DNA from: Nitrospira sp. CR1.2
GTDB taxonomy: Bacteria; Nitrospirota; Nitrospiria; Nitrospirales; Nitrospiraceae
Length of the DNA stretch: 64,000 nucleotides
Reading direction: 5' to 3'
Assembly (NCBI GenBank): GCA_014055495.1
Contig: WIAG01000012.1
Location: forward strand, 706-64,705
In this document: positions 1-64,000 of the stretch, one piece after another
Numbering within the stretch: the first letter of the stretch is position 1
Layout of the letters: the number at the start of each line of letters is the position of its first letter
Translations under genes and position numbers: made by a program
Notes under the pieces: generated by a model
Told to the model about the DNA's origin: nothing
The model's database searches: none
What the model saw: the letters and a program-made list of their open reading frames with translations, nothing else

Positions 1-772
1 GCGCCAACGCGGGATGGAGCCCCAGCCTATGATGACCAAGCTGCGCATCCGCCGCGCGCCCATCGTCTTCGGAATGCACCAGATACACTTTGAGGAAATC
101 CGGTCGACCGCTCACGATCACCGGCCACTTGGCCTCAACCTCGGCATCGGTATCGACCACGACGTAGGAGCGGTTTTCGAACCAGCCCCGTTCGATCGGC
201 CCGACGGCCGGCTCATACCGCCCGACCCGCAACACGTCTTCGTACAAGGCGACGGGATGCCCGCCGCGTCCGGTCAGCCCGGCATGCGCAAAGGTGACGT
301 CGATGCTCGTCGGCACGTTGACGGCGCGCCGGATCTGCAACGCGAAGTCCCGCACGTCGTTCGGATTCTTCACGTAGAACACGCCGTCCTGCAGATAGCG
401 CTGCGCGACTGCCTGCACATTCCACAACCCCTCGACGTTGTGGTTGTGCGCCTCTCCGAACGGCGGAACCATGTAGAGGCCGGAAAGATCCACGGTCTGA
501 ACCGGTCCAGGTGGCCGCTGTCTGGTCAGGCGTCCCTGAACCGAATACCAGGTATCGGGCTGAAACTGCTCCCCGTCGAACCATCGGCCGTTGACGAAGG
601 CATAGGGCTCCGCCGACGGCGCAGGCGCGATGCCTGCACTCCCGGCGCAACCGGTAGCCGTCAACGCAAGCAGCACCGGCGTGAGCAGACCGCGCAAGAC
701 CTTGCCGCAGCGCCGTGCGAACATCGCAATCCCGCTGCTGCCCAGTCCCGGCCCCGTTCGCCTGTTCGTCAT
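1..772 (-). CDS. amidohydrolase-family lipoprotein, N-terminal ~257 codons only (3' end lies beyond window start)
   Basis: Hand translation of the minus strand from ATG 772..770 stays open to nt 1. It is absent from the ORF track because there is no stop in the window. Sequence: MTNRRTGPGLGSSGIAMFARRCGKVLRGLLTPVLLALTATGCAGS (lipobox LTATGC) ... GLYMVPPFGEAHNHNVEG (H-x-H metal motif as in amidohydrolases) ... DFLKVYLVHSEDD. ATGA start/stop overlap with the upstream gene. Confidence 0.5.
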   Translation of the reverse strand, partial: MTNRRTGPGLGSSGIAMFARRCGKVLRGLLTPVLLALTATGCAGSAGIAPAPSAEPYAFVNGRWFDGEQFQPDTWYSVQGRLTRQRPPGPVQTVDLSGLYMVPPFGEAHNHNVEGLWNVQAVAQRYLQDGVFYVKNPNDVRDFALQIRRAVNVPTSIDVTFAHAGLTGRGGHPVALYEDVLRVGRYEPAVGPIERGWFENRSYVVVDTDAEVEAKWPVIVSGRPDFLKVYLVHSEDDGRAADAQLGHHRLGLHPALA

Positions 773-963
773 AGACTGAGATTCATTTCGTGCGTCTTGT
801 TCCTCTGGACCAGCCGATCCAGCGAGTCGCGAAACACCCGCAGGCTGCCTCGGCCGATCTTGGTGCCTTCCAACCGGCCGTCTTCCACCCACCGATAAAT
901 CGTCCACCGGCTCACCGCCAACACATCCGCCGCTTCCCCGACGCGCAAGAGTTGCTTGTTCAT
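769..963 (-). CDS. small helix-turn-helix DNA-binding protein (excisionase/MerR-like HTH family)
   Basis: MNKQLLRVGEAADVLAVSRWTIYRWVEDGRLEGTKIGRGSLRVF fits the excisionase-type HTH pattern. AAAGGAGA lies 5 nt upstream of ATG 963. The track ORF 769..1020 carries an unsupported N-extension. Confidence 0.7.
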   Translation of the reverse strand: MNKQLLRVGEAADVLAVSRWTIYRWVEDGRLEGTKIGRGSLRVFRDSLDRLVQRNKTHEMNLSL

Positions 964-1027
964 GGCAATCTCCTTTGAAGTACATACGCGGGCGGCACCG
1001 CCGTGCGATGCCGCCCGCATCCGATGG

Positions 1028-3361
1028 TTAGAACAGTCCCAACGTCACACCGGCATAAAACGACCGGCCGTAGCCGGCGAAGAACAAGGTTTTGTTCGCA
1101 TCCGCCGTACTGTCGGCCACCACGTTGCCGGAGGCTGCATATTTCTTGTCGGCGATGTTGTCGATCTCCGCAAAGAACTTCGCAAACCGGATCCACTTGT
1201 TGTTGTGAAACTCAAAGTTCTTATGGATATTCAGGTTGGCGATTACGAAGGACGGGATGCCCACCGTGTTGTTGTTGTTCAGGAAGTAACTGTTCATGTA
1301 GTTGACTTCGACCCAACCGCCCCACCCGCTGCCGGCATGGTCGTACGATTCCTTGAAGTTGAAGGTATCGGTCGGCACGTTTGGAACCACCTTCCCGTCC
1401 CGCACGAAGGCCGTCGGAATCCCACCGGCCAGGAACCGATCGCTGAAGTTGATGTAGCGCGCGTCGATGTGGGTATAGGCGCCGGAGAACCGTAACCCGT
1501 CCAAGGGCCGCCAGTCGTAGAAGAATTCAATGCCGCGATATTGCGACGAGTCGGCGTTGATCGCAGCCTGACCGCCGGTGTTGGAGACGACCTGGGTGAT
1601 GATCTCGTCTTTGACGAACGTGACAAACCCGACCAATTGCACGGTCAAGGTCTTGTGGAGGCGTGACTCCGTCCCGAGTTCGACGTTCAGGTTCTTCTGC
1701 GGTTTCAGATCGAAGTTGGTTCCCGCCAGACCCGTGAAGGGGTTGGTCAACAGATTGCCGAACCCCGGAATGGCATACCCCGTGGATGCGCGTACCCAAT
1801 GCCGATACCCATCGCCCGGCTTCCAGCTGACCGATACTTCCGGCGCCCAATTGCTGAAGCTGCGCTCGGCCCCGGCCCGACCGCTCACCGCCCCGGCGTT
1901 ATAGCTGATCGTCTGCACGCTCAACTGCGATTGTTCGAAACCTAGTCCAGCCGCCAGGGTCCACTTCGGAATGAATTCCAATTCCTCCCGGACCCGGCCG
2001 CCGATGTTGCGAATGGTGCCGCGGCTGTTCTGCGCCAACGTGCCGCGCGTCCCGAAGAAGTCCTGGAGGTTATTGAAGGTATTCCCTTCCTGCTCCATCT
2101 GATTCACGAAAAAGCCGACGTAGCTGCGCAAGGGCATGTCGAAGAGCCGCCCGTCGTGTCGCAGATCCGTGTAATGTTTGTAGTTCGGATTGATGTTGTC
2201 GCTGATCTGCGTGAAGGTCTGATTGATGTCCTTCACGTCGTAGTCGGCTTCCATGGTCAGGACGGTGTTGGCGTTGATCTGCCGCTCGTACATTCCGCCG
2301 ATGATATTGCGCCGATCCAACCGCCGTTGCCCCAACAGCACGGCATTCGTCGCGTTGCTGATGCCGCCGGCCTGCCGGTGATCGGTGTTGAACTGGTTGA
2401 TCGTCAACCTGGTCGGCACCCGCGAATCCAGCCAGTTCGTGATGGCCTTGAAGTACAAGTTCTGTTTGTCGTCCACCTTCACGCGAAAATTGAAATTCAT
2501 CGTTTGCGTACTGTAATCGCTGTGGCGAATGAAACCGTCCTCCGACACGTGGCTGCCGAACAGCGAGATATCCACATTGTCGAACTGCTGGCCGACGGCA
2601 AACGCATACTTCTGATACCCGTACGAACCGCCGGTGATGAAACTTTCCATCCCATTGATGTCGCTGCCGCGCCTGGTGCGGAAGTGCACCATCCCGCCGA
2701 GTGCGTAATTGTCATAGAGCGACGACGAGGCGCCGCGCGTGACTTCCACGCTCCGCATGAACCAGGGATCGTGGATATCCAGGCGGGATAATCCGTCCGA
2801 CTGCGTCTGGATAAATCCGTCCTCGTACATCTTGATTTCACGCACCGCAAAGGAGGTTTTCACGCCGGAGCCGCGGATCGAAATACTGAAATCGCGCGGG
2901 CCGTTGGCCTGTCGCAACACCACCCCGGGGAGGGACTCCATGGATTCACGAAGCGTCCTCGTCGGCTGCGATTCGGTTTCCGATTGTTCGGTCGCTGAGA
3001 GTGAGAGGCCCTCAGGTCGTCGCTGCACACGGGTGCTTACGATGCTCACATCGGACAGTTCGTACTGTGGGATTGGCTCTGCCGCGGCAGCCGCCTCCGA
3101 CGATTCTCCCACCGTCGCCGGCTGAACCGGCTGTACCGGGGTGACTGCCGCGCCGCCCGGCGGTTGCTGCTGGAGTTCCTCTAACTCCCGCAGAATGTTC
3201 TGCAGTTGATCTTTGAGGTCCCGTTCCCGCGCACTGTTGTCGACACCGGCTCCTGCGCCCGATTCCTGCGCCAAGGAAACGGCGGGAGCTAGACCGATGG
3301 CCGAACACAGCACACAACCTGCGAAGACATAATGCCTGAATGATTGAATAGTGGCCCACAT
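1028..3361 (-). CDS. TonB-dependent outer-membrane receptor
   Basis: Signal peptide MWATIQSFRHYVFAGCVLCSAIGLAPAVSLAQE, TonB-box-like LSDVSIVST, plug-like PGVVLRQANGPRDFSISIRGSG, a long barrel region and a terminal ...YAGVTLGLF. GGGAGG lies 6 nt before ATG 3361; the track start 3388 is a GTG extension. Confidence 0.9.
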   Translation of the reverse strand: MWATIQSFRHYVFAGCVLCSAIGLAPAVSLAQESGAGAGVDNSARERDLKDQLQNILRELEELQQQPPGGAAVTPVQPVQPATVGESSEAAAAAEPIPQYELSDVSIVSTRVQRRPEGLSLSATEQSETESQPTRTLRESMESLPGVVLRQANGPRDFSISIRGSGVKTSFAVREIKMYEDGFIQTQSDGLSRLDIHDPWFMRSVEVTRGASSSLYDNYALGGMVHFRTRRGSDINGMESFITGGSYGYQKYAFAVGQQFDNVDISLFGSHVSEDGFIRHSDYSTQTMNFNFRVKVDDKQNLYFKAITNWLDSRVPTRLTINQFNTDHRQAGGISNATNAVLLGQRRLDRRNIIGGMYERQINANTVLTMEADYDVKDINQTFTQISDNINPNYKHYTDLRHDGRLFDMPLRSYVGFFVNQMEQEGNTFNNLQDFFGTRGTLAQNSRGTIRNIGGRVREELEFIPKWTLAAGLGFEQSQLSVQTISYNAGAVSGRAGAERSFSNWAPEVSVSWKPGDGYRHWVRASTGYAIPGFGNLLTNPFTGLAGTNFDLKPQKNLNVELGTESRLHKTLTVQLVGFVTFVKDEIITQVVSNTGGQAAINADSSQYRGIEFFYDWRPLDGLRFSGAYTHIDARYINFSDRFLAGGIPTAFVRDGKVVPNVPTDTFNFKESYDHAGSGWGGWVEVNYMNSYFLNNNNTVGIPSFVIANLNIHKNFEFHNNKWIRFAKFFAEIDNIADKKYAASGNVVADSTADANKTLFFAGYGRSFYAGVTLGLF

Positions 3362-3470
3362 ACACATCCTCCCGGCACAACGGTGCACACGACAGAAGAG
3401 ACCATCCCCTCCCGCCCCTGTCTGAACGGACGAGAAGAGAAGCTAGCCGACCTAGCGATATGAAAGGGAA

Positions 3471-3794
3471 TTACGACTGAACAGAGGGTGGTGCGCGAGA
3501 GGCGACGGGAAAGCCGCCGCCGCCCGCGACGATGGAATGGCTGTCCTCGACAAGAGGCGTCGCCACGAGAACCGGCTGCAGAAGCAGAGCCACAGGGCCC
3601 GCATCGGATGTCGGATTGGCCTGACAGGCCCAGGCACAGAAACCGGAGTGCGACACTGTTCCACCGTGATGGTGGGCGGCCGGTTTCGGATCGGCATGGT
3701 CCACCACGCAGGCCACGGAAAACAGCGCCAGGACCAGGTATAGTCCTGCCAACGCAGCCGCGCATCGTGTAAACGCTGGTTTTCTCCGCATCAT
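3471..3794 (-). CDS. small exported/membrane-anchored His-rich CxWxC protein, paralog 1 of 3
   Basis: 107 aa. MMRRK plus a hydrophobic helix, then AAHHHGGTVSHSGFCAWACQ and C-terminal SRAPP. Its ATG overlaps the stop of the upstream tlpA-like gene (ATGA at 3791-3794). Paralogous to 6853..7164 and 9701..10006. Confidence 0.6.
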   Translation of the reverse strand: MMRRKPAFTRCAAALAGLYLVLALFSVACVVDHADPKPAAHHHGGTVSHSGFCAWACQANPTSDAGPVALLLQPVLVATPLVEDSHSIVAGGGGFPVASRAPPSVQS

Positions 3795-4330
3795 GGCATC
3801 AAACTTTGCACGGCACGAACCGCATCGGGCGCATCCCAGTCGCGCGGCCCGACGGCCCGCCCGATCAGGGTGCCTTGGGGATCGATAAAGACGGTCGTCG
3901 GGAGCGCCCGCACCAGATAGGCATGGGACACGTCGTGATCTTCGTCAAACAATACCGGCAACTGCACTTTCACATTCGCGAGAAACTGTGCGATCCCTTG
4001 CCGCTGTAAATCGGTCGTGATCGTCAGCAGGGCGAACCGATCGGGATCCAACTGCTGACGCAAGCGCCCGAGCGCCGGCATCTCTTCTTTGCAGGGTCCG
4101 CACCAGGTGGCCCAGAAATTGACCACGACGACCTTCCCCTTCAAGTCAGCCAGCTGCACTCGCGATCCATCCAAGGCGGTCAGCGCGAACGGCGCAGCCA
4201 CAGTGCCGGTCCCAACTCGTCCGATTTTGAGTACTGCCAGGGGATCCTCCGCCGACGCAGAGCCGACCAAGCCGGCCGCAAGCCAGAAGGCAAGGAACAG
4301 CACCAGCCTGCGCATCCTGTTTTCCCTCAT
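3791..4330 (-). CDS. TlpA/ResA-like periplasmic thiol:disulfide oxidoreductase (copy 1)
   Basis: Signal peptide MRRLVLFLAFWLAAGLVGSASA. Thioredoxin-fold active site VVNFWATWCGPC and a conserved cis-Pro region LPTTVFID. Confidence 0.85.
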   Translation of the reverse strand: MRENRMRRLVLFLAFWLAAGLVGSASAEDPLAVLKIGRVGTGTVAAPFALTALDGSRVQLADLKGKVVVVNFWATWCGPCKEEMPALGRLRQQLDPDRFALLTITTDLQRQGIAQFLANVKVQLPVLFDEDHDVSHAYLVRALPTTVFIDPQGTLIGRAVGPRDWDAPDAVRAVQSLMP

Positions 4331-4349
4331 CGTGACGACTCACACAGGC

Positions 4350-5654
4350 TTATTGCACCGCCTGGGCCGCCACGGGGGCGGGTGACAGCCGCAACGTCTG
4401 CGTCACAATTTTATGACCGGGCATGGCATGTTCCATCCAAGCCAGGGCAAAGATGCCCTGCCGATTCACCGCCACGACCGGCGTCTGACTTTTTCGCTCG
4501 TTCAATTTGTGCGGAGTCGTAAAATCGGCCCCCCGGTCGGTCGAGACACTCATCACCACATCGCGTTTCACCGGCCCCTGCTCCTCCCAGATCACGACCA
4601 GCCGTCCCTCGGGGTCGACGGCAATCTGCGGATGGTCGGGGAAGGTATTCCTGGAGACGTTCAATTGCCGCTTCGGCGAGAACGTGCGCCCCCGATCGTC
4701 CGAGTAGGCCATATAGACGGCGGGGATTTCATCGGTGCCTTCCGTGTACCACACGACGTACAACCGTCCCTGCCGGTCCACGCCCATGGAAGCGGGACGG
4801 TGGGGGCAGGCCGGAAACACCCACTTGTCATGACCGACAATCACGGGCGGCTCGAACGTCTCACCGTAGTCCGTTGAACGCGCCACGACGGTTTCCCGCA
4901 CATTGCCCTCGAAAATTTTTCGCCAGGCCACGTAGACCATGCCGTCGGGGCCACTCGTCACTGCCGTACGGCAGCAGACACAGGTCCCCTCGTCCACCTT
5001 GAGGTTCCTGGTGATGGTCACACCCCGATCCAACGACCGCGCGACATAGGTGCCCGGCTCTTTTTTACCTTCACGCCCATCGATCCAGGAGAGGTGCAGG
5101 CGGCCATCCGCGTCACGATGGAGCGCATCGAAGGTATGTTGGATGACACCAGGATCGTCGTTGACCACGATCGAGGGCTGGAAAGTCCGCCCTCTGTCCG
5201 TGGAACGGCTGAGGCGCAACTCGGTCGCAAACGGTTGTTGCGGGGTGGCTTTCGGATGGGCCAATCCCCAGGTGACGAACACGTCGTCCCCCTGCACGAC
5301 CAGGGCTGGGGCTTCTTGTCGCCAATAGGGCACGTCTTCGGGACGATTGATGCGCACCGGCGCGCCCATCGGCCCGCCCGGTTCCGTGCTGCGGGCGTAC
5401 AGAACAGACCGGACCTCCTTATCTTCTTCCATCCAGGCCAGCGACAAGGCCCCGGCATCATCGATCTGTACCGACGGTCCCACCAAACTTTTTACTTTGT
5501 GCTCGGTGATCACCTTGGGACCAAGCTCCCCGGGCAGCGCCGTTTCCGCGAAGGCCGGCTGTATCATCGGCAACAACCCCAGCACGAGTCCGGCGCACAA
5601 GGCCCGTCGACCTGGTCTCGACATCGGCACCATCCGTCGCCTGCTCTGGATCAT
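4350..5654 (-). CDS. secreted BNR/Asp-box repeat beta-propeller protein (sialidase-like fold)
   Basis: Signal peptide followed by five S-x-D-x-G-x-T-F-type Asp boxes (SRSTDRGRTF, SLDRGVT, STDYGETF, SDDRGRTF, STDRGADF). Also CVCC and ACPH motifs. The start could be M11 (5624). Confidence 0.75.
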   Translation of the reverse strand: MIQSRRRMVPMSRPGRRALCAGLVLGLLPMIQPAFAETALPGELGPKVITEHKVKSLVGPSVQIDDAGALSLAWMEEDKEVRSVLYARSTEPGGPMGAPVRINRPEDVPYWRQEAPALVVQGDDVFVTWGLAHPKATPQQPFATELRLSRSTDRGRTFQPSIVVNDDPGVIQHTFDALHRDADGRLHLSWIDGREGKKEPGTYVARSLDRGVTITRNLKVDEGTCVCCRTAVTSGPDGMVYVAWRKIFEGNVRETVVARSTDYGETFEPPVIVGHDKWVFPACPHRPASMGVDRQGRLYVVWYTEGTDEIPAVYMAYSDDRGRTFSPKRQLNVSRNTFPDHPQIAVDPEGRLVVIWEEQGPVKRDVVMSVSTDRGADFTTPHKLNERKSQTPVVAVNRQGIFALAWMEHAMPGHKIVTQTLRLSPAPVAAQAVQ

Positions 5655-5704
5655 GACTTCCCCCGTTGGAACATAAGCAGGAACCGCGCAACCAGCCGGG
5701 CCCC

Positions 5705-6742
5705 TCAGGCCCCCGGTGTGAACAATTGAAAATACTTGGTCACGCCGAACGTGTAACTGGTCGCCTGCGCAAGATTGTTATTGGCGTCCCGATAGAGGGG
5801 CACCTGGGCATAAAAGTACGCCTGCCACGTATCTCCGATATTGAACAGCACCCCGGGCGCGGCGCCGAACCAGGACGAACCGGTATTGGGAATCCCATGG
5901 TCCAGGATCGGTCCTGAACCGATGCTCCCGCTCAAACTATCATGCGTCATGTACCGATAATTCACCTGTGCCGTGAACACCAGCCACGGCAACGTCACCA
6001 GATTGAACCCGCCGTTGACAATGTATTCGTCGCCGAATTGATAGCCATCGTTGTTCTTGAAGGTATGCCGATAGCTGGCGAATACGAATTGATTCAAGCG
6101 GTGAGGGAGAATTTCATAGGACTGATACATCGTGCCCACCAAGCCGAATTGACCACGTCCCAGTTGACCGGCCGGTTCCAACACTCCGCCCAGGTTGTCC
6201 GTCTGCCGGTAATCACCGGTCGGCAGCTCCGTGCCGACCCCGAAGACCAGCATGTTCTTCAGCGAGGCCAGGACATTGTATTTCGCCATGACCCGGATAT
6301 CGCCGATCCCCTTGTCGGAAAAGCGGCTGAGGTCCTCGTTCTGTCCTTGGTGGAAATGATAATGCTCATGCCGGCGCGTCATGTAGGGCAAGGTCACCTG
6401 CAATCCGAACCGATCCGTTACGCCGTAGTTGAAATCGAGAGCAAAAGAATTCGTATACGTCGAACGCTCATTGTGGTGATTGGGGATGATGCGCCGCCCG
6501 ATCTGGTCGGCCTCGGCGATGAGGCCGGTCGACCCGCTGGGCAAATTCATGGGCGTATAACTATAGATAAAGTTCATGGTCAGCAGACCGGCTTGCGGCA
6601 CCTGCTGCTGAGACCCGATCGTCACAAAACAACTGACGGCACCGCAGGCAGCCTCGGCCGTAGGCAGAAGCGCCACAGTCCCGGCAGCCACCGTCACGAT
6701 TCCAAGCACAGACACCCACAGTCTTCTACTGAGAGCCCACAT
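5705..6742 (-). CDS. outer-membrane beta-barrel protein (MetA-pathway/transporter-like OMP family) with His-rich loop
   Basis: Signal peptide MWALSRRLWVSVLGIVTVAAGTVALLPTAEA. Alternating barrel-like sequence with GIGDIRV...GTELPTGDY typical of this OMP family, and a RRHEHYHFHQ loop. The track start 6751 is TTG; ATG 6742 follows GAAAGGA. Confidence 0.6.
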   Translation of the reverse strand: MWALSRRLWVSVLGIVTVAAGTVALLPTAEAACGAVSCFVTIGSQQQVPQAGLLTMNFIYSYTPMNLPSGSTGLIAEADQIGRRIIPNHHNERSTYTNSFALDFNYGVTDRFGLQVTLPYMTRRHEHYHFHQGQNEDLSRFSDKGIGDIRVMAKYNVLASLKNMLVFGVGTELPTGDYRQTDNLGGVLEPAGQLGRGQFGLVGTMYQSYEILPHRLNQFVFASYRHTFKNNDGYQFGDEYIVNGGFNLVTLPWLVFTAQVNYRYMTHDSLSGSIGSGPILDHGIPNTGSSWFGAAPGVLFNIGDTWQAYFYAQVPLYRDANNNLAQATSYTFGVTKYFQLFTPGA

Positions 6743-6852
6743 CACGCACAATCCTTTCTCCCATCACAGTTGACGGGACGGGTCGCGCCCGAAGAAACCT
6801 CCGGCGGAGACACCACAGTTGATGAATGACCACGATGAGCGAGGGAACCGAG

Positions 6853-7164
6853 TCAGGACCGGGAGGAGTCGGGAGGGCCCCGTGATGTCCACAGGGCACG
6901 GGATTCGACCGACAAGGAATCGAACAGGATGTCATCGATCTGGGTCACGACGGGAATCGTCACGGGGACCGACTCAGGCACCGGCTCGAGATCTTGACCG
7001 GCCGCACACATCCAAGAACAGACCACGGTCCCGTGCACACCGGCGTCGTGGTGCGCATGTTGCGACAGGTGCTCCAGCATGTACGGATACACAACCCCTT
7101 GAAGTGCCAGATAGGCGCAGGACAGCAGGAGCGGCATCACGGTATGTCGTACACGGATCATCAT
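6853..7164 (-). CDS. small exported/membrane-anchored His-rich CxWxC protein, paralog 2 of 3
   Basis: 103 aa. MMIRVRH plus a hydrophobic helix, then QHAHHDAGVHGTVVCSWMCA and C-terminal SRGPP. It starts 4 nt after the stop of tlpA-like copy 2. Confidence 0.6.
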   Translation of the reverse strand: MMIRVRHTVMPLLLSCAYLALQGVVYPYMLEHLSQHAHHDAGVHGTVVCSWMCAAGQDLEPVPESVPVTIPVVTQIDDILFDSLSVESRALWTSRGPPDSSRS

Positions 7165-7168
7165 ACGA

Positions 7169-7711
7169 TTAGTGCAAAGAAGCCGCCTTCACGGGCGCGG
7201 CTTGCTGAATCCGACGGACGATCTCCTGGATTTTGTGCTCCGTCAGCAACCCGCCTTTGATGTACTCCTGCACCACCCCCTGCTGGTCGATAAACACACT
7301 GACCGGCAGGCCGAACACCCCATATTGGTTCGCCACCTGATTTTCGCGATCCAACAGCACCGGGAAGGTGTGTTGGTACTGTTGAATGTGCTCGCGCACC
7401 TTGGCCTCCTCTTCCAACTCATTCACGGCCAGCACCACAAAGTCCTTATCGCGCAGCCGGTCGTAGACCGCCTGCATCGCGGGCATTTCTGAGGTGCAGG
7501 GCTTGCACCAGGTCGCCCAAAAATTCACCAGGACGATTTTCCCACGATAGTGCTCCAGGCTGTGCGCCTGGCCCTGGAGATCCTTCAGCGAAAACTCCGT
7601 GGCTGGCATTCCGGCAGCGGGAGGCCGGGAGCCCATCGCCAGGGCCGAGCCAACCAACGTCGACAGGAACAGGGTCGCCACCATCAGGTTCCGCGTCAGA
7701 CCTGCTGTCAT
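7169..7711 (-). CDS. TlpA/ResA-like periplasmic thiol:disulfide oxidoreductase (copy 2)
   Basis: Active site LVNFWATWCKPC and cis-Pro region LPVSVFID. Signal peptide MTAGLTRNLMVATLFLSTLVGSALA. GGAGA lies 9 nt upstream of ATG 7711; the track start 7756 is an extension. Confidence 0.85.
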   Translation of the reverse strand: MTAGLTRNLMVATLFLSTLVGSALAMGSRPPAAGMPATEFSLKDLQGQAHSLEHYRGKIVLVNFWATWCKPCTSEMPAMQAVYDRLRDKDFVVLAVNELEEEAKVREHIQQYQHTFPVLLDRENQVANQYGVFGLPVSVFIDQQGVVQEYIKGGLLTEHKIQEIVRRIQQAAPVKAASLH

Positions 7712-7772
7712 CTTCGTCGATCTCCTACAGACTCGTGACGGCGGCTCGCTTACCAAGTGCTCCTCGCTCGCC

Positions 7773-8972
7773 TTACCGGTTCAGGCTGTAGCTGACCGGC
7801 AGATGCAGGACAACCATCGGGGCCGTCAACTCATGTTTCATATGCAGAGGACAGGCCCGCCGGACCGCTTCCATCGCCGCTTGATCCAAGGACTCATGTC
7901 CGGAACTCTTCACGACCTCCACGTCCTTCAGTTGGCCGTCGTTGCGGATGGAGACCTTGAGCACCACCTTGCCTTCCCAACCGTTCAGGCGCGCCGTGCT
8001 GGGGTAATGTCTCAACTCGATGATGCGGCGATGCAGCGACTCGGCTAACCATCCGTAATCGGCCTTCGCAGTCGGTCTGGCGACGGCGGCCTGAGCCACC
8101 ACCTGATGTTCCCGCAAAGTGGCCGGATCCGGCTCGGACACCGCCGCCATCGGCGCAGGCGGCTCCACCACGGCCTCGACCGGCGCCTGAGGCGCAGAAA
8201 CGGGCTCACTCACGGCAGCAACCACCGGTTCGGCCGCAGGCGCGGAGGGTGCCGGGGTCGGGGGGTGCTCCACCGCTGCGACAGCCGGAGCGCTATGCAC
8301 CACTGGTGCGCTGGCCGTCACCACTGGTTCCTGAACCGTTTCCACCACCGCCGGCGCATTGACGACCGACTGGGCTTGATAGGTCTGGGCCGTGACAGGA
8401 GCCGCTTCCGTCACCTGCTGTTCAACCACTGGAGCCACCTCCCGCTGCACTTCGGCAGGGGCGGAGGCCTGCACCACCGGCTCCGTCTGGTGAATGTGTT
8501 GCGGTTCGACGGGCTTCGCTTGCATCTGGACGATTTCCTGCTTCGGGTGGATCTGCTCCTGCGGGCGAACCGTTTCGACGACCGGCTGCGGTTCCCGCTG
8601 CACCGCCTGCACCACCCGCTCGACAGGCTGTACGACACGCTGAACCGGCTGCGGCTCGACCCTGGTCTCCACCTGGCGCTGGACCGGCTCAGGCGGGGGT
8701 TGGACGGTGCGCACCGGCTCGGGGCGCGGATTCACCGGGGTCGGGGCAGGGGGCTGGACAGCCGTGGCCGGCTGCTCTTGACGAACGACTTCACGCGGCG
8801 GCTCGACCAGGGCGACATCCCACTTGAAGGGTTCCTTTTCCACCATCACGGACATCTTCGGCAACAACCCGAAGGCCACGAGTGCCAGGCAGGCGTGCAA
8901 CACCAGCGAGGCCCCCCAGCCGGTCACCGCCTGCCTCGAATCCCCCGATTGCGCCACGAACACGTTCTCCAT
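7773..8972 (-). CDS. tonB: energy transducer TonB
   Basis: N-terminal anchor GWGASLVLHACLALVAFGLL, a very long P/V/Q/E-rich linker, and the C-terminal TonB domain YPSTARLNGWEGKVVLKVSIRNDGQLKDVEVVKSSGHESLDQAAMEAVRR. Confidence 0.85.
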   Translation of the reverse strand: MENVFVAQSGDSRQAVTGWGASLVLHACLALVAFGLLPKMSVMVEKEPFKWDVALVEPPREVVRQEQPATAVQPPAPTPVNPRPEPVRTVQPPPEPVQRQVETRVEPQPVQRVVQPVERVVQAVQREPQPVVETVRPQEQIHPKQEIVQMQAKPVEPQHIHQTEPVVQASAPAEVQREVAPVVEQQVTEAAPVTAQTYQAQSVVNAPAVVETVQEPVVTASAPVVHSAPAVAAVEHPPTPAPSAPAAEPVVAAVSEPVSAPQAPVEAVVEPPAPMAAVSEPDPATLREHQVVAQAAVARPTAKADYGWLAESLHRRIIELRHYPSTARLNGWEGKVVLKVSIRNDGQLKDVEVVKSSGHESLDQAAMEAVRRACPLHMKHELTAPMVVLHLPVSYSLNR

Positions 8973-9007
8973 GAGGATGGCCCCTTTCGACGCGATGCGC
9001 CCCGCCG

Positions 9008-9469
9008 CTACTTGAACACCACTTTCGAGACCGACCCGATCGGGACTTCAACCTGACCGAAATCGGATTCACCCTTGAAGCTGCCGCTCACCGCCGGGAT
9101 AAAATCTCCGTTCTTGCCGTTGGTCAGGGTCACGGTCATGGCCGGAGCACTCTTGTCGGCGCCGGGCTTGACCTCGATCTGCTTGATCTGGTCGAACTTG
9201 ATATTGACCGTCGCCGTGCCACGCTTCGCCGGCAGATGCCGTAACTCATGCGGGACAAAGGAGGTCTCGCTCATTTTCTCTTCCCAATAAAAAATGCCGT
9301 TCTTCAGCTCGGTCTCGACGCCCTGCTGATCGGTCACCGCCATCGTGAACGTCTTCTCAGCCTTCGCGTCGGCCGAAAAGGCAACCGGCGCCGAGGCCAA
9401 GACCGCCGCCCCCGCGAGCGCGCACACGGCCATCCGCACCATCCACTGATTGATCTGGTTCTTCATCAT
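9008..9469 (-). CDS. secreted hypothetical protein (beta-rich, ~153 aa)
   Basis: MMKNQINQWMVRMAVCALAGAAVLASAPVAFSA signal peptide. GAAGGA RBS upstream of ATG 9469; the track ORF start 9619 is an extension. Confidence 0.55.
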   Translation of the reverse strand: MMKNQINQWMVRMAVCALAGAAVLASAPVAFSADAKAEKTFTMAVTDQQGVETELKNGIFYWEEKMSETSFVPHELRHLPAKRGTATVNIKFDQIKQIEVKPGADKSAPAMTVTLTNGKNGDFIPAVSGSFKGESDFGQVEVPIGSVSKVVFK

Positions 9470-9700
9470 TCCTTCACTCCCTCGAACAAGACATGCCACG
9501 ACATCATCGCGATACCTACACAGATACTGCCCCCCAGTGCCGCGAACAGGAAGACCCCTGCCCGGCACATCTCGCCTCCGGATTGACGACGGTATGAAGA
9601 AGCACTGCACCCACAGCATGCGAGACTCCTCGCCTGACTGCTCACTCAGACTCGGCGACGATCAGCCGCGGAGCCGGAATCGGGACAACGGGAACGAAGA

Positions 9701-10006
9701 TCAGACCAAGAAGGGTGGTGCGCGAGACTCACTCAGGGAGTGAGACTGGGGGGAAAACAAACGATCGGAGTCACATCCGACCTCACCGGACAAGGAAAAC
9801 AGATGAGTCGCGTGCAGGGGGGTCACAACATGAACCCCGGCGGTCGCACACATCCAGGCGCAGATCCCTGATCCATGCATGGCGGCATCGTGGTGAGCCG
9901 CATGCTGGAGTTCATGTGCGACGGCGCTGCCGGTGGTCACCGCCAATAAGGCGATCACGGCGAGGGCGACAATCCAGACAATACCTTTGAAGTGGGAACT
10001 TCGCAT
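9701..10006 (-). CDS. small exported/membrane-anchored His-rich CxWxC protein, paralog 3 of 3
   Basis: 102 aa from ATG 10006. MRSSHFKGIVWIVALAVIALLAV, then QHAAHHDAAMHGSGICAWMCA and C-terminal SRAPP. The track start 10153 would overlap the TPR gene. Confidence 0.6.
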   Translation of the reverse strand: MRSSHFKGIVWIVALAVIALLAVTTGSAVAHELQHAAHHDAAMHGSGICAWMCATAGVHVVTPLHATHLFSLSGEVGCDSDRLFSPQSHSLSESRAPPFLV

Positions 10007-10032
10007 ATAACAAAGACCGTAATCTGGCGGGC

Positions 10033-10062
10033 ATGCTAACAAACTCGCCGCGGGAGCGTCAA
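10033..10062 (-). promoter_or_regulatory. candidate sigma70-type promoter for the uptake operon
   Basis: Minus strand reads TTGACG (10062..10057), an 18-nt spacer, then TAGCAT (10038..10033). It sits ~27 nt upstream of ATG 10006. Confidence 0.3.
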
Positions 10063-10103
10063 CGCCACTTTTTCCCTCCGAAGGGCCATTCGGCCGGGGC
10101 CAA

Positions 10104-11198
10104 CTATGGTCCCCCCACACCGATGATGCGTTCCACCCGCTCATCGCGCCCACCGAGATCTCGATAGCGCCGGTACTGGGCCAACGCGCGCCCCATGTCC
10201 TTGCGGTGGAGTTCGTAAAACACCCCCAGACTATAATGGGCCTCGGCGGAATTCGGCTTCAGCGCCACGGCCCGTTCATATTCCCGCTCGGCTTCTTCCA
10301 CACGATTGAGGCTGGTGTAGACCATTCCGAGGTTCAGGTGGGCTTCGGCATATTCGGGACGATACCGGATGACCTCCAGCAACTCCCGCTCGGCCTCCGC
10401 GAGCAGCCCTTGGCTTTTATAGACGAAGGCCAGGTTGTAATGGGCGTCGACCAAATCGGCCTTGACCGCGATCGCTTCCCTCAGCGCGGCTGCCGCGGCA
10501 TTCAAATCGTTTCCCCGCTCCGCCAGGCGCCCGAGCAGATACCAGGCGTCGGCATGCCTGGGATTCGCCTGCGTCAGACGGGCCAATTGCTCGCGAGCCA
10601 GAGTGAGATCGCCTTGGCTCTCGTACAGGCTTGCCAAATGGTACAAGGCCTCGGCGTGGTCCGGCCGCACGCGGAGGAGCGCCTGGTACATCTTTACGGC
10701 GTTGGGGCGATCGCGGCGTTCCTCATAGAGTCGCGCCAGGTCCAGGTGGGCTTCTTCGTTCCCCGGTGCAATATCCAACACTTGGCGCAACACCTGTTCT
10801 GCCTCGTCGCCTCGCCCTTGCGCGAGATACACGTCTGCCAGATCGTTCAAAATCTCGGCGTAAGGAGAGACATATTTCAACGCCTGTTTGTAGGCCTGAA
10901 TGGCTTCGTCGGGGCTCCGTTTGCTCTGAAAATAGACCAGCCCCAGGACATGGTGGGCCTCAGCCAGTCGGGGGTTCTGCGCCAGGGCTTTTTTCAGCGC
11001 CTCGATGGCGCCGTCCGCATTGCCCTCGCGAAACAGGGCCACGCCCCGCTCGTAACTGCGGCGGGCTGCGTCCGGCGAGGGAGAGGATGCCGACCATGCC
11101 TCAGGGAAGTCGGGCACAAGCGCAAGCAGGCAACCGAGCAAGAGGCTCGAGAGGAAATGACGCGAACAGTTGAGCCCTTGCCGCATCACGATCCGCAA
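10104..11198 (-). CDS. secreted tetratricopeptide (TPR) repeat protein
   Basis: Signal peptide, then about 8 consecutive 34-aa TPR-like units (e.g. AEAHHVLGLVYFQSKRSPDEAIQAYKQALKYVSP, AEALYHLASLYESQGDLTLAREQLARLTQANP). Confidence 0.8.
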   Translation of the reverse strand: MRIVMRQGLNCSRHFLSSLLLGCLLALVPDFPEAWSASSPSPDAARRSYERGVALFREGNADGAIEALKKALAQNPRLAEAHHVLGLVYFQSKRSPDEAIQAYKQALKYVSPYAEILNDLADVYLAQGRGDEAEQVLRQVLDIAPGNEEAHLDLARLYEERRDRPNAVKMYQALLRVRPDHAEALYHLASLYESQGDLTLAREQLARLTQANPRHADAWYLLGRLAERGNDLNAAAAALREAIAVKADLVDAHYNLAFVYKSQGLLAEAERELLEVIRYRPEYAEAHLNLGMVYTSLNRVEEAEREYERAVALKPNSAEAHYSLGVFYELHRKDMGRALAQYRRYRDLGGRDERVERIIGVGGP

Positions 11199-11448
11199 TG
11201 GAATCCGTGGGTGACTTCGGCGAGAGAGTCGACGAAGTGATGCGCCTCACTATAGAGAGCAGCGCAGGCGAAAGCAACGACGACACGGCGCGGCATGTCT
11301 CCATGGTGTGTGAGGATAAGGGTTGAGACCCTGGGCGCTGTTTCGGTAGGATTCCCTGTTCGATTCCTGTATACTCCGCCGCCGAGCCCATGCGGCAAGA
11401 GGAGAGCTTCGTCCGTAAGCCGGCTCGCGAGAACAAAGGTACGCCTGC

Positions 11449-14154
<2,706 letters not shown>

Positions 14155-14570
14155 CGACAGGCTGAACAGGCCTGCATCGCTTCGGACGGACGTTCGACCG
14201 GCCGGCGCTTCGCGTGCCTCAGCTGCGCAACTCGGTCCACTGTGCGCATAGTCCACAGTGAAACCTCGAACAGTGCTTGCTGTCTGCCAAGCAGAACGTC
14301 GCGCTTTCGCTCCACCGGTTCCCGAACTCCCGCCACTCGCACCGCAAGGCCAGCTCGACCAATGTCCTGTCAGAATCTTTTGCGGCAACTTGGTCGGGAT
14401 GGTTTGCACTGCGCTCATCGACCGAACACATCCCGATCGTGCGCGGCCTGCGAGCACAGAGACCATCGTGACTAGGTTGCTGGTTCCGCCTTCTGAGAGC
14501 GCGCGTTCCGCGAGCAACGGAGGTCCCCTTGTTCGCCCGCTTCAGCATGCCTAAACCAGGTCTTTTCGCC

Positions 14571-14600
14571 TTGACTTGCCGCAGAGCCAGCGGCTAATCT
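14571..14600 (+). promoter_or_regulatory. candidate sigma70-type promoter upstream of methyltransferase-nuo operon
   Basis: TTGACT (14571-14576), an 18-nt spacer, then TAATCT (14595-14600), ~55 nt upstream of the CDS start. Confidence 0.3.
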
Positions 14601-14655
14601 AACCCACTCTTTTCCCTAGAGAATCCGGCAGAAGACCCGTTTCCTGCGATGGCGC

Positions 14656-15918
14656 GTGAAACAGGCGTCTACTACCGACAAGGGTGGTGTCACTTTGAGC
14701 ACTGGGCATCCTCAACTCCTGGCGACGATCAAAGCGGAAATCGCGGCACACGGTCCGATTCCGTTCGCTCGTTTCATGGAGTTAGCCCTCTATCATCCGC
14801 AATACGGTTACTACGTCCGACCCGTCGATGATCCAACTCAGGAACGCATCGGTTGGTCGGGTGATTTTTATACGAGTTCCGATGTGCATCCGATTCTGGG
14901 GCAGGCCCTGGCCAAACAGGCCCAGCAACTCGATGCCTGCCTGGGCCATCCGGCTCCATTTACCGTGGTGGAGATGGGTGCGGGCAAGGGACTGCTCGCG
15001 CGCGACTTTCTCGCCGCCTGCAAGAACGCTCCCGCCCATTTCGGTGAACGCCTTCGGTACATCCTCATCGAGCGCAGCGCCTCAATGCGGGCACTCCAGC
15101 AGCAGGCCTTAACGCCGTGGGTCGACCAGACAGGTCGCGTCACGTGGCTGGATCGGCTGGAAGATCTTCCGCCGGAGAGTGTCACCGGCCTCTTCTTCTC
15201 CAACGAACTGGTCGACGCGTTTCCGGTGCATCGCCTCACGGTGGTCGACGGGCGACCGCACGAACTGTACGTGGATCTGTGCGACGATCGCTTCACGGAA
15301 GTCTGCCGCCCACCCTCGGACGACCTCGCGGCCTATTTGCGGGAAGGCGCCATCAGCCTGCCTGACGGCTATCGAACAGAGATTAATCTCGACGCAATCC
15401 GGTGGATGACACAGGTCGCGCAGGTCATGGACCGCGGGGCGGTTCTGACGATCGACTATGGCCACACCGCCGAAGACCTCTATGGACCAGACCGCAAAAA
15501 CGGCACGTTCCTGTGCTATTACAGCCAGATGACCTCGGAAGACGCCTACGACCGGGTCGGCGAGCAGGACATGACGGCGCATGTGGACTTCACCGCCCTT
15601 GCGCGGGCAGGACAGCAGGCCGGGCTGGACGTGACCGGATTCACGAATCAAATGAGTTTCCTGATCGGCCTGGGCGCCGAGCAGCTCCTGGAATCGCTCG
15701 AGCCGGAGTCGCCGGAGTTTTACGCGGCCATTCACCTGCTGCGGCCGGACGGGATGGGCCGAACTTTCAAGGTTTTGGTGCAACACAAGGGGATGGCCAA
15801 ACCGGAGTTCGATGGGCTGAAATTCAAACCCTTCTTCGGATCGATTTTGCAAACGGACACGCGGTCACACGACGTTTCACGAACGACGCTTCACGATTCA
15901 CAGGTCTGTCATGGGTAG
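14656..15918 (+). CDS. class I SAM-dependent methyltransferase, MidA/NDUFAF7 (DUF185) family
   Basis: IAAHGPIPFARFMELALYHPQYGYY...DFYTSSDVHPILGQALA...VVEMGAGKGLLA is the family signature as I know it. GTG start. The 3' end overlaps nuoA by 8 nt and runs through a repeat element. Confidence 0.8.
   Translation: MKQASTTDKGGVTLSTGHPQLLATIKAEIAAHGPIPFARFMELALYHPQYGYYVRPVDDPTQERIGWSGDFYTSSDVHPILGQALAKQAQQLDACLGHPAPFTVVEMGAGKGLLARDFLAACKNAPAHFGERLRYILIERSASMRALQQQALTPWVDQTGRVTWLDRLEDLPPESVTGLFFSNELVDAFPVHRLTVVDGRPHELYVDLCDDRFTEVCRPPSDDLAAYLREGAISLPDGYRTEINLDAIRWMTQVAQVMDRGAVLTIDYGHTAEDLYGPDRKNGTFLCYYSQMTSEDAYDRVGEQDMTAHVDFTALARAGQQAGLDVTGFTNQMSFLIGLGAEQLLESLEPESPEFYAAIHLLRPDGMGRTFKVLVQHKGMAKPEFDGLKFKPFFGSILQTDTRSHDVSRTTLHDSQVCHG
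15868..15905. repeat. intergenic repeat family 1 (CTTCACG / AACGACG modules), half copy abutting nuoA start
   Basis: CACGACGTTTCACGAACGACGCTTCACGATTCACAGG. The 17-mer ACGCTTCACGATTCACA recurs exactly at 32617-32633. Confidence 0.6.
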
Positions 15919-16282
15919 CGAAGCGGCGCCGCTGAATTACATCCCGATCCTGATTTTTATCGTGATCGCGTTTGCCTTCGGCGCGGTACAGATTCTGCTG
16001 GGACGAATCGTCAGGCCCAGCCGCCCCTATCGCGCCAAACTGGCGCCGTATGAAAGCGGCAGCCCCCTGTTTTCGGACGCCAAGGTGCAGTTCCCGATCC
16101 GGTACTACATCATCGCGATGTTGTTCGTGATCTTCGATATCGAAATCGTCTTCATGTTCCCCTGGGCGGTCGCCTTCAAAAAGCTGGGCCTGGTGGGATT
16201 GGCGGAGATGGTGCTGTTCATCGCCATCTTGGTGGTCGGATTCTGGTACGCGTGGAAAAAGGGGGCGCTCGAATGGGACTGA
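15911..16282 (+). CDS. nuoA: NADH-quinone oxidoreductase subunit A
   Basis: 123 aa, 3 TM. YESGSPLF...RYYIIAMLFVIFDIEIVFMFPWA is typical NuoA/ND3. Confidence 0.95.
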   Translation: MGSEAAPLNYIPILIFIVIAFAFGAVQILLGRIVRPSRPYRAKLAPYESGSPLFSDAKVQFPIRYYIIAMLFVIFDIEIVFMFPWAVAFKKLGLVGLAEMVLFIAILVVGFWYAWKKGALEWD

Positions 16283-16320
16283 GTTTGGGAGCTAGGGTGA
16301 GCAGCCTGGTCACCTCTGTC

Positions 16321-16377
16321 GCTCGCGGAATGCGCGGTCTCAGAAGGCCCTCGTTCGACACGCGCAATCAGAGGCGG
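16321..16377. repeat. intercistronic hairpin repeat family 2, copy A (nuoA-nuoB gap)
   Basis: GCTCGCGGAATGCGCGGTCTCAGAAGGCCCTCGTTCGACACGCGCAATCAGAGGCGG. Near-identical core to 18774-18824, closed by GCGCG...CGCGC arms. Confidence 0.6.
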
Positions 16378-16429
16378 CCAGACCACTCGTTCTCCTTCTC
16401 GCAAGAGAACAAGGGAAAGTGAGAGGACT

Positions 16430-16909
16430 ATGAGTTTTCTGGAAAGACAACTCGATGCCAATGTGTTGACGACGAATCTCGATGCCTTCGTCGGCTGGGC
16501 GCGCAAATCGTCCCTCTGGCCGATGACCTTCGGACTGGCCTGTTGCGCCATCGAAATGATCGCCAGCGTTTCGTCGCGGTATGACATCGATCGTTTCGGC
16601 GCCGGTGTGTTCCGCGCCTCGCCCCGCCAGTCCGATTTGATGATCGTGGCCGGCACCGTCTCGCGCAAAATGGCACCCGTCATCCGCCGCATTTACGACC
16701 AGATGGCCGAGCCGCGCTACGTCATCTCAATGGGCTCCTGCGCCACGTCCGGCAATCACTACAACAGTTACGCCGTCGTGCAGGGAGTCGATCAGATCGT
16801 CCCGGTAGACGTCTATATCGCCGGCTGCCCGCCCCGTCCTGAAGCGCTGTTGGACGGGCTGTTGAAACTGCAGGAAAAGATTCAGCGCGAAAAGATTTTT
16901 GTACGGTAA
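16430..16909 (+). CDS. nuoB: NADH-quinone oxidoreductase subunit B
   Basis: [23 protein letters not shown] and IAGCPPRPE (N2 cluster ligands). Confidence 0.97.
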
Positions 16910-16997
16910 CCCGGACGTGAATTGGTGACCTCGCGGCGTTGAAGATTCCCGTCTTCCACCTGCCTCACCGGATCACACCTATCGGTATTTCGGCACG

Positions 16998-18749
16998 ATG
17001 CAACCACTGCTTGAACGACTCATGACCGCCTTTCCCGACGCCATCCGCGGCGTGGAGGTGGACGCCGCGCGCAACGAAGTGACGGCCCGTGTGGCAGCCG
17101 CCCGGATTGTCGACGTGGCGCGCTGGCTGCACGACACGCCTGAGGCGGCCTTCGACCACATCACCGACATTTGCTCCGTCGACTACCCCAACGACGCGGA
17201 ACGATTCGAAGTGATCTATCAGCTGCTCTCGATCCCGCACCGGCGACGGATCAGACTGACAGCGCGCATCACTGAGGAGACACCGGAGATCGCGTCCGTC
17301 ACCGGTATCTGGAAGGGCGCCGAATTCATGGAGCGCGAAGTGTACGACCTGATGGGCATTACCTTCGTCGGACATCCGGACCTTCGTCGCATCCTGCTGC
17401 CGGAAGACTATGAAGAAGGCCATCCTCTGCGAAAAGACTTTCCGGCCGAAGGGCGAGGATGGCGTAGCTCGTTTCCATTCATTCCCCGCTTGGACGAAGC
17501 CCCTGAGGAGCAAACGGAAGGTGAAATTCCCGAAGAGGAAAAGCAGGTCTACCGGGCAGCCGAACAGCCGAGCAGCACACGGCGCCGAGAAGAACTCCTC
17601 CTGAACATGGGCCCGCAACATCCCAGCACCCATGGTGTGCTCCGGGTGGTGTTGGAATTGGACGGCGAGCGGATCGTCAAAGCCACCCCCGATCTCGGCT
17701 ATCTCCATCGCGGCGTCGAAAAGTTGGCGGAAGGCCTCCACTACATGCAGGTCATCCCCCATACCGATCGGCTCGACTATGTCTGCGCAATGACCAATAA
17801 CTATGCCTACGTGCGCGCGGTGGAAAAACTGCTCGACATTACGGTGCCGGAACGGGCGGAGTATGTCCGCACCGTCGTCGCCGAAATGCAGCGCATCATC
17901 GGCCACCTCTTCTGGTTAGGCACCCAGGCCCTCGACATCGGAGCCATGACGGTCTTCTTTTGGACGTTCCGGGAGCGCGAAATTCTCCTGGACATGTTCG
18001 AAAAGTTATGCGGCGCGCGCCTGACGCTGAACTACTATCGCATCGGCGGCGTCGACAGCGATTTCACACCCGATCTCGTGGCCCGCCTGAAGGCCTTTCT
18101 GCAGACCTTCCCGGAGAAGGTGAATGAGTACAACCAACTCCTCATGTCCAACCGGATCTGGGTGGGGCGAACCAAAGACATCGCGGTGATTTCGGCCGAA
18201 GACGCCATCAACTTCGGCCTGACCGGCCCGACGCTTCGCGGGTCGGGCGTCGACTACGACATCCGCAAATACGAGCCCTATGGCGTCTACGACAAGGTGG
18301 AATGGGAAGTCCCGGTCGGCAAACGGGGGGATACCTACGATCGCTATTGGGTGCGCATGGAGGAAATGCGGCAGAGCGCGCGCATCATCGCGCAATGCCT
18401 CGACCAGATGCCGGAAGGGCCGATCATGGCAGATGTCCCGCACGTGATCCCACCGCCGAAAGCCAAGGTCATGCGCGACATGGAAAGCCTGATTCACCAC
18501 TTTATTATCTTTACGCAAGGGTTCAAGCCGCCCAAGGGTGAAACCTATTGCGGAACTGAAGCCCCCAAGGGCGAACTCGGGTTTTTCCTCGTCAGCGACG
18601 GCAGCCCTCGCCCCTACCGGCTCAAGATTCGCGCCCCGTCCTTCATTCATATGGGCGCATTCGACCATATGGCGCGCGGGTACCTGATTTCAGACATCAT
18701 CACGATCTTCGGCACCTACGACATCGTGATGGGAGAATGTGATAGATGA
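16998..18749 (+). CDS. nuoCD: NADH-quinone oxidoreductase fused subunit C/D
   Basis: The N-terminal 30-kDa (NuoC) domain (WKGAEFMEREVYDLMGITFVGHPDLRRILLPEDY) is joined by an acidic linker to NuoD (LLLNMGPQHPSTHGVLRVVLELDGE ... DIVMGECDR). Confidence 0.95.
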   Translation: MQPLLERLMTAFPDAIRGVEVDAARNEVTARVAAARIVDVARWLHDTPEAAFDHITDICSVDYPNDAERFEVIYQLLSIPHRRRIRLTARITEETPEIASVTGIWKGAEFMEREVYDLMGITFVGHPDLRRILLPEDYEEGHPLRKDFPAEGRGWRSSFPFIPRLDEAPEEQTEGEIPEEEKQVYRAAEQPSSTRRREELLLNMGPQHPSTHGVLRVVLELDGERIVKATPDLGYLHRGVEKLAEGLHYMQVIPHTDRLDYVCAMTNNYAYVRAVEKLLDITVPERAEYVRTVVAEMQRIIGHLFWLGTQALDIGAMTVFFWTFREREILLDMFEKLCGARLTLNYYRIGGVDSDFTPDLVARLKAFLQTFPEKVNEYNQLLMSNRIWVGRTKDIAVISAEDAINFGLTGPTLRGSGVDYDIRKYEPYGVYDKVEWEVPVGKRGDTYDRYWVRMEEMRQSARIIAQCLDQMPEGPIMADVPHVIPPPKAKVMRDMESLIHHFIIFTQGFKPPKGETYCGTEAPKGELGFFLVSDGSPRPYRLKIRAPSFIHMGAFDHMARGYLISDIITIFGTYDIVMGECDR

Positions 18750-18773
18750 GTCGATGAGCCGTGTACGTCCTAT

Positions 18774-18824
18774 GCTCGCGCAACGCGCGGTCTCAGAAGA
18801 CCCTCGTTGGACGCGCGCAGGCGG
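18774..18824. repeat. intercistronic hairpin repeat family 2, copy B (nuoCD-nuoE gap)
   Basis: GCTCGCGCAACGCGCGGTCTCAGAAGACCCTCGTTGGACGCGCGCAGGCGG. Aligns with copy A over ~45 nt with few mismatches. Confidence 0.6.
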
Positions 18825-18872
18825 AAGCGCCCGGCTCACACCTCACCGGAGGTGAAACGTGGAGTGCGAGAG

Positions 18873-19403
18873 ATGCTGAAGGAAAAATATCAGGCGGAAA
18901 TCGACGAGATCCTCTCCCGGTATCCGGTGAAACGGTCGGCACTGCTGCCTCTGCTGTACATGGCGCAGCGCGAAGAGGGGTATGTCACGGAAGCCGCCAT
19001 GCAGGAGATCGCCGGCATCTTGAAGCTGACCCCACCGCAGGTGTATGAGACGGCCACGTTTTATACGATGCTGAACCTGAAGCCGGTGGGAAAGTTCCAC
19101 CTGCAGGTCTGCAAATCGTTGATGTGCGCCCTCGTGGGGTCGGACACCGTCATCGGCTGGATCGGCGCGAAGCTCGGGATCAAGCCAGGCGAAACGACGA
19201 CGGACAAGCTCTTCACACTCAGCATCGTGGAATGTCTGGCCGCGTGCGGAACCGGTCCCATGATGCAGGTCAATGACGACTACTATGAGCGCCTGACGGA
19301 AGAGAAACTGGATCGCATTCTGGCGGACCTTCGACAGACCGGCACATCGTCGCTGAAGACCGGTCCGTTCATGTGGCCGGAGCCGGCAAAACCTGGAGCG
19401 TGA
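18873..19403 (+). CDS. nuoE: NADH-quinone oxidoreductase subunit E
   Basis: MLKEKYQAEIDEILSRYPVKRSALLPLLYMAQ..., and 2Fe-2S ligands CKSLMC...CLAACGTGP. GGAG lies upstream of ATG 18873; the track start 18807 reads through the repeat. Confidence 0.93.
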   Translation: MLKEKYQAEIDEILSRYPVKRSALLPLLYMAQREEGYVTEAAMQEIAGILKLTPPQVYETATFYTMLNLKPVGKFHLQVCKSLMCALVGSDTVIGWIGAKLGIKPGETTTDKLFTLSIVECLAACGTGPMMQVNDDYYERLTEEKLDRILADLRQTGTSSLKTGPFMWPEPAKPGA

Positions 19404-19487
19404 AACGTGAAACGTGTCTCGTCGTTCGCAAACAAGAGCTCCGAGGAATCTCACGCCTCACGCTTCACGGACGACGCTTCACGAGAC
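19399..19487. repeat. intergenic repeat family 1, inverted-pair copy (nuoE-nuoF gap)
   Basis: Left arm CGTGAAACGTGAAACGTGTCTCGTCGTTCG. Right arm CACGCTTCACGGACGACGCTTCACGAGAC, ending 9 nt before the nuoF ATG. Confidence 0.6.
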
Positions 19488-19495
19488 TAAAGACT

Positions 19496-20803
19496 ATGCC
19501 CAAGTACGAGCCTATACTGTTGAAAAACATGCTCCAGCCCGGCTATGCCGGTTCGTTGGCCGACTATGAGCGCGCGGGCGGATACCAGGCCGTGCGGAAA
19601 GTGCTCGGCAAGCTCAGCCCGGCGGAGGTCACCGGGATCGTCATGAAATCCGGATTGCGCGGGCGCGGCGGCGCCGGTTTTCCAACCGGCGTGAAGTGGG
19701 GCTTTTTGCCGAAGGACTACCAGGGCCCCCGCTACCTCTGCTGCAATGCCGACGAGAGCGAACCGGGCACGTTCAAGGACCGCCAGCTCATCGAGCGCGA
19801 TCCGCATCAATTGCTGGAAGGAATGTTGATCGCCTGCTACGCGATCGGCGCGGCTAGTTCCTACATTTACATCCGCGGGGAATTCGTCCTCGGCGCCAAG
19901 ATTCTGGAAACGGCCATCAAGGAAGCCCGCGCAGCCGGTTATGTCGGGAAGAACATCTTCGGCTCAAACACCTCGATCGATATCTGGGTCCATCGCGGAG
20001 CGGGGGCCTACATCTGCGGGGAAGAAACGGCCTTATTGGAATCGCTCGAAGGGAAACGCGGCCTGCCCCGGGTCAAGCCGCCGTTCCCGGCCACGCACGG
20101 TCTGTACAACAAGCCGACCGTAGTGAACAACGTCGAGACCCTCGCCAACCTGCCGCACATCGTGAATCGCGGCGCGGAATGGTTCGCCTCGATCGGCTCG
20201 CCGCCCAAGAGCACCGGCACCCGGGTCTTCTGTGTGAGCGGCCACGTGAAACAACCGGGCAATTACGAAGTGCCGATGGGCATCACCTTCCGCGAGTTGA
20301 TCTACGAACATGCCGGTGGCATGCGGGGAGATAAGCCGCTCAAGGCGTTCATTCCCGGAGGAGCCTCCGCGCCGTTCCTGACGCCTGATCACCTGGATGT
20401 GAAACTGGATTTTGAATCCGTGGCCCTGGCCGGCTCCATGCTGGGCTCCGGCGGCGTCACCGTCATGGAAGAGGGCACCGACATGGTATGGGCCGCGCTG
20501 CGCTTGATGGAATTTTTCTATCATGAGTCCTGCGGCAAGTGCAGTCCATGCCGCGAAGGTAGTTCCTGGCTCGTCCAGATCATGCGCCGGATCGTCAACA
20601 AACGCGGTCGTATGGAAGACCTTGAAACGCTGACCGACCTGTGCAAGAACATCGCCGGTCGGACGGTGTGCGCATTCGGCGATGCCGAAGTATCCCCGAT
20701 TTTGAGCACGCTCAAACATTGGCGCCAGGAATATGTCGACCTGATTCAGGCGGCTGAAACAGCCAACTTGATCCGACCGGAACCGGTGGGAACGAAACAT
20801 TGA
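19496..20803 (+). CDS. nuoF: NADH-quinone oxidoreductase subunit F
   Basis: GLRGRGGAGFPTGVKW (FMN/NADH site), ESCGKCSPCREG (N3 cluster), start MPKYEPILLKN. Confidence 0.96.
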   Translation: MPKYEPILLKNMLQPGYAGSLADYERAGGYQAVRKVLGKLSPAEVTGIVMKSGLRGRGGAGFPTGVKWGFLPKDYQGPRYLCCNADESEPGTFKDRQLIERDPHQLLEGMLIACYAIGAASSYIYIRGEFVLGAKILETAIKEARAAGYVGKNIFGSNTSIDIWVHRGAGAYICGEETALLESLEGKRGLPRVKPPFPATHGLYNKPTVVNNVETLANLPHIVNRGAEWFASIGSPPKSTGTRVFCVSGHVKQPGNYEVPMGITFRELIYEHAGGMRGDKPLKAFIPGGASAPFLTPDHLDVKLDFESVALAGSMLGSGGVTVMEEGTDMVWAALRLMEFFYHESCGKCSPCREGSSWLVQIMRRIVNKRGRMEDLETLTDLCKNIAGRTVCAFGDAEVSPILSTLKHWRQEYVDLIQAAETANLIRPEPVGTKH

Positions 20804-20807
20804 TGTA

Positions 20808-20893
20808 CCTCGTGAAGCGTATCTCGTCATCGGAGCAGAACGGGCGCTGCGCATCACTCACAACACTTCACGCTTCACGAGCGACGAACGACG
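20808..20893. repeat. intergenic repeat family 1, inverted-pair copy (nuoF-nuoG gap)
   Basis: Left arm CCTCGTGAAGCGTATCTCGTC; its 15-mer CGTGAAGCGTATCTC is the exact reverse complement of 32611-32625. Right arm CACTTCACGCTTCACGAGCGACGAACGACG, ending 6 nt before the nuoG ATG. Confidence 0.6.
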
Positions 20894-20899
20894 TAGAGT

Positions 20900-23569
20900 A
20901 TGCCTGATCAAAAGCCAGAAACAGTCCGCCTGACCATCGACGGCACCACGGTCGCGGTTCCCAAGGGCACCCTCGTGATCGAGGCCGCCCGGCGCATCGG
21001 CGTCATGATCCCGCATTTCTGTTACCACCCCAAACTGAAGCCGGACGCGAATTGCCGGATGTGTCTGGTGGAAATCGAGAAAATGCCGAAGCTGCAGACG
21101 GCCTGCAGCACGCCCGTCGCGGAAGGCATGGCCGTCCGCACCGCCACCACCACCGTCGACGATGCCCACAAGTCCGTGCTGGAATTCATCCTGGCGAACC
21201 ATCCGCTCGATTGTCCGGTCTGTGACCAGGGCGGAAAGTGCGACCTCCAGGACTTCTCGCATCAGTACACCCCGACCACCAGCCGATTTACGGAAACCAA
21301 GCGCATCTTCCAGAAAGAGTACTTCAGCCCGCTCATTGAGACGCAGATGAACCGCTGCGTCCAATGTCTGCGGTGCGTGCGGTATTGCGACGAGATCATG
21401 GACGTCAAGGCACTGGCCCCGGTGGGCCGCGGCACGATGACGGAGATCAAGCACTTCGGTCCCCATGAACTCGACTGCGAGTTCTGCGGCGGCTGCATTC
21501 AAATCTGCCCGGTCGGCGCCATCACCAGCCGCTTGTCGATGTATGAATACCGCCCCTGGATGCTCAAACGCGCCGACACGATTTGCACGTTCTGCGGCGA
21601 CGGCTGCCGGATCACCGTGCAAACCAAGGACAATGAACTCATCGAGGTGAATTCCGCTCACGGGGCCGGTCGGAACAACGGCGACCTCTGCGCGCGCGGA
21701 TTTTTCGGCTTCCACGCCAGCAGCCACGCGGGTCGACTCACCCATCCATTGATTCGCCGCGAGGGCGCCCTGGTTGAGACCACCTGGGAAGAGGCGCTGG
21801 AATTCGTCGCCGCGCAGGCGCTCCGGCTGAGGTTGGCGCACGGACCGGATGCATTCGGCGGACTCATCGCCTCCCGCTGCACGAACGAAGACCTCTACGT
21901 GTTCCAGAAGTTCATGCGCCAGGTGATTGGCACCAATCGGATCGACAGCAGTGCCCGCTACGGTCATCTAAACGGTATCCAGGCCTTGCGGCGTGTCCAA
22001 GGCACCCACCGCTGGACCATTGCCTTTGAAGACATCGTCGCCGCGAATGCCCTGCTCCTGGTCGGCACCAATATCACCGAGACCAGCCCGATCACCGGCC
22101 TGAAGGTCAAAGAAGCCGTCAAGAAACGGCAGGCTTCCCTCGTCACGATGGAAACTCTGCGCCCGGCCGTGGATACGCTGAGTAACATCGCGAACCTGGC
22201 CACCCAACATTTCCAGACCCACCCCGAGCAATTCGGCAACACCGTCCTCGGGCTGCTCAAGGCCGTCGTGGAAGGCCATCTCGTGGACGCCTCCCTGGCC
22301 CAACAGTCACCGGCCTTCGTCCAACGGGTCACCGAAGCCCTGCACGGCATCTCCTGGGAAACGTTGGAAACCGCCACCGGCCAGCCGCGGACTCAATGGG
22401 CAGAGACCGCTCAACTCTTGGCGAAGGCCAAGCGCCTGGTCGTGCTGGTCGGCAACGGGATTTTGCGTCAACCGGACGCGGAGGCGACGACCACGAATCT
22501 CCTCGACCTCTTGATCCTCCTTGGCAAACTTGACCAGCCCGGCTGCGGACTCGGACCGCTGGCGGAAGAGAACAATGATCAGGGCGCAGTGGAAATGGGC
22601 GCGGTCGCCGAATTCATTCCCGGACCGATGCCGCTCAACGATCAACCGGCCCGTGACCGCATCACCTCGGTCTGGCGGGAAGAATTACCACGCTCCCCGG
22701 GCGCCTCGCTCCCGGAGATGCTTGCCGCAGCCGACAAGGGGGCACTCAAAGCCTTGTTCGTCATCGGCGAAAACCCCGTCGGCACCTTGCCCGCTGCAGC
22801 CCGAGCCAAAGAGGCATTGGCCAAACTGGAGCTCCTGGTCTGTCAGGAACTCTTTCTCACTGAAACGGCGGCGATGGCCCACGTGGTCCTCCCCGCCTGC
22901 TCATACATGGAGAAGGACGGCACCTTTACCAATTCCGAAGGCCATGTCCAGGCCGTTCGACAGGCGATCAATCCGATCGGCGACAGCCGCCCGGATTGGG
23001 AAATGGTGTCGGCCATATCGGTCTTGATGGGAGCCCCGTTGGAATACGGTGACGCGCGGGAAATTCTCAAGGAAATCCGGGACGTCATCCCCGGCTACGG
23101 CCTGCTGGGACCGACACCGACGCCCCCGAAGGTCGACCAGAGCATAGTGACCCGTTACCTGGACGAAGGTTCCGCTCTCGACATTTCGGCACGCTACGCC
23201 GTTCACCAAGTCGTGAAGCCGGCCGATGCCCCCTTCACGCTGGTCCTTACCCAATCGCTGTTCCACTCGGGGAAGTTGTCGACACGTTCAAAGGGGCTCC
23301 TGGAACTACAGAAAGACGGGGTGCTGTCGATCAATCCATCGGATGCCGCCACATTGGGGCTCACGGACGGCGCCACGGTGAGGGTGTCCAATACGGGCGG
23401 GGCCATTACCACCACGGTGAAACTGCGCGAACGGGTGCCGGCCGGGGTCTTGTGGTTTCCTGAGCATTTTGATGGCGAGGCCAAAGAACTCGCGGAATGG
23501 ACGATTGATCCCCGGACTCAAATCCCCTATTTTAAGCGCGCACACGTATCTCTGGCGAAGGTCTCGTAG
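20900..23569 (+). CDS. nuoG: NADH-quinone oxidoreductase subunit G (long, molybdopterin-like C-terminal domain)
   Basis: N-terminal 2Fe-2S CYHPKLKPDANCRMCLVE, HPLDCPVCDQGGKCDLQD, CVQCLRCVRYC, then a molybdopterin-oxidoreductase-like domain. Confidence 0.95.
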   Translation: MPDQKPETVRLTIDGTTVAVPKGTLVIEAARRIGVMIPHFCYHPKLKPDANCRMCLVEIEKMPKLQTACSTPVAEGMAVRTATTTVDDAHKSVLEFILANHPLDCPVCDQGGKCDLQDFSHQYTPTTSRFTETKRIFQKEYFSPLIETQMNRCVQCLRCVRYCDEIMDVKALAPVGRGTMTEIKHFGPHELDCEFCGGCIQICPVGAITSRLSMYEYRPWMLKRADTICTFCGDGCRITVQTKDNELIEVNSAHGAGRNNGDLCARGFFGFHASSHAGRLTHPLIRREGALVETTWEEALEFVAAQALRLRLAHGPDAFGGLIASRCTNEDLYVFQKFMRQVIGTNRIDSSARYGHLNGIQALRRVQGTHRWTIAFEDIVAANALLLVGTNITETSPITGLKVKEAVKKRQASLVTMETLRPAVDTLSNIANLATQHFQTHPEQFGNTVLGLLKAVVEGHLVDASLAQQSPAFVQRVTEALHGISWETLETATGQPRTQWAETAQLLAKAKRLVVLVGNGILRQPDAEATTTNLLDLLILLGKLDQPGCGLGPLAEENNDQGAVEMGAVAEFIPGPMPLNDQPARDRITSVWREELPRSPGASLPEMLAAADKGALKALFVIGENPVGTLPAAARAKEALAKLELLVCQELFLTETAAMAHVVLPACSYMEKDGTFTNSEGHVQAVRQAINPIGDSRPDWEMVSAISVLMGAPLEYGDAREILKEIRDVIPGYGLLGPTPTPPKVDQSIVTRYLDEGSALDISARYAVHQVVKPADAPFTLVLTQSLFHSGKLSTRSKGLLELQKDGVLSINPSDAATLGLTDGATVRVSNTGGAITTTVKLRERVPAGVLWFPEHFDGEAKELAEWTIDPRTQIPYFKRAHVSLAKVS

Positions 23570-23593
23570 GACGAGACGAGGAGTATTGTTGTC

Positions 23594-24661
23594 ATGGAAA
23601 TCGGATTACGACTGGCGGTGTCCCTCGCTCAAATCGCCGCGGTAATGGGAGTGGTGATGCTGACCGTCATGGTCCTCACCCTCGCAGAGCGAAAAGTACT
23701 CGGCTGGATGCAGGATCGCATGGGTCCGATGGAAGTCGGTCCCTACGGCGTGCTCCAACCGATCGCCGACGGACTGAAACTCTTCTTTAAGGAAGACATC
23801 ATCCCGGCCGGAGCCAACCGCTTTCTCTTCACGCTTGCGCCGATTCTGGCGCTGGTGCCGGCCATGATCGGCTTTGCGGTGATTCCCTTCGGGCCGAGCA
23901 TGACCATCGAACTGTTCGGCATGCAGGTCAAGCCGTTCGTGATCAGCGACATCAACATCGGCATTCTGTACATTCTGGCCTTTGCCTCGATCGGCGCCTA
24001 CGGCATCATCCTCGGCGGCTGGTCGTCGAACAGCAAATACTCGCTCCTCGGCGGCCTCCGTTCCGCCGCGCAGGTCATCAGCTACGAATTGAACGTCGGT
24101 CTCGCGATCGTCGGGGTGATTCTGCTGTCCGGCTCTCTTAGTCTCGTGAAGATCACCGAGGCGCAGGCCGGCGGGTTCTGGAACTGGTTCGTCATCGCCA
24201 TGCCCTTCCCGCAGATTTTCGCGTTCGTCGTGTATGTCATCTCGTCCGTCGCGGAAACCAATCGCGTGCCCTTCGACCTTCCGGAAGCGGAAAGCGAATT
24301 GGTGGCGGGATTCTTTACGGAATACAGCGGTATGCGGTTCGCCTTCTTCTTCATCGCGGAATACGCGAACATGATCCTGGTCTCCTGTGTCGCCGCCGCC
24401 CTCTTTCTCGGCGGGTGGAACGCCCCCTATCCCGGCACCATCCTGGGGCACCTCGGGCTGGACGCACTGGCCTGGATTGAAAACGTCGTCTGGTTTGCCG
24501 CAAAGGTGTACTTCTTCCTGTTCCTGTTCTTCTGGCTGCGGGCGACGCTGCCCCGCCTGCGGTACGACCAACTGATGCGATTCGGGTGGAAAGTGATGCT
24601 GCCCATCGCGCTCGGCAACATCGTGTTAACGGCAATTGCCGCCTACTTCTTCCCGCGGTAA
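23594..24661 (+). CDS. nuoH: NADH-quinone oxidoreductase subunit H
   Basis: LAERKVLGWMQDRMGPMEVGPYGVLQPIADGLKLFFKED and VAETNRVPFDLPEAESELVAGFFTEYSG. Confidence 0.96.
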   Translation: MEIGLRLAVSLAQIAAVMGVVMLTVMVLTLAERKVLGWMQDRMGPMEVGPYGVLQPIADGLKLFFKEDIIPAGANRFLFTLAPILALVPAMIGFAVIPFGPSMTIELFGMQVKPFVISDINIGILYILAFASIGAYGIILGGWSSNSKYSLLGGLRSAAQVISYELNVGLAIVGVILLSGSLSLVKITEAQAGGFWNWFVIAMPFPQIFAFVVYVISSVAETNRVPFDLPEAESELVAGFFTEYSGMRFAFFFIAEYANMILVSCVAAALFLGGWNAPYPGTILGHLGLDALAWIENVVWFAAKVYFFLFLFFWLRATLPRLRYDQLMRFGWKVMLPIALGNIVLTAIAAYFFPR

Positions 24662-24670
24662 GGGAGTGCC

Positions 24671-25243
24671 ATGAACGCCGCCGCTACAACAGACACCAAA
24701 CGGAAACCGTTCAGCGAGTGGCTGAAGACGTTGACGTTCTATGAACTGCTGGTGGGAATGAAGGCCACGCTCACGCACTTGCTTAACTACAAACCGATCA
24801 CACTGCAGTATCCGCACGAGAAACGCCTGCTGCCGGACAACTACCGCGGCATGCTCTCGCTGTTGCGTTACGACGACGGGACGGAAAAATGCGTGGGGTG
24901 CGACCTCTGCGAAGCGGCCTGCCCGTCGCGGGTCATCCGAGTCGTCAGCGGAGAAGTTCCCGGGGAGCCGACCAAGCGGTATTCGAAAGAATACTATATG
25001 GACATGACGCGCTGTCTGTTCTGCGGTCTCTGCGTCGACGCCTGTCCCGTGGATGCCCTGGCCATGACTCGCGAATTCGAATGGGCCGTGTACGACAAGC
25101 GCCAACTCCATCTCAATAAGCAACAGCTGCTCGCCATCGGCGACCGCGCGTTTCCCGTCCGGGAAAAGCGCCTTGAGCTGCAGCACCCGAACGTGGCGTT
25201 TTTTAACGTCACGTTCAAGCATCTCCCGCAAAAGGAGAACTAG
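24671..25243 (+). CDS. nuoI: NADH-quinone oxidoreductase subunit I
   Basis: Two 4Fe-4S motifs: CVGCDLCEAACP and CLFCGLCVDACP. Confidence 0.96.
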   Translation: MNAAATTDTKRKPFSEWLKTLTFYELLVGMKATLTHLLNYKPITLQYPHEKRLLPDNYRGMLSLLRYDDGTEKCVGCDLCEAACPSRVIRVVSGEVPGEPTKRYSKEYYMDMTRCLFCGLCVDACPVDALAMTREFEWAVYDKRQLHLNKQQLLAIGDRAFPVREKRLELQHPNVAFFNVTFKHLPQKEN

Positions 25244-25374
25244 GCCGCCCGCCTCGTCCTCCGTGCTGGCCCCCCACACAGAGACGATCCAGGCAAAACG
25301 GGCTGCCACCAGGCCGATAACCGGGGCACCAGGGGGCAGGGCCATTGACTTGATTCAGACACGATAACGGACGC

Positions 25375-25887
25375 ATGAACCACATTTTCTTCTTTTATTT
25401 TGCCGCAGTGATCGCCGGCACCTCCGTGCTGGTGGTTGCCTTGCGAAACCCTGTCTACAGCGCGCTGGCGTTGTTGATCATGTTTTTTCACGTGGCAGGC
25501 CTGTACGTCACGCTGCATGCGGAGTTCCTGGCCGCCGTGCAGATCGTCGTGTATGCCGGCGCCATCCTGGTGTTGTACCTCTTCGTCGTCATGCTGCTGA
25601 GCATCCGATCCGAGGAGCGCTACCACAATCAACTTCCTGTGGCGGGACTCCTGGGCGTGACGCTCTGCACGGAAGTGCTGCTGCTGCTCATTCAATCCCG
25701 TACCGCCCCGTCGGCTCCGGGAAGGTCCGTAGAGGCCGCCGCGGAAACCGGCAATACGGAGATGATCGGCGAAGCCTTGTACTCTACCTATCTGTTTCCC
25801 TTCGAGGTCGCTTCCTTGATCCTGTTGGTCGCGATGATCGGCGCGATCATTCTGGCCAAGAAGGACATCATCGAGACGACAGAGTGA
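25375..25887 (+). CDS. nuoJ: NADH-quinone oxidoreductase subunit J
   Basis: 170 aa, polytopic. NPVYSALALLIMFFHVAGLYVTLHAEFLAAVQIVVYAGAILVLYLFVVM is typical ND6/NuoJ. Confidence 0.92.
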   Translation: MNHIFFFYFAAVIAGTSVLVVALRNPVYSALALLIMFFHVAGLYVTLHAEFLAAVQIVVYAGAILVLYLFVVMLLSIRSEERYHNQLPVAGLLGVTLCTEVLLLLIQSRTAPSAPGRSVEAAAETGNTEMIGEALYSTYLFPFEVASLILLVAMIGAIILAKKDIIETTE

Positions 25888-25971
25888 ACGGTTGCCAGGC
25901 GAGAGGGGCCCAGCTGTGTATCGGACCGACATGACCATGCATCACCCGTCACCCATAACCGGCAGGCGCGC

Positions 25972-26277
25972 ATGACCGTCCCCTTATCCTATTATTTGGT
26001 CCTGAGCGGGTTTGTGTTTCTCACCGGTGTGGTGGGGGTGCTGATCCGGCGCAACATCATCGTCATCTTACTGTCGGTCGAGCTGATGCTGAATGCCACG
26101 AATATCAACTTCGTGGCCTTCTCCCAATATTTCCATCAGGTAGCCGGCCAGGTCTTCGTATTTTTCGCGTTGACCGTGGCGGCGGCGGAGGTGGCCGTGG
26201 GACTGGCCATCATTATCGCCCTGCACCGAACCAACTCGTCGATCTATATCGATGATCTCAACCTGTTGAAACGGTAA
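25972..26277 (+). CDS. nuoK: NADH-quinone oxidoreductase subunit K
   Basis: 101 aa, 3 [21 protein letters not shown]...[15 protein letters not shown]. Confidence 0.95.
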
Positions 26278-26288
26278 CTGCTGGCACC

Positions 26289-28187
26289 ATGCTGTACGCG
26301 CTGATTCCATTCCTCCCCTTGTTCTCGTTCCTGATCGTCGGTATCGGCGAACGGTGGATCAAAGACCGCGCGCACCTGGTGGCCGTCCCAGCCATGGTGG
26401 GGTCCTTCCTGCTGTCGCTGTTGGCCCTCCATGACGTCGCCACCGGCGCCCCCGTCAATGTGACCCTGTATACCTGGCTGACATCAGGCAACCTGGACAT
26501 TCATATCGGGATCTCCATCGATCGCCTGACGGCCGTCATGTTGATCCTGGTCACGACCGTCAGCACGCTGGTGCACATCTACACCATCGGGTACATGCAC
26601 GACGAACCGGGATACGCGCGCTTTTTCGCCTATATCGCCCTGTTCACCTTCTCGATGCTGATGTTGGTGATGGCGGACAACCTCTTACAGTTGTTCGTCT
26701 TTTGGGAAGCGGTCGGACTCTCCTCCTACCTGCTCATCGGACATTGGTATGAGCGGCCGAGCGCCTGCGCAGCCGCAACGAAGGCTTTTCTGGTCAACCG
26801 CGTCGGAGACTTCGGCTTTATCCTCGGGCTCTTCCTCGTGTGGTTGACCTTCGGCTCACTCGATTACGTCACGATCTTTGCGCACGCGCAAGAACTGGCA
26901 TCCAACACGACGAACCTGCTCGGCCCCTTCGGTGGGACCTGGAACGTGTCGGTCATGACCATGATCTGCCTCCTGCTCTTTACCGGCGCAGTCGGCAAAT
27001 CCGCGCAAGTTCCCTTGCATGTCTGGCTCCCGGACGCCATGGAAGGCCCGACCCCGATTTCGGCTTTGATCCATGCCGCGACCATGGTGACGGCCGGAGT
27101 ATTCATGGTGGCGCGGCTCTCCCCGCTCTACGATTTGTCGCCCGTCGCGCTGACTGTCGTCGCCGTCATCGGGGGCATCACCATGATGCTCGGAGCCACC
27201 ATCGCCTTGACCCAGACCGACATTAAACGCGTCGTGGCCTACTCGACCATGAGCCAACTCGGCTACATGGTGATGGCCTGCGGCCTGGGTGCGTACGGCG
27301 CGGGCATGTATCACCTGCTGACCCACGGGGCGTTTAAGGCGCTGCTGTTCCTCGGCTGCGGGTCGGTCATCATCGCCCTGCACCACGAGCAGGACATGCG
27401 CCACATGGGCGGCTTGAGAGACACACTGCCGGTCACCTATTGGACGTTTCTGATTGGCTCCCTGGCCTTGGCTGGGTTTCCGCTCACGGCCGGATTCTTC
27501 AGCAAGGACGACCTGCTCGTATCCGCCTGGTCGGCCGGCCCGCTGGGCCAGGTCCTGGCCATCTGCGGATTGATCACAGCCGGAGTCACCGCCTTTTACA
27601 GTTTCCGGCTGGTCTTCGTCACCTTCTGGGGCACGTCCCGCGTGGATCCGCACCATGCCAAACACATCCATGAGCCGTCGACCACCATGACCGCCCCGCT
27701 GATGGTTTTGGCCGTACTGAGCATCGTCGCCGGCTACCTTGGCATTCCAGCGTTTTTAGAACCGGTTTTCCATGGCGAGGGGGCGGCGGCGCACCACGAG
27801 GGTGGCGCGGCCATGGGCATCATGGCAGTGGCCACGCTGATGGGACTGAGCGGCATCGCCGCGGCCTACTATCTGTACGTGCTCAATCCGACGCTGCCTG
27901 ACCGTCTGGCGCAGCAATGGCGCGCCGCGTACGAGCTTTCGTTGCACAAGTGGTACATCGATGAGGCCTATGACCGGTCGTTCGTCCGCCCCACGCTGGC
28001 GGCCGCACAAGGGATGTGGAAACACATCGATGTGGCGATTATCGATGGTGCGGTCAATGGAGTGGCCCGGGCGATTGCCTGGGGAGGCTGGTTCATTCGC
28101 CTGACGCAGAGCGGACAAACACAACATTATGCGCTCGGGATGACGCTGGGCGCCGTCGTCATCCTGACGGTGTATTTGCTGCTGTAG
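26289..28187 (+). CDS. nuoL: NADH-quinone oxidoreductase subunit L
   Basis: 632 aa antiporter-like subunit. FVFWEAVGLSSYLLIGHWY, GKSAQVPLHVWLPDAMEGPTPISALIHAATMVTAGV. Confidence 0.96.
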   Translation: MLYALIPFLPLFSFLIVGIGERWIKDRAHLVAVPAMVGSFLLSLLALHDVATGAPVNVTLYTWLTSGNLDIHIGISIDRLTAVMLILVTTVSTLVHIYTIGYMHDEPGYARFFAYIALFTFSMLMLVMADNLLQLFVFWEAVGLSSYLLIGHWYERPSACAAATKAFLVNRVGDFGFILGLFLVWLTFGSLDYVTIFAHAQELASNTTNLLGPFGGTWNVSVMTMICLLLFTGAVGKSAQVPLHVWLPDAMEGPTPISALIHAATMVTAGVFMVARLSPLYDLSPVALTVVAVIGGITMMLGATIALTQTDIKRVVAYSTMSQLGYMVMACGLGAYGAGMYHLLTHGAFKALLFLGCGSVIIALHHEQDMRHMGGLRDTLPVTYWTFLIGSLALAGFPLTAGFFSKDDLLVSAWSAGPLGQVLAICGLITAGVTAFYSFRLVFVTFWGTSRVDPHHAKHIHEPSTTMTAPLMVLAVLSIVAGYLGIPAFLEPVFHGEGAAAHHEGGAAMGIMAVATLMGLSGIAAAYYLYVLNPTLPDRLAQQWRAAYELSLHKWYIDEAYDRSFVRPTLAAAQGMWKHIDVAIIDGAVNGVARAIAWGGWFIRLTQSGQTQHYALGMTLGAVVILTVYLLL

Positions 28188-28270
28188 CTGACAGAGAGAG
28201 TGGCATCCCTGATGCCCGGTAGGTTCTTCCACGCTTCATGTTTCGCGTGTCACCGGTGGAGTAGATTGTC

Positions 28271-29833
28271 GTGACGTCCTTTCCCTGGTTGAGCCTGATC
28301 GTCTTCTTCCCGCTGATCGGAGCCGTGCTCTGCTTCCTGGTCAAGGCGGAGTCCTCGCGGTGGGTTGCGCTGGGCTTCACAGTCGGTAATTTTCTGTTCT
28401 CGCTCCCCCTGTGGTGGCTGTTCGATTCGTCCACCGCCGCCATGCAATTCGTCGAGCAGGCCTCGTGGATCAACTCTCCTCCGGTGCGCTATAGCCTCGG
28501 CATGGACGGCATCAGCTTCCCGCTCGTGCTGATGACGACGTTCCTCATGCCCTTCTGCGTCACCGTGTCCTGGACCGCCATCGAGAAACGCGTGCCGCTC
28601 TTCATGTCCATGTTACTGGTGATGGAAACGGCGATGTTGGGCGTGTTCGTCGCGCTGGACTTCATCCTGTTCTACGTCTTTTGGGAAGCCATGCTGATCC
28701 CGATGTATCTGTTGATCGGCGTCTGGGGCGGGCCCAACCGGCTGTATGCCGCCATCAAGTTCTTTCTGTACACCCTGGCCGGAAGCGTCCTACTGCTGGT
28801 CGCCATTTTGGCTCTCTACTTCCAGGGTGGCCATACCTTCGACATTCTGGAACTGAGCCGCGGCACCTATGGCGCCACCCTCCAAATGTGGCTGTTCCTG
28901 GCCTTCTTCGCAGCCTTCGCCGTGAAAGTGCCGATGTTCCCGTTCCACACCTGGTTGCCGGATGCCCACGTCGAGGCACCGACCGCAGGCAGCGTCATCC
29001 TCGCGAGTGTCCTGCTGAAGATGGGCACCTACGGATTCCTGCGCTTCACGTTGCCCATGCTGCCGGACGCCACGGCGGCCTTCACCAAACCGATGATCGC
29101 TCTCTCGATCGTCGCCATCATCTACGGCGCCTATATGGCCCTGGCGCAGACGGACATCAAGAAACTGATCGCCTATTCCAGCGTCAGCCACATGGGTTTT
29201 GTCACGTTGGGGATCTTCGTCCTGAATATCCAGGGCATTGAAGGCGCGGTCATGCAGATGGTGAATCACGGCATCACGACCGGCGGGCTCTTCCTCTGCG
29301 TGGGCATCATCTATGAACGGACACACAGCCGCCAGATTGCCGACAACACCGGATTAGCGGGCCCCATGCCGCGATACGCGCTGTTTCTGATGATTTTTGC
29401 GTTGTCGTCGTTGGGACTGCCGGGCACCAACAGTTTCGTGGGGGAATTCCTGGTGCTGGCCGGCACCTTCGTCTGGAGCCAGTTCGCCACCGCCCTGGCC
29501 GCACTGGGGGTCATTCTGGCCGCCGCCTACATCCTCTGGCTGATGCAGCGCGTGGTGTTCGGCACCCCCGCCGCCGCCCATCGCGCCCATCTCCTCGACC
29601 TCAATGCCAGGGAGACGGCGACGCTGGTGCCGTTGATCGTGCTGGTGTTCGTCCTGGGGATCTTTCCGAACCCGCTCTTGAGCCGCATGCACGCCAGCGT
29701 GACCCACCTGTTGAACGGACCGAAGGCTCCGGCCTACGCGACGGCGCCGTCCCCGACCCTGCCGGTAGCGGCCACCACGACGGTAGCGGCCACCCAGCCC
29801 ATTTCATCTTCTGAACAGGCAGCCACACGATGA
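28271..29833 (+). CDS. nuoM: NADH-quinone oxidoreductase subunit M
   Basis: FYVFWEAMLIPMYLLIGVWGG and KVPMFPFHTWLPDAHVEAPTAGSVILASVLLKMG. GTG start. Confidence 0.95.
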   Translation: MTSFPWLSLIVFFPLIGAVLCFLVKAESSRWVALGFTVGNFLFSLPLWWLFDSSTAAMQFVEQASWINSPPVRYSLGMDGISFPLVLMTTFLMPFCVTVSWTAIEKRVPLFMSMLLVMETAMLGVFVALDFILFYVFWEAMLIPMYLLIGVWGGPNRLYAAIKFFLYTLAGSVLLLVAILALYFQGGHTFDILELSRGTYGATLQMWLFLAFFAAFAVKVPMFPFHTWLPDAHVEAPTAGSVILASVLLKMGTYGFLRFTLPMLPDATAAFTKPMIALSIVAIIYGAYMALAQTDIKKLIAYSSVSHMGFVTLGIFVLNIQGIEGAVMQMVNHGITTGGLFLCVGIIYERTHSRQIADNTGLAGPMPRYALFLMIFALSSLGLPGTNSFVGEFLVLAGTFVWSQFATALAALGVILAAAYILWLMQRVVFGTPAAAHRAHLLDLNARETATLVPLIVLVFVLGIFPNPLLSRMHASVTHLLNGPKAPAYATAPSPTLPVAATTTVAATQPISSSEQAATR

Positions 29834-31305
29834 GCATTTCGCTTCAAGACCTCCTGGCGATCCTCCCCGAACTCATTGTCATCGGAGCCGCCTGTCTCGT
29901 GCTGGCCTTGGACCCCATTCTTGAGACAGCCAAGAAAGACCTGCTGGCCTGGCTGACCCTGGGCGCACTGGCCATGTGTATCGGCGTGACCTCTTCACAG
30001 ATGACCGGCCACACCTATGCCTTCAGCAACATGGTCATCCTCGATGCCTATGCGGCATTTTGGAAACTCCTTTTGTATCTCGTGACGGGTCTCACCGTCC
30101 TGCTCTCCCTCGCCTATTTGAAAGCCGAACGGCTGCGTATCGGCGAGTATTACGGCTTCATCCTGCTGGCGCTGGCGGGCATGATGGTCATGGTCTCCGG
30201 AGCCGACCTGCTCACGATCTACCTCGGGACGGAATTGATGTCTCTCTCGCTCTATGTCATGGCCGGCCTCAAACGGACGGAAGCCCGTTCACTGGAAGCG
30301 AGTGCCAAGTACTTTGTGCTGGGCGCCTTTTCTTCGGGAATCTTGTTGTACGGCATTTCCCTGCTGTACGGTCTGGCCGGGAGCACCAGTCTCTCGGTGA
30401 TCGCCGAAGCCATCACGATGCAGGGCACGAGCAATCCGATCTTATCCCTGGCCCTGGTCCTGCTGGCCGTCGGATTTGGATTTAAATTGGCCGTCGTCCC
30501 CTTCCACATGTGGACGCCGGATGTGTACCAGGGTTCGCCGACCTCCGTCACCGCCTTTATGGCCGTGGCATCGAAAGCCGCCAGCTTCGGCGCCTTCCTC
30601 CGGGTCTTCGTGGAGGGATTGGGAGCGGCCAGCGCCGACTGGTCGGTCCTGTTCACCATCATCTGCCTGGCCACCCTGGCACTGGGCAATCTCGTGGCGA
30701 TCGTCCAAACCAGCATCAAACGCATGCTCGCCTATTCCAGTATCGCCCATGCCGGATATGCGCTCATCGGAGTGGTGGTAGCGGGGGGGCATCGCGGCGA
30801 CGGGGCCGGCGGCGGATTCGCCAGCGTCCTGCTCTATATTGCCATCTATTCATTCATGACGCTGGGCGCCTTTGCGCTGATCGGCATGTTGCGCAAGGAA
30901 GGCCAGGAGAGCGAGAACATCGAAGATTACGCGGGCCTGGCCAAACGGGAGCCACTCGCGGCGTTTTTCATGCTGGTGTTCCTGGTGTCGTTAGCCGGTA
31001 TTCCCCCGACCGCAGGCTTCATCGGCAAGTTCTACATTTTCATGGCCGCCGTGAACGGCGGCATGACCTGGTTGGCGGTCGTAGCCGTCGTGTTCGCCGC
31101 GATTTCAGCCTTCTATTACCTGCGGATCGTGATGGTCATGTACATGCGCGAGCCTGAGGGAACCGTCGCCTCTCAATCCAGGCTGGAGACCTCTCCGGCA
31201 TTGTCGTTTGTCCTGGCCTGCGCCCTCGCGGGCGTCGTCTTGCTCGGTCTGTTCCCGAACGGCCTCTGGTCGCTGGCCACCCATGCGGCGCCGCTGCTCA
31301 AATAG
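29830..31305 (+). CDS. nuoN: NADH-quinone oxidoreductase subunit N
   Basis: ATGA overlap with nuoM. GFKLAVVPFHMWTPDVYQGSPTSVTAFMAVASKAA. Confidence 0.95.
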   Translation: MSISLQDLLAILPELIVIGAACLVLALDPILETAKKDLLAWLTLGALAMCIGVTSSQMTGHTYAFSNMVILDAYAAFWKLLLYLVTGLTVLLSLAYLKAERLRIGEYYGFILLALAGMMVMVSGADLLTIYLGTELMSLSLYVMAGLKRTEARSLEASAKYFVLGAFSSGILLYGISLLYGLAGSTSLSVIAEAITMQGTSNPILSLALVLLAVGFGFKLAVVPFHMWTPDVYQGSPTSVTAFMAVASKAASFGAFLRVFVEGLGAASADWSVLFTIICLATLALGNLVAIVQTSIKRMLAYSSIAHAGYALIGVVVAGGHRGDGAGGGFASVLLYIAIYSFMTLGAFALIGMLRKEGQESENIEDYAGLAKREPLAAFFMLVFLVSLAGIPPTAGFIGKFYIFMAAVNGGMTWLAVVAVVFAAISAFYYLRIVMVMYMREPEGTVASQSRLETSPALSFVLACALAGVVLLGLFPNGLWSLATHAAPLLK

Positions 31306-31442
31306 CGGTTTGCGCTGGGGATATCATTTCACAGACAGCCACGACCCCCCGCGACGTCGGTGGATCCATCTGTCTGCATCACCTCCTGCAACCATCCTGA
31401 TGGCTCAGTGGTCCGCACCGAGCCTGAGTCGCGCGGGCCCGC

Positions 31443-32294
31443 ATGAGTGAACTCACCTTTCTCTCCAACGTGTTCGATACGTTTCGACGGCGAGGCTGTC
31501 CCAGCCTGGCGGCTTCGTTGGCATTCTACTCGATTCTCTCCCTCTTCCCGATGGTGTTCCTGCTGCTGTACGGCATCAGCTTCATCGTCAGCCAGGATGT
31601 CATCGGCTATCAGTTTCTGCTCGGCTTTCTGAAAGGCTTTCTTCCCAGCGTGGGCGAACGGCTGGCCAAGGATATCCGGCGGGTGGCCGAACAGGAGGAA
31701 GTGCGCTGGGCCGTTTTTCTGGCATTCGGCTGGTTCAGCGCCTTGGTGTTCTACGAACTGGACTACGCCATGAACACCGTCTTCGGCACCGCCGCCAAAC
31801 GGCACCCGCTCATCTCGACACTGGTCGCCGTGGCCCTGGTCTGGATGCTGGGAATCCTCACCCTCATATCCTTCGTGGCCACCCAGGCCATCGAACTGCT
31901 GACGGCCTATGCGCCCCACTTCCTGGGCATTAACCTGGTGGCGATCGCCGCCCATGACTTCCTTCTCACTTATTCGCTGCCGTTTCTGCTGGCCTTCGCC
32001 TCGGTGACCTGCCTCTATCGATTCCTTCCGCACCAGCGACCGACCTGGCGAGAAGCGACGATCGGCGGCGCCGTGTTCAGCCTCTTGTGGGTCTCCGCCA
32101 AGGCGCTCTTCGTGACGTATCTGGAAGACGCCGCCGTCTACACACAACTATACGGATCACTGCTGGAAGTGGTGCTGCTCTTGCTCTGGGTTTACTATTC
32201 TTCGGCCCTGGTTCTGCTGGGGGCCGTAGTCACCCATGAATGCCAGTGCCGACGCCCGAGCAGACTGGACGGGACAGCCTCGCTCCCCGGCTAG
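31443..32294 (+). CDS. YihY/BrkB (RNase BN-like) family inner-membrane protein
   Basis: SLAASLAFYSILSLFPMVFLLL...YGSLLEVVLLLLWVYYSSALVLLGAV, polytopic. Confidence 0.8.
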   Translation: MSELTFLSNVFDTFRRRGCPSLAASLAFYSILSLFPMVFLLLYGISFIVSQDVIGYQFLLGFLKGFLPSVGERLAKDIRRVAEQEEVRWAVFLAFGWFSALVFYELDYAMNTVFGTAAKRHPLISTLVAVALVWMLGILTLISFVATQAIELLTAYAPHFLGINLVAIAAHDFLLTYSLPFLLAFASVTCLYRFLPHQRPTWREATIGGAVFSLLWVSAKALFVTYLEDAAVYTQLYGSLLEVVLLLLWVYYSSALVLLGAVVTHECQCRRPSRLDGTASLPG

Positions 32295-32302
32295 GAGTCT
32301 GT

Positions 32303-32341
32303 CCGAGTCATGCCGTTCTGCTGCGACGAAGGATGACTCGG
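32303..32341 (+). terminator. stem-loop 9 nt after yihY-like stop (possible terminator, no U-tract)
   Basis: CCGAGTCAT (32303-32311) pairs with ATGACTCGG (32333-32341), with a 21-nt loop. Confidence 0.25.
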
Positions 32342-32520
32342 GCAGGCTCCTAGCCTGTGGGCCACGGCCGGCAGGCGTACGGCAAGCCGTCGCATCCGGA
32401 GCACAACGTTCACGGGAAGAGCTGCCGGAGAGGAGGCAGCGGGTTAGCAGGCTGCGGAAAATCTCGATGGTTGAGCAACACGCGACCATTCACTCCTGTA
32501 CCGCATTGGTCTAGCACTCA

Positions 32521-32680
32521 TCCGCAGGATGCGCAAAAAGGCCGTCCTCATAGTCCGTCGTTCGTGAAGCGTCGTTCGTCTCTCGTAACGGCCCGGATAC
32601 GGAACCTGACGAGATACGCTTCACGATTCACACTTCACGGATGTCGAGCACGCCGCTGGCGGACTTTTTCTGCATCCTGT
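32521..32680. repeat. ~160-nt imperfect palindromic element containing repeat family 1 modules, between convergent genes
   Basis: Outer arms CAGGATGCGCAAAAAG (left) and CTTTTTCTGCATCCTG (right). Inner arms CGTCGTTCGTGAAGCGTCGTTCGTCTCTCG and GAGATACGCTTCACGATTCACACTTCACGG. Confidence 0.6.
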
Positions 32681-33852
32681 TAGGATGTGGAGGACATGCC
32701 GGACGGATGCCGCTGTTCGATGAAGTGCCCGATTGCCGCGCGAGTCACCAAACCCAGCAACTGCCCGTCCTGCACGACCACAAGACGTTCGGCCCCCAGC
32801 GCCAGCATCCGCTCCAACGCGTCCATGGCCGATAGATCCGGCGCCACAACCATCTCATCGTCGGATGTCTGCATGATATCGGCGACGCGGCGGAAGGCCC
32901 ATAACGAATTCCTGACGGCCTGCACGTCACGTACCCCGACCACGCCGACCAAGCGACCCTCCTGGACTACCGGGAATCCACCGTACCCGTACGGAAGGAA
33001 ATATTGATTCACCGCTTCCTCCACAGTGATGTCCGGCGAGAGGGCGACCACATTGGCGACCATCAGTTCGCATACCGGCACCGACGCGAGGGACGAACGG
33101 ATGGCGGCTTGTTTGCGGCTCCCTCGCGCAGCCGAAAACAGAAAGGCGCCCAACAACACAATCCATCCCCCACTGCTGGCCATGGAACTGGACGCGGTAC
33201 CGGACAGTCCACCGACGAGCAACAGCGCACCGAAGAGCCCAAAGCTCACGCCGAACAGCAAGCCCACCAATGCCGCCTGGCTCGTCGCACGATAGTAATC
33301 TTTGCCCCAGGCCCACAAACCGGCCCGCAACGCGCGTCCACCATCCAACGGGAAACCCGGCAGCAGATTAAACAGGCCCAGCTGCGTATTGACCATCCCT
33401 AGCAACGTGCCCAGGGCCGCAAGCCCGTGCATGGAGACCCCAGCCGGGATCCACTCCAGAAGCGTCACCAACCCGAGACAGAGCCCCGCCAAGAGGAAGC
33501 TGACCACCGGCCCGGCGATGGCGATGAGGAATTCGGCCCGAGGATGCGGCGGCTCTTTCCGCATCTGAGCCACCCCGCCGAAAATGAACAGCGTAATCTG
33601 ACTGATCGGAATGCGATACCGCAGCGCCACCAGCGAATGGCCGAGTTCATGCAACAGGACGGAGGCAAACAACAACAACGCCGCCACACCGCCCATCGCC
33701 CAATATCGCGGATCGGACAGACCGGGCAAGACCTCAGGTAGATAGCCGGTCGCCAACGACCAGGTGACAAAGAAAAACACCAAGAGCCACGAGGCATGCA
33801 CATGGATGGGAATGCCGAAGACATGCCCGATTTTCCAGTCCGGTCCCTGCAT
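32680..33852 (-). CDS. site-2 protease family (peptidase M50) with C-terminal CBS pair
   Basis: HELGHSLVA zinc motif and NLLPGFPLDGGR second motif, polytopic, followed by a CBS-like tandem (VVALSPDITVEEAV..., VVAPDLSAMDALERM...). Confidence 0.85.
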   Translation of the reverse strand: MQGPDWKIGHVFGIPIHVHASWLLVFFFVTWSLATGYLPEVLPGLSDPRYWAMGGVAALLLFASVLLHELGHSLVALRYRIPISQITLFIFGGVAQMRKEPPHPRAEFLIAIAGPVVSFLLAGLCLGLVTLLEWIPAGVSMHGLAALGTLLGMVNTQLGLFNLLPGFPLDGGRALRAGLWAWGKDYYRATSQAALVGLLFGVSFGLFGALLLVGGLSGTASSSMASSGGWIVLLGAFLFSAARGSRKQAAIRSSLASVPVCELMVANVVALSPDITVEEAVNQYFLPYGYGGFPVVQEGRLVGVVGVRDVQAVRNSLWAFRRVADIMQTSDDEMVVAPDLSAMDALERMLALGAERLVVVQDGQLLGLVTRAAIGHFIEQRHPSGMSSTS

Positions 33853-33924
33853 GGCATCACCGTATCAGCCACCCAAAGGAAGCGTCAACTATCGCGCAGA
33901 TTTGTCATCGGGTATACTGCGCCC

Positions 33925-34647
33925 ATGCAAAGATACGCGTGGGCAATCGGATGGTGGGCGATAGTCGGACTCGCCTGTGGCCTGCACATCGGCGAAGCAC
34001 AGGCTCAGGTCATCAAAACGGGCCCGAATTCATGCCCCGCCGTGGCGCTGACCTACGATCTCTGTCCGGTGCGCACGGCCTCGGGGTTCGATCGCGAGCT
34101 GATCGATTTCCTCATCGAACACAACGTACCGGCGACCTTTTTCATGTCCGGTCGCTGGATGGCCAAACACGATGCCGAGGTGAAACAACTCCTGGCTGTT
34201 CCTTTTTTCGAGATCGGCACCCACGGCGAGGTCCATGCGCACCTGCCGATGCATGAGCTGGAGGAGCAGCAGGAGGAAATCATGGGGCCGGTGCGCCTCC
34301 TCAAGAAGAAATACGGCCGACCGACCATCCTGTTTCGACCGCCGTACGGGGAGTATAACGACGTGACCGTGGAGGCCGTGAAGGCGCTCGGCTTACGATT
34401 CATCTTGTGGAACCTCGAGTCCGGCGACCCCGACCCAACACTCAGCGCCGACGCAATCCTCTCGCGTGTGCACAAACGGCTGAAGCCTGGCAGCGTGATC
34501 GTGCTACATGCCAACGGGAAGGGCAAACACACCCGGGAAGTGACGGAGGCCCTGACCGAACAGCTGCTGGGCGAGAAGGGCCTGCGGGCCATGACCGTCT
34601 CGGATCTCCTGCGATGCAACCAATCGACGATCGACCCGACACGCTGA
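33925..34647 (+). CDS. polysaccharide deacetylase (NodB-homology) family protein, secreted
   Basis: Signal peptide MQRYAWAIGWWAIVGLACGLHIGEAQA. VALTYDLCP, ATFFMSGRW, EIGTHGEVHAHL, RPPYGEYN. The track start 33796 overlaps the divergent gene. Confidence 0.8.
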   Translation: MQRYAWAIGWWAIVGLACGLHIGEAQAQVIKTGPNSCPAVALTYDLCPVRTASGFDRELIDFLIEHNVPATFFMSGRWMAKHDAEVKQLLAVPFFEIGTHGEVHAHLPMHELEEQQEEIMGPVRLLKKKYGRPTILFRPPYGEYNDVTVEAVKALGLRFILWNLESGDPDPTLSADAILSRVHKRLKPGSVIVLHANGKGKHTREVTEALTEQLLGEKGLRAMTVSDLLRCNQSTIDPTR

Positions 34648-35105
34648 TTCGCGAGATGCAGCCGGAGGACCGCGACGCGGTGATCGGCATCCTGGCTCAC
34701 TCCGATCCCTGGAAACGGCTCGGTTTTGCCGCCGCCGACTGGGAACGCATTTTTACGCCGATCCCCATGGGGCGGGACACGTTTGTCCTGGACGTGAGGG
34801 GAACGGTCCTCGGCATCGCCATCGTGCGCAGGAAATTCCTCTTCGGCGACTATTTGGAATTACTGGGCATCTCGCCGGACGTGACCGGCCGTGGCCTGGG
34901 CACGCGTCTCTTGTCCCATGTTGAATCGCACACCTTCGCGCGAGCACACAATCTGTTCGCCTGCGTATCGGATTTCAACGACGCCGCCCGTGCCTTCTAT
35001 CGCAAACAGGGTTACAAGGAAATCGGGCCTATGCCGAATTTTCTGATTCCCGGATACGCCGAAATTTTACTGCGGAAGACAAGCGGCCCGGCGAGGAAGG
35101 ACTAA
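34614..35105 (+). CDS. GNAT family N-acetyltransferase
   Basis: IREMQPEDRDAVIGIL..., motif A LLGISPDVTGRGLGTRLLSHV, AARAFYRKQGYKE. The start is uncertain (34614 or 34656). Confidence 0.75.
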   Translation: MQPIDDRPDTLIREMQPEDRDAVIGILAHSDPWKRLGFAAADWERIFTPIPMGRDTFVLDVRGTVLGIAIVRRKFLFGDYLELLGISPDVTGRGLGTRLLSHVESHTFARAHNLFACVSDFNDAARAFYRKQGYKEIGPMPNFLIPGYAEILLRKTSGPARKD

Positions 35106-35194
35106 CGGCCAAGTGCCTAAGGAAAGGGGCCCTAGCAGCATTCTCATTTCTTCTCTTGCCATCAGCCCTACGCCATCTGCTATAAGCTCCTCCT

Positions 35195-35593
35195 ATGAAC
35201 GTCACCAAACTCCTCCACACCAGAATGCGCGTGAGCGATATGGAGCAGACCATCCGCTTCTACCGGGACATCCTGGGACTGGAGGTCCTGGAGCGCAAGG
35301 TCTCTCCTCGCGGCTCCCATCTGGCATTCCTGAAAGTCCCCAACAGCGAGGAACTCATCGAACTCTGCAGCTTTCCTGCGAGCGGACCGGTCAGGGTTCA
35401 GGAAGATCTTGTGCACCTCGCCTTTGAAGTAGACAATCTGGACGACACGATTCGGAGTTTACGCGCGAAACAGGTGGCGATCACCGACGGTCCCACAAAG
35501 ACCTCGTCCGGCAGCCGGTTCATCTTCATCGACGCGCCCGATGGGTACGAGGTCGAACTCATTGAACGGCCACCCGGCACGGCGCTGGTGTAA
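35195..35593 (+). CDS. VOC family protein / glyoxalase I-like
   Basis: LLHTRMRVSDMEQTIRFYRDILGLEVLERK...HLAFEVDNLDDTI...FIDAPDGYEVELIE. Confidence 0.8.
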   Translation: MNVTKLLHTRMRVSDMEQTIRFYRDILGLEVLERKVSPRGSHLAFLKVPNSEELIELCSFPASGPVRVQEDLVHLAFEVDNLDDTIRSLRAKQVAITDGPTKTSSGSRFIFIDAPDGYEVELIERPPGTALV

Positions 35594-35597
35594 GGCG

Positions 35598-35757
35598 CAT
35601 CGTTCGTTCCCCGTGCAGCGTCGCTCGTGAAGGGTCGTTCGTCTCTCGCGAGGAAGACCTGTCGGAATTCAGATCGGCTTCGTCCTTTCTCCATTGACGA
35701 TTCCTGCCCAGCCACAGTATTGTTCCCCCGCTTCACGCTTCACGAACGACGAGAGAC
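35598..35757. repeat. intergenic repeat family 1, inverted-pair copy upstream of dapF-like gene
   Basis: Left CGTCGCTCGTGAAGGGTCGTTCGTCTCTCG (28/30 identical to 32557-32586). Right CGCTTCACGCTTCACGAACGACGAGAGACC, ending 15 nt before ATG 35773. Confidence 0.6.
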
Positions 35758-35772
35758 CAAAGGAGCCAATGC

Positions 35773-36642
35773 ATGAAAAACGGGTTTTTTCGCGGGCACG
35801 GACTCGGCAACGACTATGTGGTGATGGATCCCAAGGAGCTCAGCTTCACACTCACTCCCGGGAAAATCCGCGGCATCTGCGATCGCCACTGGGGCCTGGG
35901 CAGCGACGGCATCCTGGCCCTAGTCCCTTCCAAGAAGGCTGACTTCGGCCTGCGCATTTACAACCCGGACGGCAGCGAGGCCGAAAAGTCCGGCAACGGG
36001 CTGCGCATCTTTGCCCGCTACCTGCATGCAACCGGCAAGACCAAGAAGCGCGCGTTCACCGTCGAAACCAAGGGCGGCCTCGTGTCCATCGCACTGCATG
36101 TGGACCGCCATGGCGATGCCGCCGCCGCCACCGTCGAGATGGGCCAAGCCACGTTCCAACCGGCGGCTCTCCCCTGTACGCTGACCATGGACGAGTTGAT
36201 CCAAGCCCCGATCGAGGCCGCAGGCCGATCGCTTCGCTTCACCGGCGTCAGTGTCGGGAATCCCCATTGTGTGGTCTTCAAAAAGGCCGGCGAGTCCTGG
36301 ACCCGTGAGGACCTGCTCACCTTGGGCCCCGCGCTGGAAAACCACCCGCTGTTCCCGAAACGGACCAACGTGCAACTGGCCGTGCCCACCGGCCCCAAAG
36401 AAATATTCATTGTGATCTGGGAACGCGGCGCCGGCGAAACCCAGGCGTCCGGCTCCTCTTCCTGCGCCGCCGCCAGTGCCGCCGTGAAACTCGGCTTGGT
36501 GAAGAGCCCAGTCACGGTCAAGATGCCGGGTGGAACGCTCAACATCAAGGTGGCCGGAGATTTCGGCCTGACCATGAAGGGACCGGTGGAGGAGGTCGCC
36601 CGCGGCACTCTCAGTCCGTCATTCGTGCGAAGACTTCGCTAA
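35773..36642 (+). CDS. diaminopimelate epimerase homolog with both catalytic Cys replaced by Ser
   Basis: GHGLGNDYVVMD, RIYNPDGSEAEKSGNGLR, SVGNPHCVVF and WERGAGETQASGSSSCAA align with DapF (H. influenzae, recalled). Codons 73 (35989-35991) and 226 (36448-36450) are TCC (Ser) where DapF has Cys. Confidence 0.7.
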   Translation: MKNGFFRGHGLGNDYVVMDPKELSFTLTPGKIRGICDRHWGLGSDGILALVPSKKADFGLRIYNPDGSEAEKSGNGLRIFARYLHATGKTKKRAFTVETKGGLVSIALHVDRHGDAAAATVEMGQATFQPAALPCTLTMDELIQAPIEAAGRSLRFTGVSVGNPHCVVFKKAGESWTREDLLTLGPALENHPLFPKRTNVQLAVPTGPKEIFIVIWERGAGETQASGSSSCAAASAAVKLGLVKSPVTVKMPGGTLNIKVAGDFGLTMKGPVEEVARGTLSPSFVRRLR

Positions 36643-36766
36643 ACAGCGATCAACGATCGGCCATCAGCGTGCCCGCGACATTGCAGAGGGTTTGCAGCAG
36701 CCATTAGAATGACGTGCAACCTGGGTGGCACATGTCTTCTACCTGACGGCTGAACGCTGATCGCTT

Positions 36767-38581
36767 ATGGCTGATTTCCAGGACACCCTCCAATCCAAAC
36801 TCGACCATCTCCCCGACCAACCGGGTTGCTATCTCTTTCGCAACGCGAAAAAAGAGATTCTCTACGTGGGTAAAGCCGCCGTGCTGGCCGACCGCGTGCG
36901 GTCCTACTTCCAGAAAGGCAGCGAGCAGACACCCAAAACCAGCCTGCTGGTCAGCGAAATCGCCGATCTCGAAACCATTGTCACCCGCTCCGAGTTGGAG
37001 GCGCTGATTCTTGAAAGCAACCTGATCAAGCGCCACCGACCGCGCTTCAATATCGTCCTGCGCGATGACAAGCAATACCCCTATTTGCGCTTGCCGATCA
37101 AAGAAGCCTTTCCTCGACTCTCCATCGTTCGACGCGTACAAAAAGACGGGGCACTCTACTATGGCCCCTACACGCCGGCCGGAGCGCTTCGTGAAACCCT
37201 GAAAGTCATCCGCAAGGCGTTTCCACTCGCCACCTGTGACATCGAAATCGACGGCAAAGCCGATCGGGCCTGTCTCGAGTTTGAAATCAAACGCTGCATG
37301 GCCCCCTGCACCGGTAATCAGTCAAGGGACGACTACCACTTGATTGTCAAACAGGTACGTCAGTTTCTGGAGGGCCGCGACCGCGAACTGCTGGACGGCC
37401 TGCGGCAGACCATGGAAGCTGCGGCAGAACGCGAAGAATTCGAAGAGGCGGCCCGGATACGGGATCGACTGTTCAGCGTCGAGCGCACTTTGGAGAAACA
37501 ACGGATTACCCAGGTCAGCACGACCGACCAGGATGTGGTCGGACTAGCCCGCCAAGGCACCGCGGCAGATCTGCAGCTTCTCTTCGTGCGCGGCGGCTTA
37601 TTGATCGGCAGGAAAGATTTCTTCTGGCCCCAATCCGCCGACTCCAGCGATGAGGAACTCGTACGCTCCGCGATCGAACAGTTCTACAACAAGGAAGGGC
37701 AACCGCCCAAAGAACTGTTGGTGCCGACCGACCTCTCCGATGCGCCTCTGATCGAACAATGGTTGAGCGACACACGGGGCGATGCCGTTCGTCTCCTTGC
37801 TCCGGAGCGAGGCACGAAGCACCAACTGGTTTTGCTTGCGGAAGAAAACGCCGCGGCCGCCATTGCCGACCACCTCCGCAACGAGGCCCTGGACCGTCAG
37901 GCCACGGCTGAACTCAAACGCCTGCTTCGTCTCGACATCGCGCCCCGCCGCATCGAGGGCTTCGATATTTCCAACATCATGGGAAACCAGTCCGTCGCAT
38001 CGCTCGTAGTCTGGGAAGACGGGCACGCCAAGAAGGCCGACTATCGGAAATTTCGCATTCAGACGGTGGAGGGGGCCAACGATTTTGCCAGCATGCAGGA
38101 GGCCGTGACGCGGCGATACGGGACCACGGAAGAGCTCGCGAAGCCGGACCTCATCTTGATCGACGGCGGACTCGGCCAATTGAGCGCCGCCATCGAAGGC
38201 CTGAAACAGGTCGGGCAGGAGCAGATTCCGATCATCGGCCTCGCAAAGGCCCGTGGCGAGAAAGACGAGCGCATTTTTCTCCCGGGCCGAAAGAACCCGA
38301 TCCTGCTCCGCCCGACCTCTCCCGCCACTCACCTCGTGCAGCGAATCCGGGACGAAGCCCACCGGTTCGCGGTCACTTATCACCGCAATCTGCGGGGCAA
38401 AGCGCTGCTTTCTTCCGAACTCGACCAGATCGCGGGCATCGGCAAGATCCGGAGGAGGCGGCTTCTCAAGCAATTCGGCAGCCTGCAACAGGTCGCCGCG
38501 GCTACCGACGATCAGCTCAAGACCGCCGGGCTCGATCCGGCCACCATCGCCGCACTACGTACCGCCCTCACCTCCGCCTAA
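36767..38581 (+). CDS. uvrC: excinuclease ABC subunit C
   Basis: GIY-YIG N-terminus PGCYLFRNAKKEILYVGKA...LADRVRSYF, a UvrB-binding region, an endonuclease V-like domain and a C-terminal (HhH)2 IAGIGKIRRRRLLKQFGSLQQV. Confidence 0.97.
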   Translation: MADFQDTLQSKLDHLPDQPGCYLFRNAKKEILYVGKAAVLADRVRSYFQKGSEQTPKTSLLVSEIADLETIVTRSELEALILESNLIKRHRPRFNIVLRDDKQYPYLRLPIKEAFPRLSIVRRVQKDGALYYGPYTPAGALRETLKVIRKAFPLATCDIEIDGKADRACLEFEIKRCMAPCTGNQSRDDYHLIVKQVRQFLEGRDRELLDGLRQTMEAAAEREEFEEAARIRDRLFSVERTLEKQRITQVSTTDQDVVGLARQGTAADLQLLFVRGGLLIGRKDFFWPQSADSSDEELVRSAIEQFYNKEGQPPKELLVPTDLSDAPLIEQWLSDTRGDAVRLLAPERGTKHQLVLLAEENAAAAIADHLRNEALDRQATAELKRLLRLDIAPRRIEGFDISNIMGNQSVASLVVWEDGHAKKADYRKFRIQTVEGANDFASMQEAVTRRYGTTEELAKPDLILIDGGLGQLSAAIEGLKQVGQEQIPIIGLAKARGEKDERIFLPGRKNPILLRPTSPATHLVQRIRDEAHRFAVTYHRNLRGKALLSSELDQIAGIGKIRRRRLLKQFGSLQQVAAATDDQLKTAGLDPATIAALRTALTSA

Positions 38582-38810
38582 CGCATGCACGGCCCCGCTC
38601 TCTGTATACGGTTCGATACACCCGTATCCGAATGGGTACGCCGGCGAGGCTCGATCACCGATGTACCGATTTGAGGCATGCTGATTTTTCTCCTTGCACG
38701 ACCGGCGTTACATCGCTAGGCTGTGGCCTCGACGCTCCCTACGTATCAGGTACGTAGATTGCCTCTCTCGACAATAGATCCGATTTTCATGCTTACCAGG
38801 AGGCATCCCG

Positions 38811-39443
38811 ATGAGGATGTTGCCCGTCGCCGGCCTACTGACGTTCGTGTTGCTCGCCGCTTGCGCGACCCCGCCGGAAGTCAAACAGGCACTTGCCGCC
38901 AAAGATCAGGCGTATGCCGAGAACACACGGCTCATGCAGCAGTATCGTGAGCTGGTGAGTAATATCACCACACGGCACCTGCAGTGGTATCGATTCGTTC
39001 AGACGCGCCTGAAACTGAACTTGGCCCTTCAATGGGCGACCACCGATCCTCGATTGGTGGATGTCCCGGAAGCCGCCATGGCCGAAGACGATGCCGCCCA
39101 ACTCGGTCCCGACGTGCTACGGGTCATCAATCTGATCCGCCTGCAGTCTCTCCCCGAGCGCAAAGGGCAGAACGGCCAGGCCCTGTTTGTGGCCGGGACC
39201 GGGGACATGAGCAACCTTGTCCAGCAGCTGCCTGAATTAATCGCTCGGATCGAGCAGCGGGTTGCGGCCGATGCCAAAGCGCCTCAGGCCGTGGATCTGA
39301 CCGCGTTCGACCATTATCGAAACAATGTCGACGCCCTCCGCCGCATCAACGGCCTGATCAAGCAGTACCTGGATATCGACGTCACGCTCAACCAAACCGA
39401 GACGCAATCCCTGGCGGACGCGGTGCGGACGGTGCGCCGATGA
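38811..39443 (+). CDS. hypothetical alpha-helical lipoprotein (cluster gene 1)
   Basis: MRMLPVAGLLTFVLLAAC lipobox. GGAGG lies upstream. No recognisable domain. Confidence 0.6.
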   Translation: MRMLPVAGLLTFVLLAACATPPEVKQALAAKDQAYAENTRLMQQYRELVSNITTRHLQWYRFVQTRLKLNLALQWATTDPRLVDVPEAAMAEDDAAQLGPDVLRVINLIRLQSLPERKGQNGQALFVAGTGDMSNLVQQLPELIARIEQRVAADAKAPQAVDLTAFDHYRNNVDALRRINGLIKQYLDIDVTLNQTETQSLADAVRTVRR

Positions 39444-39478
39444 CATACCTCGAGACTGCTCACAGGAAGGAGTCCTCC

Positions 39479-40189
39479 ATGGTCGGCCGAGGCATGCTGC
39501 GGCTCTCCCTCGCTCTGTCGTTGCTCCTGGCGACCGGCTGCCACTCGATTCACAGCAGTTCGGTCCGGGACCTCGTTCAGGTGGAAGGTACCAAGATCGA
39601 CGCCGCGCAAACGAATATCGATCTCTTTCAGAAGGAAACCGAGGCGCGCATCAAAAACCTCGAACAGGCCCGCGCGGAACTCCACGAGGCGTTCAAGTCT
39701 CTCCACATGCAGGAAACGAAACATCGTTTTACCCTGGCGGCTTTCCGGAACCTGACGAACAGGAAGGGAGACGCCGCCTATGCGGCCGCGTACCTCACCG
39801 GCCTCATTTACATGGAAGATGTACGCGGACTTGAGAAAGCGGTCTGGGATCAATTTGAGCAAGACTTCTGCGGCCTGCGCGACACGGCCAACGCCCTCAA
39901 TGACTCGTGGAAACATACCGCCACGCTCCATGCCCAGATCCATCGCTTTGCCCAGAAATCGGCGCTGGCCTCCGTCGATCCGGAATTCGTCACGGCTATC
40001 CTCAACCAAGCGCCGAATCGGTCTGAGCAGATCATGGACGTGGTGAACCATTCCCGCACGGTGAACGACGCCTTGGAGGAGGTCGTGGGGGCGCGAATCC
40101 TGGGCATCGGAGGATTGGATCGCGCCCAACGGTACACGGCCGACCTGGTGGAATTGCTCGACCGACTCAAGCAGGATGACGGACAGTAA
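39479..40189 (+). CDS. hypothetical alpha-helical lipoprotein (cluster gene 2)
   Basis: MVGRGMLRLSLALSLLLATGC lipobox. GGAAGGAG lies 7 nt upstream of ATG 39479. An alternative ATGA-overlap start is at 39440. Confidence 0.6.
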   Translation: MVGRGMLRLSLALSLLLATGCHSIHSSSVRDLVQVEGTKIDAAQTNIDLFQKETEARIKNLEQARAELHEAFKSLHMQETKHRFTLAAFRNLTNRKGDAAYAAAYLTGLIYMEDVRGLEKAVWDQFEQDFCGLRDTANALNDSWKHTATLHAQIHRFAQKSALASVDPEFVTAILNQAPNRSEQIMDVVNHSRTVNDALEEVVGARILGIGGLDRAQRYTADLVELLDRLKQDDGQ

Positions 40190-40200
40190 CGGAGGGCGCT

Positions 40201-40722
40201 ATGAACCGCAGCTTCGAGGGAGTGGTCACCTTCCTCCGCGACAACGATAGTTTACTGAAACAGCTGATGGAGACGGCTGAGACCGCGACCCACGAGATCG
40301 GACAACTGGCTACCCGCGTCGACCAGGCGCGGGATGAGGCCCACGTGTTGATCGACCAACTCGGCACGGTGGAGTTCAGCGTCGGCCGGCAGGATGAGAC
40401 CAAGGTGAAACAAACCGCCCTCTTGGAGGCTGTCGCCGCATTACGGAAGAAGTTCGAAACCTATAAGAACGACCCGTTGCGACGCGGCATCTACGCGGCG
40501 GAAATTTCGAATCTCTACCTGCAATTGGCCAACACGTTCAACAACGACACCGTCTCTCAACTCGTCCCCTTCGCTCAGGACGAGATCGAGGGATACAAGG
40601 ACTTGATGAGAAAGGCTATCTTGGACGCCGAATCCCGGCAACGGCGCGCCGCCGTGCTCAAGGCCGGAGTTCAGATTTCGAGGATGGCACTGGGATTGGC
40701 CGGCAAATTGGCGATGGCCTAA
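40201..40722 (+). CDS. hypothetical helical protein with hydrophobic C-terminal tail (cluster gene 3)
   Basis: 173 aa with no signal peptide and coiled-coil-like composition. C-terminal ISRMALGLAGKLAMA. Tightly spaced with its neighbours. Confidence 0.5.
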   Translation: MNRSFEGVVTFLRDNDSLLKQLMETAETATHEIGQLATRVDQARDEAHVLIDQLGTVEFSVGRQDETKVKQTALLEAVAALRKKFETYKNDPLRRGIYAAEISNLYLQLANTFNNDTVSQLVPFAQDEIEGYKDLMRKAILDAESRQRRAAVLKAGVQISRMALGLAGKLAMA

Positions 40723-40742
40723 CAGAGAGCGCCCTACCCGTG

Positions 40743-41510
40743 ATGTGGAAAACGGTCGGAATCATCGTCAGCCTCTTCTGTGCCGGCTGTAGCCTCGACG
40801 CATCGTCGCGCGGCCCGTTCGGGCCTGAAGATCCGGAGACGGCCATTCCGAAACGTCCTCTGCCCGCGCAGGTCCCGCTGAGGCATGTGCTGGAATTCAC
40901 GGCCGATGAGTCTCCCGAACACGTGAAACCCACAATGGCCGGAACCATCACGGATGCCTCCGTGAGTCGATCGCCCAGCCCCGGTAGGCAGTTGTCGGCA
41001 ACCGACATTGCTTCACTGCGGAAGGCCGCTGAAGCCGACCCCCGTGTCAGCAGCCTGTTGGGCGCGCGATGGGGATTTATCGATGCGGATCCTACGCCCC
41101 CCAAGAGCAAGGTGTCGTTCGGGTGCTGTCGGGCAAGCGCACGATTCGCCAGACTCACCTACTTTAGCTATAGCCATAACGTCGCGGTCGACGTACGCAT
41201 GAAGGACGGCTCCGTCCTGGAGGCCGTTCGAGTCGAAGGGTATCTGCCGCCGGAGGGACCGCAGGATGTGGCGCGAGGCATCGAACTGGCGCGCGGCGAC
41301 CAGCGCCTCTCCGGCAAGGTGCAGGACATGCGTGGTCATGGGCTGTTGATGCAACCGGATCGCGGGTTCTTCAGAAATGATCCGGGCTATGGGCATCGCG
41401 TGATTTGGATTACCTTCTCGCAGGGTGTGGGAGGAGACCCCAAGTACTGGGCACAGGTCGACCTCACGGAGGACCGTGTCCTGGACGCGGGCGAAGAGCC
41501 GCCTCGTTAA
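40743..41510 (+). CDS. lipoprotein resembling copper amine oxidase N-terminal (N2/N3-type) domain (cluster gene 4)
   Basis: MWKTVGIIVSLFCAGC lipobox-like. ARLTYFSYSHNVAVDVRMKDGSVLEAVRVEGYLPPEGPQDVARGIELARGD...HRVIWITFS has the beta-alpha pattern I associate with CuAO N-domains. The domain call is tentative. Confidence 0.5.
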   Translation: MWKTVGIIVSLFCAGCSLDASSRGPFGPEDPETAIPKRPLPAQVPLRHVLEFTADESPEHVKPTMAGTITDASVSRSPSPGRQLSATDIASLRKAAEADPRVSSLLGARWGFIDADPTPPKSKVSFGCCRASARFARLTYFSYSHNVAVDVRMKDGSVLEAVRVEGYLPPEGPQDVARGIELARGDQRLSGKVQDMRGHGLLMQPDRGFFRNDPGYGHRVIWITFSQGVGGDPKYWAQVDLTEDRVLDAGEEPPR

Positions 41511-41617
41511 CGAGCTGTCCATGCAGGGGCGAAACCGGGCGACCGGCGAGGACACAAGGGTTGGAGCTGTCACCACTGGCCGCCCTGCGGCACCGCCGCC
41601 CGGCGAAGGGGGAAGGG

Positions 41618-42613
41618 ATGAAACAAGCGCTGATGAAAGCTGTGCTGACCGGCGCCCTGCTGTGGTGTAGCCTACTGGCGTTGCCGATTCCGAGTGCCGC
41701 CGACTCCTCCGCCGAGCATATGACGTGGGGGCGCTGGAGCTTCGACTATGAAGTCCGGGACAATACCGGCCTGGCCCTCCGGAACGTGACCTATGACGGA
41801 GAACTCGTTCTCGGCAAAGCCAGCATGCCGGTCCTGCGTGTCAAATACGTGAAAGAACGCATCTGGTGGAATCCCTTCACATGGTTTGGATCCCGCGCCG
41901 ACAGCGGCCGCTGCGGCCCCTTCCAAGATCGACTGCGCTGGCAGGATCTGGTGCCGATCGTGAATTGCGGCAACAACAAGGTCTGCGTCGAGAGCTCGAC
42001 GTTGCAGGGCACGAAATGGCTGGAACTGGGTATCTATGCCCGGATCGGGGAGTACCACATTTACCAATCCTGGCACCTCTCCGACGACGGCGAGCTCCGC
42101 CCGGTCGTCCAAAGCCGGGGGCTCTCTTGCAATACCGATCACATTCACCACCCGTACTGGCGTTTCGACTTCGACATCGACGGCAACGGAATGGACCAGG
42201 TCTTTGTGCATGACGACGGCGGTAGCGACCATGGCTGGGGTCCCGGGTGGAAGAAGTATACGAACGAGCGCAATGATGTAAAGGTAGCCGCCACCCATCG
42301 CACCTGGTTCGTTCGCGACCAGCTGACCGGCCACGGCGTCTGGCTCCTCCCGGGGAACGGGTATGCACCGCTCAAAGACGACGGGGAACGGGATGCCTTC
42401 GCCGATCACGATGTGGCCATCCGGCGCGCGGATCCCGACGAAGACCTTCCTTGGGTCTTCGGAGCACGCGGACAACTGGGATACGACGAAGACAACCAGA
42501 GCGTCCAGGAACAGGATGTCGTGGTGTGGTACGTCGCGCATCTTCCCCACATGGCCGCGCTGGGTCCGACCAAATGGCTTACCTTGGGCCCGACCTTAAA
42601 AATTCAACGCTGA
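41618..42613 (+). CDS. secreted copper amine oxidase catalytic-domain-like protein, short form, non-canonical cofactor motif (cluster gene 5)
   Basis: Signal peptide MKQALMKAVLTGALLWCSLLALPIPSAA. WGRWSFDYEVRDNTGLALRNVTYDG, IGEYHIYQSWHLSDDGEL (cf. CuAO IGNYDY..W...DG), DHIHHPYWRFDFDIDG (cf. HQH...RLD..VDG) and DVVVWYVAHLPH (cf. D.VVW...G..H). GGGGAAGGG RBS before ATG 41618. Confidence 0.7.
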   Translation: MKQALMKAVLTGALLWCSLLALPIPSAADSSAEHMTWGRWSFDYEVRDNTGLALRNVTYDGELVLGKASMPVLRVKYVKERIWWNPFTWFGSRADSGRCGPFQDRLRWQDLVPIVNCGNNKVCVESSTLQGTKWLELGIYARIGEYHIYQSWHLSDDGELRPVVQSRGLSCNTDHIHHPYWRFDFDIDGNGMDQVFVHDDGGSDHGWGPGWKKYTNERNDVKVAATHRTWFVRDQLTGHGVWLLPGNGYAPLKDDGERDAFADHDVAIRRADPDEDLPWVFGARGQLGYDEDNQSVQEQDVVVWYVAHLPHMAALGPTKWLTLGPTLKIQR

Positions 42614-42866
42614 TCGGCAAGCTCCCGGCCCTACTCCCCCTTCCTTTCCGGCTCTCGGACACGTCCTCTTCCCCGTTGCGGTTCATACCTTAGGCACTCT
42701 ATACTAGGTGCAGGTTGCCCTAGATCCTGCTCGTTCGGTAACGGTACAATCAGCCGTTTCCACAATGATACAGTTGCCTCAACATGAACCAGGTCCGAAC
42801 TTCTGAGCACGACGGTCGCCGGCCGATGGCCGCGCCGCCGGGGCGCTCGCGGCGGAGAGCGTTGCC

Positions 42867-43664
42867 ATGAATCAGCCTGGGTTATCCGCAAAGGAATTCC
42901 AACGACTCGGCGAAATTATGTACAACGCCCGCTCCGTCAATCGAAGCGACGGCGTGTGGAAACTGGTCTCAGCGATCCAACAAGTCGTTCCCTATGAATT
43001 TTCGGGATGCGGGGGAGTGGACCTTCTCCGCGGAATCGATCCCGCGCTCGGACATTCCACCTACCCGAGGGAATTCTGCCAACTCTACATGGGGCAGGGC
43101 TTGGCGGCAGATCCCGCCATCACCCGGCTGATCACGTCCGGCCACTCCGTCACCTCCAGCGCCGACGCGCCAGCCGCGTCCGAGCCGAAAGAGGTCACGT
43201 CGCTCAAACTGGATTTCGGTATCAAAACCTGCTTGTCGGCCGGTGTACGCGGAGAGCAGGGCACCTGTTCCTATTTTGCCTTCAGCAATTTCAACACGAA
43301 ACACACCGAAAAACTCCGCCTTCTGCTCGATATCCTGACCCCGCATTTCCACTTAAGTTATATGCGATGCGCGTCGACCTGGAAACCGGAGCGACCGGCG
43401 CAACCGGCCGTCCTGTTGAGCAAACGGGAAGAAGAGATTCTCCGTTGGGTCGCGGCCGGCAAGACCAATTGGGAAATTTCCGTCATCCTCAAGGTCAGTC
43501 TGAATACGGTGAAGTTTCACCTCAAGAATATTTTCCAGAAAATCGGAGTTGAAAACCGGTGGAGCGCCATCGCCTACTGGCAAACCGGTGAACAACACCG
43601 AGTCATCGCCCCCTCAGCTCCTAGTGACGATCGTCTACCTTCCGCTTCCAACAGCGCAGAATAA
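42867..43664 (+). CDS. LuxR-family transcriptional regulator with autoinducer-binding-domain-like N-terminus
   Basis: C-terminal GerE/LuxR HTH LSKREEEILRWVAAGKTNWEISVILKVSLNTVKFHLKNIFQKIGVENR. N-terminal EFCQLYMGQGLAADPAI...DFGIKTCLSAGVRGEQGTCSYFAFS resembles the AHL-receptor fold. Confidence 0.8.
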   Translation: MNQPGLSAKEFQRLGEIMYNARSVNRSDGVWKLVSAIQQVVPYEFSGCGGVDLLRGIDPALGHSTYPREFCQLYMGQGLAADPAITRLITSGHSVTSSADAPAASEPKEVTSLKLDFGIKTCLSAGVRGEQGTCSYFAFSNFNTKHTEKLRLLLDILTPHFHLSYMRCASTWKPERPAQPAVLLSKREEEILRWVAAGKTNWEISVILKVSLNTVKFHLKNIFQKIGVENRWSAIAYWQTGEQHRVIAPSAPSDDRLPSASNSAE

Positions 43665-43882
43665 GCCGTACGTCGCCCGTCGTATCGAACACCGCTTCCG
43701 TTTTCACAGGATTTGTCCGGCCCGCTCCCCCGCCTACCCCGATGGGTAGGTGACTCCGATCGACACCTCTCGTAGATTCTAGCCAGATAACAGGACGCCT
43801 TTCCCGGCGTCCCAGAACCACCGCTACTTAGATGACCGGGATAGGGCCAAATAGCCCTAGGACAACCGGAAGGAGAGGCCCT

Positions 43883-45154
43883 ATGAAGCAGCTCGCTACA
43901 CAGTCTGCAGCAATGGACGCCACATTCACTCTGCTGGACCTCCTGCAACAGCGCAAGACCCGTCGATTCGGGCGCGGCATGACGCTGCCCGGCGGCCCCC
44001 TCCAATACACGAGCCACCATGAACCGGTTCCGCTGAGCCGAGAGGAAGAGCGGTACCTCATTTATGCGGCGATCGGACGATCGGGACGGAATCTCGGCGA
44101 TATGCACTTCGTCGGGCGTCCCGGGTCGAGCGAGGGCCAGGGTAACGCGCTGATGAATTTCCGGAGCCGCACCGTTCCCAGCCCCTGCTCCGCACACACG
44201 ACGCAATTGTTCTACACCAACGACGACGGAGTGTTTTTCGTCGCCGACGCAGCCGGGCCGGACCATCCCTGGGACCTCGACATTGTCCAGCTCCGATCAT
44301 CCCGGCTGGAAATCCCCCGTGAAGTCCCCTTCATGCTGCCGTTCAACCAGTGGTATACGAATCGACCCGGCACCACGCTCTTCTTCCCCGTGACCAATAT
44401 CACGCTGCTGTATCTGAATCTGCTCCTGATGATGTTCAGCGAGGAGACGGGCTACTTCATCGTCGATACCGATAACGGCAACGCCGCCTGTGGACTGGAC
44501 GCCTTTCGCAAGAGCGCCGGTGGACACCTTCATGACGACATCCGGGCGCGCCGGATGTTCAGCTTGCGCGAACTCGACGCCGCGATTTGCGAAACCGCGA
44601 TTCAAGAACAGGGCATCATCTGCGAGCACCTCTCGCTGATGCAGCAGGCCCTGGGGCTCGGCGGCGGAATCCAAAGCGTAGGGAGCGGCCGCCACCTCCT
44701 GGGTCTGGAACCGCACATCTATCCGGGGCTGGGGTTCCACTTCGTCGTCCCGCCCGGTAAGCCGATGCGGGCCAATCCGGTCGGGATTCCAGGGGTGTGG
44801 GAAGGGCCGACCCCGCCCTTCGTCTCCTCGATGAAGGAAGCCGTGACTCAGCTGGTGGCCAGCAAATTCGGCCCCGACGGCACGTTCCGGAAACCTCATG
44901 AGCAGACTTGGGTCAAACCCGGGACGACACAACAGGTGCCCGAACATTCCACACAGGCCATCGAGGCGACCATCGCCTTTACCGAATACGTCCTGGACAC
45001 CTACGGTCGGTTCCCGGCGCACGCCGACGCCTGCAGGTCCGTCGTCGCGTGCCAAACCCATCACCTCGATGAAGATTTTTACGCGACATTCTATCCCGAC
45101 TCCGCCTTGCCGGACGCGCACCGCGAACACATGCGCACGTGGCATTCGCATTGA
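43883..45154 (+). CDS. SagB-type/nitroreductase-superfamily-like protein (function unknown)
   Basis: LLDLLQQRKTRRFGRG (cf. RRS.R.F), FRSRTVPSPCSAHTTQLFY (cf. R..PSAGG.YP.E.Y) and CEHLSLMQQALGLGGGIQSVG. GGAAGGAGAGG RBS before ATG 43883. Confidence 0.5.
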   Translation: MKQLATQSAAMDATFTLLDLLQQRKTRRFGRGMTLPGGPLQYTSHHEPVPLSREEERYLIYAAIGRSGRNLGDMHFVGRPGSSEGQGNALMNFRSRTVPSPCSAHTTQLFYTNDDGVFFVADAAGPDHPWDLDIVQLRSSRLEIPREVPFMLPFNQWYTNRPGTTLFFPVTNITLLYLNLLLMMFSEETGYFIVDTDNGNAACGLDAFRKSAGGHLHDDIRARRMFSLRELDAAICETAIQEQGIICEHLSLMQQALGLGGGIQSVGSGRHLLGLEPHIYPGLGFHFVVPPGKPMRANPVGIPGVWEGPTPPFVSSMKEAVTQLVASKFGPDGTFRKPHEQTWVKPGTTQQVPEHSTQAIEATIAFTEYVLDTYGRFPAHADACRSVVACQTHHLDEDFYATFYPDSALPDAHREHMRTWHSH

Positions 45155-45195
45155 CGACATACATTTTCACGCTCTTACGAGCAGAGGAGGGCACC

Positions 45196-46521
45196 ATGAC
45201 ACCACAGACCTCTCGTCGAGTCGTCATCACCGGTATGGGAGTGATTTCCCCGTTGGGCAGCACCGTCGACCTTTTTTGGCATCTCTTGAGTCGGGGAGAA
45301 AGCGCGGTCAAGCCGATCACGTTGTTCGATACGTCTCCCTTTCAGGCCTGCCTTGCGGCTGAGGTACGAGACTTCGATCCCGAGGACTTTTTGCATCGCA
45401 AACAGGCCCGCCGCATGGGACGCGCGACGCAGTTCGCCGTCGCCTCCGCCATGATGGCGGCGCGCGACTCCGGCCTCGACCTGGAACAGGAAGATCGCGG
45501 CGCCATCGGCATCAGCATCGGTACCTCCATCGGCGGCATGAAGGAAGCGTTCGAATTCCACGACGCCGCTCGGCTGACCGCCTACGAGCGGGTCAATCCC
45601 TTTACCATGGGCATGACCTTTCCGAATGCGATTTCCTCGGAAATCGCCATCGTCCTGGGGCTACACGGGCCCTGCGAGACGTACTCCATCGGATGCTCCT
45701 CAACGGCAAACGCCATCGGGCGGGCCTATGAATGGATCAAGTCGGGGCAATCGTCGCTGGTCGTGGCAGGCGGAACCGAAGCCCCCCTGCATCCGAGCGT
45801 CTACGCCGCCATGAACGCCGGGCGGGCCCTGGCACCGGATGAACGCGGGACGATTCGAAACCTTCCCCGCCCCTTCGACAAGACCCGATGCGGCATGGTG
45901 CTGGGCGAAGGAGCCGGCTGTTTTATCCTGGAAGACTACGAGCATGCCCGCGCCCGGGGCGCCAGGATGTACGCCGAACTTGAAGGTTGGGGGTTCACCT
46001 GCGATGCCCATTCGATGGTCAAAGCCGCAGCCACGGGACAAGAGCAGCAACGGGCCGCCCAGCTGGCGCTCTCGACAGCCCACTGGTTTCCGGAAGAGGT
46101 CGACTATGTGAACGCCTGCGGGCTCGGCACGATGGAATTGGACGCGATCGAGACCCAGACGGTGAAGCAGGTCCTGGGCGACCATGCCTATCGAGTACCG
46201 GTCAGTTCGTTCAAAGCGGCCCTCGGCCATGCCTTCGCTGCCAGCGGAGCCTTCCAACTCATCGGGACCGCCAAGGCCATGGAACACCAATTCATCCCCC
46301 CCACCCTCAATTTGACCACCCCGGATCCGAGCTGCGATCTGGACTATGTCTCAGGAAGCGGGCGCGCGGCGCACCTGAATCGCGCGCTGATCAACAGCTT
46401 TGGGTTCGGGGGGAAAAATATCGTCCTGGCGCTGTCACGCGTGAACGTCGGCATAGGCGAGACCCGGTCGACAAGAGCCACGCCGGGATACAGCATGCCC
46501 CAGCTGGCAGGAGTGTCGTGA
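45196..46521 (+). CDS. beta-ketoacyl-ACP synthase II-like condensing enzyme (stand-alone)
   Basis: RRVVITGMGVISPLG. Active-site Cys in YSIGCSSTANA (TGC 45694-45696), His in CDAHSM and KAALGHAFAASG, C-terminal NSFGFGGKN. GAGGAGG RBS. Confidence 0.85.
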   Translation: MTPQTSRRVVITGMGVISPLGSTVDLFWHLLSRGESAVKPITLFDTSPFQACLAAEVRDFDPEDFLHRKQARRMGRATQFAVASAMMAARDSGLDLEQEDRGAIGISIGTSIGGMKEAFEFHDAARLTAYERVNPFTMGMTFPNAISSEIAIVLGLHGPCETYSIGCSSTANAIGRAYEWIKSGQSSLVVAGGTEAPLHPSVYAAMNAGRALAPDERGTIRNLPRPFDKTRCGMVLGEGAGCFILEDYEHARARGARMYAELEGWGFTCDAHSMVKAAATGQEQQRAAQLALSTAHWFPEEVDYVNACGLGTMELDAIETQTVKQVLGDHAYRVPVSSFKAALGHAFAASGAFQLIGTAKAMEHQFIPPTLNLTTPDPSCDLDYVSGSGRAAHLNRALINSFGFGGKNIVLALSRVNVGIGETRSTRATPGYSMPQLAGVS

Positions 46522-46746
46522 CACCATCATGGATGACCGGTCTCACAGGACCATGGGCATGACCAACCGGTCGACCGACGCGGCTTCGCCCCTCCTGGGC
46601 GGGGCCGCGTCCGGGCGGTCCGGTCGCGGGCGCATCGCGACGCAACCAGGGGGAAGACTGGTCATCCTGCGCCGCGTCATCATTATCGAAGGCGACCCGG
46701 TACATCGCCACAGACAGAGACCACGACGGTAAGGCATCCATCCACA

Positions 46747-47421
46747 ATGAGCAGAGAGTCGAACATGAACGAACTAGAGCACACCCCCACCAGGGTGTTT
46801 GTCATCAACCCGCAGGAACTGGTCAGGGTCGGCATGCGGACCCTCCTGAATTCCGTCCCCGACTTTCGCATTGTCGGCGAAGCGCCTTCGGGAACCGAAG
46901 CGCTCCCGCTGTTGCTTCAACACAAACCGGACATCGTCATCGTGGATCTCCGCGTGCAGGACGGCACGGGCATCGAGACCGCCAAGGAAATCTTGTCTCA
47001 TTTGCCGGCCACACGCCTCCTGTTTCTCGCCGACACCCTGAACGACACCATCCTCCTGTCCGCCGTCTCCACCGGCGCCCACGGGTATGTGCTGCAAGAC
47101 GCCGGCGCAGAAACACTGATACTCGCGTTGCGCAGCATCACCAAAGGACAGGCCTACCTCGATCCGGGCGTCACCCGTCACACCTTCGCCTATCTCCGTA
47201 AAGTGGCGGATCGAGAACCCGAACGGGGCCGGCATCTGTTATCACCCCAGGAACGACGCTTGCTCCCCCTCATCGCGCAGGGCAAGACGAACAAGGAAAT
47301 CGCAGCCGAACTGGGATTGAGCGATAAGACCGTCAAGAACTATCTCGCGAATGTCTATTCCAAACTGCATCTCACCAGGAGGTCTCAAGCCGCCGCGTTT
47401 TACCTCAAGACAATTCCTTAA
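46747..47421 (+). CDS. NarL/FixJ-type regulator with atypical (degenerate) receiver domain
   Basis: C-terminal LuxR HTH LSPQERRLLPLIAQGKTNKEIAAELGLSDKTVKNYLANVYSKL. The receiver keeps the acceptor Asp (IVIVDLRVQDGTG) but has NP for the acidic pair (VFVINPQE), A for the T/S (LLFLAD) and Q for the Lys (GYVLQD). Confidence 0.8.
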   Translation: MSRESNMNELEHTPTRVFVINPQELVRVGMRTLLNSVPDFRIVGEAPSGTEALPLLLQHKPDIVIVDLRVQDGTGIETAKEILSHLPATRLLFLADTLNDTILLSAVSTGAHGYVLQDAGAETLILALRSITKGQAYLDPGVTRHTFAYLRKVADREPERGRHLLSPQERRLLPLIAQGKTNKEIAAELGLSDKTVKNYLANVYSKLHLTRRSQAAAFYLKTIP

Positions 47422-47432
47422 GAAGAGGCGCG

Positions 47433-50400
47433 TTGCCGCCGCGATGGCCGCAGGCTCAAGTTCCCCCGTCGGGAGTCCGACAGAGTACCGACACGCTCTG
47501 TCGCCCCCTCGGAATCAGCTCGAGCATGTACCATCTGCGATCCTTTCATCTCCGGCACATGACCGCCTGCGGAGCAGTGCTGCGTCGGCTGGGTACCGGG
47601 ACAAACAGCATCCAGGAGGTCGCCCACCGTCTCGTTCGCCACCTCTACACCTCCTTCACCATGGATCAGACCGGAGAGCCGGCCTGCGCCCTGGTTCGCC
47701 TGTTCAAGACGACACCGTACGGCCTCCTGACGCCGGATCTGCAAACGCTGGCCGACCAGAAGCTCCAACCACAACAGCCGAGCCCGTCCCTCCCGTGTCT
47801 GACCTTGCTTGCCAGCGCAGGCCTGCATCCCGGATGGAACGATCCCACCTTGTCCAGTCGCTTCCGTGTGCTCCCGCTGAACGGACCGGAGGCACTTGAA
47901 CGCCTGCCGATGTTCCATCAGCTGTTCAACCAGCTGGGATTCACGCTGCCTCACGCCTCCACCTCGAATGAGAACGTCCTGCTGGACCCGGGCGAGCACG
48001 GCTTCAACGTGTTCCATATCCCGGAGGCGCCCGGGAGTCCGCACGTCCCGGCGCAGGAGGAATTCGTCCGCAAGTACGGCATCCGGTCGGTGCTGGGCTT
48101 CGGTGCCCCGTTGCCGAACGAAGACCTGTTCTCCATCATACTGTTCAGCAGGGATTATATTTCGGAAGAAACCGCAGAGTTGTTCAAGCCGCTAGCTCTT
48201 TGCGCGCAGATCGCGCTCGCCCCTCATGCGAAGCCGACTGTCGGATCACGACAGGCCGCCGTCTCGCCACGGTCGGAGTCCGCCGACCTTGAACGATTGC
48301 TCGCCGTGCACGAACAGAGCGTGAAGGCACAAGCCGACCGGCTCGAACTGATCGTACAGGGCTCGCAGGTCGGCACCTGGGATTGGCACGTGCCCAGCGG
48401 GCGCGTCACGTTCAACGAACGCTGGGCCGCGATGCTCGGGTATCGACTCGACGAACTTGAACCCCATGTGCGCACATGGGAGCAGCTCGTGCACCCCGAC
48501 GATCTGCCCACAGTCATGGCGGCAGTCAGAGCTCATCTCCGTGGAGAGACATCCGCCTACTCCAGCGAACACCGCCTGCGCTCGAAGTCAGGCGCCTGGC
48601 TCTGGGTCTTCGACAGCGGCCAGGTCGTGGAGCGGGATGCCCAGGGAGGGCCCCTGCGCGCTACGGGCCTGCACCTGGACATCTCCGACCGGAAGGAGTT
48701 GGAAGCGGAGCAGGCACTCGCACAACGCGCCCTTGAGGCGAAACAGGCCGCGCTGGATGAAGCCCAGACACTCGCACACCTGGGATCGTGGGAATGGGAG
48801 ATCGCCAGCGGCGCGGAGCGATGGTCCGATGAACAATACCGCATTTTCGGCCACGATCCGGCGCACACCCAGCCGACCTATACGACATTCCTGACGGCAC
48901 TCCACCCCGACGATCGAGAGCGGGTGGAGCAGGCCGTCGCCAAGACCCTCAACTACGATACCCGTTACAACGTCGAGTGCCGAATCATACGGCCGAACGG
49001 AGAACTGCGTCATATCCACTGCCGCGGAATCGTCCATCGGCAGGCCGACGGCACACCGGTCGGCATGGCCGGAACCGTGCAGGACATCACCGAATACAAA
49101 CGCGCCGAATCCGCCTGGCGGGACAGCGAAACCCGCATGCGCTCCATCTTCGAAAGCGCCATCGAGGGGATCCTCGTGATCGACGAACGGGGACGAATCG
49201 AAACCGCCAACCCCGCGTTATTGAAACTGCTGGGCTACGAGGCGCATGAATTCATCGGAAAGAATATTTCCCTGATCATGCCGTCGCCCTACCGCGAGCA
49301 CCACAACGAATACCTCGCGAACTATCTGGTGACCGGGAAACGGGCGATCATCGGACAGGGCCGCGATGTGCCGGCTGTGCGGAAAGACGGCAGCCACATC
49401 GACATCCATGTATCCGTCAGCGAGATGCAGACCGGCGGCTCGAAGAAATATACGGGCATGATCCGCGACATCTCCGAGCGGAAACGCATGGAAGCAGCCG
49501 TCCGGGAGAGTGAAGAGCGCTTCCGCCAACTGGCCGAATCGATCGATGCGGTGTTCTGGCTCACCACTCCGGACAAGCAGCAGCTGCTCTACGTCAGCCC
49601 CGCCTTCGAGGCGATCTGGGAAGTTCCCCGGACCTCGCTCTACGCAAATCCTCAGTTGTGGCTCGACCACATTCACCCGGAGGACCACAAGCGGGTGTCC
49701 GTCGCAGCGGCCTGTCAGGCGCACCTGCCCTATGACGAAGAATACCGGATCGTCACGCCGAGCGGGCGGGTCCGGTGGATCAGGGATCGCAGTTTCACCA
49801 TTTGCGACGCCCAGGGAGAAACCTACCGCATCGCCGGCATTGCCCAGGACATCACGGGGGCAAAGGAACTGGAAGCTCAACTGCGGGCCAGCGAGCAGCG
49901 GCACCGGGCCCTGGTGGAGTTGTCCCCGCACGCGATCTACGTCAATTGCGACGATCGCATCGTGTTCGCCAACCAGGCCTGCGTCAAACTATTCGGCGCC
50001 ATCGCCCCTTCGCAACTGTTCGGGAAACCGGTCATGGACTTCATCCATCCGGACTCTCACAAGACCGCGCGGGAACGCATCGCCTGCCTACAGGCCACCT
50101 GTGGATCGGCCCCCCCCATCGAAGAAAAGTTTCTGGCGCTGGACGGTAGGATTCTCGAGGTGGAGGTCGCAGCCGCCTCCATTCGATTCGAAGGCAAGCA
50201 GGCGATCCAAGTCATTTTGACCGACATCCGGGCTCGCAAGCAGTTGGAGCGAACCTTACTGGCTACGAACGTGCAGCTCGAAGCCATTCTGGCCAGCGCC
50301 ACCAATATCTCCATCATCGCCACCGATCGTGTCGGCATCATCACCACTTTCAACAGCGGGGCGGCAGCGATGCTGGGCTATGCCGAGACGGAGATGGTCG

Positions 50401-52310
50401 GTCGACAGGCGCTTACGGCACTCCACCTGCGGGAAGAACTCGATCACTTAGCCGGCGAACTGCATCGCGAGGCGGTGACGCAGACCCAGGCGTTCGAGGT
50501 GCTGACCGAACGGGCTCGACGAGGCGGATTCGACGAACGCGAGTGGACCTACACGCGAAAAGACGGTGGGCGGCTGACCGTTCTCGTCACCATTACCGGC
50601 CTCCGGGACGATCACGGGCACTTGACCGGATATCTCGCCATCGGGAAGGACATCACGGAGCGGAAGCGAATAGAAATTGCGCTCAGAGAGGCGCGCGATG
50701 CGGCCCTGCAAACAGCCCAGCTCAAAGCCGACTTCCTCGCGACCATGAGCCATGAAATCCGCACGCCGATGAACGCGATCATCGGCATGACCGGATTGCT
50801 CCTCGATACCGCGCTCACGGAGGAACAGCATGATTTTGCCGATACCGTGCGCCGGTCCAGCGATGCCTTGCTGACGATCGTCAACGACATCCTCGACTTC
50901 TCGAAAATCGAGGCCGGCAGGCTCCAGTTCGAAGAGTTGGCCTTCAATATCCGCCTGGCCGTCGAAGACACCATGGAGTTGCTGGCAGAAGCCGCGCAGA
51001 GCAAGGGATTGGAACTGATCGCCCTGGTCGACGCGTCGGTTCCGACCGGGGTCCTGGGAGACCCCGGTCGACTCCGGCAAATCCTGGTCAATCTCGTCAG
51101 CAATGCCGTCAAATTTACTTCCACAGGCGAGGTCTTTCTGCACCTCACCTGCGATCCCCAGGCAGGACCGCATATGTTGCGGTTTACCATCACCGACACA
51201 GGAATCGGTATCGCACAGGAGGCGCAGGCAAAACTGTTCCAGGCCTTCGTGCAAGCCGACAGTTCCACCACGCGCCGGTTCGGCGGCACGGGGTTGGGCC
51301 TCGCCATTTGTCAGCGCCTGGTCACCCAAATGAAAGGGCAGGTCGGTGTCGAGAGTCGCCCGGGGGAAGGCAGCACCTTCTGGTTCACCGCGCACTTCCC
51401 CGAGACCGCCCTTGCCGACCCGCCTGCGGGTGTTTCCTGGAGTCACCTTCGCGGTCGGCGTATCCTGCTGGTGGACCCGAATAAGACCGTCCGCAAGGCA
51501 CTGCAGCAAGAACTCTCCGCGCAAGGCATCGAGTGCCTCGGCGCCGAGACCGGCCAGGCAGCCGTGGAACTGGCGCAGACCGCCGCCGCCATGCAGAAAC
51601 CCTTCGACTTGGCCCTGATCGAGCTGCACCTCACCGATATGGACGGGTTCGACACGGCAACCGCGCTCAAACAGGATCCCCGCACCGCGGGCATGCGATT
51701 GGTTATCCTCACCACGGTCGGACGGCGGGGCGACGGCAGCACCGCCCAGGCGCTCGGCATCGACGCCTATCTCACGAAGCCCATCCGGCAGTCACAGTTG
51801 TTGGACTGTTTCTGCCGATTGCTGGGCGTGCCCCTTCCGGCCTCGCCTACGGAGAACTCCGCCGCACATCCCTTGATCACGCGGCACACCCTGACTGAGA
51901 CCCACGTGGCCGCTGCGCCTCGCCTGCTTCTCGCCGAGGACAATCCCGTGAATCAAAAGGTGGCATGCAAAATGTTGGAAAAGCTGGGCTACCGCGTCGA
52001 CGTGGCCGGCAACGGCCAGGAAGCCGTGGCCGCCCACGAACGCGCTCCCTACCCGCTGATCTTCATGGACTGCCAAATGCCGGAAGTGGATGGATTTGAA
52101 GCCACGGCCCTGATCCGCAAGATGGAGGGGAAGTCGGCCCACACGCCCATTATCGCCATGACCGCCAATGCCATGCAGGGGGACCGTGAACGGTGCTTGG
52201 CCGCCGGGATGGACGACTATGTCGCCAAACCGGTCCGTCCGAAAGAACTGCAAGCGGTGCTGGAGACCTGGCTCGGAAATCGCGCAACCAGAACCGGCAC
52301 GACGGGGTAA
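47433..52310 (+). CDS. soluble hybrid sensor histidine kinase: unknown N-domain, ~6 PAS/PAC (one FixL-type heme-PAS), HisKA-HATPase, two receivers
   Basis: H-box FLATMSHEIRTPMNAI, N/G boxes NLVSNAVKFT and GGTGLGLAICQRLV, receivers ...LIELHLTDMDG and ...IFMDCQMPEVDG. Heme-PAS NISLIMPSPYREHHNEYLANYLVTGKRAIIGQGRDVPAVRKDGS. The start is uncertain (TTG 47433 or ATG 47526). Confidence 0.9.
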   Translation: MPPRWPQAQVPPSGVRQSTDTLCRPLGISSSMYHLRSFHLRHMTACGAVLRRLGTGTNSIQEVAHRLVRHLYTSFTMDQTGEPACALVRLFKTTPYGLLTPDLQTLADQKLQPQQPSPSLPCLTLLASAGLHPGWNDPTLSSRFRVLPLNGPEALERLPMFHQLFNQLGFTLPHASTSNENVLLDPGEHGFNVFHIPEAPGSPHVPAQEEFVRKYGIRSVLGFGAPLPNEDLFSIILFSRDYISEETAELFKPLALCAQIALAPHAKPTVGSRQAAVSPRSESADLERLLAVHEQSVKAQADRLELIVQGSQVGTWDWHVPSGRVTFNERWAAMLGYRLDELEPHVRTWEQLVHPDDLPTVMAAVRAHLRGETSAYSSEHRLRSKSGAWLWVFDSGQVVERDAQGGPLRATGLHLDISDRKELEAEQALAQRALEAKQAALDEAQTLAHLGSWEWEIASGAERWSDEQYRIFGHDPAHTQPTYTTFLTALHPDDRERVEQAVAKTLNYDTRYNVECRIIRPNGELRHIHCRGIVHRQADGTPVGMAGTVQDITEYKRAESAWRDSETRMRSIFESAIEGILVIDERGRIETANPALLKLLGYEAHEFIGKNISLIMPSPYREHHNEYLANYLVTGKRAIIGQGRDVPAVRKDGSHIDIHVSVSEMQTGGSKKYTGMIRDISERKRMEAAVRESEERFRQLAESIDAVFWLTTPDKQQLLYVSPAFEAIWEVPRTSLYANPQLWLDHIHPEDHKRVSVAAACQAHLPYDEEYRIVTPSGRVRWIRDRSFTICDAQGETYRIAGIAQDITGAKELEAQLRASEQRHRALVELSPHAIYVNCDDRIVFANQACVKLFGAIAPSQLFGKPVMDFIHPDSHKTARERIACLQATCGSAPPIEEKFLALDGRILEVEVAAASIRFEGKQAIQVILTDIRARKQLERTLLATNVQLEAILASATNISIIATDRVGIITTFNSGAAAMLGYAETEMVGRQALTALHLREELDHLAGELHREAVTQTQAFEVLTERARRGGFDEREWTYTRKDGGRLTVLVTITGLRDDHGHLTGYLAIGKDITERKRIEIALREARDAALQTAQLKADFLATMSHEIRTPMNAIIGMTGLLLDTALTEEQHDFADTVRRSSDALLTIVNDILDFSKIEAGRLQFEELAFNIRLAVEDTMELLAEAAQSKGLELIALVDASVPTGVLGDPGRLRQILVNLVSNAVKFTSTGEVFLHLTCDPQAGPHMLRFTITDTGIGIAQEAQAKLFQAFVQADSSTTRRFGGTGLGLAICQRLVTQMKGQVGVESRPGEGSTFWFTAHFPETALADPPAGVSWSHLRGRRILLVDPNKTVRKALQQELSAQGIECLGAETGQAAVELAQTAAAMQKPFDLALIELHLTDMDGFDTATALKQDPRTAGMRLVILTTVGRRGDGSTAQALGIDAYLTKPIRQSQLLDCFCRLLGVPLPASPTENSAAHPLITRHTLTETHVAAAPRLLLAEDNPVNQKVACKMLEKLGYRVDVAGNGQEAVAAHERAPYPLIFMDCQMPEVDGFEATALIRKMEGKSAHTPIIAMTANAMQGDRERCLAAGMDDYVAKPVRPKELQAVLETWLGNRATRTGTTG

Positions 52311-52326
52311 CGAAGGAACACACGCC

Positions 52327-55191
52327 ATGTCCGTCCACCCACTTCGTCCCAAACCACGACAGCCGGATCTTGCCCTGGACCCGAACATCCTGCATGTGTT
52401 GCCGGCCAACATCGCCGTGCTGGATGCGCAGGGCACGATTCTCGCGGTGAATGAAGCTTGGGAACGATTTGCTGCGGCCAACGGGTTCGTCGGCGAGGCC
52501 TACGGCGTGGGGCTCAATTATCTGCACATCTGTGACGCAGCGGCACCCAACGCCGACGCCGCGCATGTCGCTCAAGGCATCCGGCATATCCTGGACGGCA
52601 CCATTCGGGCCTTCTCGTACGAATACGAAAGCTCGAGCCCCTTCCTCCGCCGCTGGTTCCGCCTCATCGTGACTCCGATGCAGGGACACCGAAGCTACGG
52701 GGCCGTGGTCATGCATATCAACGTGTCGGATTTGAAGCAGGCCGAAGCCGCCATGCAGCGCAGCGAAGCGAGACTGCGCGCGATCGTCGAGACGGCCGTG
52801 GACGGGATCGTCGTGATCACCAACCGGGGCCTCATCGAATCCGTGAATCCGGCAGTGACCCGCATGTTCGGATACAGCCCCGAGCAACTGCTGGGCCAGA
52901 ACGTGAAACTGCTCATGCCCGACCCCTATCACACGGAGCACGACCAGTACCTGCGCAATTACCTGTCGTCGGGCCAGAAGAAAGTCATCGGTATCGGCCG
53001 CGAAGTCCTCGGCCTGCGCAGCGATGGCGTTTCGTTCCCCATCGAACTGGCCGTGAGTGAGATGCTCGTCGATGGCGCCCAGAAATTCACCGGTATCGTC
53101 CGCGACATCTCGTCCCGCAAACAGGCCGAAGCTCAGTTCCAACAAGTCGTGGAATCGGCGCCGAACGGCATGTTGATGATCAACCCCGAAGGGAACATCA
53201 CGTTGGTCAACAAACAGGTCGAGCAGATGTTCGGTTACACGCGGGAAGAAATGCTGGGGCAACCGGTCGAGATGTTGATCCCCGAGCGGTTTCGCGCCGC
53301 CCATCCCGCCCTGCGTAGCGGCTATTTTTCCGCCCCGACCTCACGGGTCATGGAAGCAGGACGAGAGTTGTTCGGCCTGCATAAAAAGGGACACGAGTTT
53401 CCCGTCGAACTCGGCCTCAATCCGATCGATACGCCTCGCGGCAAACTGGCGCTGGCCTCGATCGTCGATATCTCCATGCGCACACGTTCGGAACTCGCGC
53501 TCTCCAGAGCCACAGAGGACCTTGAACGGAAGAATTGGGAGTTGTCGGAAGCCCGCGACCAAGCCGTGCGGGCCGGCCAGGCGAAAACCGACTTCCTGGC
53601 GACCATGAGCCACGAAATCCGTACTCCGATGAACGGGGTGATCGGCATGACGACCCTCTTGCTCGACACCGAGCTGACCGCTGAGCAGAAGGGCTATCTG
53701 GAAACGCTGAAACATTCCGGCGAATCGCTGCTGCGCATCATCAACGATATTCTGGACTATTCCAAAATCGAGGCCGGGAAATTCACCATCGAACACATCC
53801 CCTTCGACCTGCGGCTGACCATCGAGGACACCCTGGACATCCTGGCGCCGACCGCGCAGGGACGACAGTTGGAGTTGGTCGGGCTCATCGACGCCCAGAC
53901 TCCGCGCACCGTGATCGGGGATCCAGGGCGGATCAGGCAAATTCTGACCAACCTGGTCGGCAATGCCATCAAATTTACCGAGAAGGGCGAAGTGTTGATT
54001 CAGGTGATGCAAACGGATGAAAGCCCCGGCTCCGTCACCCTGCGGTTCGAGGTCATCGATACCGGGATCGGCCTGACGCCGGAAGCCCAAACCAAGATGT
54101 TCCAAGCCTTTTCTCAAGCCGATAGCTCGACCGCTCGTAAATACGGAGGCACGGGGCTCGGCCTTTCGATCTGCAAACGCTTGGTAGAACTGATGCACGG
54201 GGAAATCGGGCTGCAGTCGATGCCGGGCTTGGGAACCCGCATTTCGTTCACAGTCAAGTTTTCTACCCCGGAAGAAGGCACCGCCCCCATCACGCCTCCG
54301 CTGCCTGTGAAGAATCTCAGCGGCCTTCGCGTCTGCCTCGTCGACGACAATGCCACGAATCGGAGTCTGCTCCAGTACCATGTCTCAGCCTGGAACATGC
54401 ACCACGACAGTGCCGTCGATGGTCCTTCGGCACTCAACCTCTTGCGACAGGCAGCCCAGGAAGGCACCCCCTTCGACATCGCCATCGTCGATGTGCACAT
54501 GCCGGAGATGAGCGGACTGGAACTCTGTCGGCTCATCAAGGAAGATCCTGCCATCGCGAAAACCCACGTCATTCTGCTCACGGCCTCGGGCCAACGCGGC
54601 GACAGCATGCTCGCGAAAGAAGTGGGCGCCGCCGCGTACCTGACCAAACCGATTCGTGAGCGCCATCTGGCCGATTGTATTCGCCTGACACTTGGTCGGG
54701 AAGGCCGCGAGGAGGAGAAGGCTCAATTGATCACGCGGCACACCCTGACCGAGGTCAAGGCCCATACGGTCCAGCGTGTGCTGGTCGTGGATGACAACCC
54801 CATCAATCAACGCGTGGCGGTGAAGATGCTCGAGAAGCTGGGCTGTCGCGTGGACCTCGCGGGAACCGGAATGGAGGCATTAGCCGCCATCTGCCGGCAC
54901 CCGTACCCGTTGGTGTTCATGGACTGCCAGATGCCGGAACTCGACGGATTCGAAACCACCAGGCTCATTCGTTCGCAGGAACAGCCGGGTACCCGTCTTC
55001 CCATCATTGCCATGACCGCCAATGCCATGGCCGGCGACCGCGAAGCCTGCCTGAAGGCCGGTATGGACGACTTCATCAGCAAACCGATCATCGCCGCCGA
55101 CCTCCAGGCGAAGGTTGCACACTGGCTGCCCGATGTGAGACCGGAAGACCTCAAACCCTCTGTCGCGGACAACGCGCCCGCGGGGGGTTAG
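52327..55191 (+). CDS. soluble hybrid sensor histidine kinase: 3 PAS (one FixL-type heme-PAS), HisKA-HATPase, two receivers
   Basis: Heme-PAS NVKLLMPDPYHTEHDQYLRNYLSSGQKKVIGIGREVLGLRSDGVSFPIELAVSEM. H-box FLATMSHEIRTPMNGV, GGTGLGLSICKRLV, receivers ...AIVDVHMPEMSG and ...VFMDCQMPELDG. GAAGGA RBS before ATG 52327. Confidence 0.9.
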   Translation: MSVHPLRPKPRQPDLALDPNILHVLPANIAVLDAQGTILAVNEAWERFAAANGFVGEAYGVGLNYLHICDAAAPNADAAHVAQGIRHILDGTIRAFSYEYESSSPFLRRWFRLIVTPMQGHRSYGAVVMHINVSDLKQAEAAMQRSEARLRAIVETAVDGIVVITNRGLIESVNPAVTRMFGYSPEQLLGQNVKLLMPDPYHTEHDQYLRNYLSSGQKKVIGIGREVLGLRSDGVSFPIELAVSEMLVDGAQKFTGIVRDISSRKQAEAQFQQVVESAPNGMLMINPEGNITLVNKQVEQMFGYTREEMLGQPVEMLIPERFRAAHPALRSGYFSAPTSRVMEAGRELFGLHKKGHEFPVELGLNPIDTPRGKLALASIVDISMRTRSELALSRATEDLERKNWELSEARDQAVRAGQAKTDFLATMSHEIRTPMNGVIGMTTLLLDTELTAEQKGYLETLKHSGESLLRIINDILDYSKIEAGKFTIEHIPFDLRLTIEDTLDILAPTAQGRQLELVGLIDAQTPRTVIGDPGRIRQILTNLVGNAIKFTEKGEVLIQVMQTDESPGSVTLRFEVIDTGIGLTPEAQTKMFQAFSQADSSTARKYGGTGLGLSICKRLVELMHGEIGLQSMPGLGTRISFTVKFSTPEEGTAPITPPLPVKNLSGLRVCLVDDNATNRSLLQYHVSAWNMHHDSAVDGPSALNLLRQAAQEGTPFDIAIVDVHMPEMSGLELCRLIKEDPAIAKTHVILLTASGQRGDSMLAKEVGAAAYLTKPIRERHLADCIRLTLGREGREEEKAQLITRHTLTEVKAHTVQRVLVVDDNPINQRVAVKMLEKLGCRVDLAGTGMEALAAICRHPYPLVFMDCQMPELDGFETTRLIRSQEQPGTRLPIIAMTANAMAGDREACLKAGMDDFISKPIIAADLQAKVAHWLPDVRPEDLKPSVADNAPAGG

Positions 55192-55283
55192 TCGGCCAGG
55201 GCATCACGCCTCGCGACCTCACGATTGACAGAACCCCACGCGCCCACTAGGATACGCCCTCAACAAGGAGGGTCCATACCGGC

Positions 55284-55841
55284 GTGAGTCATCCGTCTGC
55301 ATCCCATTCCCCGTCCCCACCGTCGACAGCTGGCCATCGTGTCGAGCAGCTCTTCGAAATCCTGATCTTCGGCAGCCGCTGGATTCAGGCTCCGCTCTAT
55401 GGCGGACTCATCGTCGCCGAACTGCTCTATGCCGCGAAGTTCCTGACGGAACTCTGGCACATGATCGTCCATTTCCGCGAAGAAACCGAAACGCTGTTTA
55501 TGCTGGGTGTGCTGTCGCTGATCGATGTCACCATGGTCGCCAACCTGTTGACCATGGTCATCATCGGCGGCTACGCGACCTTCGTCAGCAAACTGGATCT
55601 GGAAACCCACCCCGATCGCCCGGAGTGGCTCACCCATGTGGATCCAGGCACCATCAAGATCAAACTGGCCGCTTCGCTCGTCGGCATCTCCAGCATTCAT
55701 CTGTTAAAGGCCTTTGTGGACGTGACCAACGAGAATCCCGAACACATCAAGTGGAAAATCTTTATTCACATGACGTTCCTGGGTTCGGCGATCTTCCTGG
55801 CCTACACCGACAAGCTGATGCAGCGGGACCGGAAACACTGA
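55284..55841 (+). CDS. YqhA/UPF0114 family membrane protein
   Basis: LIFGSRWIQAPLYGGLIVAELLYAAKFL... and KIKLAASLVGISSIHLLKAF are typical of the family. GTG start. Confidence 0.75.
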   Translation: MSHPSASHSPSPPSTAGHRVEQLFEILIFGSRWIQAPLYGGLIVAELLYAAKFLTELWHMIVHFREETETLFMLGVLSLIDVTMVANLLTMVIIGGYATFVSKLDLETHPDRPEWLTHVDPGTIKIKLAASLVGISSIHLLKAFVDVTNENPEHIKWKIFIHMTFLGSAIFLAYTDKLMQRDRKH

Positions 55842-56195
55842 CCCTTCCGCAGCCGGCGAGACGCGTCTCTCAACTAGGGCTGGTCCCGGCGGCGCGACGG
55901 CGTCGTCCTCACGCCTCCAGACCTCCCGTCCAGGCGTGTAGCCTGTACCGCGTATCGATTGAGATACGCGCTGTATCACATCCGATAAGTGCCCTCCCAT
56001 ATCTCACTACGCATTCGCTCGTAACCCCACACCGAATCATTCGGAAACCGCGCCTCCCTCGTGACCTCGGCGACTCCGACAGGCCTTGAACCTCAGGGCA
56101 TGTGCCTTGCCTTTTCTTTCCGTACGATCGCTTACTCGAAACCGTTCTCGTGCAGTCCACCATCGGACCAGTCTGTCGAGTATCCTGGAGTCCCT

Positions 56196-59100
56196 ATGAG
56201 CACATCGCCTCCATTGCATGATTCTCCCCTCTCGCTCGCAAAGATTCTGTTGGAGGAAGCCGAACTCCTGGATGGCCCCTTCCCCGACGACCATCCCGTG
56301 AAGGTGCTGGCGGGCAAGAATCAGGACGGCAGGCTGGACAAGCAGTTGATTGAGGAACTCCGACGGTACATCCACGGGCGCCACCCGAAACAGGCCGGTC
56401 TGTGCCTCTCCGGTGGTGGAATACGGAGTGCGACCTTTGGGCTGGGAGTCCTACAGTCGCTGGCCAAGTTGCGACTCTTAGACAAATTCGACTACCTGTC
56501 CACCGTCTCCGGCGGCGGTTACGTCGGCAGTTGGTTGACGGCCTGGATCCATCGCCACCCTCGCCGCTTGGACGGAGTCGTAGACGATCTGAGCACAGCA
56601 TCGAACACCGGCGCGGACGAAGCCTCGCCTCCGGTCCGCTGGCTTCGCAACTACAGCAACTATCTCAGCCCCCGTCTTGGGTTTTTCTCTGCAGACTCCT
56701 GGACCCTGCTGGGCATCTACCTACGCAACCTGGGCTTGAACTGGATGGTCCTACTGCCCCTCCTGGCGATCCCACTGCTCGGACCACGCTGGATCATCGC
56801 CTGGACCCAACTCAACACCAAGGAGTCGCCGCTCCCGGGCTGGGCCACTCCGGCACTGTTGGTCGCCGGACTCGGTCTCGCGGTCATGGCCCTGATCTAT
56901 CTCCACCTCTGCCGCCCCACTCTCGGCGAGTATCGTCGTGACCGCTGGTGGCATAGGCTCGAGACGCAGGCGTGGTTTCTGCGCGCGTGCCTGGCGCCCT
57001 TGATCCTCTCGCTCGGCTGCCTGACCACCGCCTGGGCCTGGTTTCGCAACGGCGGCGGCACCCTCGACCAGATCAGCGTCCAGCAGGCTGTCATCGGCGG
57101 CGCCTTGCTCCACACGGGCAGTTGGCTCTTTTCCGCCGTTGCGCTCGCACGATTCAAGGCCCTGACACACTGGCTGCTCTCGGAAACCTTCGCCGTAGCC
57201 GCCACCGGCGCCCTTGGCGGCTTGTTTCTGCGCGGAGCCCTGGCCGAACTGCCGGATCACGTCGTCGTCGCGCGATTTGCCGAATGGTTCGCCTGCTTCG
57301 CGGTGCCCGGAGTCCTGGCCCTGTTCCTGCTGACCGCCACCATCTTCATCGGCCTCGCCAGCCGGTTCACGGAAGAGCAAGATCGTGAGTGGTGGGGCCG
57401 CACAGGCTCCTGGATGCTGATCGCGATGATCATGTGGATCGGGCTGTGCGCCATCGTCATCTTCGGCCCTGGTCTGATCCATTGGATGACTCCACAAGTC
57501 GCCGCGTCGGTCGGCGGATTGTCCGGCCTCCTCACCTTGCTCCTTGGATTCAGCTCGCGAACCACCGCGCAGCAACAGGAGGAACGATCGACGACCACCG
57601 CGCTCACCGACCTGGCGGTACGCACAGCGGCCCCCTTCTTCATGATCGGCGTGCTCATCGCCCTGGCCCTGGGTACCAGCTGGCAATTGGACGTTCTCGC
57701 GCACCAATACGACAAGCATCTGAGCGATCTCGCTGCACCGTTGGAGACCGGACTCGGAATCCGCGCGGATCCGTGGGGCCACGATCAAGTCCTCCACCAC
57801 ACGCCGGCGTGGCTGCTGGTCCGCTTCACGCTCACCGTCCTGATCCTTGGCCTGCTGATGTCCAGCTTCATCAACATCAACCGGTTCTCCCTCCATGCGA
57901 TGTATCGTAACCGCCTGATTCGCGCCTACCTCGGCGCGTCCCGCGTGCAGGCCGAACGCGACCGGACCTTCAATCCCTTTACCGGCTTCGACAATCTCGA
58001 CAATCCGGCCATGAGCGACATGCGTTTCGACGATGTCCGCATCGCCCGGTGGTTCCATGCAGAGGAGACACGACAACCGACCATCCCGGCCTTGGCCAAC
58101 TACCTTCGCCTGCCGAACCCGACGCCGGAGCACCAGCAGACTCTGCGCACACACCTCCCGCAGGACCTGAAGCCGACGCCGGTTCGCAGACGCCTGAGTG
58201 ACGCTGCGCAGCAACTCCGGCCAGGCCCGGCCTGCCTTGCCAGACTCACCGCTCTGCAATTGCCGGACACCGCCGCGGGACAAGACGCGACCACCTGGTT
58301 TGCCGGTCTCTTCATCCACCGACTGCACCAGCAACGCCCAGGGCCTCTGCATCTGGTCAACATCGCCCTCAACCTCGTCAAAGGCGACAACCTCGCGTGG
58401 CAACAACGCAAGGCCCAATCCTTCACGATCAGTCCCCTGCACAGCGGCAGCTGGAATCTCGGCTATCGGCGGTCCGACGAATACGGCGCCAACCGGTACA
58501 TCGGCCAGCCCCTGTCGCTCGGCACCGCCCTGGCGATTTCGGGGGCCGCCGCCAGCCCCAACATGGGCTATCATTCGTCCTCGCCGGTGACGTTCCTCCT
58601 GGCCCTCTTCAATATTCGTCTGGGGTGGTGGTTGGGCAATCCCGGACCGGCCGGCACAGACACGTATCGGCAAGCCTCCCCGACCCTGTCGATCCGGCCG
58701 CTTCTGGCGGAAGCGTTCGGGCTCACGGATTCCTGCCATCCATACGTCTATCTGTCGGACGGCGGGCACTTCGAAAATCTTGGGCTCTACGAAATGGTAC
58801 GGCGCCGCTGTCACTGCATCCTCGTCGTGGATGCCGGCTGCGACCCCCGCCTCGCCTTTGAGGACTTCGGGAACGCCATCCGCAAGATCCGCATCGACCT
58901 GGGGATCGATATCGAGATCAATCTCGACCAGATCACGCGCGCGCCCGACGCCGCTACCAGCGCCCGCCACCATGCCATCGGCACAATCCGGTACGACAAG
59001 GTCGACGACAATGCCACCGCCGGCACGCTGGTCTACCTCAAGCCGTCGCTGACCGGCAGCGAGCCCACGGATGTGCAGGACTATGCAGCGCGCCATCCGG

Positions 59101-60221
59101 CCTTCCCCCATGAATCGACCTCCGATCAGTTCTTCGACGAAGCACAATTTGAATCCTATCGCCGCCTGGGTGAGCATGTCGCTCAACAGGTGTTGCGTCC
59201 TGCCCTCCAACGGAGCGAACAGGAGTTTTCTCAGCTCTGTCATGCCCTGCGCTTACACTGGATAACCACCCCGCCGGGCATGCAGGAGTCTTTTCTCGGC
59301 GAAACGGACGACCTCAAAGATCTCGAACGGCTCTTGCGGGACGACCCGGAATTGCTGCGTTACGATCTGGAGATCTATCCGGAGCTCTGCTCCGTATTCG
59401 GAATGGACCAGGGAAGCCTCACGCCGAATCCCCGTGCGGCGTTGCACACGTGCAACCTGCAAATGCAGTTGATGGAGCAGGTCTATCTCGCTGTGAAGTT
59501 GGAGGAGTTCCACGGGCATGCGCTCAACCGCGGATGGATGAACCTATTCCGACGCTGGACGGCCTCGGCCACCTTCCGCCTGTTCTGGCCAACCCTGTGC
59601 GGGATGTACAGTCAGCAATTCGTCCGGTTCGCGGAGCAGCACTTCAATCTCTCGATCGATCAGGTTGCAGTCCTGGAACCGCTCAGCCCGACCAGTGACC
59701 TGACATCGCTCTTTCGAGACCTCTCGGTTGAATGGGCCTCCGTCCCGGATTATGCGCGGACGTTCCTGCGCGTGCTCGAACGCCCCCTTCCCCTGGAACA
59801 TGTCACGGACAGGCCGCCGCAACTCGCAGCCTGGCAAATGCGTCTGCCGGGCATCGACTCGCAGACCGGCCCGGTCGGCCCCGGTGAGATTCTGGCGATT
59901 GTCACGGCCACCCGTCTGGCGGTGACAGGGCATCGGCTCGGCCTCTACGGGTGGGTTCGTCCGGCTTACCGCGGACTAGGACTCGGCCACCGCCTGTTCG
60001 GAAAAGCGATCGCCGAGCTGACTGCGGCCTACCAGGGCCACAACCTGTGTGTCGATTTAGGGCCGGACAATCCTGCCTGGGCCGGCACGTCGATTCGCAA
60101 TGTCGGCTGGCTCCGGTTCTACGAGCAGCTGGGGTTTACGCGAGATCGCTCGGATCCGACTCGTTTCCAGATGACCCGGATGTTGAGCGAACAAGAAGAA
60201 GACCGGACAGGTGGAGGATAA
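56196..60221 (+). CDS. patatin/cPLA2-like phospholipase domain split by ~10 TM helices, with C-terminal GNAT-like domain
   Basis: Oxyanion motif LSGGGIRSATFGLGVLQSL, nucleophile region YLSTVSGGGYVGSW, a TM block ~56700-57880, NRFSLHAMYRNRLIRAYLGAS, Asp motif LSDGGHFENLGLYEMVRRRC, and C-terminal WVRPAYRGLGLGHRLF...FYEQLGF. Track start 56061; ATG 56196 is preferred. Confidence 0.8.
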   Translation: MSTSPPLHDSPLSLAKILLEEAELLDGPFPDDHPVKVLAGKNQDGRLDKQLIEELRRYIHGRHPKQAGLCLSGGGIRSATFGLGVLQSLAKLRLLDKFDYLSTVSGGGYVGSWLTAWIHRHPRRLDGVVDDLSTASNTGADEASPPVRWLRNYSNYLSPRLGFFSADSWTLLGIYLRNLGLNWMVLLPLLAIPLLGPRWIIAWTQLNTKESPLPGWATPALLVAGLGLAVMALIYLHLCRPTLGEYRRDRWWHRLETQAWFLRACLAPLILSLGCLTTAWAWFRNGGGTLDQISVQQAVIGGALLHTGSWLFSAVALARFKALTHWLLSETFAVAATGALGGLFLRGALAELPDHVVVARFAEWFACFAVPGVLALFLLTATIFIGLASRFTEEQDREWWGRTGSWMLIAMIMWIGLCAIVIFGPGLIHWMTPQVAASVGGLSGLLTLLLGFSSRTTAQQQEERSTTTALTDLAVRTAAPFFMIGVLIALALGTSWQLDVLAHQYDKHLSDLAAPLETGLGIRADPWGHDQVLHHTPAWLLVRFTLTVLILGLLMSSFININRFSLHAMYRNRLIRAYLGASRVQAERDRTFNPFTGFDNLDNPAMSDMRFDDVRIARWFHAEETRQPTIPALANYLRLPNPTPEHQQTLRTHLPQDLKPTPVRRRLSDAAQQLRPGPACLARLTALQLPDTAAGQDATTWFAGLFIHRLHQQRPGPLHLVNIALNLVKGDNLAWQQRKAQSFTISPLHSGSWNLGYRRSDEYGANRYIGQPLSLGTALAISGAAASPNMGYHSSSPVTFLLALFNIRLGWWLGNPGPAGTDTYRQASPTLSIRPLLAEAFGLTDSCHPYVYLSDGGHFENLGLYEMVRRRCHCILVVDAGCDPRLAFEDFGNAIRKIRIDLGIDIEINLDQITRAPDAATSARHHAIGTIRYDKVDDNATAGTLVYLKPSLTGSEPTDVQDYAARHPAFPHESTSDQFFDEAQFESYRRLGEHVAQQVLRPALQRSEQEFSQLCHALRLHWITTPPGMQESFLGETDDLKDLERLLRDDPELLRYDLEIYPELCSVFGMDQGSLTPNPRAALHTCNLQMQLMEQVYLAVKLEEFHGHALNRGWMNLFRRWTASATFRLFWPTLCGMYSQQFVRFAEQHFNLSIDQVAVLEPLSPTSDLTSLFRDLSVEWASVPDYARTFLRVLERPLPLEHVTDRPPQLAAWQMRLPGIDSQTGPVGPGEILAIVTATRLAVTGHRLGLYGWVRPAYRGLGLGHRLFGKAIAELTAAYQGHNLCVDLGPDNPAWAGTSIRNVGWLRFYEQLGFTRDRSDPTRFQMTRMLSEQEEDRTGGG

Positions 60222-60263
60222 GCGACGGGTTGCGGCCTCTGCGTCACCAGAGGGCAGGGCCTG

Positions 60264-60680
60264 TCAGCGCTGTGATGGAGTGAGGACAGGCTCACGAGGC
60301 ATGAGGTTGCGGCGGCCCGAGAACGCCCGAACCCCGAGCAGCAATCGATCCACACTGAAGGGTTGCTCCAGTGTGCCATGGGCACCGAAGATTGCGACAA
60401 TCTTGAGAATATCGTAGCCCTGCACCGCCTGGCCCGAGATGGCTAAGACTTTGACCGGTCCCTGCCGGCTCTGGAGTCGAAGAATGGTGTCGACGCCATC
60501 GTGAACCGGCAGATGGACGTCGAGCAACACGAGATCGGGAGCCCCAGGCTGAATGGTCCCTCGTGCCTGCCGCCCCTCCGTCGCCTCGATGACCCGATAC
60601 CCTTCCATCTCAAGCACAGTCCGCAGCCAGCGACACAGCTTGGCATCGTCGTCTGCAACCAGAATCAACGCCACCGGCAC
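60264..60680 (-). CDS. single-domain response regulator (CheY-like receiver), Lys->Gln variant
   Basis: LILVADDDAKL, LVLLDVHLPVHDG and VLAISG are present, but TLEQPF replaces the usual K-P-F. Confidence 0.8.
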   Translation of the reverse strand: MPVALILVADDDAKLCRWLRTVLEMEGYRVIEATEGRQARGTIQPGAPDLVLLDVHLPVHDGVDTILRLQSRQGPVKVLAISGQAVQGYDILKIVAIFGAHGTLEQPFSVDRLLLGVRAFSGRRNLMPREPVLTPSQR

Positions 60681-60692
60681 CTCGCGTCGGCG

Positions 60693-61373
60693 TCAGGCAC
60701 AATCCTCGGCAGAAAGCCCCACGCTCGGCAAGGTCCTAGCGTAGAGGGTTGCGACCTGCGAACGACGTGTAATCCCCAACTTGGAATACATGTTGGAGAG
60801 GTAGTTCTTCACTGTTTTCTCCGAGAGCGACAGGGCCGCCGCGATCTCCCTATTCGTCCTCCCCTCCGCCACCAACGGGAAGAGGCGCCGCTCTTGCGCA
60901 GACAGGTCGGCCATGCAGGCCGTGGACAGCCCATTGGCCATCTCCCGGACTTCCATCAAGACCTGGCCGATCAACTGCGGCCCCAGGTCGGCACCGCCGC
61001 CGGCCACCCTCCGCATGACATCCCGCCACATGGCCACCGGCGTGTCCTTCAATACGTACCCGTGAGCGCCCGCCGCGATCGCCTCGCGGATCACGGCCTG
61101 GTCGTCGTACACGCTGAGGATGATCACCGGCAGATCCGGCAAGCCCGCCACCAGCCGGCGGCAGGCTTGCACGCCGGAGCCGTCCGGCAAACTGATGTCC
61201 AACAACACCAGGTCGGGCGTCAGCCTCCCGACCAGTTCAAGCCCTTCCGCCATCGAGGTCGCCTCGCCGACAAGACGGAACTCGGCCGTCCGATTCAGCT
61301 GTTCCCGCAATCCCAGGCGCGCCATCCGACTGTCATCAATCAACACAATACGATACACGTGCTGAGTGTCCAT
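60693..61373 (-). CDS. NarL/FixJ family response regulator
   Basis: RIVLIDDSRMARLG, LVLLDISLPDGSG, GYVLKD, and HTH LSAQERRLFPLVAEGRTNREIAAALSLSEKTVKNYLSNMYSKL. AAGGGAGG lies before ATG 61373. Confidence 0.9.
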   Translation of the reverse strand: MDTQHVYRIVLIDDSRMARLGLREQLNRTAEFRLVGEATSMAEGLELVGRLTPDLVLLDISLPDGSGVQACRRLVAGLPDLPVIILSVYDDQAVIREAIAAGAHGYVLKDTPVAMWRDVMRRVAGGGADLGPQLIGQVLMEVREMANGLSTACMADLSAQERRLFPLVAEGRTNREIAAALSLSEKTVKNYLSNMYSKLGITRRSQVATLYARTLPSVGLSAEDCA

Positions 61374-61532
61374 GGACCTCCCTTGGTCGCCAATCACGAA
61401 TCGACTGACGGCCGTCTAGTCTCGACGCAGAGGGGTACGTAGGAACATCGGCAGAAGGTTGATTTCCCTGTCAGCATTCGGCTGACAGTGATGAGACGGA
61501 AAGATACACCAGGAAGGAGTACGGAGAGACAC

Positions 61533-62171
61533 CTAGTCGATGAGCCGCGCTTCGATCGCGTAGCGGATCAACTCACCCGTGCTCTCACAGGACAGTTTTT
61601 CGAGAATCCTCGCCCGATAGGTACTGATGGTTTTCACGCTGAGGCGAAGTTCTTCGGCGATCGTCGACACCGATTTCCCCTGTCCCAGCAATCGCAGCAC
61701 TTGTAGTTCGCGATCCGATAGTCTGGCATGCAAGGAATCGTCGGCGCCGGTTTCGAGCGCACTCGCCATCTGTTCTGCCAACGCCGCGGTGATGTACCGC
61801 CCGCCCTGCAACACCCGCAGCACCGCCGCCAGTAATTCGGAGGGCGCGCTCTGCTTCGTCAAATACCCCGATGCGCCCGCTTTAATCGCCCGCATCGCAA
61901 ACTCTTTTTCCGGATAGAGACTCAGCATGAGCACCGGGAGCCGCGGTTGCAGGAGTTTGGTTTCCTTCAACACCTCCAACCCGTGCTTGTCGGGAAGAGC
62001 AATGTCCAGAATCATGAGATCCCAGGGCTGACGCCGAACGGCCGCCAAGGCCTCCTCCCCGGAACGGACTTCGCAGATCTCGGAGGAGAGTTGCTCCTCC
62101 TCCAACAGTTCACGGACGCCCCTTCGTACGATCGGATGATCGTCTGCGAGCAGACAGCGACACTTATTCAT
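61533..62171 (-). CDS. NarL/FixJ family response regulator
   Basis: CLLADDHPIVRRGV, LMILDIALPDKHG, GYLTKQ, and HTH LSDRELQVLRLLGQGKSVSTIAEELRLSVKTISTYRARILEKL. The start overlaps the upstream kinase stop by 8 nt; the track start 62393 is an extension. Confidence 0.9.
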   Translation of the reverse strand: MNKCRCLLADDHPIVRRGVRELLEEEQLSSEICEVRSGEEALAAVRRQPWDLMILDIALPDKHGLEVLKETKLLQPRLPVLMLSLYPEKEFAMRAIKAGASGYLTKQSAPSELLAAVLRVLQGGRYITAALAEQMASALETGADDSLHARLSDRELQVLRLLGQGKSVSTIAEELRLSVKTISTYRARILEKLSCESTGELIRYAIEARLID

Positions 62172-63999
62172 GCACCGATTTCCTCCGTCGCGATGCCGAG
62201 GCTGCCGGCACACCCGCTGCAGCAGACCCGTCGGCCGTGGAGCCGACAGGAATACGCACCTGGATCGTCGTGCCGGAATCGGCTCCGGATCTGATCTCCA
62301 CATGACCGGCGAGGATCTCCACCCGTTCCCGTATTCCCCGCAATCCGAAGCCACCCACGGGGGAGAGGCTCGCGACATCGAATCCGACGCCATCGTCCGT
62401 AACCGTCAATCGCCATTCCCGCCGACTCTGCTGAACCAGAATGGACACGGTCGTGGCCTGCGCATGGCGGATGACATTCGTCAGCAGTTCCTGAACGCTC
62501 CGATAGAACGCCGTCTCCAACGTGGGCTGACGCGCGCCACGGCGTGGTGTCTGCTCGAACACCAGGGTACAGCGCAGACGAGTCCTGGCGTGCACGTCTG
62601 CGATCAGAGCCTCCAGGCCTGCCTTCAGTCCTAGTTCCTCCAAGACCGGCGGGCGGAGGGCTCGGACAATACGACGCAGACGCGTAAATAACTGGTCCGT
62701 CGTGTCCAACGCACGAGCGAGACGTTCCTGCCCGCGTACTCCCACGCCCGTAGATCGTCCCGCGACGCTTCGCTTCACCGACGTCAAATCGAACTTCAAC
62801 GAGGTCAGCAATTGGCCGACTTCGTCGTGGAGTTCGCGCGACAGCCGGCGACGTTCGTTGGACTCCACCATGTGCAGTTCCTGCGACATGGCCTGAAACC
62901 GTCGATAGGCCTCCTCCAGAGACGCATAGGCCCGCCGTGGTCCCGTGACGTCGATCATGGCCCCGATCATTCGTACGGCCACCCCGGCCTCGTCCCGTAC
63001 AATATGGGCGCGATCCAGAAAGTACCCATAGGTGCCGTCGGCCAGTTGAAAGCGGTATTCGGCGGAGAGGGTGCTGATCTCCGTGTGAATGGCGTGGCCG
63101 ACCAGGTCGAGCACCCGCTCCCTGTCTTCCGGATGCAAGCGGCCGCTCCATGCGTCGATGTTCGGTTCCTTGTGAGGATCGTACCCGAATTTCTCGCAGG
63201 CATTGGGACTCCTCCAATGATCGCCCGTCAGCAGGTCCCAATCCCACAAGATGTCGTTGGTGGCCTGCGCCACGAGGCGAAACCGCTCCTCACTGGACCG
63301 GAGTAGGGCCTCGGTCTGCTGTCGTTCGGTAATATCACGGCCCACCCCGGTAATTCCGACGACCCGACCCTGCAAGTCCGCGAAGGGCGCTCCGTTCCAA
63401 TGGTAGCGCAGGGCACGCCCGTCTTTTGTCAGGAGGTGGCCTTCCAATTCCGCATATCCTGCCTCAAACGCCCGCCGGATAGCCGCACTGGTCTGCTCAG
63501 CTTCCGTGGCGGGCACCATCTCGAAGGCCGGCTTGCCCAACAGCTCGTCGCACGTATAGCCGGTGACCGTTTCCAATCGAAGATTCCACTTGCTCAGACG
63601 CCCTTCCAAATCCAATACAAAAATCACATCGGGCACCGTTTCCATGATGGTCTGCAAATTGGCCAATGCTTCCGCCCGTTCGCGCTCCACCTCCTTGCGC
63701 TCAGTGATATCGGTAATGGTTCCGACCATGCGCAACGGACGTCCCTGCTCATCCCGGGCCACGACTTTGCCGCGATCAAGATACCACCGGTATTCGCCGG
63801 ACTTCTGGCGGAGCCGCACTTCGAGTTCCTTCACGGGCGTGCGGCCGTCCAGATGCGCCTGCATCACTTCCGTCATGCGATGGACATCGTCCGGATGCAG
63901 AATCGAATAAAAGAACGCCGTCGATCTGGGGACCTCATCCGGCAGATACCCCAGAAGCCTGATCCACTGCGGACTGAAATACACGGCATCCGTCAGCAT
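62164..63999 (-). CDS. multi-PAS sensor histidine kinase, HisKA_3 (NarX/DesK-type), N-terminus outside window
   Basis: About four PAS/PAC units, H-box LSRELHDEVGQLLTSL, HATPase NVIRHAQAT...DDGVGF...GGFGLRGIRERV. The ORF is open to the window end. Confidence 0.9.
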   Translation of the reverse strand: MLTDAVYFSPQWIRLLGYLPDEVPRSTAFFYSILHPDDVHRMTEVMQAHLDGRTPVKELEVRLRQKSGEYRWYLDRGKVVARDEQGRPLRMVGTITDITERKEVERERAEALANLQTIMETVPDVIFVLDLEGRLSKWNLRLETVTGYTCDELLGKPAFEMVPATEAEQTSAAIRRAFEAGYAELEGHLLTKDGRALRYHWNGAPFADLQGRVVGITGVGRDITERQQTEALLRSSEERFRLVAQATNDILWDWDLLTGDHWRSPNACEKFGYDPHKEPNIDAWSGRLHPEDRERVLDLVGHAIHTEISTLSAEYRFQLADGTYGYFLDRAHIVRDEAGVAVRMIGAMIDVTGPRRAYASLEEAYRRFQAMSQELHMVESNERRRLSRELHDEVGQLLTSLKFDLTSVKRSVAGRSTGVGVRGQERLARALDTTDQLFTRLRRIVRALRPPVLEELGLKAGLEALIADVHARTRLRCTLVFEQTPRRGARQPTLETAFYRSVQELLTNVIRHAQATTVSILVQQSRREWRLTVTDDGVGFDVASLSPVGGFGLRGIRERVEILAGHVEIRSGADSGTTIQVRIPVGSTADGSAAAGVPAASASRRRKSVHE

Positions 64000-64000
64000 G

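Follow-up and report, generated by a model that had tools for sequence, protein, structure and literature searches.

The locus studied here raises the question of whether the three small open reading frames P3, P2 and P1 of a TonB-dependent gene cluster in Nitrospira sp. CR1.2 handle an imported substrate or control its import. The window, i.e., the whole analysed stretch of contig WIAG01000012.1, is 64,000 nucleotides long, and the first-pass annotation of its sequence had treated the cluster as a candidate metal acquisition system, in which the His/Cys-containing P proteins would deal with the cargo. On balance, though by no means firmly, the results favour a conserved Nitrospirales operon for TonB-energised outer-membrane uptake that is gated by leader ORFs of the CruR/CutF kind, namely P3, P2 and P1. 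Eleven co-directional genes are encoded by the minus strand, from P3 (10006) down to the HTH gene (769), continuing into an amidohydrolase gene, and the domain content assigned to them earlier was borne out:

10104-11198, minus strand: TPR protein gene, co-directional with the cluster
10062-10033, minus strand: candidate sigma-70-like promoter TTGACG-18-TAGCAT, with TG, upstream of P3
9701-10006, minus strand: P3, 101 aa, first gene after the promoter
9008-9469, minus strand: small secreted beta-rich protein, 153 aa
7773-8972, minus strand: TonB
7169-7756, minus strand: TlpA2, TlpA/ResA-like thioredoxin
6853-7164, minus strand: P2, 103 aa, proposed internal sensor ORF
5705-6751, minus strand: barrel OMP, probable start 6742
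4350-5654, minus strand: BNR propeller
3791-4330, minus strand: TlpA1, TlpA/ResA-like thioredoxin
3471-3794, minus strand: P1, 107 aa, proposed internal sensor ORF
1028-3388, minus strand: TonB-dependent receptor (Plug and barrel), probable start 3361
769-1020, minus strand: small DNA-binding protein of the HTH_17/excisionase type, probable start 963
1-772, minus strand: 5' part of a lipoprotein amidohydrolase gene, which runs off the window

The promoter candidate, already considered plausible in the annotation, is the sole intergenic minus-strand promoter-like match in the region. The amidohydrolase gene, previously regarded as a probable member, belongs to the cluster, its start (772) overlapping the HTH stop as ATGA. 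The TPR gene is syntenic with the cluster wherever the contig extends that far and, in deeper-branching Nitrospirales, is found within the cluster or after the receptor gene; it is probably part of the system. The gaps had been reported to range from -4 to about 110 nt, and the lower end of this range stands; the signal peptide, an AAGGA Shine-Dalgarno sequence and conservation place the start of the secreted protein at 9469, so the largest gap is the 231 nt after P3. The three longest gaps (231, 110 and 109 nt) each lie directly 3' of a P gene, while the other junctions measure -4 to about 64 nt, including seven of -4 to 50 nt and the gap between the receptor and HTH genes, which is 7-64 nt depending on the choice of HTH start. 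The TlpA1 stop overlaps the P1 start (ATGA), a pairing retained in almost every locus, and 4 nt separate the TlpA2 stop from the P2 start.

Genomes of Nitrospira, Nitrospiraceae and Nitrospirales, among them those of N. defluvii and N. moscoviensis, contain the same cluster at 32 loci, so the arrangement is not due to chance and extends beyond the source genome; a conserved TonB-dependent cluster also upholds the earlier proposal of active outer-membrane uptake. P genes head shuffled modules in all 32 loci, with three to five copies per locus. P1 lies directly upstream of the TonB-dependent receptor gene in every locus that covers this junction; the TlpA2-P2-barrel module is kept, lost or relocated as one unit; P3-type ORFs are followed by the gene for the secreted protein, for a second propeller or for TonB; and additional copies occur upstream of the HTH gene (some Nitrospirales loci) or of an unknown lipoprotein gene. 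The literature searched contains no description of this gene combination, in agreement with the annotation, which had not recognised it.

P1, P2 and P3 are paralogues that share one plan: each starts at the N-terminus with an export signal, after which come a stretch containing 5-6 His and an invariant CxWxC; a hypervariable spacer, exactly 41-42 residues long, then leads to R-[A/G]-P-P, located 3-5 residues ahead of the stop. P3 has a signal peptide (…SAVA/HE) and the sensor HELQHAAHHDAAMHGSGI-CAWMC (CAWMC at 9862-9848), followed by a 41-residue spacer, RAPP at 9724-9713 and a 3-residue tail; P2 has CSWMC at 7020-7006, a 41-residue spacer, RGPP at 6882-6871 and a 5-residue tail; and P1 has CAWAC at 3638-3624, a 42-residue spacer, RAPP at 3497-3486 and a 4-residue tail. 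Across 119 aligned members, the sole invariant residues are H33, H42, C53, W55, C57, R100, P102 and P103. CxWxC together with [S/P/A]R[A/G]PP is present in 116 of the 120 close homologues, with spacers of 41 (78 proteins) or 42 residues (38 proteins) and tails of 3-5 residues. An exhaustive HMM search with the family yielded 367 clusters at 50% identity; CxWxC is kept in 131 of the 148 newly listed best matches, and in 134 of the 136 matches with R[A/G]PP (RAPP 73, RGPP 63) the spacer measures 41 or 42 residues. All 241 full-length members contain an N-terminal hydrophobic segment, with the Cys motif 21-27 residues past it and 4-8 His in between. The best Pfam match of the family is DUF2946, the top Pfam family for 46 of the 119 members at E ≤ 1 (best E-value 2.3e-4, with the alignment reaching the profile end); this match is below the Pfam threshold (P1 scores 13 bits, 23.7 being needed), which counts against the sensor reading. 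Judged by these comparisons, the P family is a Nitrospirales CxWxC subfamily unrecognised by Pfam and new here.

The regions that follow the P genes contain the following features:

9470-9700, minus strand: intergenic region after P3, 231 nt
6743-6852, minus strand: intergenic region after P2, 110 nt
3362-3470, minus strand: intergenic region after P1, 109 nt
3456-3442, minus strand: hairpin 1, followed by a U/C tract
3440-3405, minus strand: hairpin 2, 12 bp, with compensatory changes
3394-3368, minus strand: hairpin 3, abutting the GGGAGGA Shine-Dalgarno sequence

The first ~110 nt after P3 are conserved whether the next gene encodes the secreted protein or a second BNR protein, and the region contains conserved hairpins, including GCGAG-N4-CUCGC. 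The region between P1 and the receptor gene is about 80% identical over 17 loci (conservation 0.80 versus 0.79, 0.72 and 0.58 for neighbouring coding sequences). When 60-nt windows of the 9.2-kb operon are ranked by their excess of C over G, three of the top four fall on the 3' ends of P1, P2 and P3, and the C-rich 3' end of P2 extends into the intergenic region. When 77 non-redundant P genes are taken together, C outnumbers G from -120 to +40 relative to the stop (a C>G bubble), whereas the opposite bias is seen at 199 other gene ends. The C-richness of the P gene ends is partly dictated by the Ser-Arg-Ala-Pro-Pro codons, an observation that speaks against the sensor reading.

The export signal, CxWxC, the fixed spacer, RAPP/RGPP, the C>G bubble and the long gaps are the grounds for assigning P1-P3 to the CruR/CutF type. 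Thus, P1-P3 look like cis-acting metal sensors and not like metal-carrying parts of a transporter; the Cys and His residues noted earlier are indeed conserved, but the conserved features are those of arrest-peptide leader ORFs, and the cargo-handling role was not supported. The putatively gated genes are those of the TonB-dependent receptor, the FapF/COG4313-like barrel and the secreted protein, most likely by a CruR-type relief of Rho termination, and P3 is proposed to be an arrest-peptide sensor gating the secreted protein and the TonB module. As read from the sequence, the N-terminal signal would target the P peptide and expose the sensor of 5-6 His and CxWxC; 41-42 residues on, the ribosome would meet R-A/G-P-P, which would block peptide-bond formation with the Cys pair just clear of the exit tunnel. 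The stalled ribosome may then mask the C-rich, G-poor 3' end of the P gene, so that transcription would proceed into the secreted-protein, barrel OMP or receptor gene. Metal bound to the Cys/His sensor would release the arrest, the ribosome would depart, and Rho or the conserved intergenic hairpins would shut off expression, so the uptake genes would be on when the metal is scarce. The TlpA reductases, translationally coupled to P1 and P2, may keep the cysteines of the sensors, the propeller and the barrel reduced. Arranged in series, three sensors would tie receptor expression to three successive checkpoints; such a series, with two internal sensors, and the coupling of TlpA reductase genes to two of them are new here. 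Polar Rho termination at P3 leaves the need for P2 and P1 unexplained, which is a difficulty for the sensor reading.

The other products are informative as to the signal and cargo. The receptor has an N-terminal coiled/Pro-rich extension of ~100 aa, a TonB box, a plug and a 22-strand barrel, and the dedicated TonB combines a TonB_C domain with a linker rich in Pro, Glu and Val. TlpA2 (WCKPC) and TlpA1 (WCGPC) are periplasmic TlpA/ResA-like thiol:disulfide oxidoreductases. The BNR protein is an exported sialidase-fold beta-propeller with no functional match, in which CVCC (C225-C228) and ACPH (C283-H285) do not vary among 41 homologues and several His are likewise invariant; the barrel OMP is a 12-stranded protein of the COG4313/FapF (PF13557-like) kind, with a HEHYHFH loop, invariant H90, H125 and H127 and an invariant N-terminal C-G-x-V-x-C. 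The Cys/His features pointed out previously are, consequently, conserved ones. For the secreted protein, Pfam, NCBIfam and PDB gave no sequence match. The metal sensed is probably copper, judged from CruR and CutF, and the best guess for the signal is a thiophilic redox-sensitive metal, most likely copper; the redox-sensitive metal of the annotation thus survives as a likely signal. The receptor, in the comparison with metal receptors that had been suggested, did not group with OprC/NosA or ZnuD, which weighs against copper and in part against the earlier metal-acquisition proposal, and its closest and only solved relatives are the PQQ importers PqqU/YncD (E = 2e-37 over plug and barrel). The mature part of this PqqU/YncD-like receptor has no Cys, so a small organic ligand or a metallophore is as possible a cargo as free metal ion. 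Neither a recognised copper protein (CopC, PCuAC, Sco, YcnI, PepSY_TM) nor an inner-membrane transporter is encoded in the cluster, and both absences count against the favoured reading. There is a minor but appreciable chance that the arrest peptides work as proposed with a signal or cargo other than copper: Zn, Ni, Co, or a small organic molecule or metallophore processed by the periplasmic amidohydrolase. The relatives of the receptor, its lack of a Cys/Met metal site, the lipoprotein amidohydrolase gene translationally coupled at the operon end and the His-rich sensor, which suits Zn or Ni, agree with this; both characterised relatives (CruR and CutF), however, sense copper, copper-linked DUF2946 operons typically include TonB-dependent transporters and AhpC_TSA/thioredoxin partners, and TlpA reductases are known to keep copper-site cysteines reduced, as in the case of Bradyrhizobium TlpA with ScoI and CoxB. 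DUF2946 relatives are also located upstream of Zn/Cd/Co efflux genes, heading czc/czr operons, so the metal is not fixed.

The hairpins permit an opposite logic of the CutF kind, which seems unlikely: metal bound in the periplasm would prolong the stall, the stalled ribosome would melt a stem-loop hiding the next ribosome-binding site, and metal excess would induce the operon for handling or detoxification, not acquisition. A CxxxC motif as in CutF and a Sec signal in all members suit this logic, as do two hairpins: a small invariant one, in which part of the GGGAGGA site of the receptor gene is base-paired, and, in the window, one that overlaps with the corresponding site of the barrel gene. 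The opening cost of the Shine-Dalgarno site, however, is 3.5 kcal/mol versus 4.1 kcal/mol in shuffled controls, being lower in 39 of the 53 intergenic regions (p = 7e-4), so this site is not preferentially hidden; none of the three regions has an unusual folding energy (z -1.3, -0.3 and -0.55), and the gated genes encode importer parts (receptor, TonB) and neither oxidases nor efflux pumps. It is rather improbable that the P peptides monitor periplasmic thiol-redox capacity, and not a metal, as substrates of the adjacent TlpA reductases, with disulfide formation or reduction at CxWxC on the emerging chain supplying the pull that releases the arrest; at nearly every locus a TlpA gene does lie directly upstream of P1 and of P2, the two genes overlapping or standing 4 nt apart, and Cys-pair RAPP/RGPP uORFs adjoin thioredoxin and DsbA genes in other bacteria, but P3-type copies have no upstream TlpA gene, a pure disulfide sensor leaves the 4-8 conserved His by the Cys pair unexplained, and none of the gated genes encodes a reductase, their products being the receptor, the barrel and the secreted protein. 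The least probable possibility is that P1-P3 are stable, membrane-anchored or periplasmic His/Cys metal-binding chaperones passing cargo among receptor, barrel and propeller, with an incidental C-terminal motif: the export signals and His/Cys-rich mature N-termini would suit a metallochaperone, but the spacer, half of each protein, has a fixed length of 41-42 without a conserved residue, the next conserved element is R-[A/G]-P-P, which nearly every member carries 1-8 residues before its stop, RAPP/RGPP are the tetrapeptides most strongly avoided in bacterial proteomes because they arrest translation (PMC12992588), and the long, conserved non-coding stretches that follow the P genes would have no explanation.

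Compared with known systems, the receptor scores 195 bits against PqqU/YncD (PDB codes 6v81 and 9c4o), versus an equivalog cut-off of 1200, and differs in the added ~100-residue extension and in an operon context unrelated to PQQ. The predicted barrel structure matches the COG4313 channel (PDB code 4rl8) and FapF (5o65) with target-normalised TM-scores up to ~0.77 (top FapF chains 0.72-0.76, 4rl8 0.74), and homologues at ~52% identity carry PF13557; CGxVxC and the His-rich loop, in contrast, are specific to the family found here.

As putative metal-sensing arrest peptides, the P peptides most resemble CruR (Bp2923, DUF2946/PF11162) of Bordetella pertussis, a copper-responsive upstream regulator of bfrG. 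CruR is exported and has a CXXC that is separated by a conserved spacing of 45 residues from RAPP, which stands three residues before its end; a C>G bubble extends from its unstructured 3' half into a 162-nt intergenic region, with a TonB-dependent transporter gene downstream. Copper relieves its arrest and Rho then terminates transcription (PMC9426467). The P genes are likewise small exported ORFs with a Cys pair, a fixed spacing to RAPP (41-42 versus 45 residues) near the stop (3-5 residues), a C>G bubble into a long intergenic region (109-231 versus 162 nt), a TonB-dependent transporter as the next gene and AhpC_TSA/thioredoxin genes as frequent partners. They differ in having CxWxC after 5-6 His instead of CXXC, in falling under the Pfam threshold, in the absence of a PepSY_TM partner, in the translational coupling of P1/P2 to TlpA genes and in the three to five copies per locus; CruR homologues are reported from Proteobacteria and a few Planctomycetes, Firmicutes and Deinococcus, and the P family is from Nitrospirota. 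Against the sensor reading, cruR is reported to be always first in its operon, whereas two of the three P genes here are internal. CutF (DUF2946) of Rhodobacter capsulatus, a periplasmic copper sensor controlling cutO translation (bioRxiv 2022.11.11.516240; 2025.02.05.636593), shares a Sec signal, a CxxxC Cys pair, a Pro-rich stalling motif ~45 residues further on at the C-terminus, and control in cis of the next gene; it unmasks the hidden ribosome-binding site of a detoxifying oxidase, whereas the sites here are not preferentially hidden and the controlled genes encode importer parts. RAPP and RGPP are the strongest arrest motifs and show enrichment at the C-terminal ends of small secreted proteins whose genes precede those of TonB receptors and thioredoxins (PMC12992588). 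ApdA, ApdP, their relatives and SecM resemble the P peptides in core motif, near-C-terminal position and role as small secreted uORFs (PMC7897499, PMC10951233, PMC12992588); these monitor Sec/YidC activity via the translocation pulling force, whereas the His/Cys sensor at a fixed distance in the P peptides suggests ligand-dependent release.

On the minus strand, the cluster lies between the start of the window and a TPR gene (10104-11198), with its genes tightly packed and co-directional, and the gene calls and domain matches confirm the content proposed in the first-pass annotation, in which P1, P2 and P3 denote small His/Cys ORFs.

Genes of the cluster, in the order of transcription
9701-10006, minus strand: P3, the first P gene of the cluster
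9008-9469, minus strand: secreted 153-aa protein with a signal peptide
7773-8972, minus strand: TonB
7169-7756, minus strand: TlpA2, exported thioredoxin
6853-7164, minus strand: P2
5705-6742, minus strand: barrel outer-membrane protein (OMP)
4350-5654, minus strand: BNR propeller
3791-4330, minus strand: TlpA1, exported thioredoxin
3471-3794, minus strand: P1
1028-3361, minus strand: TonB-dependent receptor (plug and barrel)
769-1020, minus strand: HTH_17 protein
ATG overlapping the HTH stop codon: lipoprotein amidohydrolase gene, the last gene of the cluster

P3 is the first gene, and P2 and P1 are internal, P2 lying 4 nt past the TlpA2 gene and P1 overlapping the TlpA1 gene. The sigma-70-like site previously suggested at 10062-10033 is present as TTGACG-18-TAGCAT with a TG upstream, and the promoter scan of the region revealed no site of this kind ahead of P2 or P1. 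The largest gap had been put at about 110 nt and requires correction; since the secreted protein starts at 9469, a start accompanied by the signal peptide and an AAGGA ribosome-binding site and kept in other loci, the gaps following P3, P2 and P1 measure 231, 110 and 109 nt. Seven of the remaining eight junctions range from -4 to 50 nt, and the eighth, between the receptor and HTH genes, measures 7-64 nt depending on the HTH start chosen.

P1, P2 and P3 are paralogues, and the only features invariant in the alignment of 119 family members are two or three His residues, a C-x-W-x-C motif and R-x-P-P near the end. A hydrophobic N-terminal 15-mer (mean Kyte-Doolittle value >= 1.6) precedes the Cys motif in 241 of 241 full-length members, where the motif is located 21-27 residues past the hydrophobic segment, with four to eight His in between; an example of such a sensor peptide is HELQHAAHHDAAMHGSGICAWMC. 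When 1.84 billion representative proteins were searched exhaustively with a profile, 367 clusters matched at E <= 0.001. Among the 148 newly listed best matches of this search, CxWxC is kept in 131 and R[A/G]PP in 136 (RAPP in 73, RGPP in 63); R[A/G]PP is also present in 117 of 120 close homologues. CxWxC and [S/P/A]R[A/G]PP occur together in 116 of these 120 proteins, separated by a spacer of 41 (78 proteins) or 42 residues (38 proteins), and the 41/42 spacing is found in 134 of the approximately 136 R[A/G]PP carriers among the newly listed best matches. The spacer itself contains no invariant residue despite its fixed length, and the tail after R[A/G]PP comprises three to five residues in the close homologues and mostly one to eight overall. 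Exceptions to the motif and the spacing are mostly truncated or chimeric gene calls. The P3 homologue P0119 of a metagenome-assembled genome (locus L004, 9863-10357) is devoid of RAPP, and its ORF enters the conserved intergenic region by about 65 nt, which looks like a frameshift or an assembly error and not a real variant.

A fixed-length, unconserved spacer ending in the most strongly avoided, translation-arresting tetrapeptide is an arrest-peptide signature, and by this signature the P proteins read as regulatory arrest peptides and not as folded metalloproteins. The strongest arrest cores reported are RAPP and RGPP (PMC12992588, PMC10951233). An identity of P1-P3 as RiPP precursors was rejected, since modifying enzymes are absent, and the ruler and RAPP are better explained by arrest.

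The composition of the RNA at the ends of the P genes is also distinctive. Three of the top four 60-nt windows with the strongest C-over-G excess in the 9.2-kb operon lie on the 3' ends of the three P genes. Around the stop codon of 77 non-redundant P genes there is more C than G between about -120 and +40, and the last 40 nt of the P genes contain C at 0.41-0.44 and G at 0.17-0.24; for 199 other gene ends of these loci, the excess is of G over C. Such a C>G composition is the Rho-utilisation signature described for cruR (PMC9426467), the gene for CruR, a copper-responsive upstream ORF of Bordetella pertussis. The intergenic regions after the P genes are under selection; across 17 loci, nucleotide identity in the P1-receptor region is 80%, as high as in the TlpA1 coding sequence (79%) and higher than in the P1 spacer (72%) or at the 5' end of the receptor gene (58%). 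It contains three hairpins, the central one of 12 bp with compensatory changes, and its structure is better than in the shuffled and slid controls; a small invariant hairpin touches the Shine-Dalgarno site ahead of the receptor gene. These hairpins could be pause or termination sites for RNA polymerase. The first of them past P1 (3442-3456, minus strand) reads GCUAG-N5-CUAGC followed by UUCUCUUCUC, a weak terminator-like site, with the stem kept and the loop variable across the 17 loci. The region after P3 contains a further element (9615-9640, minus strand), GCGAG-N4-CUCGC-AUGCUGUGG(G/A)UGCA, which is kept before the secreted protein gene or the second propeller gene alike (loci L006-L016 and L037, alignments A6/A7 of the P3 intergenic region); its stem is kept, its loop is variable and the inner AUG is no conserved start codon of the gene downstream. 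Compensatory changes in the P3 region are limited to one pair, with a covariation term of about 0, the sequences being too similar, and single-sequence folding of the three P intergenic regions gave structures not more stable than those of shuffles.

Several devices could act in these regions. A general mechanism of the kind found in CutF, the copper-responsive upstream ORF of Rhodobacter capsulatus, in which copper prolongs the stall and thereby melts the stem-loop in which the following ribosome-binding site is hidden (bioRxiv 2022.11.11.516240; 2025.02.05.636593), would require such a shielding stem-loop after the P genes. In 53 intergenic regions, the Shine-Dalgarno site is easier to open than in shuffled controls (3.5 versus 4.1 kcal/mol; lower in 39 of the 53, Wilcoxon p = 7e-4), so a shielding stem-loop is not a general feature. 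Intrinsic termination is unsupported as the main device, because terminator-like sites are not enriched (10 versus 8.7 expected) and those in the P1 and P2 intergenic regions are weak. No Rfam family was found in 1-12000 at E <= 1, so no riboswitch explains the long gaps. On balance, a CruR-type design fits best. When copper is absent, the ribosome translating CruR stalls at RAPP and expression of the operon proceeds; when copper is present, the stall is lifted and termination by Rho follows (PMC9426467). By analogy, a stall in a P gene would keep transcription going and its ligand-induced release would let Rho act, an arrangement that would suit an importer; the direction of the response (stall on, ligand off) is one that we infer.

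The neighbourhood is conserved beyond this genome. Look-ups of two P homologues together with a scan of one genome per species recovered 32 genome loci and metagenome contigs, all from Nitrospira, Nitrospiraceae or Nitrospirales and including N. defluvii and N. moscoviensis. The named relatives of the P genes, propeller and barrel also belong to Nitrospira or Nitrospirales, with the closest in Nitrospira sp. CR2.1. The restriction of the P family to Nitrospirales is provisional, since the scan pattern was built on the CxWxC core and the exhaustive profile search carries no taxonomy. Gene-by-gene comparison placed P1 directly ahead of the receptor gene in every locus covering that junction, and TlpA1 overlaps the P1 start in almost all loci. 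TlpA2, P2 and the barrel travel together: the loci either have the whole unit, in place or relocated, or lack it. The P3-type gene follows the TPR gene, and it stands ahead of the gene for the secreted protein, of a second propeller paralogue in N. defluvii, or of TonB in the N. moscoviensis type. In some loci there are up to five P genes, with the extra copies ahead of an HTH gene or a lipoprotein of 512-557 aa. According to this pattern, P genes behave as the heads of shuffled modules.

The P-headed lipoproteins (L026 11425-13095 and L030 5547-7082), each with its own P-type ORF, have no Pfam match, and HTH_17 genes headed by a P-type ORF are present in L014, L031 and L036. Second propeller paralogues lie right after the P3-type gene in L012 (2849-4126, N. 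defluvii), L014, L016, L037 and L028; such paralogues are 36-42% identical to the BNR protein of the window. The TPR gene of the window (10104-11198, minus strand) keeps its synteny with the cluster in every contig that extends far enough, with homologues in L031 (7207-8292), L034 (6570-7649) and L035 (12715-13776); in deeper-branching Nitrospirales it is placed between two TonB-like genes of the cluster or right after the receptor gene. The TPR protein probably belongs to the system, perhaps as an accessory of the TonB complex.

The secA gene (11449-14154, plus strand) is a divergent neighbour of the cluster in many Nitrospirales loci (L001-L036) with sufficient contig, and it is curious that predicted Sec-dependent arrest peptides persistently stand beside secA. 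SecM-like monitoring of secA by the P genes was discarded, since secA is divergently transcribed and lies downstream of no P gene. Past secA, a Methyltransf_28 gene and then the complex I (nuo) operon follow (14656-31305, plus strand), the latter encoding a fused 30-kDa/49-kDa subunit (16998-18749, plus strand) and an 889-aa NuoG-like subunit with molybdopterin-oxidoreductase domains. Further on, the plus strand encodes two very large hybrid histidine kinases (1625 and 1007 aa) with multiple PAS and receiver domains and, after them, a 1386-aa protein with patatin-like and GNAT domains (47433-55191 and 56061-60221 for the three genes).

Besides its plug, barrel and TonB box, the TonB-dependent receptor has an unusual extension at the N-terminus, about 100 residues long, and the mature protein has no Cys. 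The extension (3060-3361, minus strand) precedes the TonB box and consists of a charged coiled segment (RERDLKDQLQNILRELEELQQQ) followed by a Pro/Ala/Val-rich linker; it has no Pfam match, and no other part of the gene is less conserved (58% nucleotide identity). The only solved relatives of the receptor are PqqU/YncD (PDB codes 6v81 and 9c4o, E = 2e-37), and PqqU is also the best NCBIfam match, with 194.7 bits, below the equivalog cut-off of 1200; the OprC/NosA copper-receptor model TIGR01778 is absent from the 19 NCBIfam matches of the receptor. The predicted 12-stranded structure of the barrel protein (pLDDT 84) matched the COG4313 channel (4rl8, TM-score 0.74) and FapF (0.72-0.76 for its top chains); the TM-scores, normalised by the target, reach about 0.77. 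The barrel protein of the window has no Pfam match, its homologues at about 52% identity carry PF13557, and an N-terminal CGxVxC and three His are invariant in the family. The propeller model (pLDDT 85) represents a generic sialidase-fold propeller; PDB sequence searches gave no match, and the fold search found generic sialidase and lectin propellers only (14-17% identity). Its invariant CVCC, CPH and several His suggest a metal or redox site. Both TlpA proteins have signal peptides, with active sites WCGPC and WCKPC, and match AhpC-TSA and Redoxin above the Pfam thresholds, with scores short of the equivalog cut-offs (TlpA 106.8 of 230, ResA 140 of 170). The secreted 153-aa protein has no Pfam, NCBIfam or PDB match.

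The cluster includes neither an inner-membrane transporter nor a classical copper chaperone; therefore, the system delivers something to the periplasm, which may be copper, as an ion or in a complex, or else a different small molecule. An organic ligand is conceivable in view of the coupled amidohydrolase and the PqqU-like receptor. Of the metal acquisition system proposed earlier, metal-linked uptake is retained, and P1-P3, given the ruler and the RAPP signature, are most likely switches and not carriers.

As a tentative proposal, possible rather than probable, the P proteins are Nitrospirales-specific, His-rich CxWxC arrest-peptide sensors (41-42-residue ruler, RAPP/RGPP) wired as a relay, with three to five checkpoints per operon, two of them fed by coupled TlpA reductases, which control an unrecognised TonB-dependent acquisition of copper or a copper ligand in the main nitrite-oxidising and comammox bacteria. 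If this is true, serial checkpoints would give a steep, multiplicative response, and the P proteins would be the first metal-responsive nascent-chain sensors at internal operon positions. A series of several sensors that lie within the operon and are coupled to thiol reductases is an unusual design, and it can be used to probe how ligand binding outside the tunnel releases the RAPP stall; the arrest-peptide field would gain 367 clusters of natural sequences in which the ruler is exactly 41-42 residues long. Copper supply is a limit on nitrification in drinking-water filters and a factor that shapes how nitrifiers compete. A conserved, metal-gated TonB-dependent operon for uptake, present in N. 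defluvii and N. moscoviensis as well as in many environmental Nitrospira, would supply an acquisition route that has been missing and offer a ready transcript marker of metal limitation. A 2026 catalogue of Nitrospira copper systems lists CopA, Cus, CueO and Pco/Cop proteins only, and this operon is absent from it (PMC13374858).

The kind of regulator is already known from CruR (2022), CutF (2021-2025) and the RAPP survey (2025). The literature searched contains no description of the CxWxC subfamily of Nitrospirales, which goes unrecognised by Pfam too, of three to five P copies per locus, of two internal copies translationally coupled to TlpA reductase genes, or of the gene set controlled by the P genes; CruR/CutF-type sensors would be extended to a new phylum and to a subfamily missed by Pfam. 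The small exported ORF CruR, of the DUF2946 family, has CXXC, and a C>G bubble stretches from the unstructured part of CruR into an intergenic region of 162 nt, after which comes a TonB-dependent transporter gene (PMC9426467); CutF, also DUF2946, has CxxxC and a Pro-rich end (bioRxiv 2022.11.11.516240; 2025.02.05.636593). The P family shares with them the export segment, a Cys pair (CxWxC here), a RAPP-type motif a few residues from the C-terminus at a fixed distance from the Cys pair (41 or 42 residues in the P family), and a long intergenic region with a C>G bubble. The cruR genes are reported as first in their operons, whereas only P3 is so among the P genes, and the stem-loop that shields the next Shine-Dalgarno site in CutF is not general after P genes. 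DUF2946 (PF11162) is the commonest Pfam match of the P proteins (top family at E <= 1 for 46 of the 119 aligned, best 2.3e-4); the alignment with P1 spans the Cys region to the profile end and scores 13 bits, below the gathering threshold of 23.7. Given this match of features and the sub-threshold DUF2946 matches, the P family, which is not a demonstrated PF11162 member, can be filed as CruR/CutF-like; it probably works like CruR and CutF and is a probable distant relative of theirs. RAPP and RGPP are also enriched by the C-terminus of small secreted proteins ahead of TonB receptor, copper chaperone and thioredoxin genes (PMC12992588, PMC10951233), and the P proteins resemble these arrest peptides in being small and secreted, with RAPP or RGPP near the C-terminus, upstream of a presumed regulated gene.

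Follow-up and report, generated by a model that had tools for sequence, protein, structure and literature searches.

Three small open reading frames, P1, P2 and P3, on the minus strand of a 64-kb stretch of Nitrospira DNA (64,000 nucleotides; hereafter the window) most likely encode peptides that sense metal while still being synthesized and so turn a TonB-dependent uptake operon on and off, rather than metal-carrying proteins, since each ends in an invariant R(A/G)PP motif, a known ribosome-stalling signal. In particular, their sequences make it probable that they are leader peptides that regulate in cis, as CruR and CutF do, and the best reading of the family to which they belong (the P family) is that of a diverged CruR/CutF-like branch that places three checkpoints within one operon. 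The operon contains the following features:

10033..10062, minus strand: candidate sigma-70-like promoter, by consensus match only (TTGACG, 18 nt, TAGCAT, with TG ahead of the second hexamer), about 27 nt 5' of the P3 ATG
9701..10006, minus strand: P3, 101 aa, the operon's first gene; signal peptide (AVA/HE); His cluster HELQHAAHHDAAMH; CAWMC at residues 49-53 (9848-9862), 41-residue linker, RAPP at residues 95-98 (9713-9724), 3 residues to the stop
9473..9700, minus strand: 228-nt intergenic region between P3 and the gene for a 154-aa protein; pyrimidine-rich start UCUUCGUUCCCGUUGUCCCGAUUCC; conserved hairpins, the last pairing with the Shine-Dalgarno/start region
9008..9472, minus strand: exported 154-aa protein; all homologues found are from Nitrospira or Nitrospiraceae
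7773..8972, minus strand: TonB-family protein, Pro-rich spacer and TonB_C domain (E 2.7e-17)
7169..7756, minus strand: TlpA2, membrane-anchored ResA/TlpA-like thiol:disulfide oxidoreductase, active site WCKPC
6853..7164, minus strand: P2, 103 aa, hydrophobic N-terminus; HLSQHAHHDAGVH; start 4 nt past the tlpA2 stop; CSWMC at residues 49-53 (7006-7020), 41-residue linker, RGPP at residues 95-98 (6871-6882), 5 residues to the stop
6743..6852, minus strand: intergenic region of about 110 nt between P2 and an outer-membrane protein gene; C-rich, G-poor start CUCGGUUCCCUCGCUCAUCG; hairpin abutting the GGGAGAAAGGA Shine-Dalgarno
5705..6751, minus strand: outer-membrane protein, 348 aa, CGAVSC in the mature N-terminus
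4350..5654, minus strand: exported BNR/sialidase-like beta-propeller, 434 aa, motifs CVCC and ACPH
3791..4330, minus strand: TlpA1, exported ResA/TlpA-like thiol:disulfide oxidoreductase, active site WCGPC
3471..3794, minus strand: P1, 107 aa, basic N-terminus and hydrophobic helix; HADPKPAAHHHGGTVSH; start overlapped by the tlpA1 stop; CAWAC at residues 53-57 (3624-3638), 42-residue linker, RAPP at residues 100-103 (3486-3497), 4 residues to the stop
3362..3470, minus strand: 109-nt intergenic region between P1 and the receptor gene, highly conserved in sequence, with a pyrimidine-rich start; three hairpins, A (GCUAG..CUAGC, then a U/C run), B (CUUCUCUUCUCGUCC/GGGGCGGGAGGGG) and C, the last in contact with the receptor gene's Shine-Dalgarno, GGGAGGA
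1028..3361, minus strand: TonB-dependent receptor, plug and barrel; likely start ATG 3361, 6 nt past GGAGGA
769..1020, minus strand: small HTH_17 DNA-binding protein, directly after the receptor gene

P1, P2 and P3 follow a common plan of export signal, His cluster, CxWxC motif and C-terminal R(A/G)PP, and our analysis bore out the coordinates, the His/Cys segments and the tails (SRAPP, SRGPP and SRAPP, respectively) given in the first-pass annotation. P3 begins at the ATG at 10006 rather than at the upstream GTG at 10153 of a mechanical ORF list: homologues begin at MRSS, and a sigma-70-like promoter lies at 10062-10033. The latter was the sole minus-strand promoter-like site upstream of the operon in a scan of positions 800-11500 and, judged by its sequence, is a candidate for serving the whole operon. 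Hydropathy indicated an export signal in P1, P2 and P3, with an obvious AxA cleavage site absent from P1 and P2, and the AF2 model of P1 contained a transmembrane helix (residues 7-34) and a short helix across the Cys motif, with no globular fold (pTM 0.40). Pairwise similarity among the three is weak (E 4e-4 for P2/P3 and 4e-3 for P1/P3); nevertheless, a single profile retrieves all three orthologue groups, in keeping with the original suggestion that the proteins are paralogous. Their resemblance is not due to chance, because a six-frame translation of the whole window has 16 R[AG]PP motifs in ORFs of 50 aa or longer, and the P1, P2 and P3 ORFs alone have one within 5 residues of a stop codon; the next nearest occurrence is 12 residues from a stop, in shadow ORFs within nuoCD and a 1386-aa gene.

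The P family comprises more than 300 cluster representatives, and all members for which a name or genome of origin was seen are from Nitrospirota. Among 24 diverse members, H33, H42, H43, C53, W55, C57, R100, P102 and P103 are invariant, and the His/Cys residues (4-8 His, with Met beside the Cys pair) form the conserved core; the CxWxC motif is near-invariant across the family. The tail is RAPP (66) or RGPP (65) in 131 of 148 new cluster representatives and sits 1-12 residues (mode 4) from the C-terminus, the few exceptions being RSPP, RPPP or truncated fragments. Its description as merely a common C-terminus does not hold, since RAPP and RGPP are the two strongest bacterial arrest tetrapeptides, are EF-P-resistant and are otherwise purged from proteomes (PMC12992588). 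They are enriched, moreover, at the C-termini of small secreted proteins encoded 5' of TonB-dependent receptor, copper and thioredoxin genes (PMC12992588). The linker from CxWxC to the Arg is 41 residues long in 112 representatives and 42 in 19 (41-44 over 63 genomic copies), and its mean pairwise identity is 17%, versus 43% for the 20 residues preceding the Cys motif. DUF2946 proteins are characterized by a conserved distance from Cys to RAPP that is important for their function (45 residues in Bp2923; PMC9426467).

The reported adjacency of P1 and P2 to tlpA genes was also confirmed: the tlpA1 stop and P1 start overlap as ATGA at 3791-3794, and the tlpA2 stop (7169-7171) lies 4 nt before the P2 ATG at 7164. 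Both partners are indeed TlpA-like, with a thioredoxin fold (Pfam AhpC-TSA/Redoxin, E 1e-24 and 9e-31 for TlpA1 and TlpA2), 35% identity to each other (E 2e-27) and ResA/TlpA as top NCBIfam matches, far below the equivalog cut-offs. The two-gene module is conserved and tightly coupled, with a TlpA-like gene abutting 27 of 63 P-family copies, including every P1-type copy scored; at one locus (L021) a family member lies upstream of a TlpA-like gene. Such conserved coupling of arrest-type peptides to TlpA is new. On the other side, a receptor gene comes next after the P1-type copy in 21/21 cases with sequence present (intergenic distance 98-117 nt across loci), outer-membrane protein genes come after P2-type copies and exported-protein genes after P3-type copies, and P3 orthologues were found at most loci whose contig covers that part of the operon. 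The outer-membrane protein (5705..6751) had no Pfam match of its own; genes at the same position after a P-type ORF at loci L029 and L030 carry PF13557 (Phenol_MetA_deg). The AF2 model of the exported 154-aa protein (9008..9472) gave no fold match (pLDDT 59). An OprC type was considered for the receptor and rejected, its best NCBIfam match being PqqU, far below cut-off. The HTH_17 gene may belong to the same unit as the receptor gene; HTH_17 genes adjoin P-type ORFs at L029, L030 and L031.

A C-rich, G-poor tract that straddles the stop codon is conserved at the 3' end of each P ORF. The Pro-rich TonB spacer aside, the 78-nt segments of the 9-kb operon with the strongest excess of C over G cluster at the three P stop codons, and by this measure 45 of 63 P-family copies rank among the highest 5% within their locus; the C-richness is partly due to Pro/Ser/Leu/Ala codons of the linker and to the RAPP codons themselves. 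Of the intergenic hairpins, those following P3 show weak covariation (folding z = -2.0 for 9460-9600) and the one in 6743..6852 is conserved in part only. Overall there is little covariation, with pairs mostly invariant or partly broken and without compensatory changes, and therefore neither a Rho nor a Shine-Dalgarno-shielding mechanism is demonstrated.

We propose that as a P peptide is translated its N-terminal signal would engage the Sec pathway, and that the ribosome would then stall at R(A/G)PP, its P site occupied by the first Pro codon and its A site by the second; arrest of CruR with the first Pro in the P site has been shown in vitro (PMC12992588). During the stall, the distance to the peptidyl-transferase centre would be 43-48 residues for CxWxC and some 51-64 residues for the His cluster. 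Both would have just left the exit tunnel or be passing through the translocon, where metal bound at the His/Cys(/Met) segment could alter stall duration. At low metal, the stalled ribosome would mask the C-rich, G-poor tract over the P stop, blocking Rho and leaving the next genes on; with metal present, the stall would be released, the ribosome would depart and Rho would terminate transcription. We prefer this CruR polarity because the controlled genes serve uptake. P3 would control access to the operon as a whole, P2 the outer-membrane channel gene and those that follow, and P1 the gene for the TonB-dependent receptor. The metal sensed is probably copper, although the receptor does not belong to the OprC copper type, which counts against a firm assignment. 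In the CutF model, disulfide formation of the nascent chain in the periplasm releases the stall and copper blocks this (bioRxiv 10.1101/2025.02.05.636593), which provides a direct rationale for a co-translated reductase beside the P peptides. By analogy, the TlpA-like proteins, made just before P2 and P1, may keep the sensor cysteines reduced, such that the pair would report metal rather than closing by disulfide formation. Reduction by the partner thioredoxin, first suggested for a relay protein, is still plausible and would now fit better as sensor poising, in line with CutF disulfide pulling. Alternatively, TlpA may act on other Cys-containing products of the operon: the BNR protein (CVCC) and the outer-membrane protein (CGAVSC).

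That P1-P3 are stable metal-relay proteins was the original interpretation. In its fuller form, they would be anchored or periplasmic His/Cys metallochaperones, reduced by TlpA, that hand copper to uptake or assembly machinery, RAPP being incidental or an interaction tag. TlpA reduces ScoI and CoxB, a precedent for such a partner; the His/Cys/Met-rich site and the coupling to TlpA-like reductases are both conserved, and P1 and P2 could stay anchored, since they lack an obvious AxA site. We nonetheless consider this interpretation quite improbable, because the tail is almost exclusively RAPP or RGPP, the strongest arrest tetrapeptides, and always lies no more than about 12 residues from the stop, because the roughly 37 residues between site and tail are free in sequence but fixed in length, which would be odd for a folded chaperone, and because no fold is predicted for P1. 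Furthermore, CruR and CutF have a regulatory role as nascent peptides rather than a chaperone role, and neither was detectable as a protein (PMC9426467, PMC9973294). A nascent-chain sensor fits better than a relay: the linker varies widely in sequence yet keeps its 41-42 residues, no fold is predicted, and the ORFs stand before envelope-protein genes and have conserved C-rich intergenic starts.

The known RAPP/RGPP peptides with conserved Cys pairs that precede thioredoxin and DsbA genes (PMC12992588), the disulfide pulling that is part of the CutF model (bioRxiv 10.1101/2025.02.05.636593) and the TlpA-like genes adjoining P peptides, one of which follows a family member at L021, raise the possibility that nascent CxWxC reports periplasmic thiol-disulfide status or TlpA activity, with disulfide pulling freeing the stall and the operon tuned to redox. 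We give this little credence: the conserved 4-8 His and the Met beside the Cys pair would be needless for a pure redox sensor and point to metal, the genes under control encode parts of a TonB uptake system rather than redox enzymes, and TlpA is encoded upstream of P1 and P2, not downstream. It is also unlikely, if easier to entertain, that P1-P3 follow CutF-type logic, in which metal would induce the downstream genes at the level of translation, independently of Rho. The P-family Cys pair has CX3C spacing, like the CxxxC of CutF and unlike the CXXC of CruR (PMC9973294), the Cys-to-stall distance is similar (in CutF, whose mature form has 90 residues and carries its stall motif at the C-terminus, the Cys pair is C41xxxC45), export signals are conserved, and predicted hairpins touch the Shine-Dalgarno sequences of the receptor (hairpin C), outer-membrane and exported-protein genes. 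However, these hairpins lie 60-200 nt past the stall site, too far for a RAPP-stalled ribosome to melt, and lack compensatory changes; the motif is RAPP/RGPP, as in CruR, rather than PPP; and one would not expect excess metal to induce uptake-type TonB/receptor genes, except where the ligand is a nutrient complex.

Among characterized systems, CruR and CutF (DUF2946) combine an exported Cys motif with a stall motif that is RAPP or Pro-rich, and so regulate downstream genes in response to copper (PMC9426467, PMC9973294). The first-pass annotation had raised DUF2946 (PF11162; gathering cut-off 23.7 bits) as a possible relative. The direction was right, this being the commonest Pfam match among relatives (15/130; any other family at most 4), with collinear alignments that end exactly at the profile's C-terminal RAPP, but every match seen fell below the cut-off: 13 bits or no match for the P proteins of the window, 20 bits at best for relatives, and 12 bits for a P1-like consensus with none for the other two. 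Homology to CruR/CutF is therefore only suggestive, and convergence is possible.

Like CruR (Bp2923) of Bordetella pertussis, the DUF2946 prototype (Roy et al. 2022, PMC9426467), the P peptides are small and exported, with a Cys metal motif, a constant-length linker and RAPP a few residues from the stop, and P1, like CruR, has no predicted globular fold. CruR is likewise encoded directly 5' of a TonB-dependent transporter gene (intergenic distance 162 nt, versus about 110 for P1 and 228 for P3) with a C-rich tract compatible with a rut site, and cruR operons repeatedly include AhpC_TSA (thioredoxin-fold) genes (PMC9426467). In contrast, CruR has CXXC where the P family has CxWxC (CX3C) after 4-8 His, a spacing of 45 rather than 41-42, and 145 aa rather than about 100; the P family reaches the Pfam model only below threshold; and Nitrospirota, its phylum, are absent from the list of more than 2000 CruR homologues of Roy et al. 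(PMC9426467). CruR genes head their operons, whereas the operon described here holds three P copies, of which P1 and P2 are internal and each coupled in translation to a TlpA-like gene. DUF2946 genes are systematically first (Roy et al.; PMC9426467), and the internal, tlpA-coupled position of P1 and P2 runs against a leader role.

CutF of Rhodobacter capsulatus is a Sec-exported nascent sensor with CxxxC about 40 residues before a C-terminal Pro-rich stall (PMC9973294), metal sites of the 'CutF-like' superfamily are built from Cys, His or both, and periplasmic Cys redox chemistry is proposed to set its stall length (bioRxiv 10.1101/2025.02.05.636593). Unlike the P family, CutF stalls at an EF-P-dependent PPP, and its target, regulated via a stem-loop that follows directly, is a multicopper oxidase rather than uptake-type envelope proteins; a dedicated reductase beside cutF has not been reported. 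The RAPP/RGPP arrest peptides ApdA, ApdP and ApcA, and SecM, are likewise small secretory proteins that carry the same tetrapeptide close to the C-terminal end and are encoded on the same strand as the downstream gene, but they monitor protein export, control sec or yidC and have no His/Cys metal site, and the residues before RAPP bear no similarity to those of the P peptides (PMC7897499, PMC10951233, PMC12992588). Finally, TlpA1 and TlpA2 resemble TlpA/ResA/CcmG-type reductases in their thioredoxin fold, WCxPC active site and N-terminal anchor or signal, and the classical function of TlpA, reduction of a Cys pair that must bind copper, matches the role proposed here. Whereas the clients of TlpA systems are a cuproenzyme subunit or chaperone, the proposed client of TlpA1 and TlpA2 would be a nascent regulatory peptide, which would be novel for any system.

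The region between positions 1000 and 10100 of the window is occupied by one long minus-strand gene array, the assignments of which are backed by Pfam and NCBIfam searches. The array begins with the gene for P3, one of the three His/Cys proteins of ~100 residues (P1–P3):

10006–9701, minus strand, P3 (first gene of the array)
9472–9008, minus strand, exported 154-aa protein
8972–7773, minus strand, TonB-family protein
7756–7169, minus strand, TlpA2, a TlpA-like thioredoxin
7164–6853, minus strand, P2
6751–5705, minus strand, outer-membrane protein (OMP)
5654–4350, minus strand, BNR beta-propeller
4330–3791, minus strand, TlpA1, a TlpA-like thioredoxin
3794–3471, minus strand, P1
3361–1028, minus strand, TonB-dependent receptor
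1020–769, minus strand, small HTH_17 protein

The sole upstream promoter-like site on the operon strand is located at 10062–10033, just before P3, and the names of the closest homologues place the window in Nitrospira, within the N. defluvii group. On re-reading, the motifs, the ATGA overlap at 3791–3794 and the 4-nt gap at 7165–7168 described in the first-pass annotation all proved correct. Although the pairwise similarity of P1, P2 and P3 is weak, a profile built from the three recovered 181 proteins that fall into three matching orthologue groups, indicating that these are real genes and paralogues, as had been proposed. Wherever an organism is named for one of the 181, it is Nitrospira or another of the Nitrospirota; the proteins are without exception unnamed or 'hypothetical' and lack a Pfam domain, and a second family search likewise found no Pfam domain among the best 120 family members. 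When 1.84 billion cluster representatives were searched exhaustively with HMMER, 329 matched at E≤1e-3, nearly all of ~100 aa. Three His residues, C-x-W-x-C and R-x-P-P are invariant in 24 diverse members, and in 130 more distant members, where mean column identity is 20%, C53, C57, R100, P102 and P103 are invariant still. There was no model for the P peptides in NCBIfam, no sequence relative in the PDB and no match in a tblastn search of P1 against plasmids; the genes of this family are annotated merely as 'hypothetical' or 'exported protein of unknown function'.

The order of the genes is kept in 28 related loci, and reads TPR gene, P3, exported protein, TonB, [TlpA2, P2, OMP], BNR, TlpA1, P1, receptor, with the bracketed module being present in some genomes and missing from others. 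P1-type copies are abutted by TlpA1 in 22 of 22 cases and are followed by the receptor gene in all 21 with downstream sequence, across a highly conserved intergenic region of 98–117 nt (~110 nt; 21 copies). P2-type copies have TlpA2 abutting them upstream and the outer-membrane protein gene after them. P3-type copies come after the TPR gene, and the next gene is either that of the exported protein or a BNR paralogue. Distant Nitrospirota contigs retain TlpA, then P, in some cases HTH_17, and then a Phenol_MetA_deg outer-membrane protein gene.

Several features of these comparison loci (L001–L031, from Nitrospirales and other Nitrospirota) are of interest in their own right. The TlpA2–P2–OMP cassette (5705–7756, minus strand, in the window) also occurs in L003, L008 (N. 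defluvii), L019 and L022 and is absent from most other Nitrospira loci (L001–L028), where the BNR gene comes directly after TonB; the difference is thus the presence or absence of a complete reductase–sensor–channel cassette. Some Nitrospirales have the family in four or five copies within 20 kb (L021, 5590–20028; L024, 4315–14438; L011, 1591–19748; L008, 19279–19614), and among these copies are some in which the Cys motif reads CEWAC, CGWAC or CDWMC and the spacing is 44 residues, adjoining a second, distantly related TonB-dependent receptor gene. The locus is flanked by secA and nuo (complex I) genes both in the window (11449–14154 and 16998–18749, plus strand) and in a distant Nitrospirota genome (L029, 1–5698), so this is an old neighbourhood; secA runs divergently from the operon and does not lie downstream of any RAPP peptide.

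The P peptides share an anatomy of a few simple parts. An export signal with a basic N-region and a hydrophobic core is evident in all three (Kyte–Doolittle maxima 1.75–3.2). The 20 residues before the Cys motif have a mean pairwise identity of 43% and the pattern H-x2-HH-x-HH-x4-H-x4-CxWxC, with 4–8 His, and the Cys motif itself is CxWxC (CX3C) in 128 of 131 cluster representatives. From the second Cys to the Arg of the C-terminal motif, the linker measures 41 residues in most representatives (112) and 42 in the other 19, and 41–44 among the 63 genomic copies of the window and 28 Nitrospirales loci. Beyond its first four positions its sequence is essentially unconstrained (mean pairwise identity 17%), and with conservation of length and not of sequence, the linker would appear to be a ruler rather than a folded domain. 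AlphaFold2, run with 130 sequences, predicted an N-terminal TM/signal helix (residues 7–34), a short one spanning the Cys motif and a third of low confidence, and did not predict a globular fold (pLDDT 71.5, pTM 0.40). With the first Pro of the C-terminal motif in the P site, the Cys pair would lie 43–48 residues and the His cluster ~51–64 residues from the peptidyl-transferase centre, which would place the Cys/His segment at or just past the tunnel exit, or in the translocon. As judged from the sequences and the predicted structure, this anatomy fits a nascent-chain sensor.

The C-terminal motif, given as a shared SR(A/G)PP in the first-pass annotation, has a significance that was overlooked there. 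Of the ribosome-arrest tetrapeptides, RAPP and RGPP are the strongest, and they resist EF-P; bacterial proteomes are depleted of both, and their enrichment is at the C-terminal ends of small secretory proteins whose genes lie upstream of genes for TonB-dependent receptors, of copper-related genes and of thioredoxin/DsbA genes (PMC12992588). RAPP (P1 and P3) or RGPP (P2) is found 3–5 residues before the stop, and among ORFs of ≥50 aa in the whole 64-kb window only P1, P2 and P3 have R[AG]PP ≤5 residues from the stop. (Two further R[AG]PP ORFs, at 17801–18127 and 58198–58590, were rejected as shadow ORFs inside real genes.) The new cluster representatives divide into 66 with RAPP and 65 with RGPP, the rare exceptions being RSPP, RPPP and truncated fragments, and the motif lies 1–12 residues from the C-terminus, with a mode of 4. 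P1–P3 show all of the properties by which arrest peptides of the RAPP/RGPP type were recognised in that study, namely a length of <300 aa, a secretory or membrane nature, R(A/G)PP close to the C-terminus and a co-oriented gene downstream (PMC12992588). A literature search on the P family found no experimental data on elongation arrest. The first-pass annotation had envisaged P1–P3 as periplasmic proteins that bind or relay metal; the RAPP/RGPP tail, the ruler-like linker and the lack of a predicted globular fold do not bear out a relay role. The putative metal site, the relationship to DUF2946 and the TlpA module of that interpretation are retained, and the function of P1–P3 is most likely that of regulatory arrest peptides.

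In Bordetella pertussis, the exported product of an upstream ORF, CruR (Bp2923, the prototype of Pfam DUF2946), senses copper through a CXXC motif and stalls the ribosome at RAPP, and through this stalling it regulates Rho-dependent termination in front of the gene for a TonB-dependent transporter (PMC9426467). In the Nitrospira operon, the Pro-rich TonB spacer aside, the strongest C>G 78-nt windows cluster at the stop codons of P1, P2 and P3, and among 63 copies C>G at the P stop falls in the top 5% of its own locus in 45 and in the top 10% in 59, a bias that is partly due to the linker and RAPP codons themselves. These tracts are compatible with a rut-like site that would be masked by a stalled ribosome, as proposed for CruR. 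Over the 9-kb operon the three strongest non-TonB C>G (rut-like) tracts are at 3423–3542, 6801–6920 and 9675–9770 (minus strand), each straddling a P stop codon, and a UUCCC-type pyrimidine run is common to all three intergenic starts. A search of Rfam with 800–11500 gave no match at E≤1, and single-sequence folds of the three intergenic regions were no better than those of shuffles, with the exception of 9460–9600 (z = −2.0). In the hairpins near the downstream ribosome-binding sites, most pairs are invariant or partly broken and compensatory changes are few (RNAalifold; 18, 13, 5 and 6 sequences), and because this covariation is unconvincing we claim no specific attenuator or Shine–Dalgarno-shielding structure. 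Terminator-like hairpins after P1 (3456–3442) and P2 (6815–6802) were given no weight, as the scan yielded 10 in total against 8.7 expected from shuffles.

TlpA1 and TlpA2 both score above the Pfam cut-offs for AhpC-TSA, Redoxin and Thioredoxin_8; each has the thioredoxin fold and an N-terminal anchor, and their active sites are WCGPC and WCKPC. Both fall short of the NCBIfam equivalogs for TlpA (107 and 80 bits, respectively, against a cut-off of 230) and ResA (102 and 140 bits against 170). The coupling of tlpA to P, by an ATGA overlap or a gap of 4–6 nt, is conserved across loci, and since P1 and P2 lack Shine–Dalgarno sequences of their own they are probably translated by termination–reinitiation after tlpA. 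A role for such a reductase is suggested by CutF of Rhodobacter capsulatus, in which a CxxxC motif and a Pro-rich stall during Sec export lead to the opening of a hairpin before cutO; as now modelled, the stall is relieved when a disulfide forms in the stretch of nascent chain that has reached the periplasm, an event blocked by copper (PMC9973294; bioRxiv 10.1101/2025.02.05.636593). Given this disulfide-pulling model, a co-translated reductase could keep the Cys pair of the sensor reduced and metal-competent, and the dedicated reductase suggested in the first-pass annotation is retained in this modified form. TlpA could equally serve the BNR protein (CVCC, ACPH) and the outer-membrane protein (CGAVSC). 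The BNR/sialidase-like beta-propeller (4350–5654, minus strand) is exported, with CVCC at residues 225–228 and ACPH at residue 283, and is a possible metal-binding protein and alternative TlpA client; a paralogue, 37–42% identical, is directly downstream of P3 in L006, L008, L011, L027 and L028. A bolder proposal, which we consider rather unlikely, is a serial circuit of three checkpoints in which each TlpA-like reductase would be co-translated, by termination–reinitiation, with its own arrest peptide and hold CxWxC reduced on the stalled ribosome in SecYEG, such that the stall would integrate periplasmic metal availability and thiol redox state and meter successive parts of a TonB-dependent uptake system. 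It would, if true, provide the first example both of an enzyme dedicated to an arrest peptide and of several such peptides working in series within one operon.

For the putative P site, copper is the favoured metal on the grounds of the relatives that have been characterised, the set of His, Met and Cys ligands and the precedent of TlpA, with Zn, Ni and Co also possible. The receptor, however, is not OprC-like, in that no TIGR01778 match appeared in its NCBIfam list, where the best match, PqqU, was far below the cut-off; it is a generic receptor and did not point to a particular transported ligand. The exported 154-aa protein (9008–9472, minus strand) has 533 homologues, confined to Nitrospira and Nitrospiraceae and with many invariant residues, and it gave no Pfam or NCBIfam match and no structural match to its low-confidence AlphaFold2 model (pLDDT 59). 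The small HTH_17 (excisionase/MerR-like) DNA-binding gene that follows the receptor gene (769–1020, minus strand) has counterparts in other Nitrospirota contigs (L029, 8534–8848; L030, 8518–8835; L031, 1403–1639), where it is either flanked directly by a P-type ORF and the gene of a Phenol_MetA_deg outer-membrane protein or placed a little upstream of a P-type ORF; its product may be a transcriptional regulator of the same system. Our search of the literature on copper or TonB regulation in Nitrospira found nothing relevant.

The relationship to DUF2946 raised in the first-pass annotation holds in part. Against the Pfam gathering cut-off of 23.7 bits (PF11162), P1 scored 13 bits (E 0.18) and P2 and P3 gave no match; consensus sequences brought no gain (12.4 bits for the P1-like consensus, no match for the other two), and the best of the scores inspected individually was 20.0 bits, for the relative P0169 (residues 22–100 on profile positions 31–117). 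DUF2946 is nonetheless the commonest Pfam match in the relatives, being hit by 15 of 130 at E≤0.1 (best E 2.8e-4) while every other Pfam family is hit by ≤4, and the alignments are collinear and end at the C-terminus of the profile. With all of these scores below the cut-off, we do not file the P family as a demonstrated member of DUF2946. Nitrospira was not found in the published list of CruR homologues or in those of the CutF supplements that are in text form.

Metal-sensing arrest peptides were described only in 2022–2025, from two proteobacterial examples, CruR and CutF, with opposite logic. What appears new here is a Nitrospirota-wide branch that is invisible to Pfam, DUF2946 missing it at the level of a whole phylum, with an unusually exact ruler; also new are the three copies in one operon, proposed from the arrangement of the genes to act in series, and the conserved coupling to TlpA-like proteins. 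The clean architecture (His6-Cys2, a 41–42-residue ruler and RAPP/RGPP) makes a good system for the study of signalling from a ligand outside the tunnel to the peptidyl-transferase centre, and the TlpA coupling gives direct access to cysteine redox chemistry and its proposed part in releasing the stall. The principle would extend to Nitrospira, both nitrite oxidisers and comammox, which are key to the nitrogen cycle.

Like CruR and other DUF2946 proteins, P1–P3 have an N-terminal export signal and the P family has a C-terminal RAPP (or RGPP) a few residues before the stop. The Cys-to-RAPP spacing, which is conserved and functionally important in the CruR family (PMC9426467), is conserved in the P family to within 1–2 residues, but at 41–42 residues rather than the 45 of Bp2923. 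CruR-type ORFs come first and are followed by a long intergenic region and a TonB-dependent transporter or copper gene; in the window, P3 is first, behind the promoter-like site, and P1 directly precedes the receptor gene, but P1 and P2 are internal and coupled to tlpA. The Cys motif, CXXC in CruR, is CxWxC (CX3C) in the P family, with the spacing seen in CutF. The P family thus combines a CutF-like Cys motif with a CruR-like stall motif and target gene and, as far as sequence can tell, probably works like CruR and CutF and is probably a very diverged relative.

Follow-up and report, generated by a model that had tools for sequence, protein, structure and literature searches.

The five genes that follow uvrC in the analysed window, a 64,000-nt stretch of the Nitrospira sp. 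CR1.2 genome, are best explained as two separately conserved modules lying fixed side by side in Nitrospiraceae, the second being homologous to copper amine oxidases (CuAOs) but divided into two proteins at the boundary of the D3 and D4 domains; we place moderate confidence in this explanation. Module A, made up of genes 1–3 (G1–G3), would be an autonomous envelope-associated trio of two helical lipoproteins and one signal-less helical protein, probably co-transcribed with the oxidase pair in Nitrospiraceae. Module B, G4 plus G5, would correspond to a CuAO cut between D3 and D4, in which the putative lipoprotein G4 has D2/D3-like domains behind a long flexible tether, and G5, exported by the Sec route, would supply a shortened D4 beta-sandwich that retains the cofactor tyrosine and three copper histidines. 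The two proteins may join non-covalently in the periplasm to yield a membrane-tethered copper/quinone oxidase, which could act on free primary amines or on lysine residues of proteins, turning the amine into an aldehyde with release of ammonia and H2O2. A periplasmic H2O2 producer would be awkward if N. defluvii lacks catalase, as has been reported. Each module is also found alone in other bacteria, which argues against one dedicated five-part machine.

Gene order and translation signals

The locus is arranged as follows:

38582..38810, + strand: leader of 229 nt separating uvrC from G1; Shine-Dalgarno motif CAGGAGG at 38797-38803
38811..39443, + strand: G1, 210-aa helical lipoprotein of an orphan family, lipobox LLAAC
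39479..40189, + strand: G2, ~236-aa helical lipoprotein of an orphan family, lipobox LATGC
40201..40722, + strand: G3, 173-aa helical protein of a small orphan family, without signal peptide
40740..41510, + strand: G4, 256-aa lipoprotein, lipobox CAGC, CuAO D2/D3-like fold predicted
41511..41617, + strand: spacer of 107 nt separating G4 from G5; its 3' end is G-rich and Shine-Dalgarno-like (GGGGGAAGGG)
41618..42613, + strand: G5, 331-aa Sec-exported protein, putative minimal CuAO D4 domain, Pfam PF01179

Downstream of the uvrC end at 38581, the ORFs confirm the five co-directional genes of the initial annotation, with spacings of 35 (or -4), 11, 17 and 107 nt. The two values for the first spacing arise because the G2 ORF is open from 39440, and its likely start is the ATG at 39479, which has AGGAAGGAG 7 nt upstream. 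In the mechanical ORF list, G5 begins at TTG 41405 and overlaps G4; we place its start at ATG 41618, since its homologues are 324-331 aa long and the G-rich Shine-Dalgarno-like stretch precedes this codon. Shine-Dalgarno sites are present upstream of G1 (CAGGAGG), G2 and G3 (GGAGG), and, together with the tight spacing, are consistent with co-transcription of all five genes. The lipoboxes assigned earlier to G1, G2 and G4 (VLLAAC, LLLATGC and LFCAGC, respectively) hold up in the sequence and in homologues, where the cysteine is invariant or nearly so, as does the Sec-type signal of G5, which ends in PSAA, before DS.

The leader does measure 229 nt, but the AT-richness ascribed to it is mild, with a GC content of about 0.56 (38600-38999) vs 0.59-0.65 in the surroundings. 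No Rfam family was found in the leader or in the 107-nt spacer. The leader region contains no promoter-like site on the + strand and one on the - strand, and shuffled sequence yields as much; overall, the search for terminators and promoters returned nothing favouring or opposing a joint five-gene operon.

The oxidase-like pair

By sequence, G5 is a homologue of the CuAO catalytic (D4) domain. It matches Pfam PF01179 with 36.4 bits (gathering score 27), a profile of 42 G5 sequences matches the Arthrobacter globiformis enzyme (AGAO) at 2.4e-10, and hhalign scores 91.8 % with E. coli TynA in a 272-column alignment that places G5 residues 33-307 on TynA 351-722. Profile and hhalign agree in putting Y146 where AGAO and TynA have their topaquinone (TPQ) tyrosine, the profile-AGAO alignment around it reading IGeYhlyqaWYlsedG vs IGNYDYGFYWYLYLDG. 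In the hhalign alignment, H175-x-H177 falls on the H-x-H copper ligands of TynA; the third copper histidine is matched by H311 when the profile is compared with AGAO. Among the 42 homologues, which extend down to 36 % identity, Y146, H175, H178, H308, H311, C99 and C171 are invariant, and H177 is conserved in at least 90 %, as is D104, which lies within a C-G-P-[FY]-x-D motif; the region of the catalytic-base aspartate is not reliably aligned to TynA by hhalign, and D104 is a candidate for this role by position only. Copper binding and a quinone cofactor may be inferred for G5 from these residues.

G5 also departs from the CuAO pattern in several ways. The N-Y-(D/E) consensus is not kept: it reads E-Y-H in the window, homologues have A, S, Q, N or E before the cofactor tyrosine and H, K, R or D after it, and the tyrosine alone is invariant. 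Beyond the CuAO set, C99, C171, H178 and H308 are invariant, and so is a GWGPGW motif, which is present throughout the 42 aligned homologues and missing from a related Variovorax protein. Compared with TynA D4, the domain also lacks some 100 residues. With altered residues at the tyrosine and additional invariant Cys and His, G5 may have a modified active site or accept a different range of substrates.

The relationship of G4 to CuAOs emerges at the level of the predicted fold, as no Pfam model, including PF02727 and PF02728, matched G4 or 25 of its homologues. In the AF2 model (mean pLDDT 67), residues ~15-81 form a low-confidence tether of about 65 residues, and tandem alpha/beta domains that share the fold of CuAO D2/D3 occupy residues ~82-256, with pLDDT of 70-89 over most of this part and dips at ~126-131 and 201-220. 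In a Foldseek search of the PDB with this model, ranks 1-25, all with E <= 0.001, were without exception CuAOs, with E-values from 6.6e-6 (best) to 7e-4 and low TM-scores (~0.3). The C-terminus of G4 has a weak local match to the end of TynA D3 in the correct register. Judged from the model, G4 is thus equivalent by fold to the D2/D3 N-terminal domains of a CuAO. PepSY-type domains follow at ranks 26-28 with weaker matches. Assignment of G4 to PepSY (PF03413) was rejected, as neither G4 nor its 25 homologues match the family in sequence; one distant G4-like protein stays below threshold, with 17.9 bits where 24 are required. The initial annotation had proposed genes 4 and 5 as the N-terminal and catalytic parts of a CuAO, a proposal now backed by Pfam, the AGAO profile, hhalign with TynA and Foldseek.

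The pair is tightly linked. A G4 gene lies directly upstream of the G5 homologue in all 75 loci with upstream sequence, and all distant contexts that we examined contain the pair too, its genes often overlapping by 4 nt; each split locus that we examined encodes D2/D3 and D4 separately. In a 529-aa Variovorax protein, a G5-like domain forms the C-terminal part and is preceded by about 235 aa. Pairs without G1–G3 occur in Bacillus, Variovorax, Nonomuraea, Microvirga and metagenomic contigs, and one Nitrospirota MAG combines a full five-gene block (L032) with a second G4-G5 copy that has no trio (L080). Neighbours of the pair in other genomes include a tyrosinase, a galactose-oxidase-like protein and an animal haem peroxidase.

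The pair could also be read as something other than an amine oxidase, with G5 representing a diverged CuAO fold that serves other copper chemistry or another cofactor (e.g., a Cys-linked quinone or a quinone-free copper centre) or acts as a non-catalytic binder, and with G4 as a subunit of tandem PepSY-like domains that regulates or inhibits it. Such a reading draws on the replaced consensus around a lone retained tyrosine, the additional invariant residues and GWGPGW motif, the catalytic base that does not align to TynA, the shortened D4, the PepSY-type Foldseek matches together with the sub-threshold PepSY hit, and the oxidative enzymes found as neighbours. However, retention of the tyrosine and the copper histidines across the 42 homologues argues for a working copper/tyrosine-derived site, and as structural matches of G4, CuAO D2/D3 domains have E-values two to three orders of magnitude lower than other folds. 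We regard this reading as rather unlikely.

The helical trio and its linkage to the pair

In sequence terms, G1, G2 and G3 are three mutually unrelated orphan helical families. The earlier statement that they have no recognisable domain was borne out: none of the three has a match in Pfam, NCBIfam or the PDB, and the AF2 model of G1, mostly helical and weak (pLDDT 61), found no match in Foldseek. G1 has the conserved motifs C-[AT]-T-P-P-E-V-K-Q-A-L and Y-L-D-I-D-V-T, and the lipobox G-C of G2 is invariant in 15 of 15 diverse homologues. G3, for which no homologue has a signal peptide, belongs to a small family (78 clusters at 50 % identity match at E <= 0.001, among 1.84 billion proteins). It had been described as helical with a hydrophobic tail; the helical character stands, but the C-terminal 22 residues form a moderately hydrophobic, amphipathic helix (maximum 19-residue Kyte-Doolittle mean 1.0-1.56, helical hydrophobic moment 0.39), below the level of a clear transmembrane segment. 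Like the alanine-zipper lipoproteins Lpp/OprI (NF040598), G1 is a small helical lipoprotein, and its signal peptide and N-terminus give a sub-threshold match to this family (E 0.078); at 13.5 bits against a cut-off of 43, this falls far short of membership, and G1 differs from Lpp/OprI in being 210 aa long with conserved motifs of its own.

All five genes are present in 61 of the 64 Nitrospira-type loci, i.e., related loci with at least 3 kb of upstream DNA, and flanking genes recur in at most 31 of 80 loci, so that the arrangement is not due to chance. The block is kept down to 31 % identity in G3, and the gene set is syntenic in many genomes. Loci L095-L099, in one Tepidisphaeraceae (Planctomycetota) genome and other metagenomic contigs, contain the trio without G4-G5, with HMM E-values of 1e-25 to 1e-75 in L095-L098 and with L099 counted by gene order and sizes alone.

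These distributions bear on two further readings. According to one, the five genes constitute a single dedicated system in which G1–G3 are obligate partners, e.g., a helical lipoprotein scaffold or maturation factors, that hold or activate G4-G5 at the membrane. The near-constant presence of all five genes, the conservation of the block at 31-45 % identity as a unit that moves while its flanks change, and the gap of 17 nt between G3 and G4 agree with this, as does the analogous make-up of L084 and L085, in which G4-G5 lie beside three non-homologous lipoproteins (two helical, one a zincin-like peptidase) and a small helical protein whose C-tail is hydrophobic. The pair and the trio each occur alone elsewhere, however, so that the dedicated partnership proposed in the initial annotation is not established, and we consider it doubtful. 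A role of the trio in cofactor maturation, suggested at the same time, is unlikely, because TPQ formation in known CuAOs is self-catalytic, needing only copper and O2, and G1–G3 have no conserved His, Met or Cys suggestive of copper handling; haem and radical-SAM motifs are likewise absent from them.

At the other extreme, the modules could be functionally unrelated, their adjacency being a gene order inherited beside uvrC and the five-gene "operon" having no joint function. The independence of each module elsewhere is in keeping with this, as is the layout dapF-uvrC-G1..G5 of distant Nitrospiraceae, which we read as ancestral; the terminator and promoter evidence favours neither side. Yet the five genes still stay together in many loci of lineage-II type that have lost uvrC and luxR as flanks, an inversion of G4-G5 in L065-L067 left the modules adjacent, and the intergenic gaps of 11-35 nt on a common strand fit co-transcription. 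We see unrelated function as a serious but lesser possibility. For the two linked modules that we favour, the trio may act as scaffold, regulator or target of the oxidase, as their linkage hints; since the modules occur independently, any functional connection between them rests on linkage within one family.

Relation to known amine oxidases and significance

CuAOs are single-chain homodimeric enzymes that make their quinone cofactor themselves. Comparison with AGAO and TynA/ECAO shows a homologous D4 beta-sandwich in G5, with the cofactor tyrosine and H-x-H...H ligands conserved, and a D2/D3-like fold in the G4 model; TynA is periplasmic, and G4 and G5 are likewise predicted to be exported. 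In contrast to CuAOs, in which D2, D3 and D4 lie on one polypeptide, the Nitrospira proteins have D2-D3 and D4 on two, and G4 is lipid-anchored via its probably disordered tether and escapes the Pfam N2/N3 models. G5 further differs in the variable E-Y-H in place of N-Y-D/E, the shorter D4, and the extra invariant C99, C171, H178, H308 and GWGPGW. Overall, G4-G5 is a variant of the known CuAO kind, situated beside a novel helical module; we found no description of a two-gene CuAO version with a changed cofactor motif in the searchable literature.

The likeness to lysyl oxidase (LOX), a secreted amine oxidiser with copper and a tyrosine-derived quinone (lysine tyrosylquinone), is conceptual only, a protein-lysine substrate being one possible role of G4-G5 beside the co-encoded envelope proteins. 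Identity with LOX was rejected, since none of G1–G5 matches PF01186 (Pfam, E <= 1), and its fold and cofactor lysine are not evident in the Nitrospira proteins. Periplasmic amine oxidation is also carried out by methylamine dehydrogenase and quinohaemoprotein amine dehydrogenase, which are encoded in multi-gene clusters with accessory genes and whose cofactors, TTQ and CTQ, require dedicated maturation enzymes (MauG and a radical-SAM protein). Their folds and cofactors are unrelated to G4-G5, and their maturation enzymes are absent from the window.

A bolder proposal, which we rate as improbable, is that G4-G5 represents a widespread heteromeric class of copper/quinone oxidases, with cofactor surroundings unlike those of TPQ enzymes (the Cys99/Cys171 pair, the extra His and the loss of N-Y-D/E), and that the Nitrospira enzyme, held in the periplasm by its tether, would either modify lysines of the trio, in a lysyl-oxidase-like cross-linking of the envelope, or free ammonia from organic amines as a nitrogen supply. 

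The two-gene CuAO with its changed cofactor motif, spread over Nitrospirota, Bacillus, Variovorax, Nonomuraea and Microvirga, constitutes a natural experiment on the N-terminal domains and the N-Y-D/E motif, and the trio families, being common to Nitrospiraceae and Planctomycetota, provide a defined target for envelope biology. Nitrospira is a key nitrite oxidiser in which "reciprocal feeding" by urea and cyanate is known, and periplasmic amine oxidation would, speculatively, extend it by a route from organic amines to ammonia.

Gene layout and flanks

The source genome is Nitrospira defluvii-like: the best related locus belongs to an N. defluvii MAG (95% identity in G5), and the related-locus search gave 86% identity for the reference N. 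defluvii chromosome. The five co-directional genes under study, G1 to G5, and their flanks are placed as follows.

uvrC, 36767-38581: upstream flank of the five-gene block
G1, 38811-39443 (+): open reading frame
G2, 39479-40189 (+): start at ATG 39479, with AGGAAGGAG just 5' of it; frame open from 39440
G3, 40201-40722 (+): open reading frame
G4, 40740-41510 (+): open reading frame
G5, 41618-42613 (+): start placed here, rather than at TTG 41405, from the lengths of homologues and from a G-rich Shine-Dalgarno-like stretch
LuxR-type gene, 42867-43664 (+): downstream flank of the block

These coordinates bear out both the 229-nt leader and the spacings (35, 11, 17 and 107 nt) read in the initial annotation; the leader is indeed AT-richer, but only mildly so. 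No Rfam family matched the leader or the spacers, and a promoter and terminator scan performed no better than on shuffled sequences. Homologues keep the lipobox cysteines of G1, G2 and G4 as well as the Sec signal of G5. The signal peptide is absent from G3 in all homologues, and of its supposed hydrophobic tail there remains an amphipathic C-terminal helix of only moderate hydrophobicity.

Directly downstream of G5, the LuxR-type regulator combines an autoinducer-binding domain (PF03472) with GerE. It is followed by a gene for a 440-aa protein without a Pfam or NCBIfam match (43832-45154, +), which is overlapped by the start of a beta-ketoacyl synthase gene (45139-46521, +). A quorum-sensing or small-molecule locus is one possible reading of this segment, the first two genes of which co-occur in related loci retaining the uvrC flank. 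Beyond it lie a NarL-type response regulator (46747-47421, +) and a pair of hybrid PAS histidine kinases, both very large (1625 and 1007 aa; 47433-52310 and 52168-55191, both +). L100, a distant Nitrospiraceae contig, has a dCache/PAS hybrid kinase directly 3' of its G5 homologue, and therefore the segment from the LuxR-type gene to the synthase may have been inserted in the N. defluvii lineage. Farther downstream, 56061-60221 (+) encodes a 1386-aa protein with a patatin-like phospholipase domain, the C-terminal part of which gave a sub-threshold match to GNAT acetyltransferase (26.6 bits, cut-off 27).

G4 and G5 as probable parts of a copper amine oxidase

The proposal that G4 corresponds to the N-terminal part of a copper amine oxidase (CuAO) and G5 to its catalytic part is supported by Pfam, profile and hhalign results for G5 and by fold matches for G4. 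At the sequence level, G5 has conserved copper ligands and the conserved tyrosine. It scored 36.4 bits for the Pfam CuAO enzyme domain, above the gathering score of 27, and a profile of 42 homologues matched the Arthrobacter amine oxidase at 2.4e-10, aligning Y146, invariant among homologues, with the topaquinone (TPQ) tyrosine and H311 with the third copper histidine. In hhalign, residues 33-307 pair with 351-722 of E. coli TynA, and H175-x-H177 sits at the H-x-H ligands. Unlike canonical CuAOs, however, the G5 family has a domain about 100 residues shorter, tyrosine neighbours other than N and D/E, and no catalytic base alignable to TynA by hhalign, while it possesses additional invariant residues (C99, C171, H178 and H308) and a GWGPGW motif invariant across the 42 aligned homologues.

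For G4, neither Pfam (run on G4 and 25 homologues) nor sequence and profile searches of PDB produced a meaningful match. In its AlphaFold model, some 65 residues of low confidence precede two helix-plus-sheet domains, and in a Foldseek search of PDB all 25 matches at E <= 0.001 (best 6.6e-6) were CuAOs, aligned over about 200 columns, with PepSY-type domains appearing at weaker scores only. The modelled fold is consistent with a tandem of the N-terminal CuAO domains D2 and D3; since the G4 profile gave only a local match of 2% probability to the TynA sequence, this assignment rests on the fold search. Part of the G4 tether modelled with low confidence (residues ~23-53, window ~40806-40898) carries conserved linear motifs, S-R-G-P-F-G-P-x-D-P-E-T ... 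K-x-x-L-P, of which pair-only homologues retain the E-T...K..L-P portion. This suggests that the peptide may serve for docking and not simply as a spacer.

Linkage and separate occurrence of the pair and the trio

All five genes are found together in 61 of the 64 Nitrospira-type loci having at least 3 kb upstream, so that the set is syntenic in other genomes; the full blocks include a distant Nitrospiraceae contig with a dapF-uvrC-G1..G5 layout and 31% identity in G3. Flanking genes are kept in at most 31 of 80 loci, versus 67-80 of 80 for the five genes, uvrC and luxR being gone from many loci, and in three loci (L065-L067) G4-G5 is inverted and still adjoins G3. Linkage within Nitrospiraceae suits a functional link, but would also agree with gene order inherited within one family. 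A single dedicated five-gene system, as originally envisaged, is not established, because the G4-G5 pair without the G1-G3 trio, and the trio without the pair, both occur.

G4 and G5 together form an autonomous unit. In 75/75 loci with room for it, G4 lies directly 5' of G5, and distant relatives with 35-55% identity to G5 always have a G4-like gene (152-290 aa) directly upstream, often with a 4-nt overlap, in surroundings that have nothing else in common. The family extends to Bacillus, Variovorax, Nonomuraea and Microvirga replicons, and one Nitrospirota MAG has both a full block (L032) and a second copy with the pair only (L080). Among the distant relatives, the group with about 290 aa is devoid of an N-terminal signal peptide. 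In Variovorax, a 529-aa protein whose gene adjoins a galactose-oxidase-like gene ends in a G5-like domain; this protein may be a fused G4-G5 form, the match of its N-terminal part to G4 being not significant. Two longer G5 homologues (P0102 and P0106) are not such fusions, as their extensions are C-terminal.

Genes for further oxidative enzymes are frequently located close to pair-only loci, encoding an animal-haem-peroxidase-like protein, a tyrosinase, a galactose-oxidase-like protein and a di-haem cytochrome c peroxidase/MauG-family protein (L078 7259-9037, -; L083 5356-6882, +; L101 6344-8149, +; L086 2112-3170, -). In L081 (667-6876, +), a signal-less pair with a single-domain, 152-aa G4-like protein is located inside a soluble di-iron monooxygenase cluster (two Phenol_Hydrox subunits, MmoB and a Fer2 reductase, then an FAD monooxygenase). 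Two further contexts from this subgroup do not show the association. In L084 (8148-11020, -) and L085 (2409-5281, -), the pair and uvrC adjoin proteins similar in type to G1-G3: three lipoproteins, of which the first bears a zincin HEFGH motif, the second is HEAT-like and the third is helical (315 aa), and a signal-less helical protein (108-114 aa) whose C-terminal tail is hydrophobic. None of them is homologous to G1-G3.

The trio recurs in the same order without any G4 or G5, and is thus a module in its own right. Such loci, located via distant G3-family members, comprise a 50% GC contig (L095/L096), a 70% GC contig (L097) and a Tepidisphaeraceae (Planctomycetota) genome (L099), the last recognised from gene order and sizes only; another 70% GC contig (L098) has G2-like and G3-like genes at its end. 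Trio HMM E-values for L095-L098 ranged from 1e-25 to 1e-75. The G3 family is small, with 78 clusters among 1.84 billion representatives in an exhaustive HMMER search. G1-G3 are uncharacterised families: as initially noted, they have no recognisable domain, nor any relative in Pfam, NCBIfam or PDB. Pfam and NCBIfam searches with G1-G4 and with divergent homologues yielded sub-threshold noise only, and PDB sequence and profile searches with G1 and G3 gave nothing meaningful. The predicted structure of G1 is of low confidence (pLDDT 61), and its Foldseek matches were meaningless. The three are not mutual paralogues (hhalign probabilities below 4%).

Proposed function

We infer a G4-G5 complex, and with it the identity of its cofactor, substrate and products: most likely, the two proteins would combine in the periplasm to give a lipid-tethered oxidase with copper and a tyrosine-derived quinone, acting on an amine. 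As an envelope-associated helical module, the trio may in Nitrospira serve as scaffold, regulator or substrate of the oxidase. The cofactor-maturation role also suggested for it is unlikely, because TPQ formation in known CuAOs is self-catalytic and G1-G3 have no conserved metal-binding residues. Neither a split or minimal CuAO nor the helical families of G1-G3 turned up in the searchable literature. We regard the G4-G5 pair as a variant of the known CuAO enzymes.
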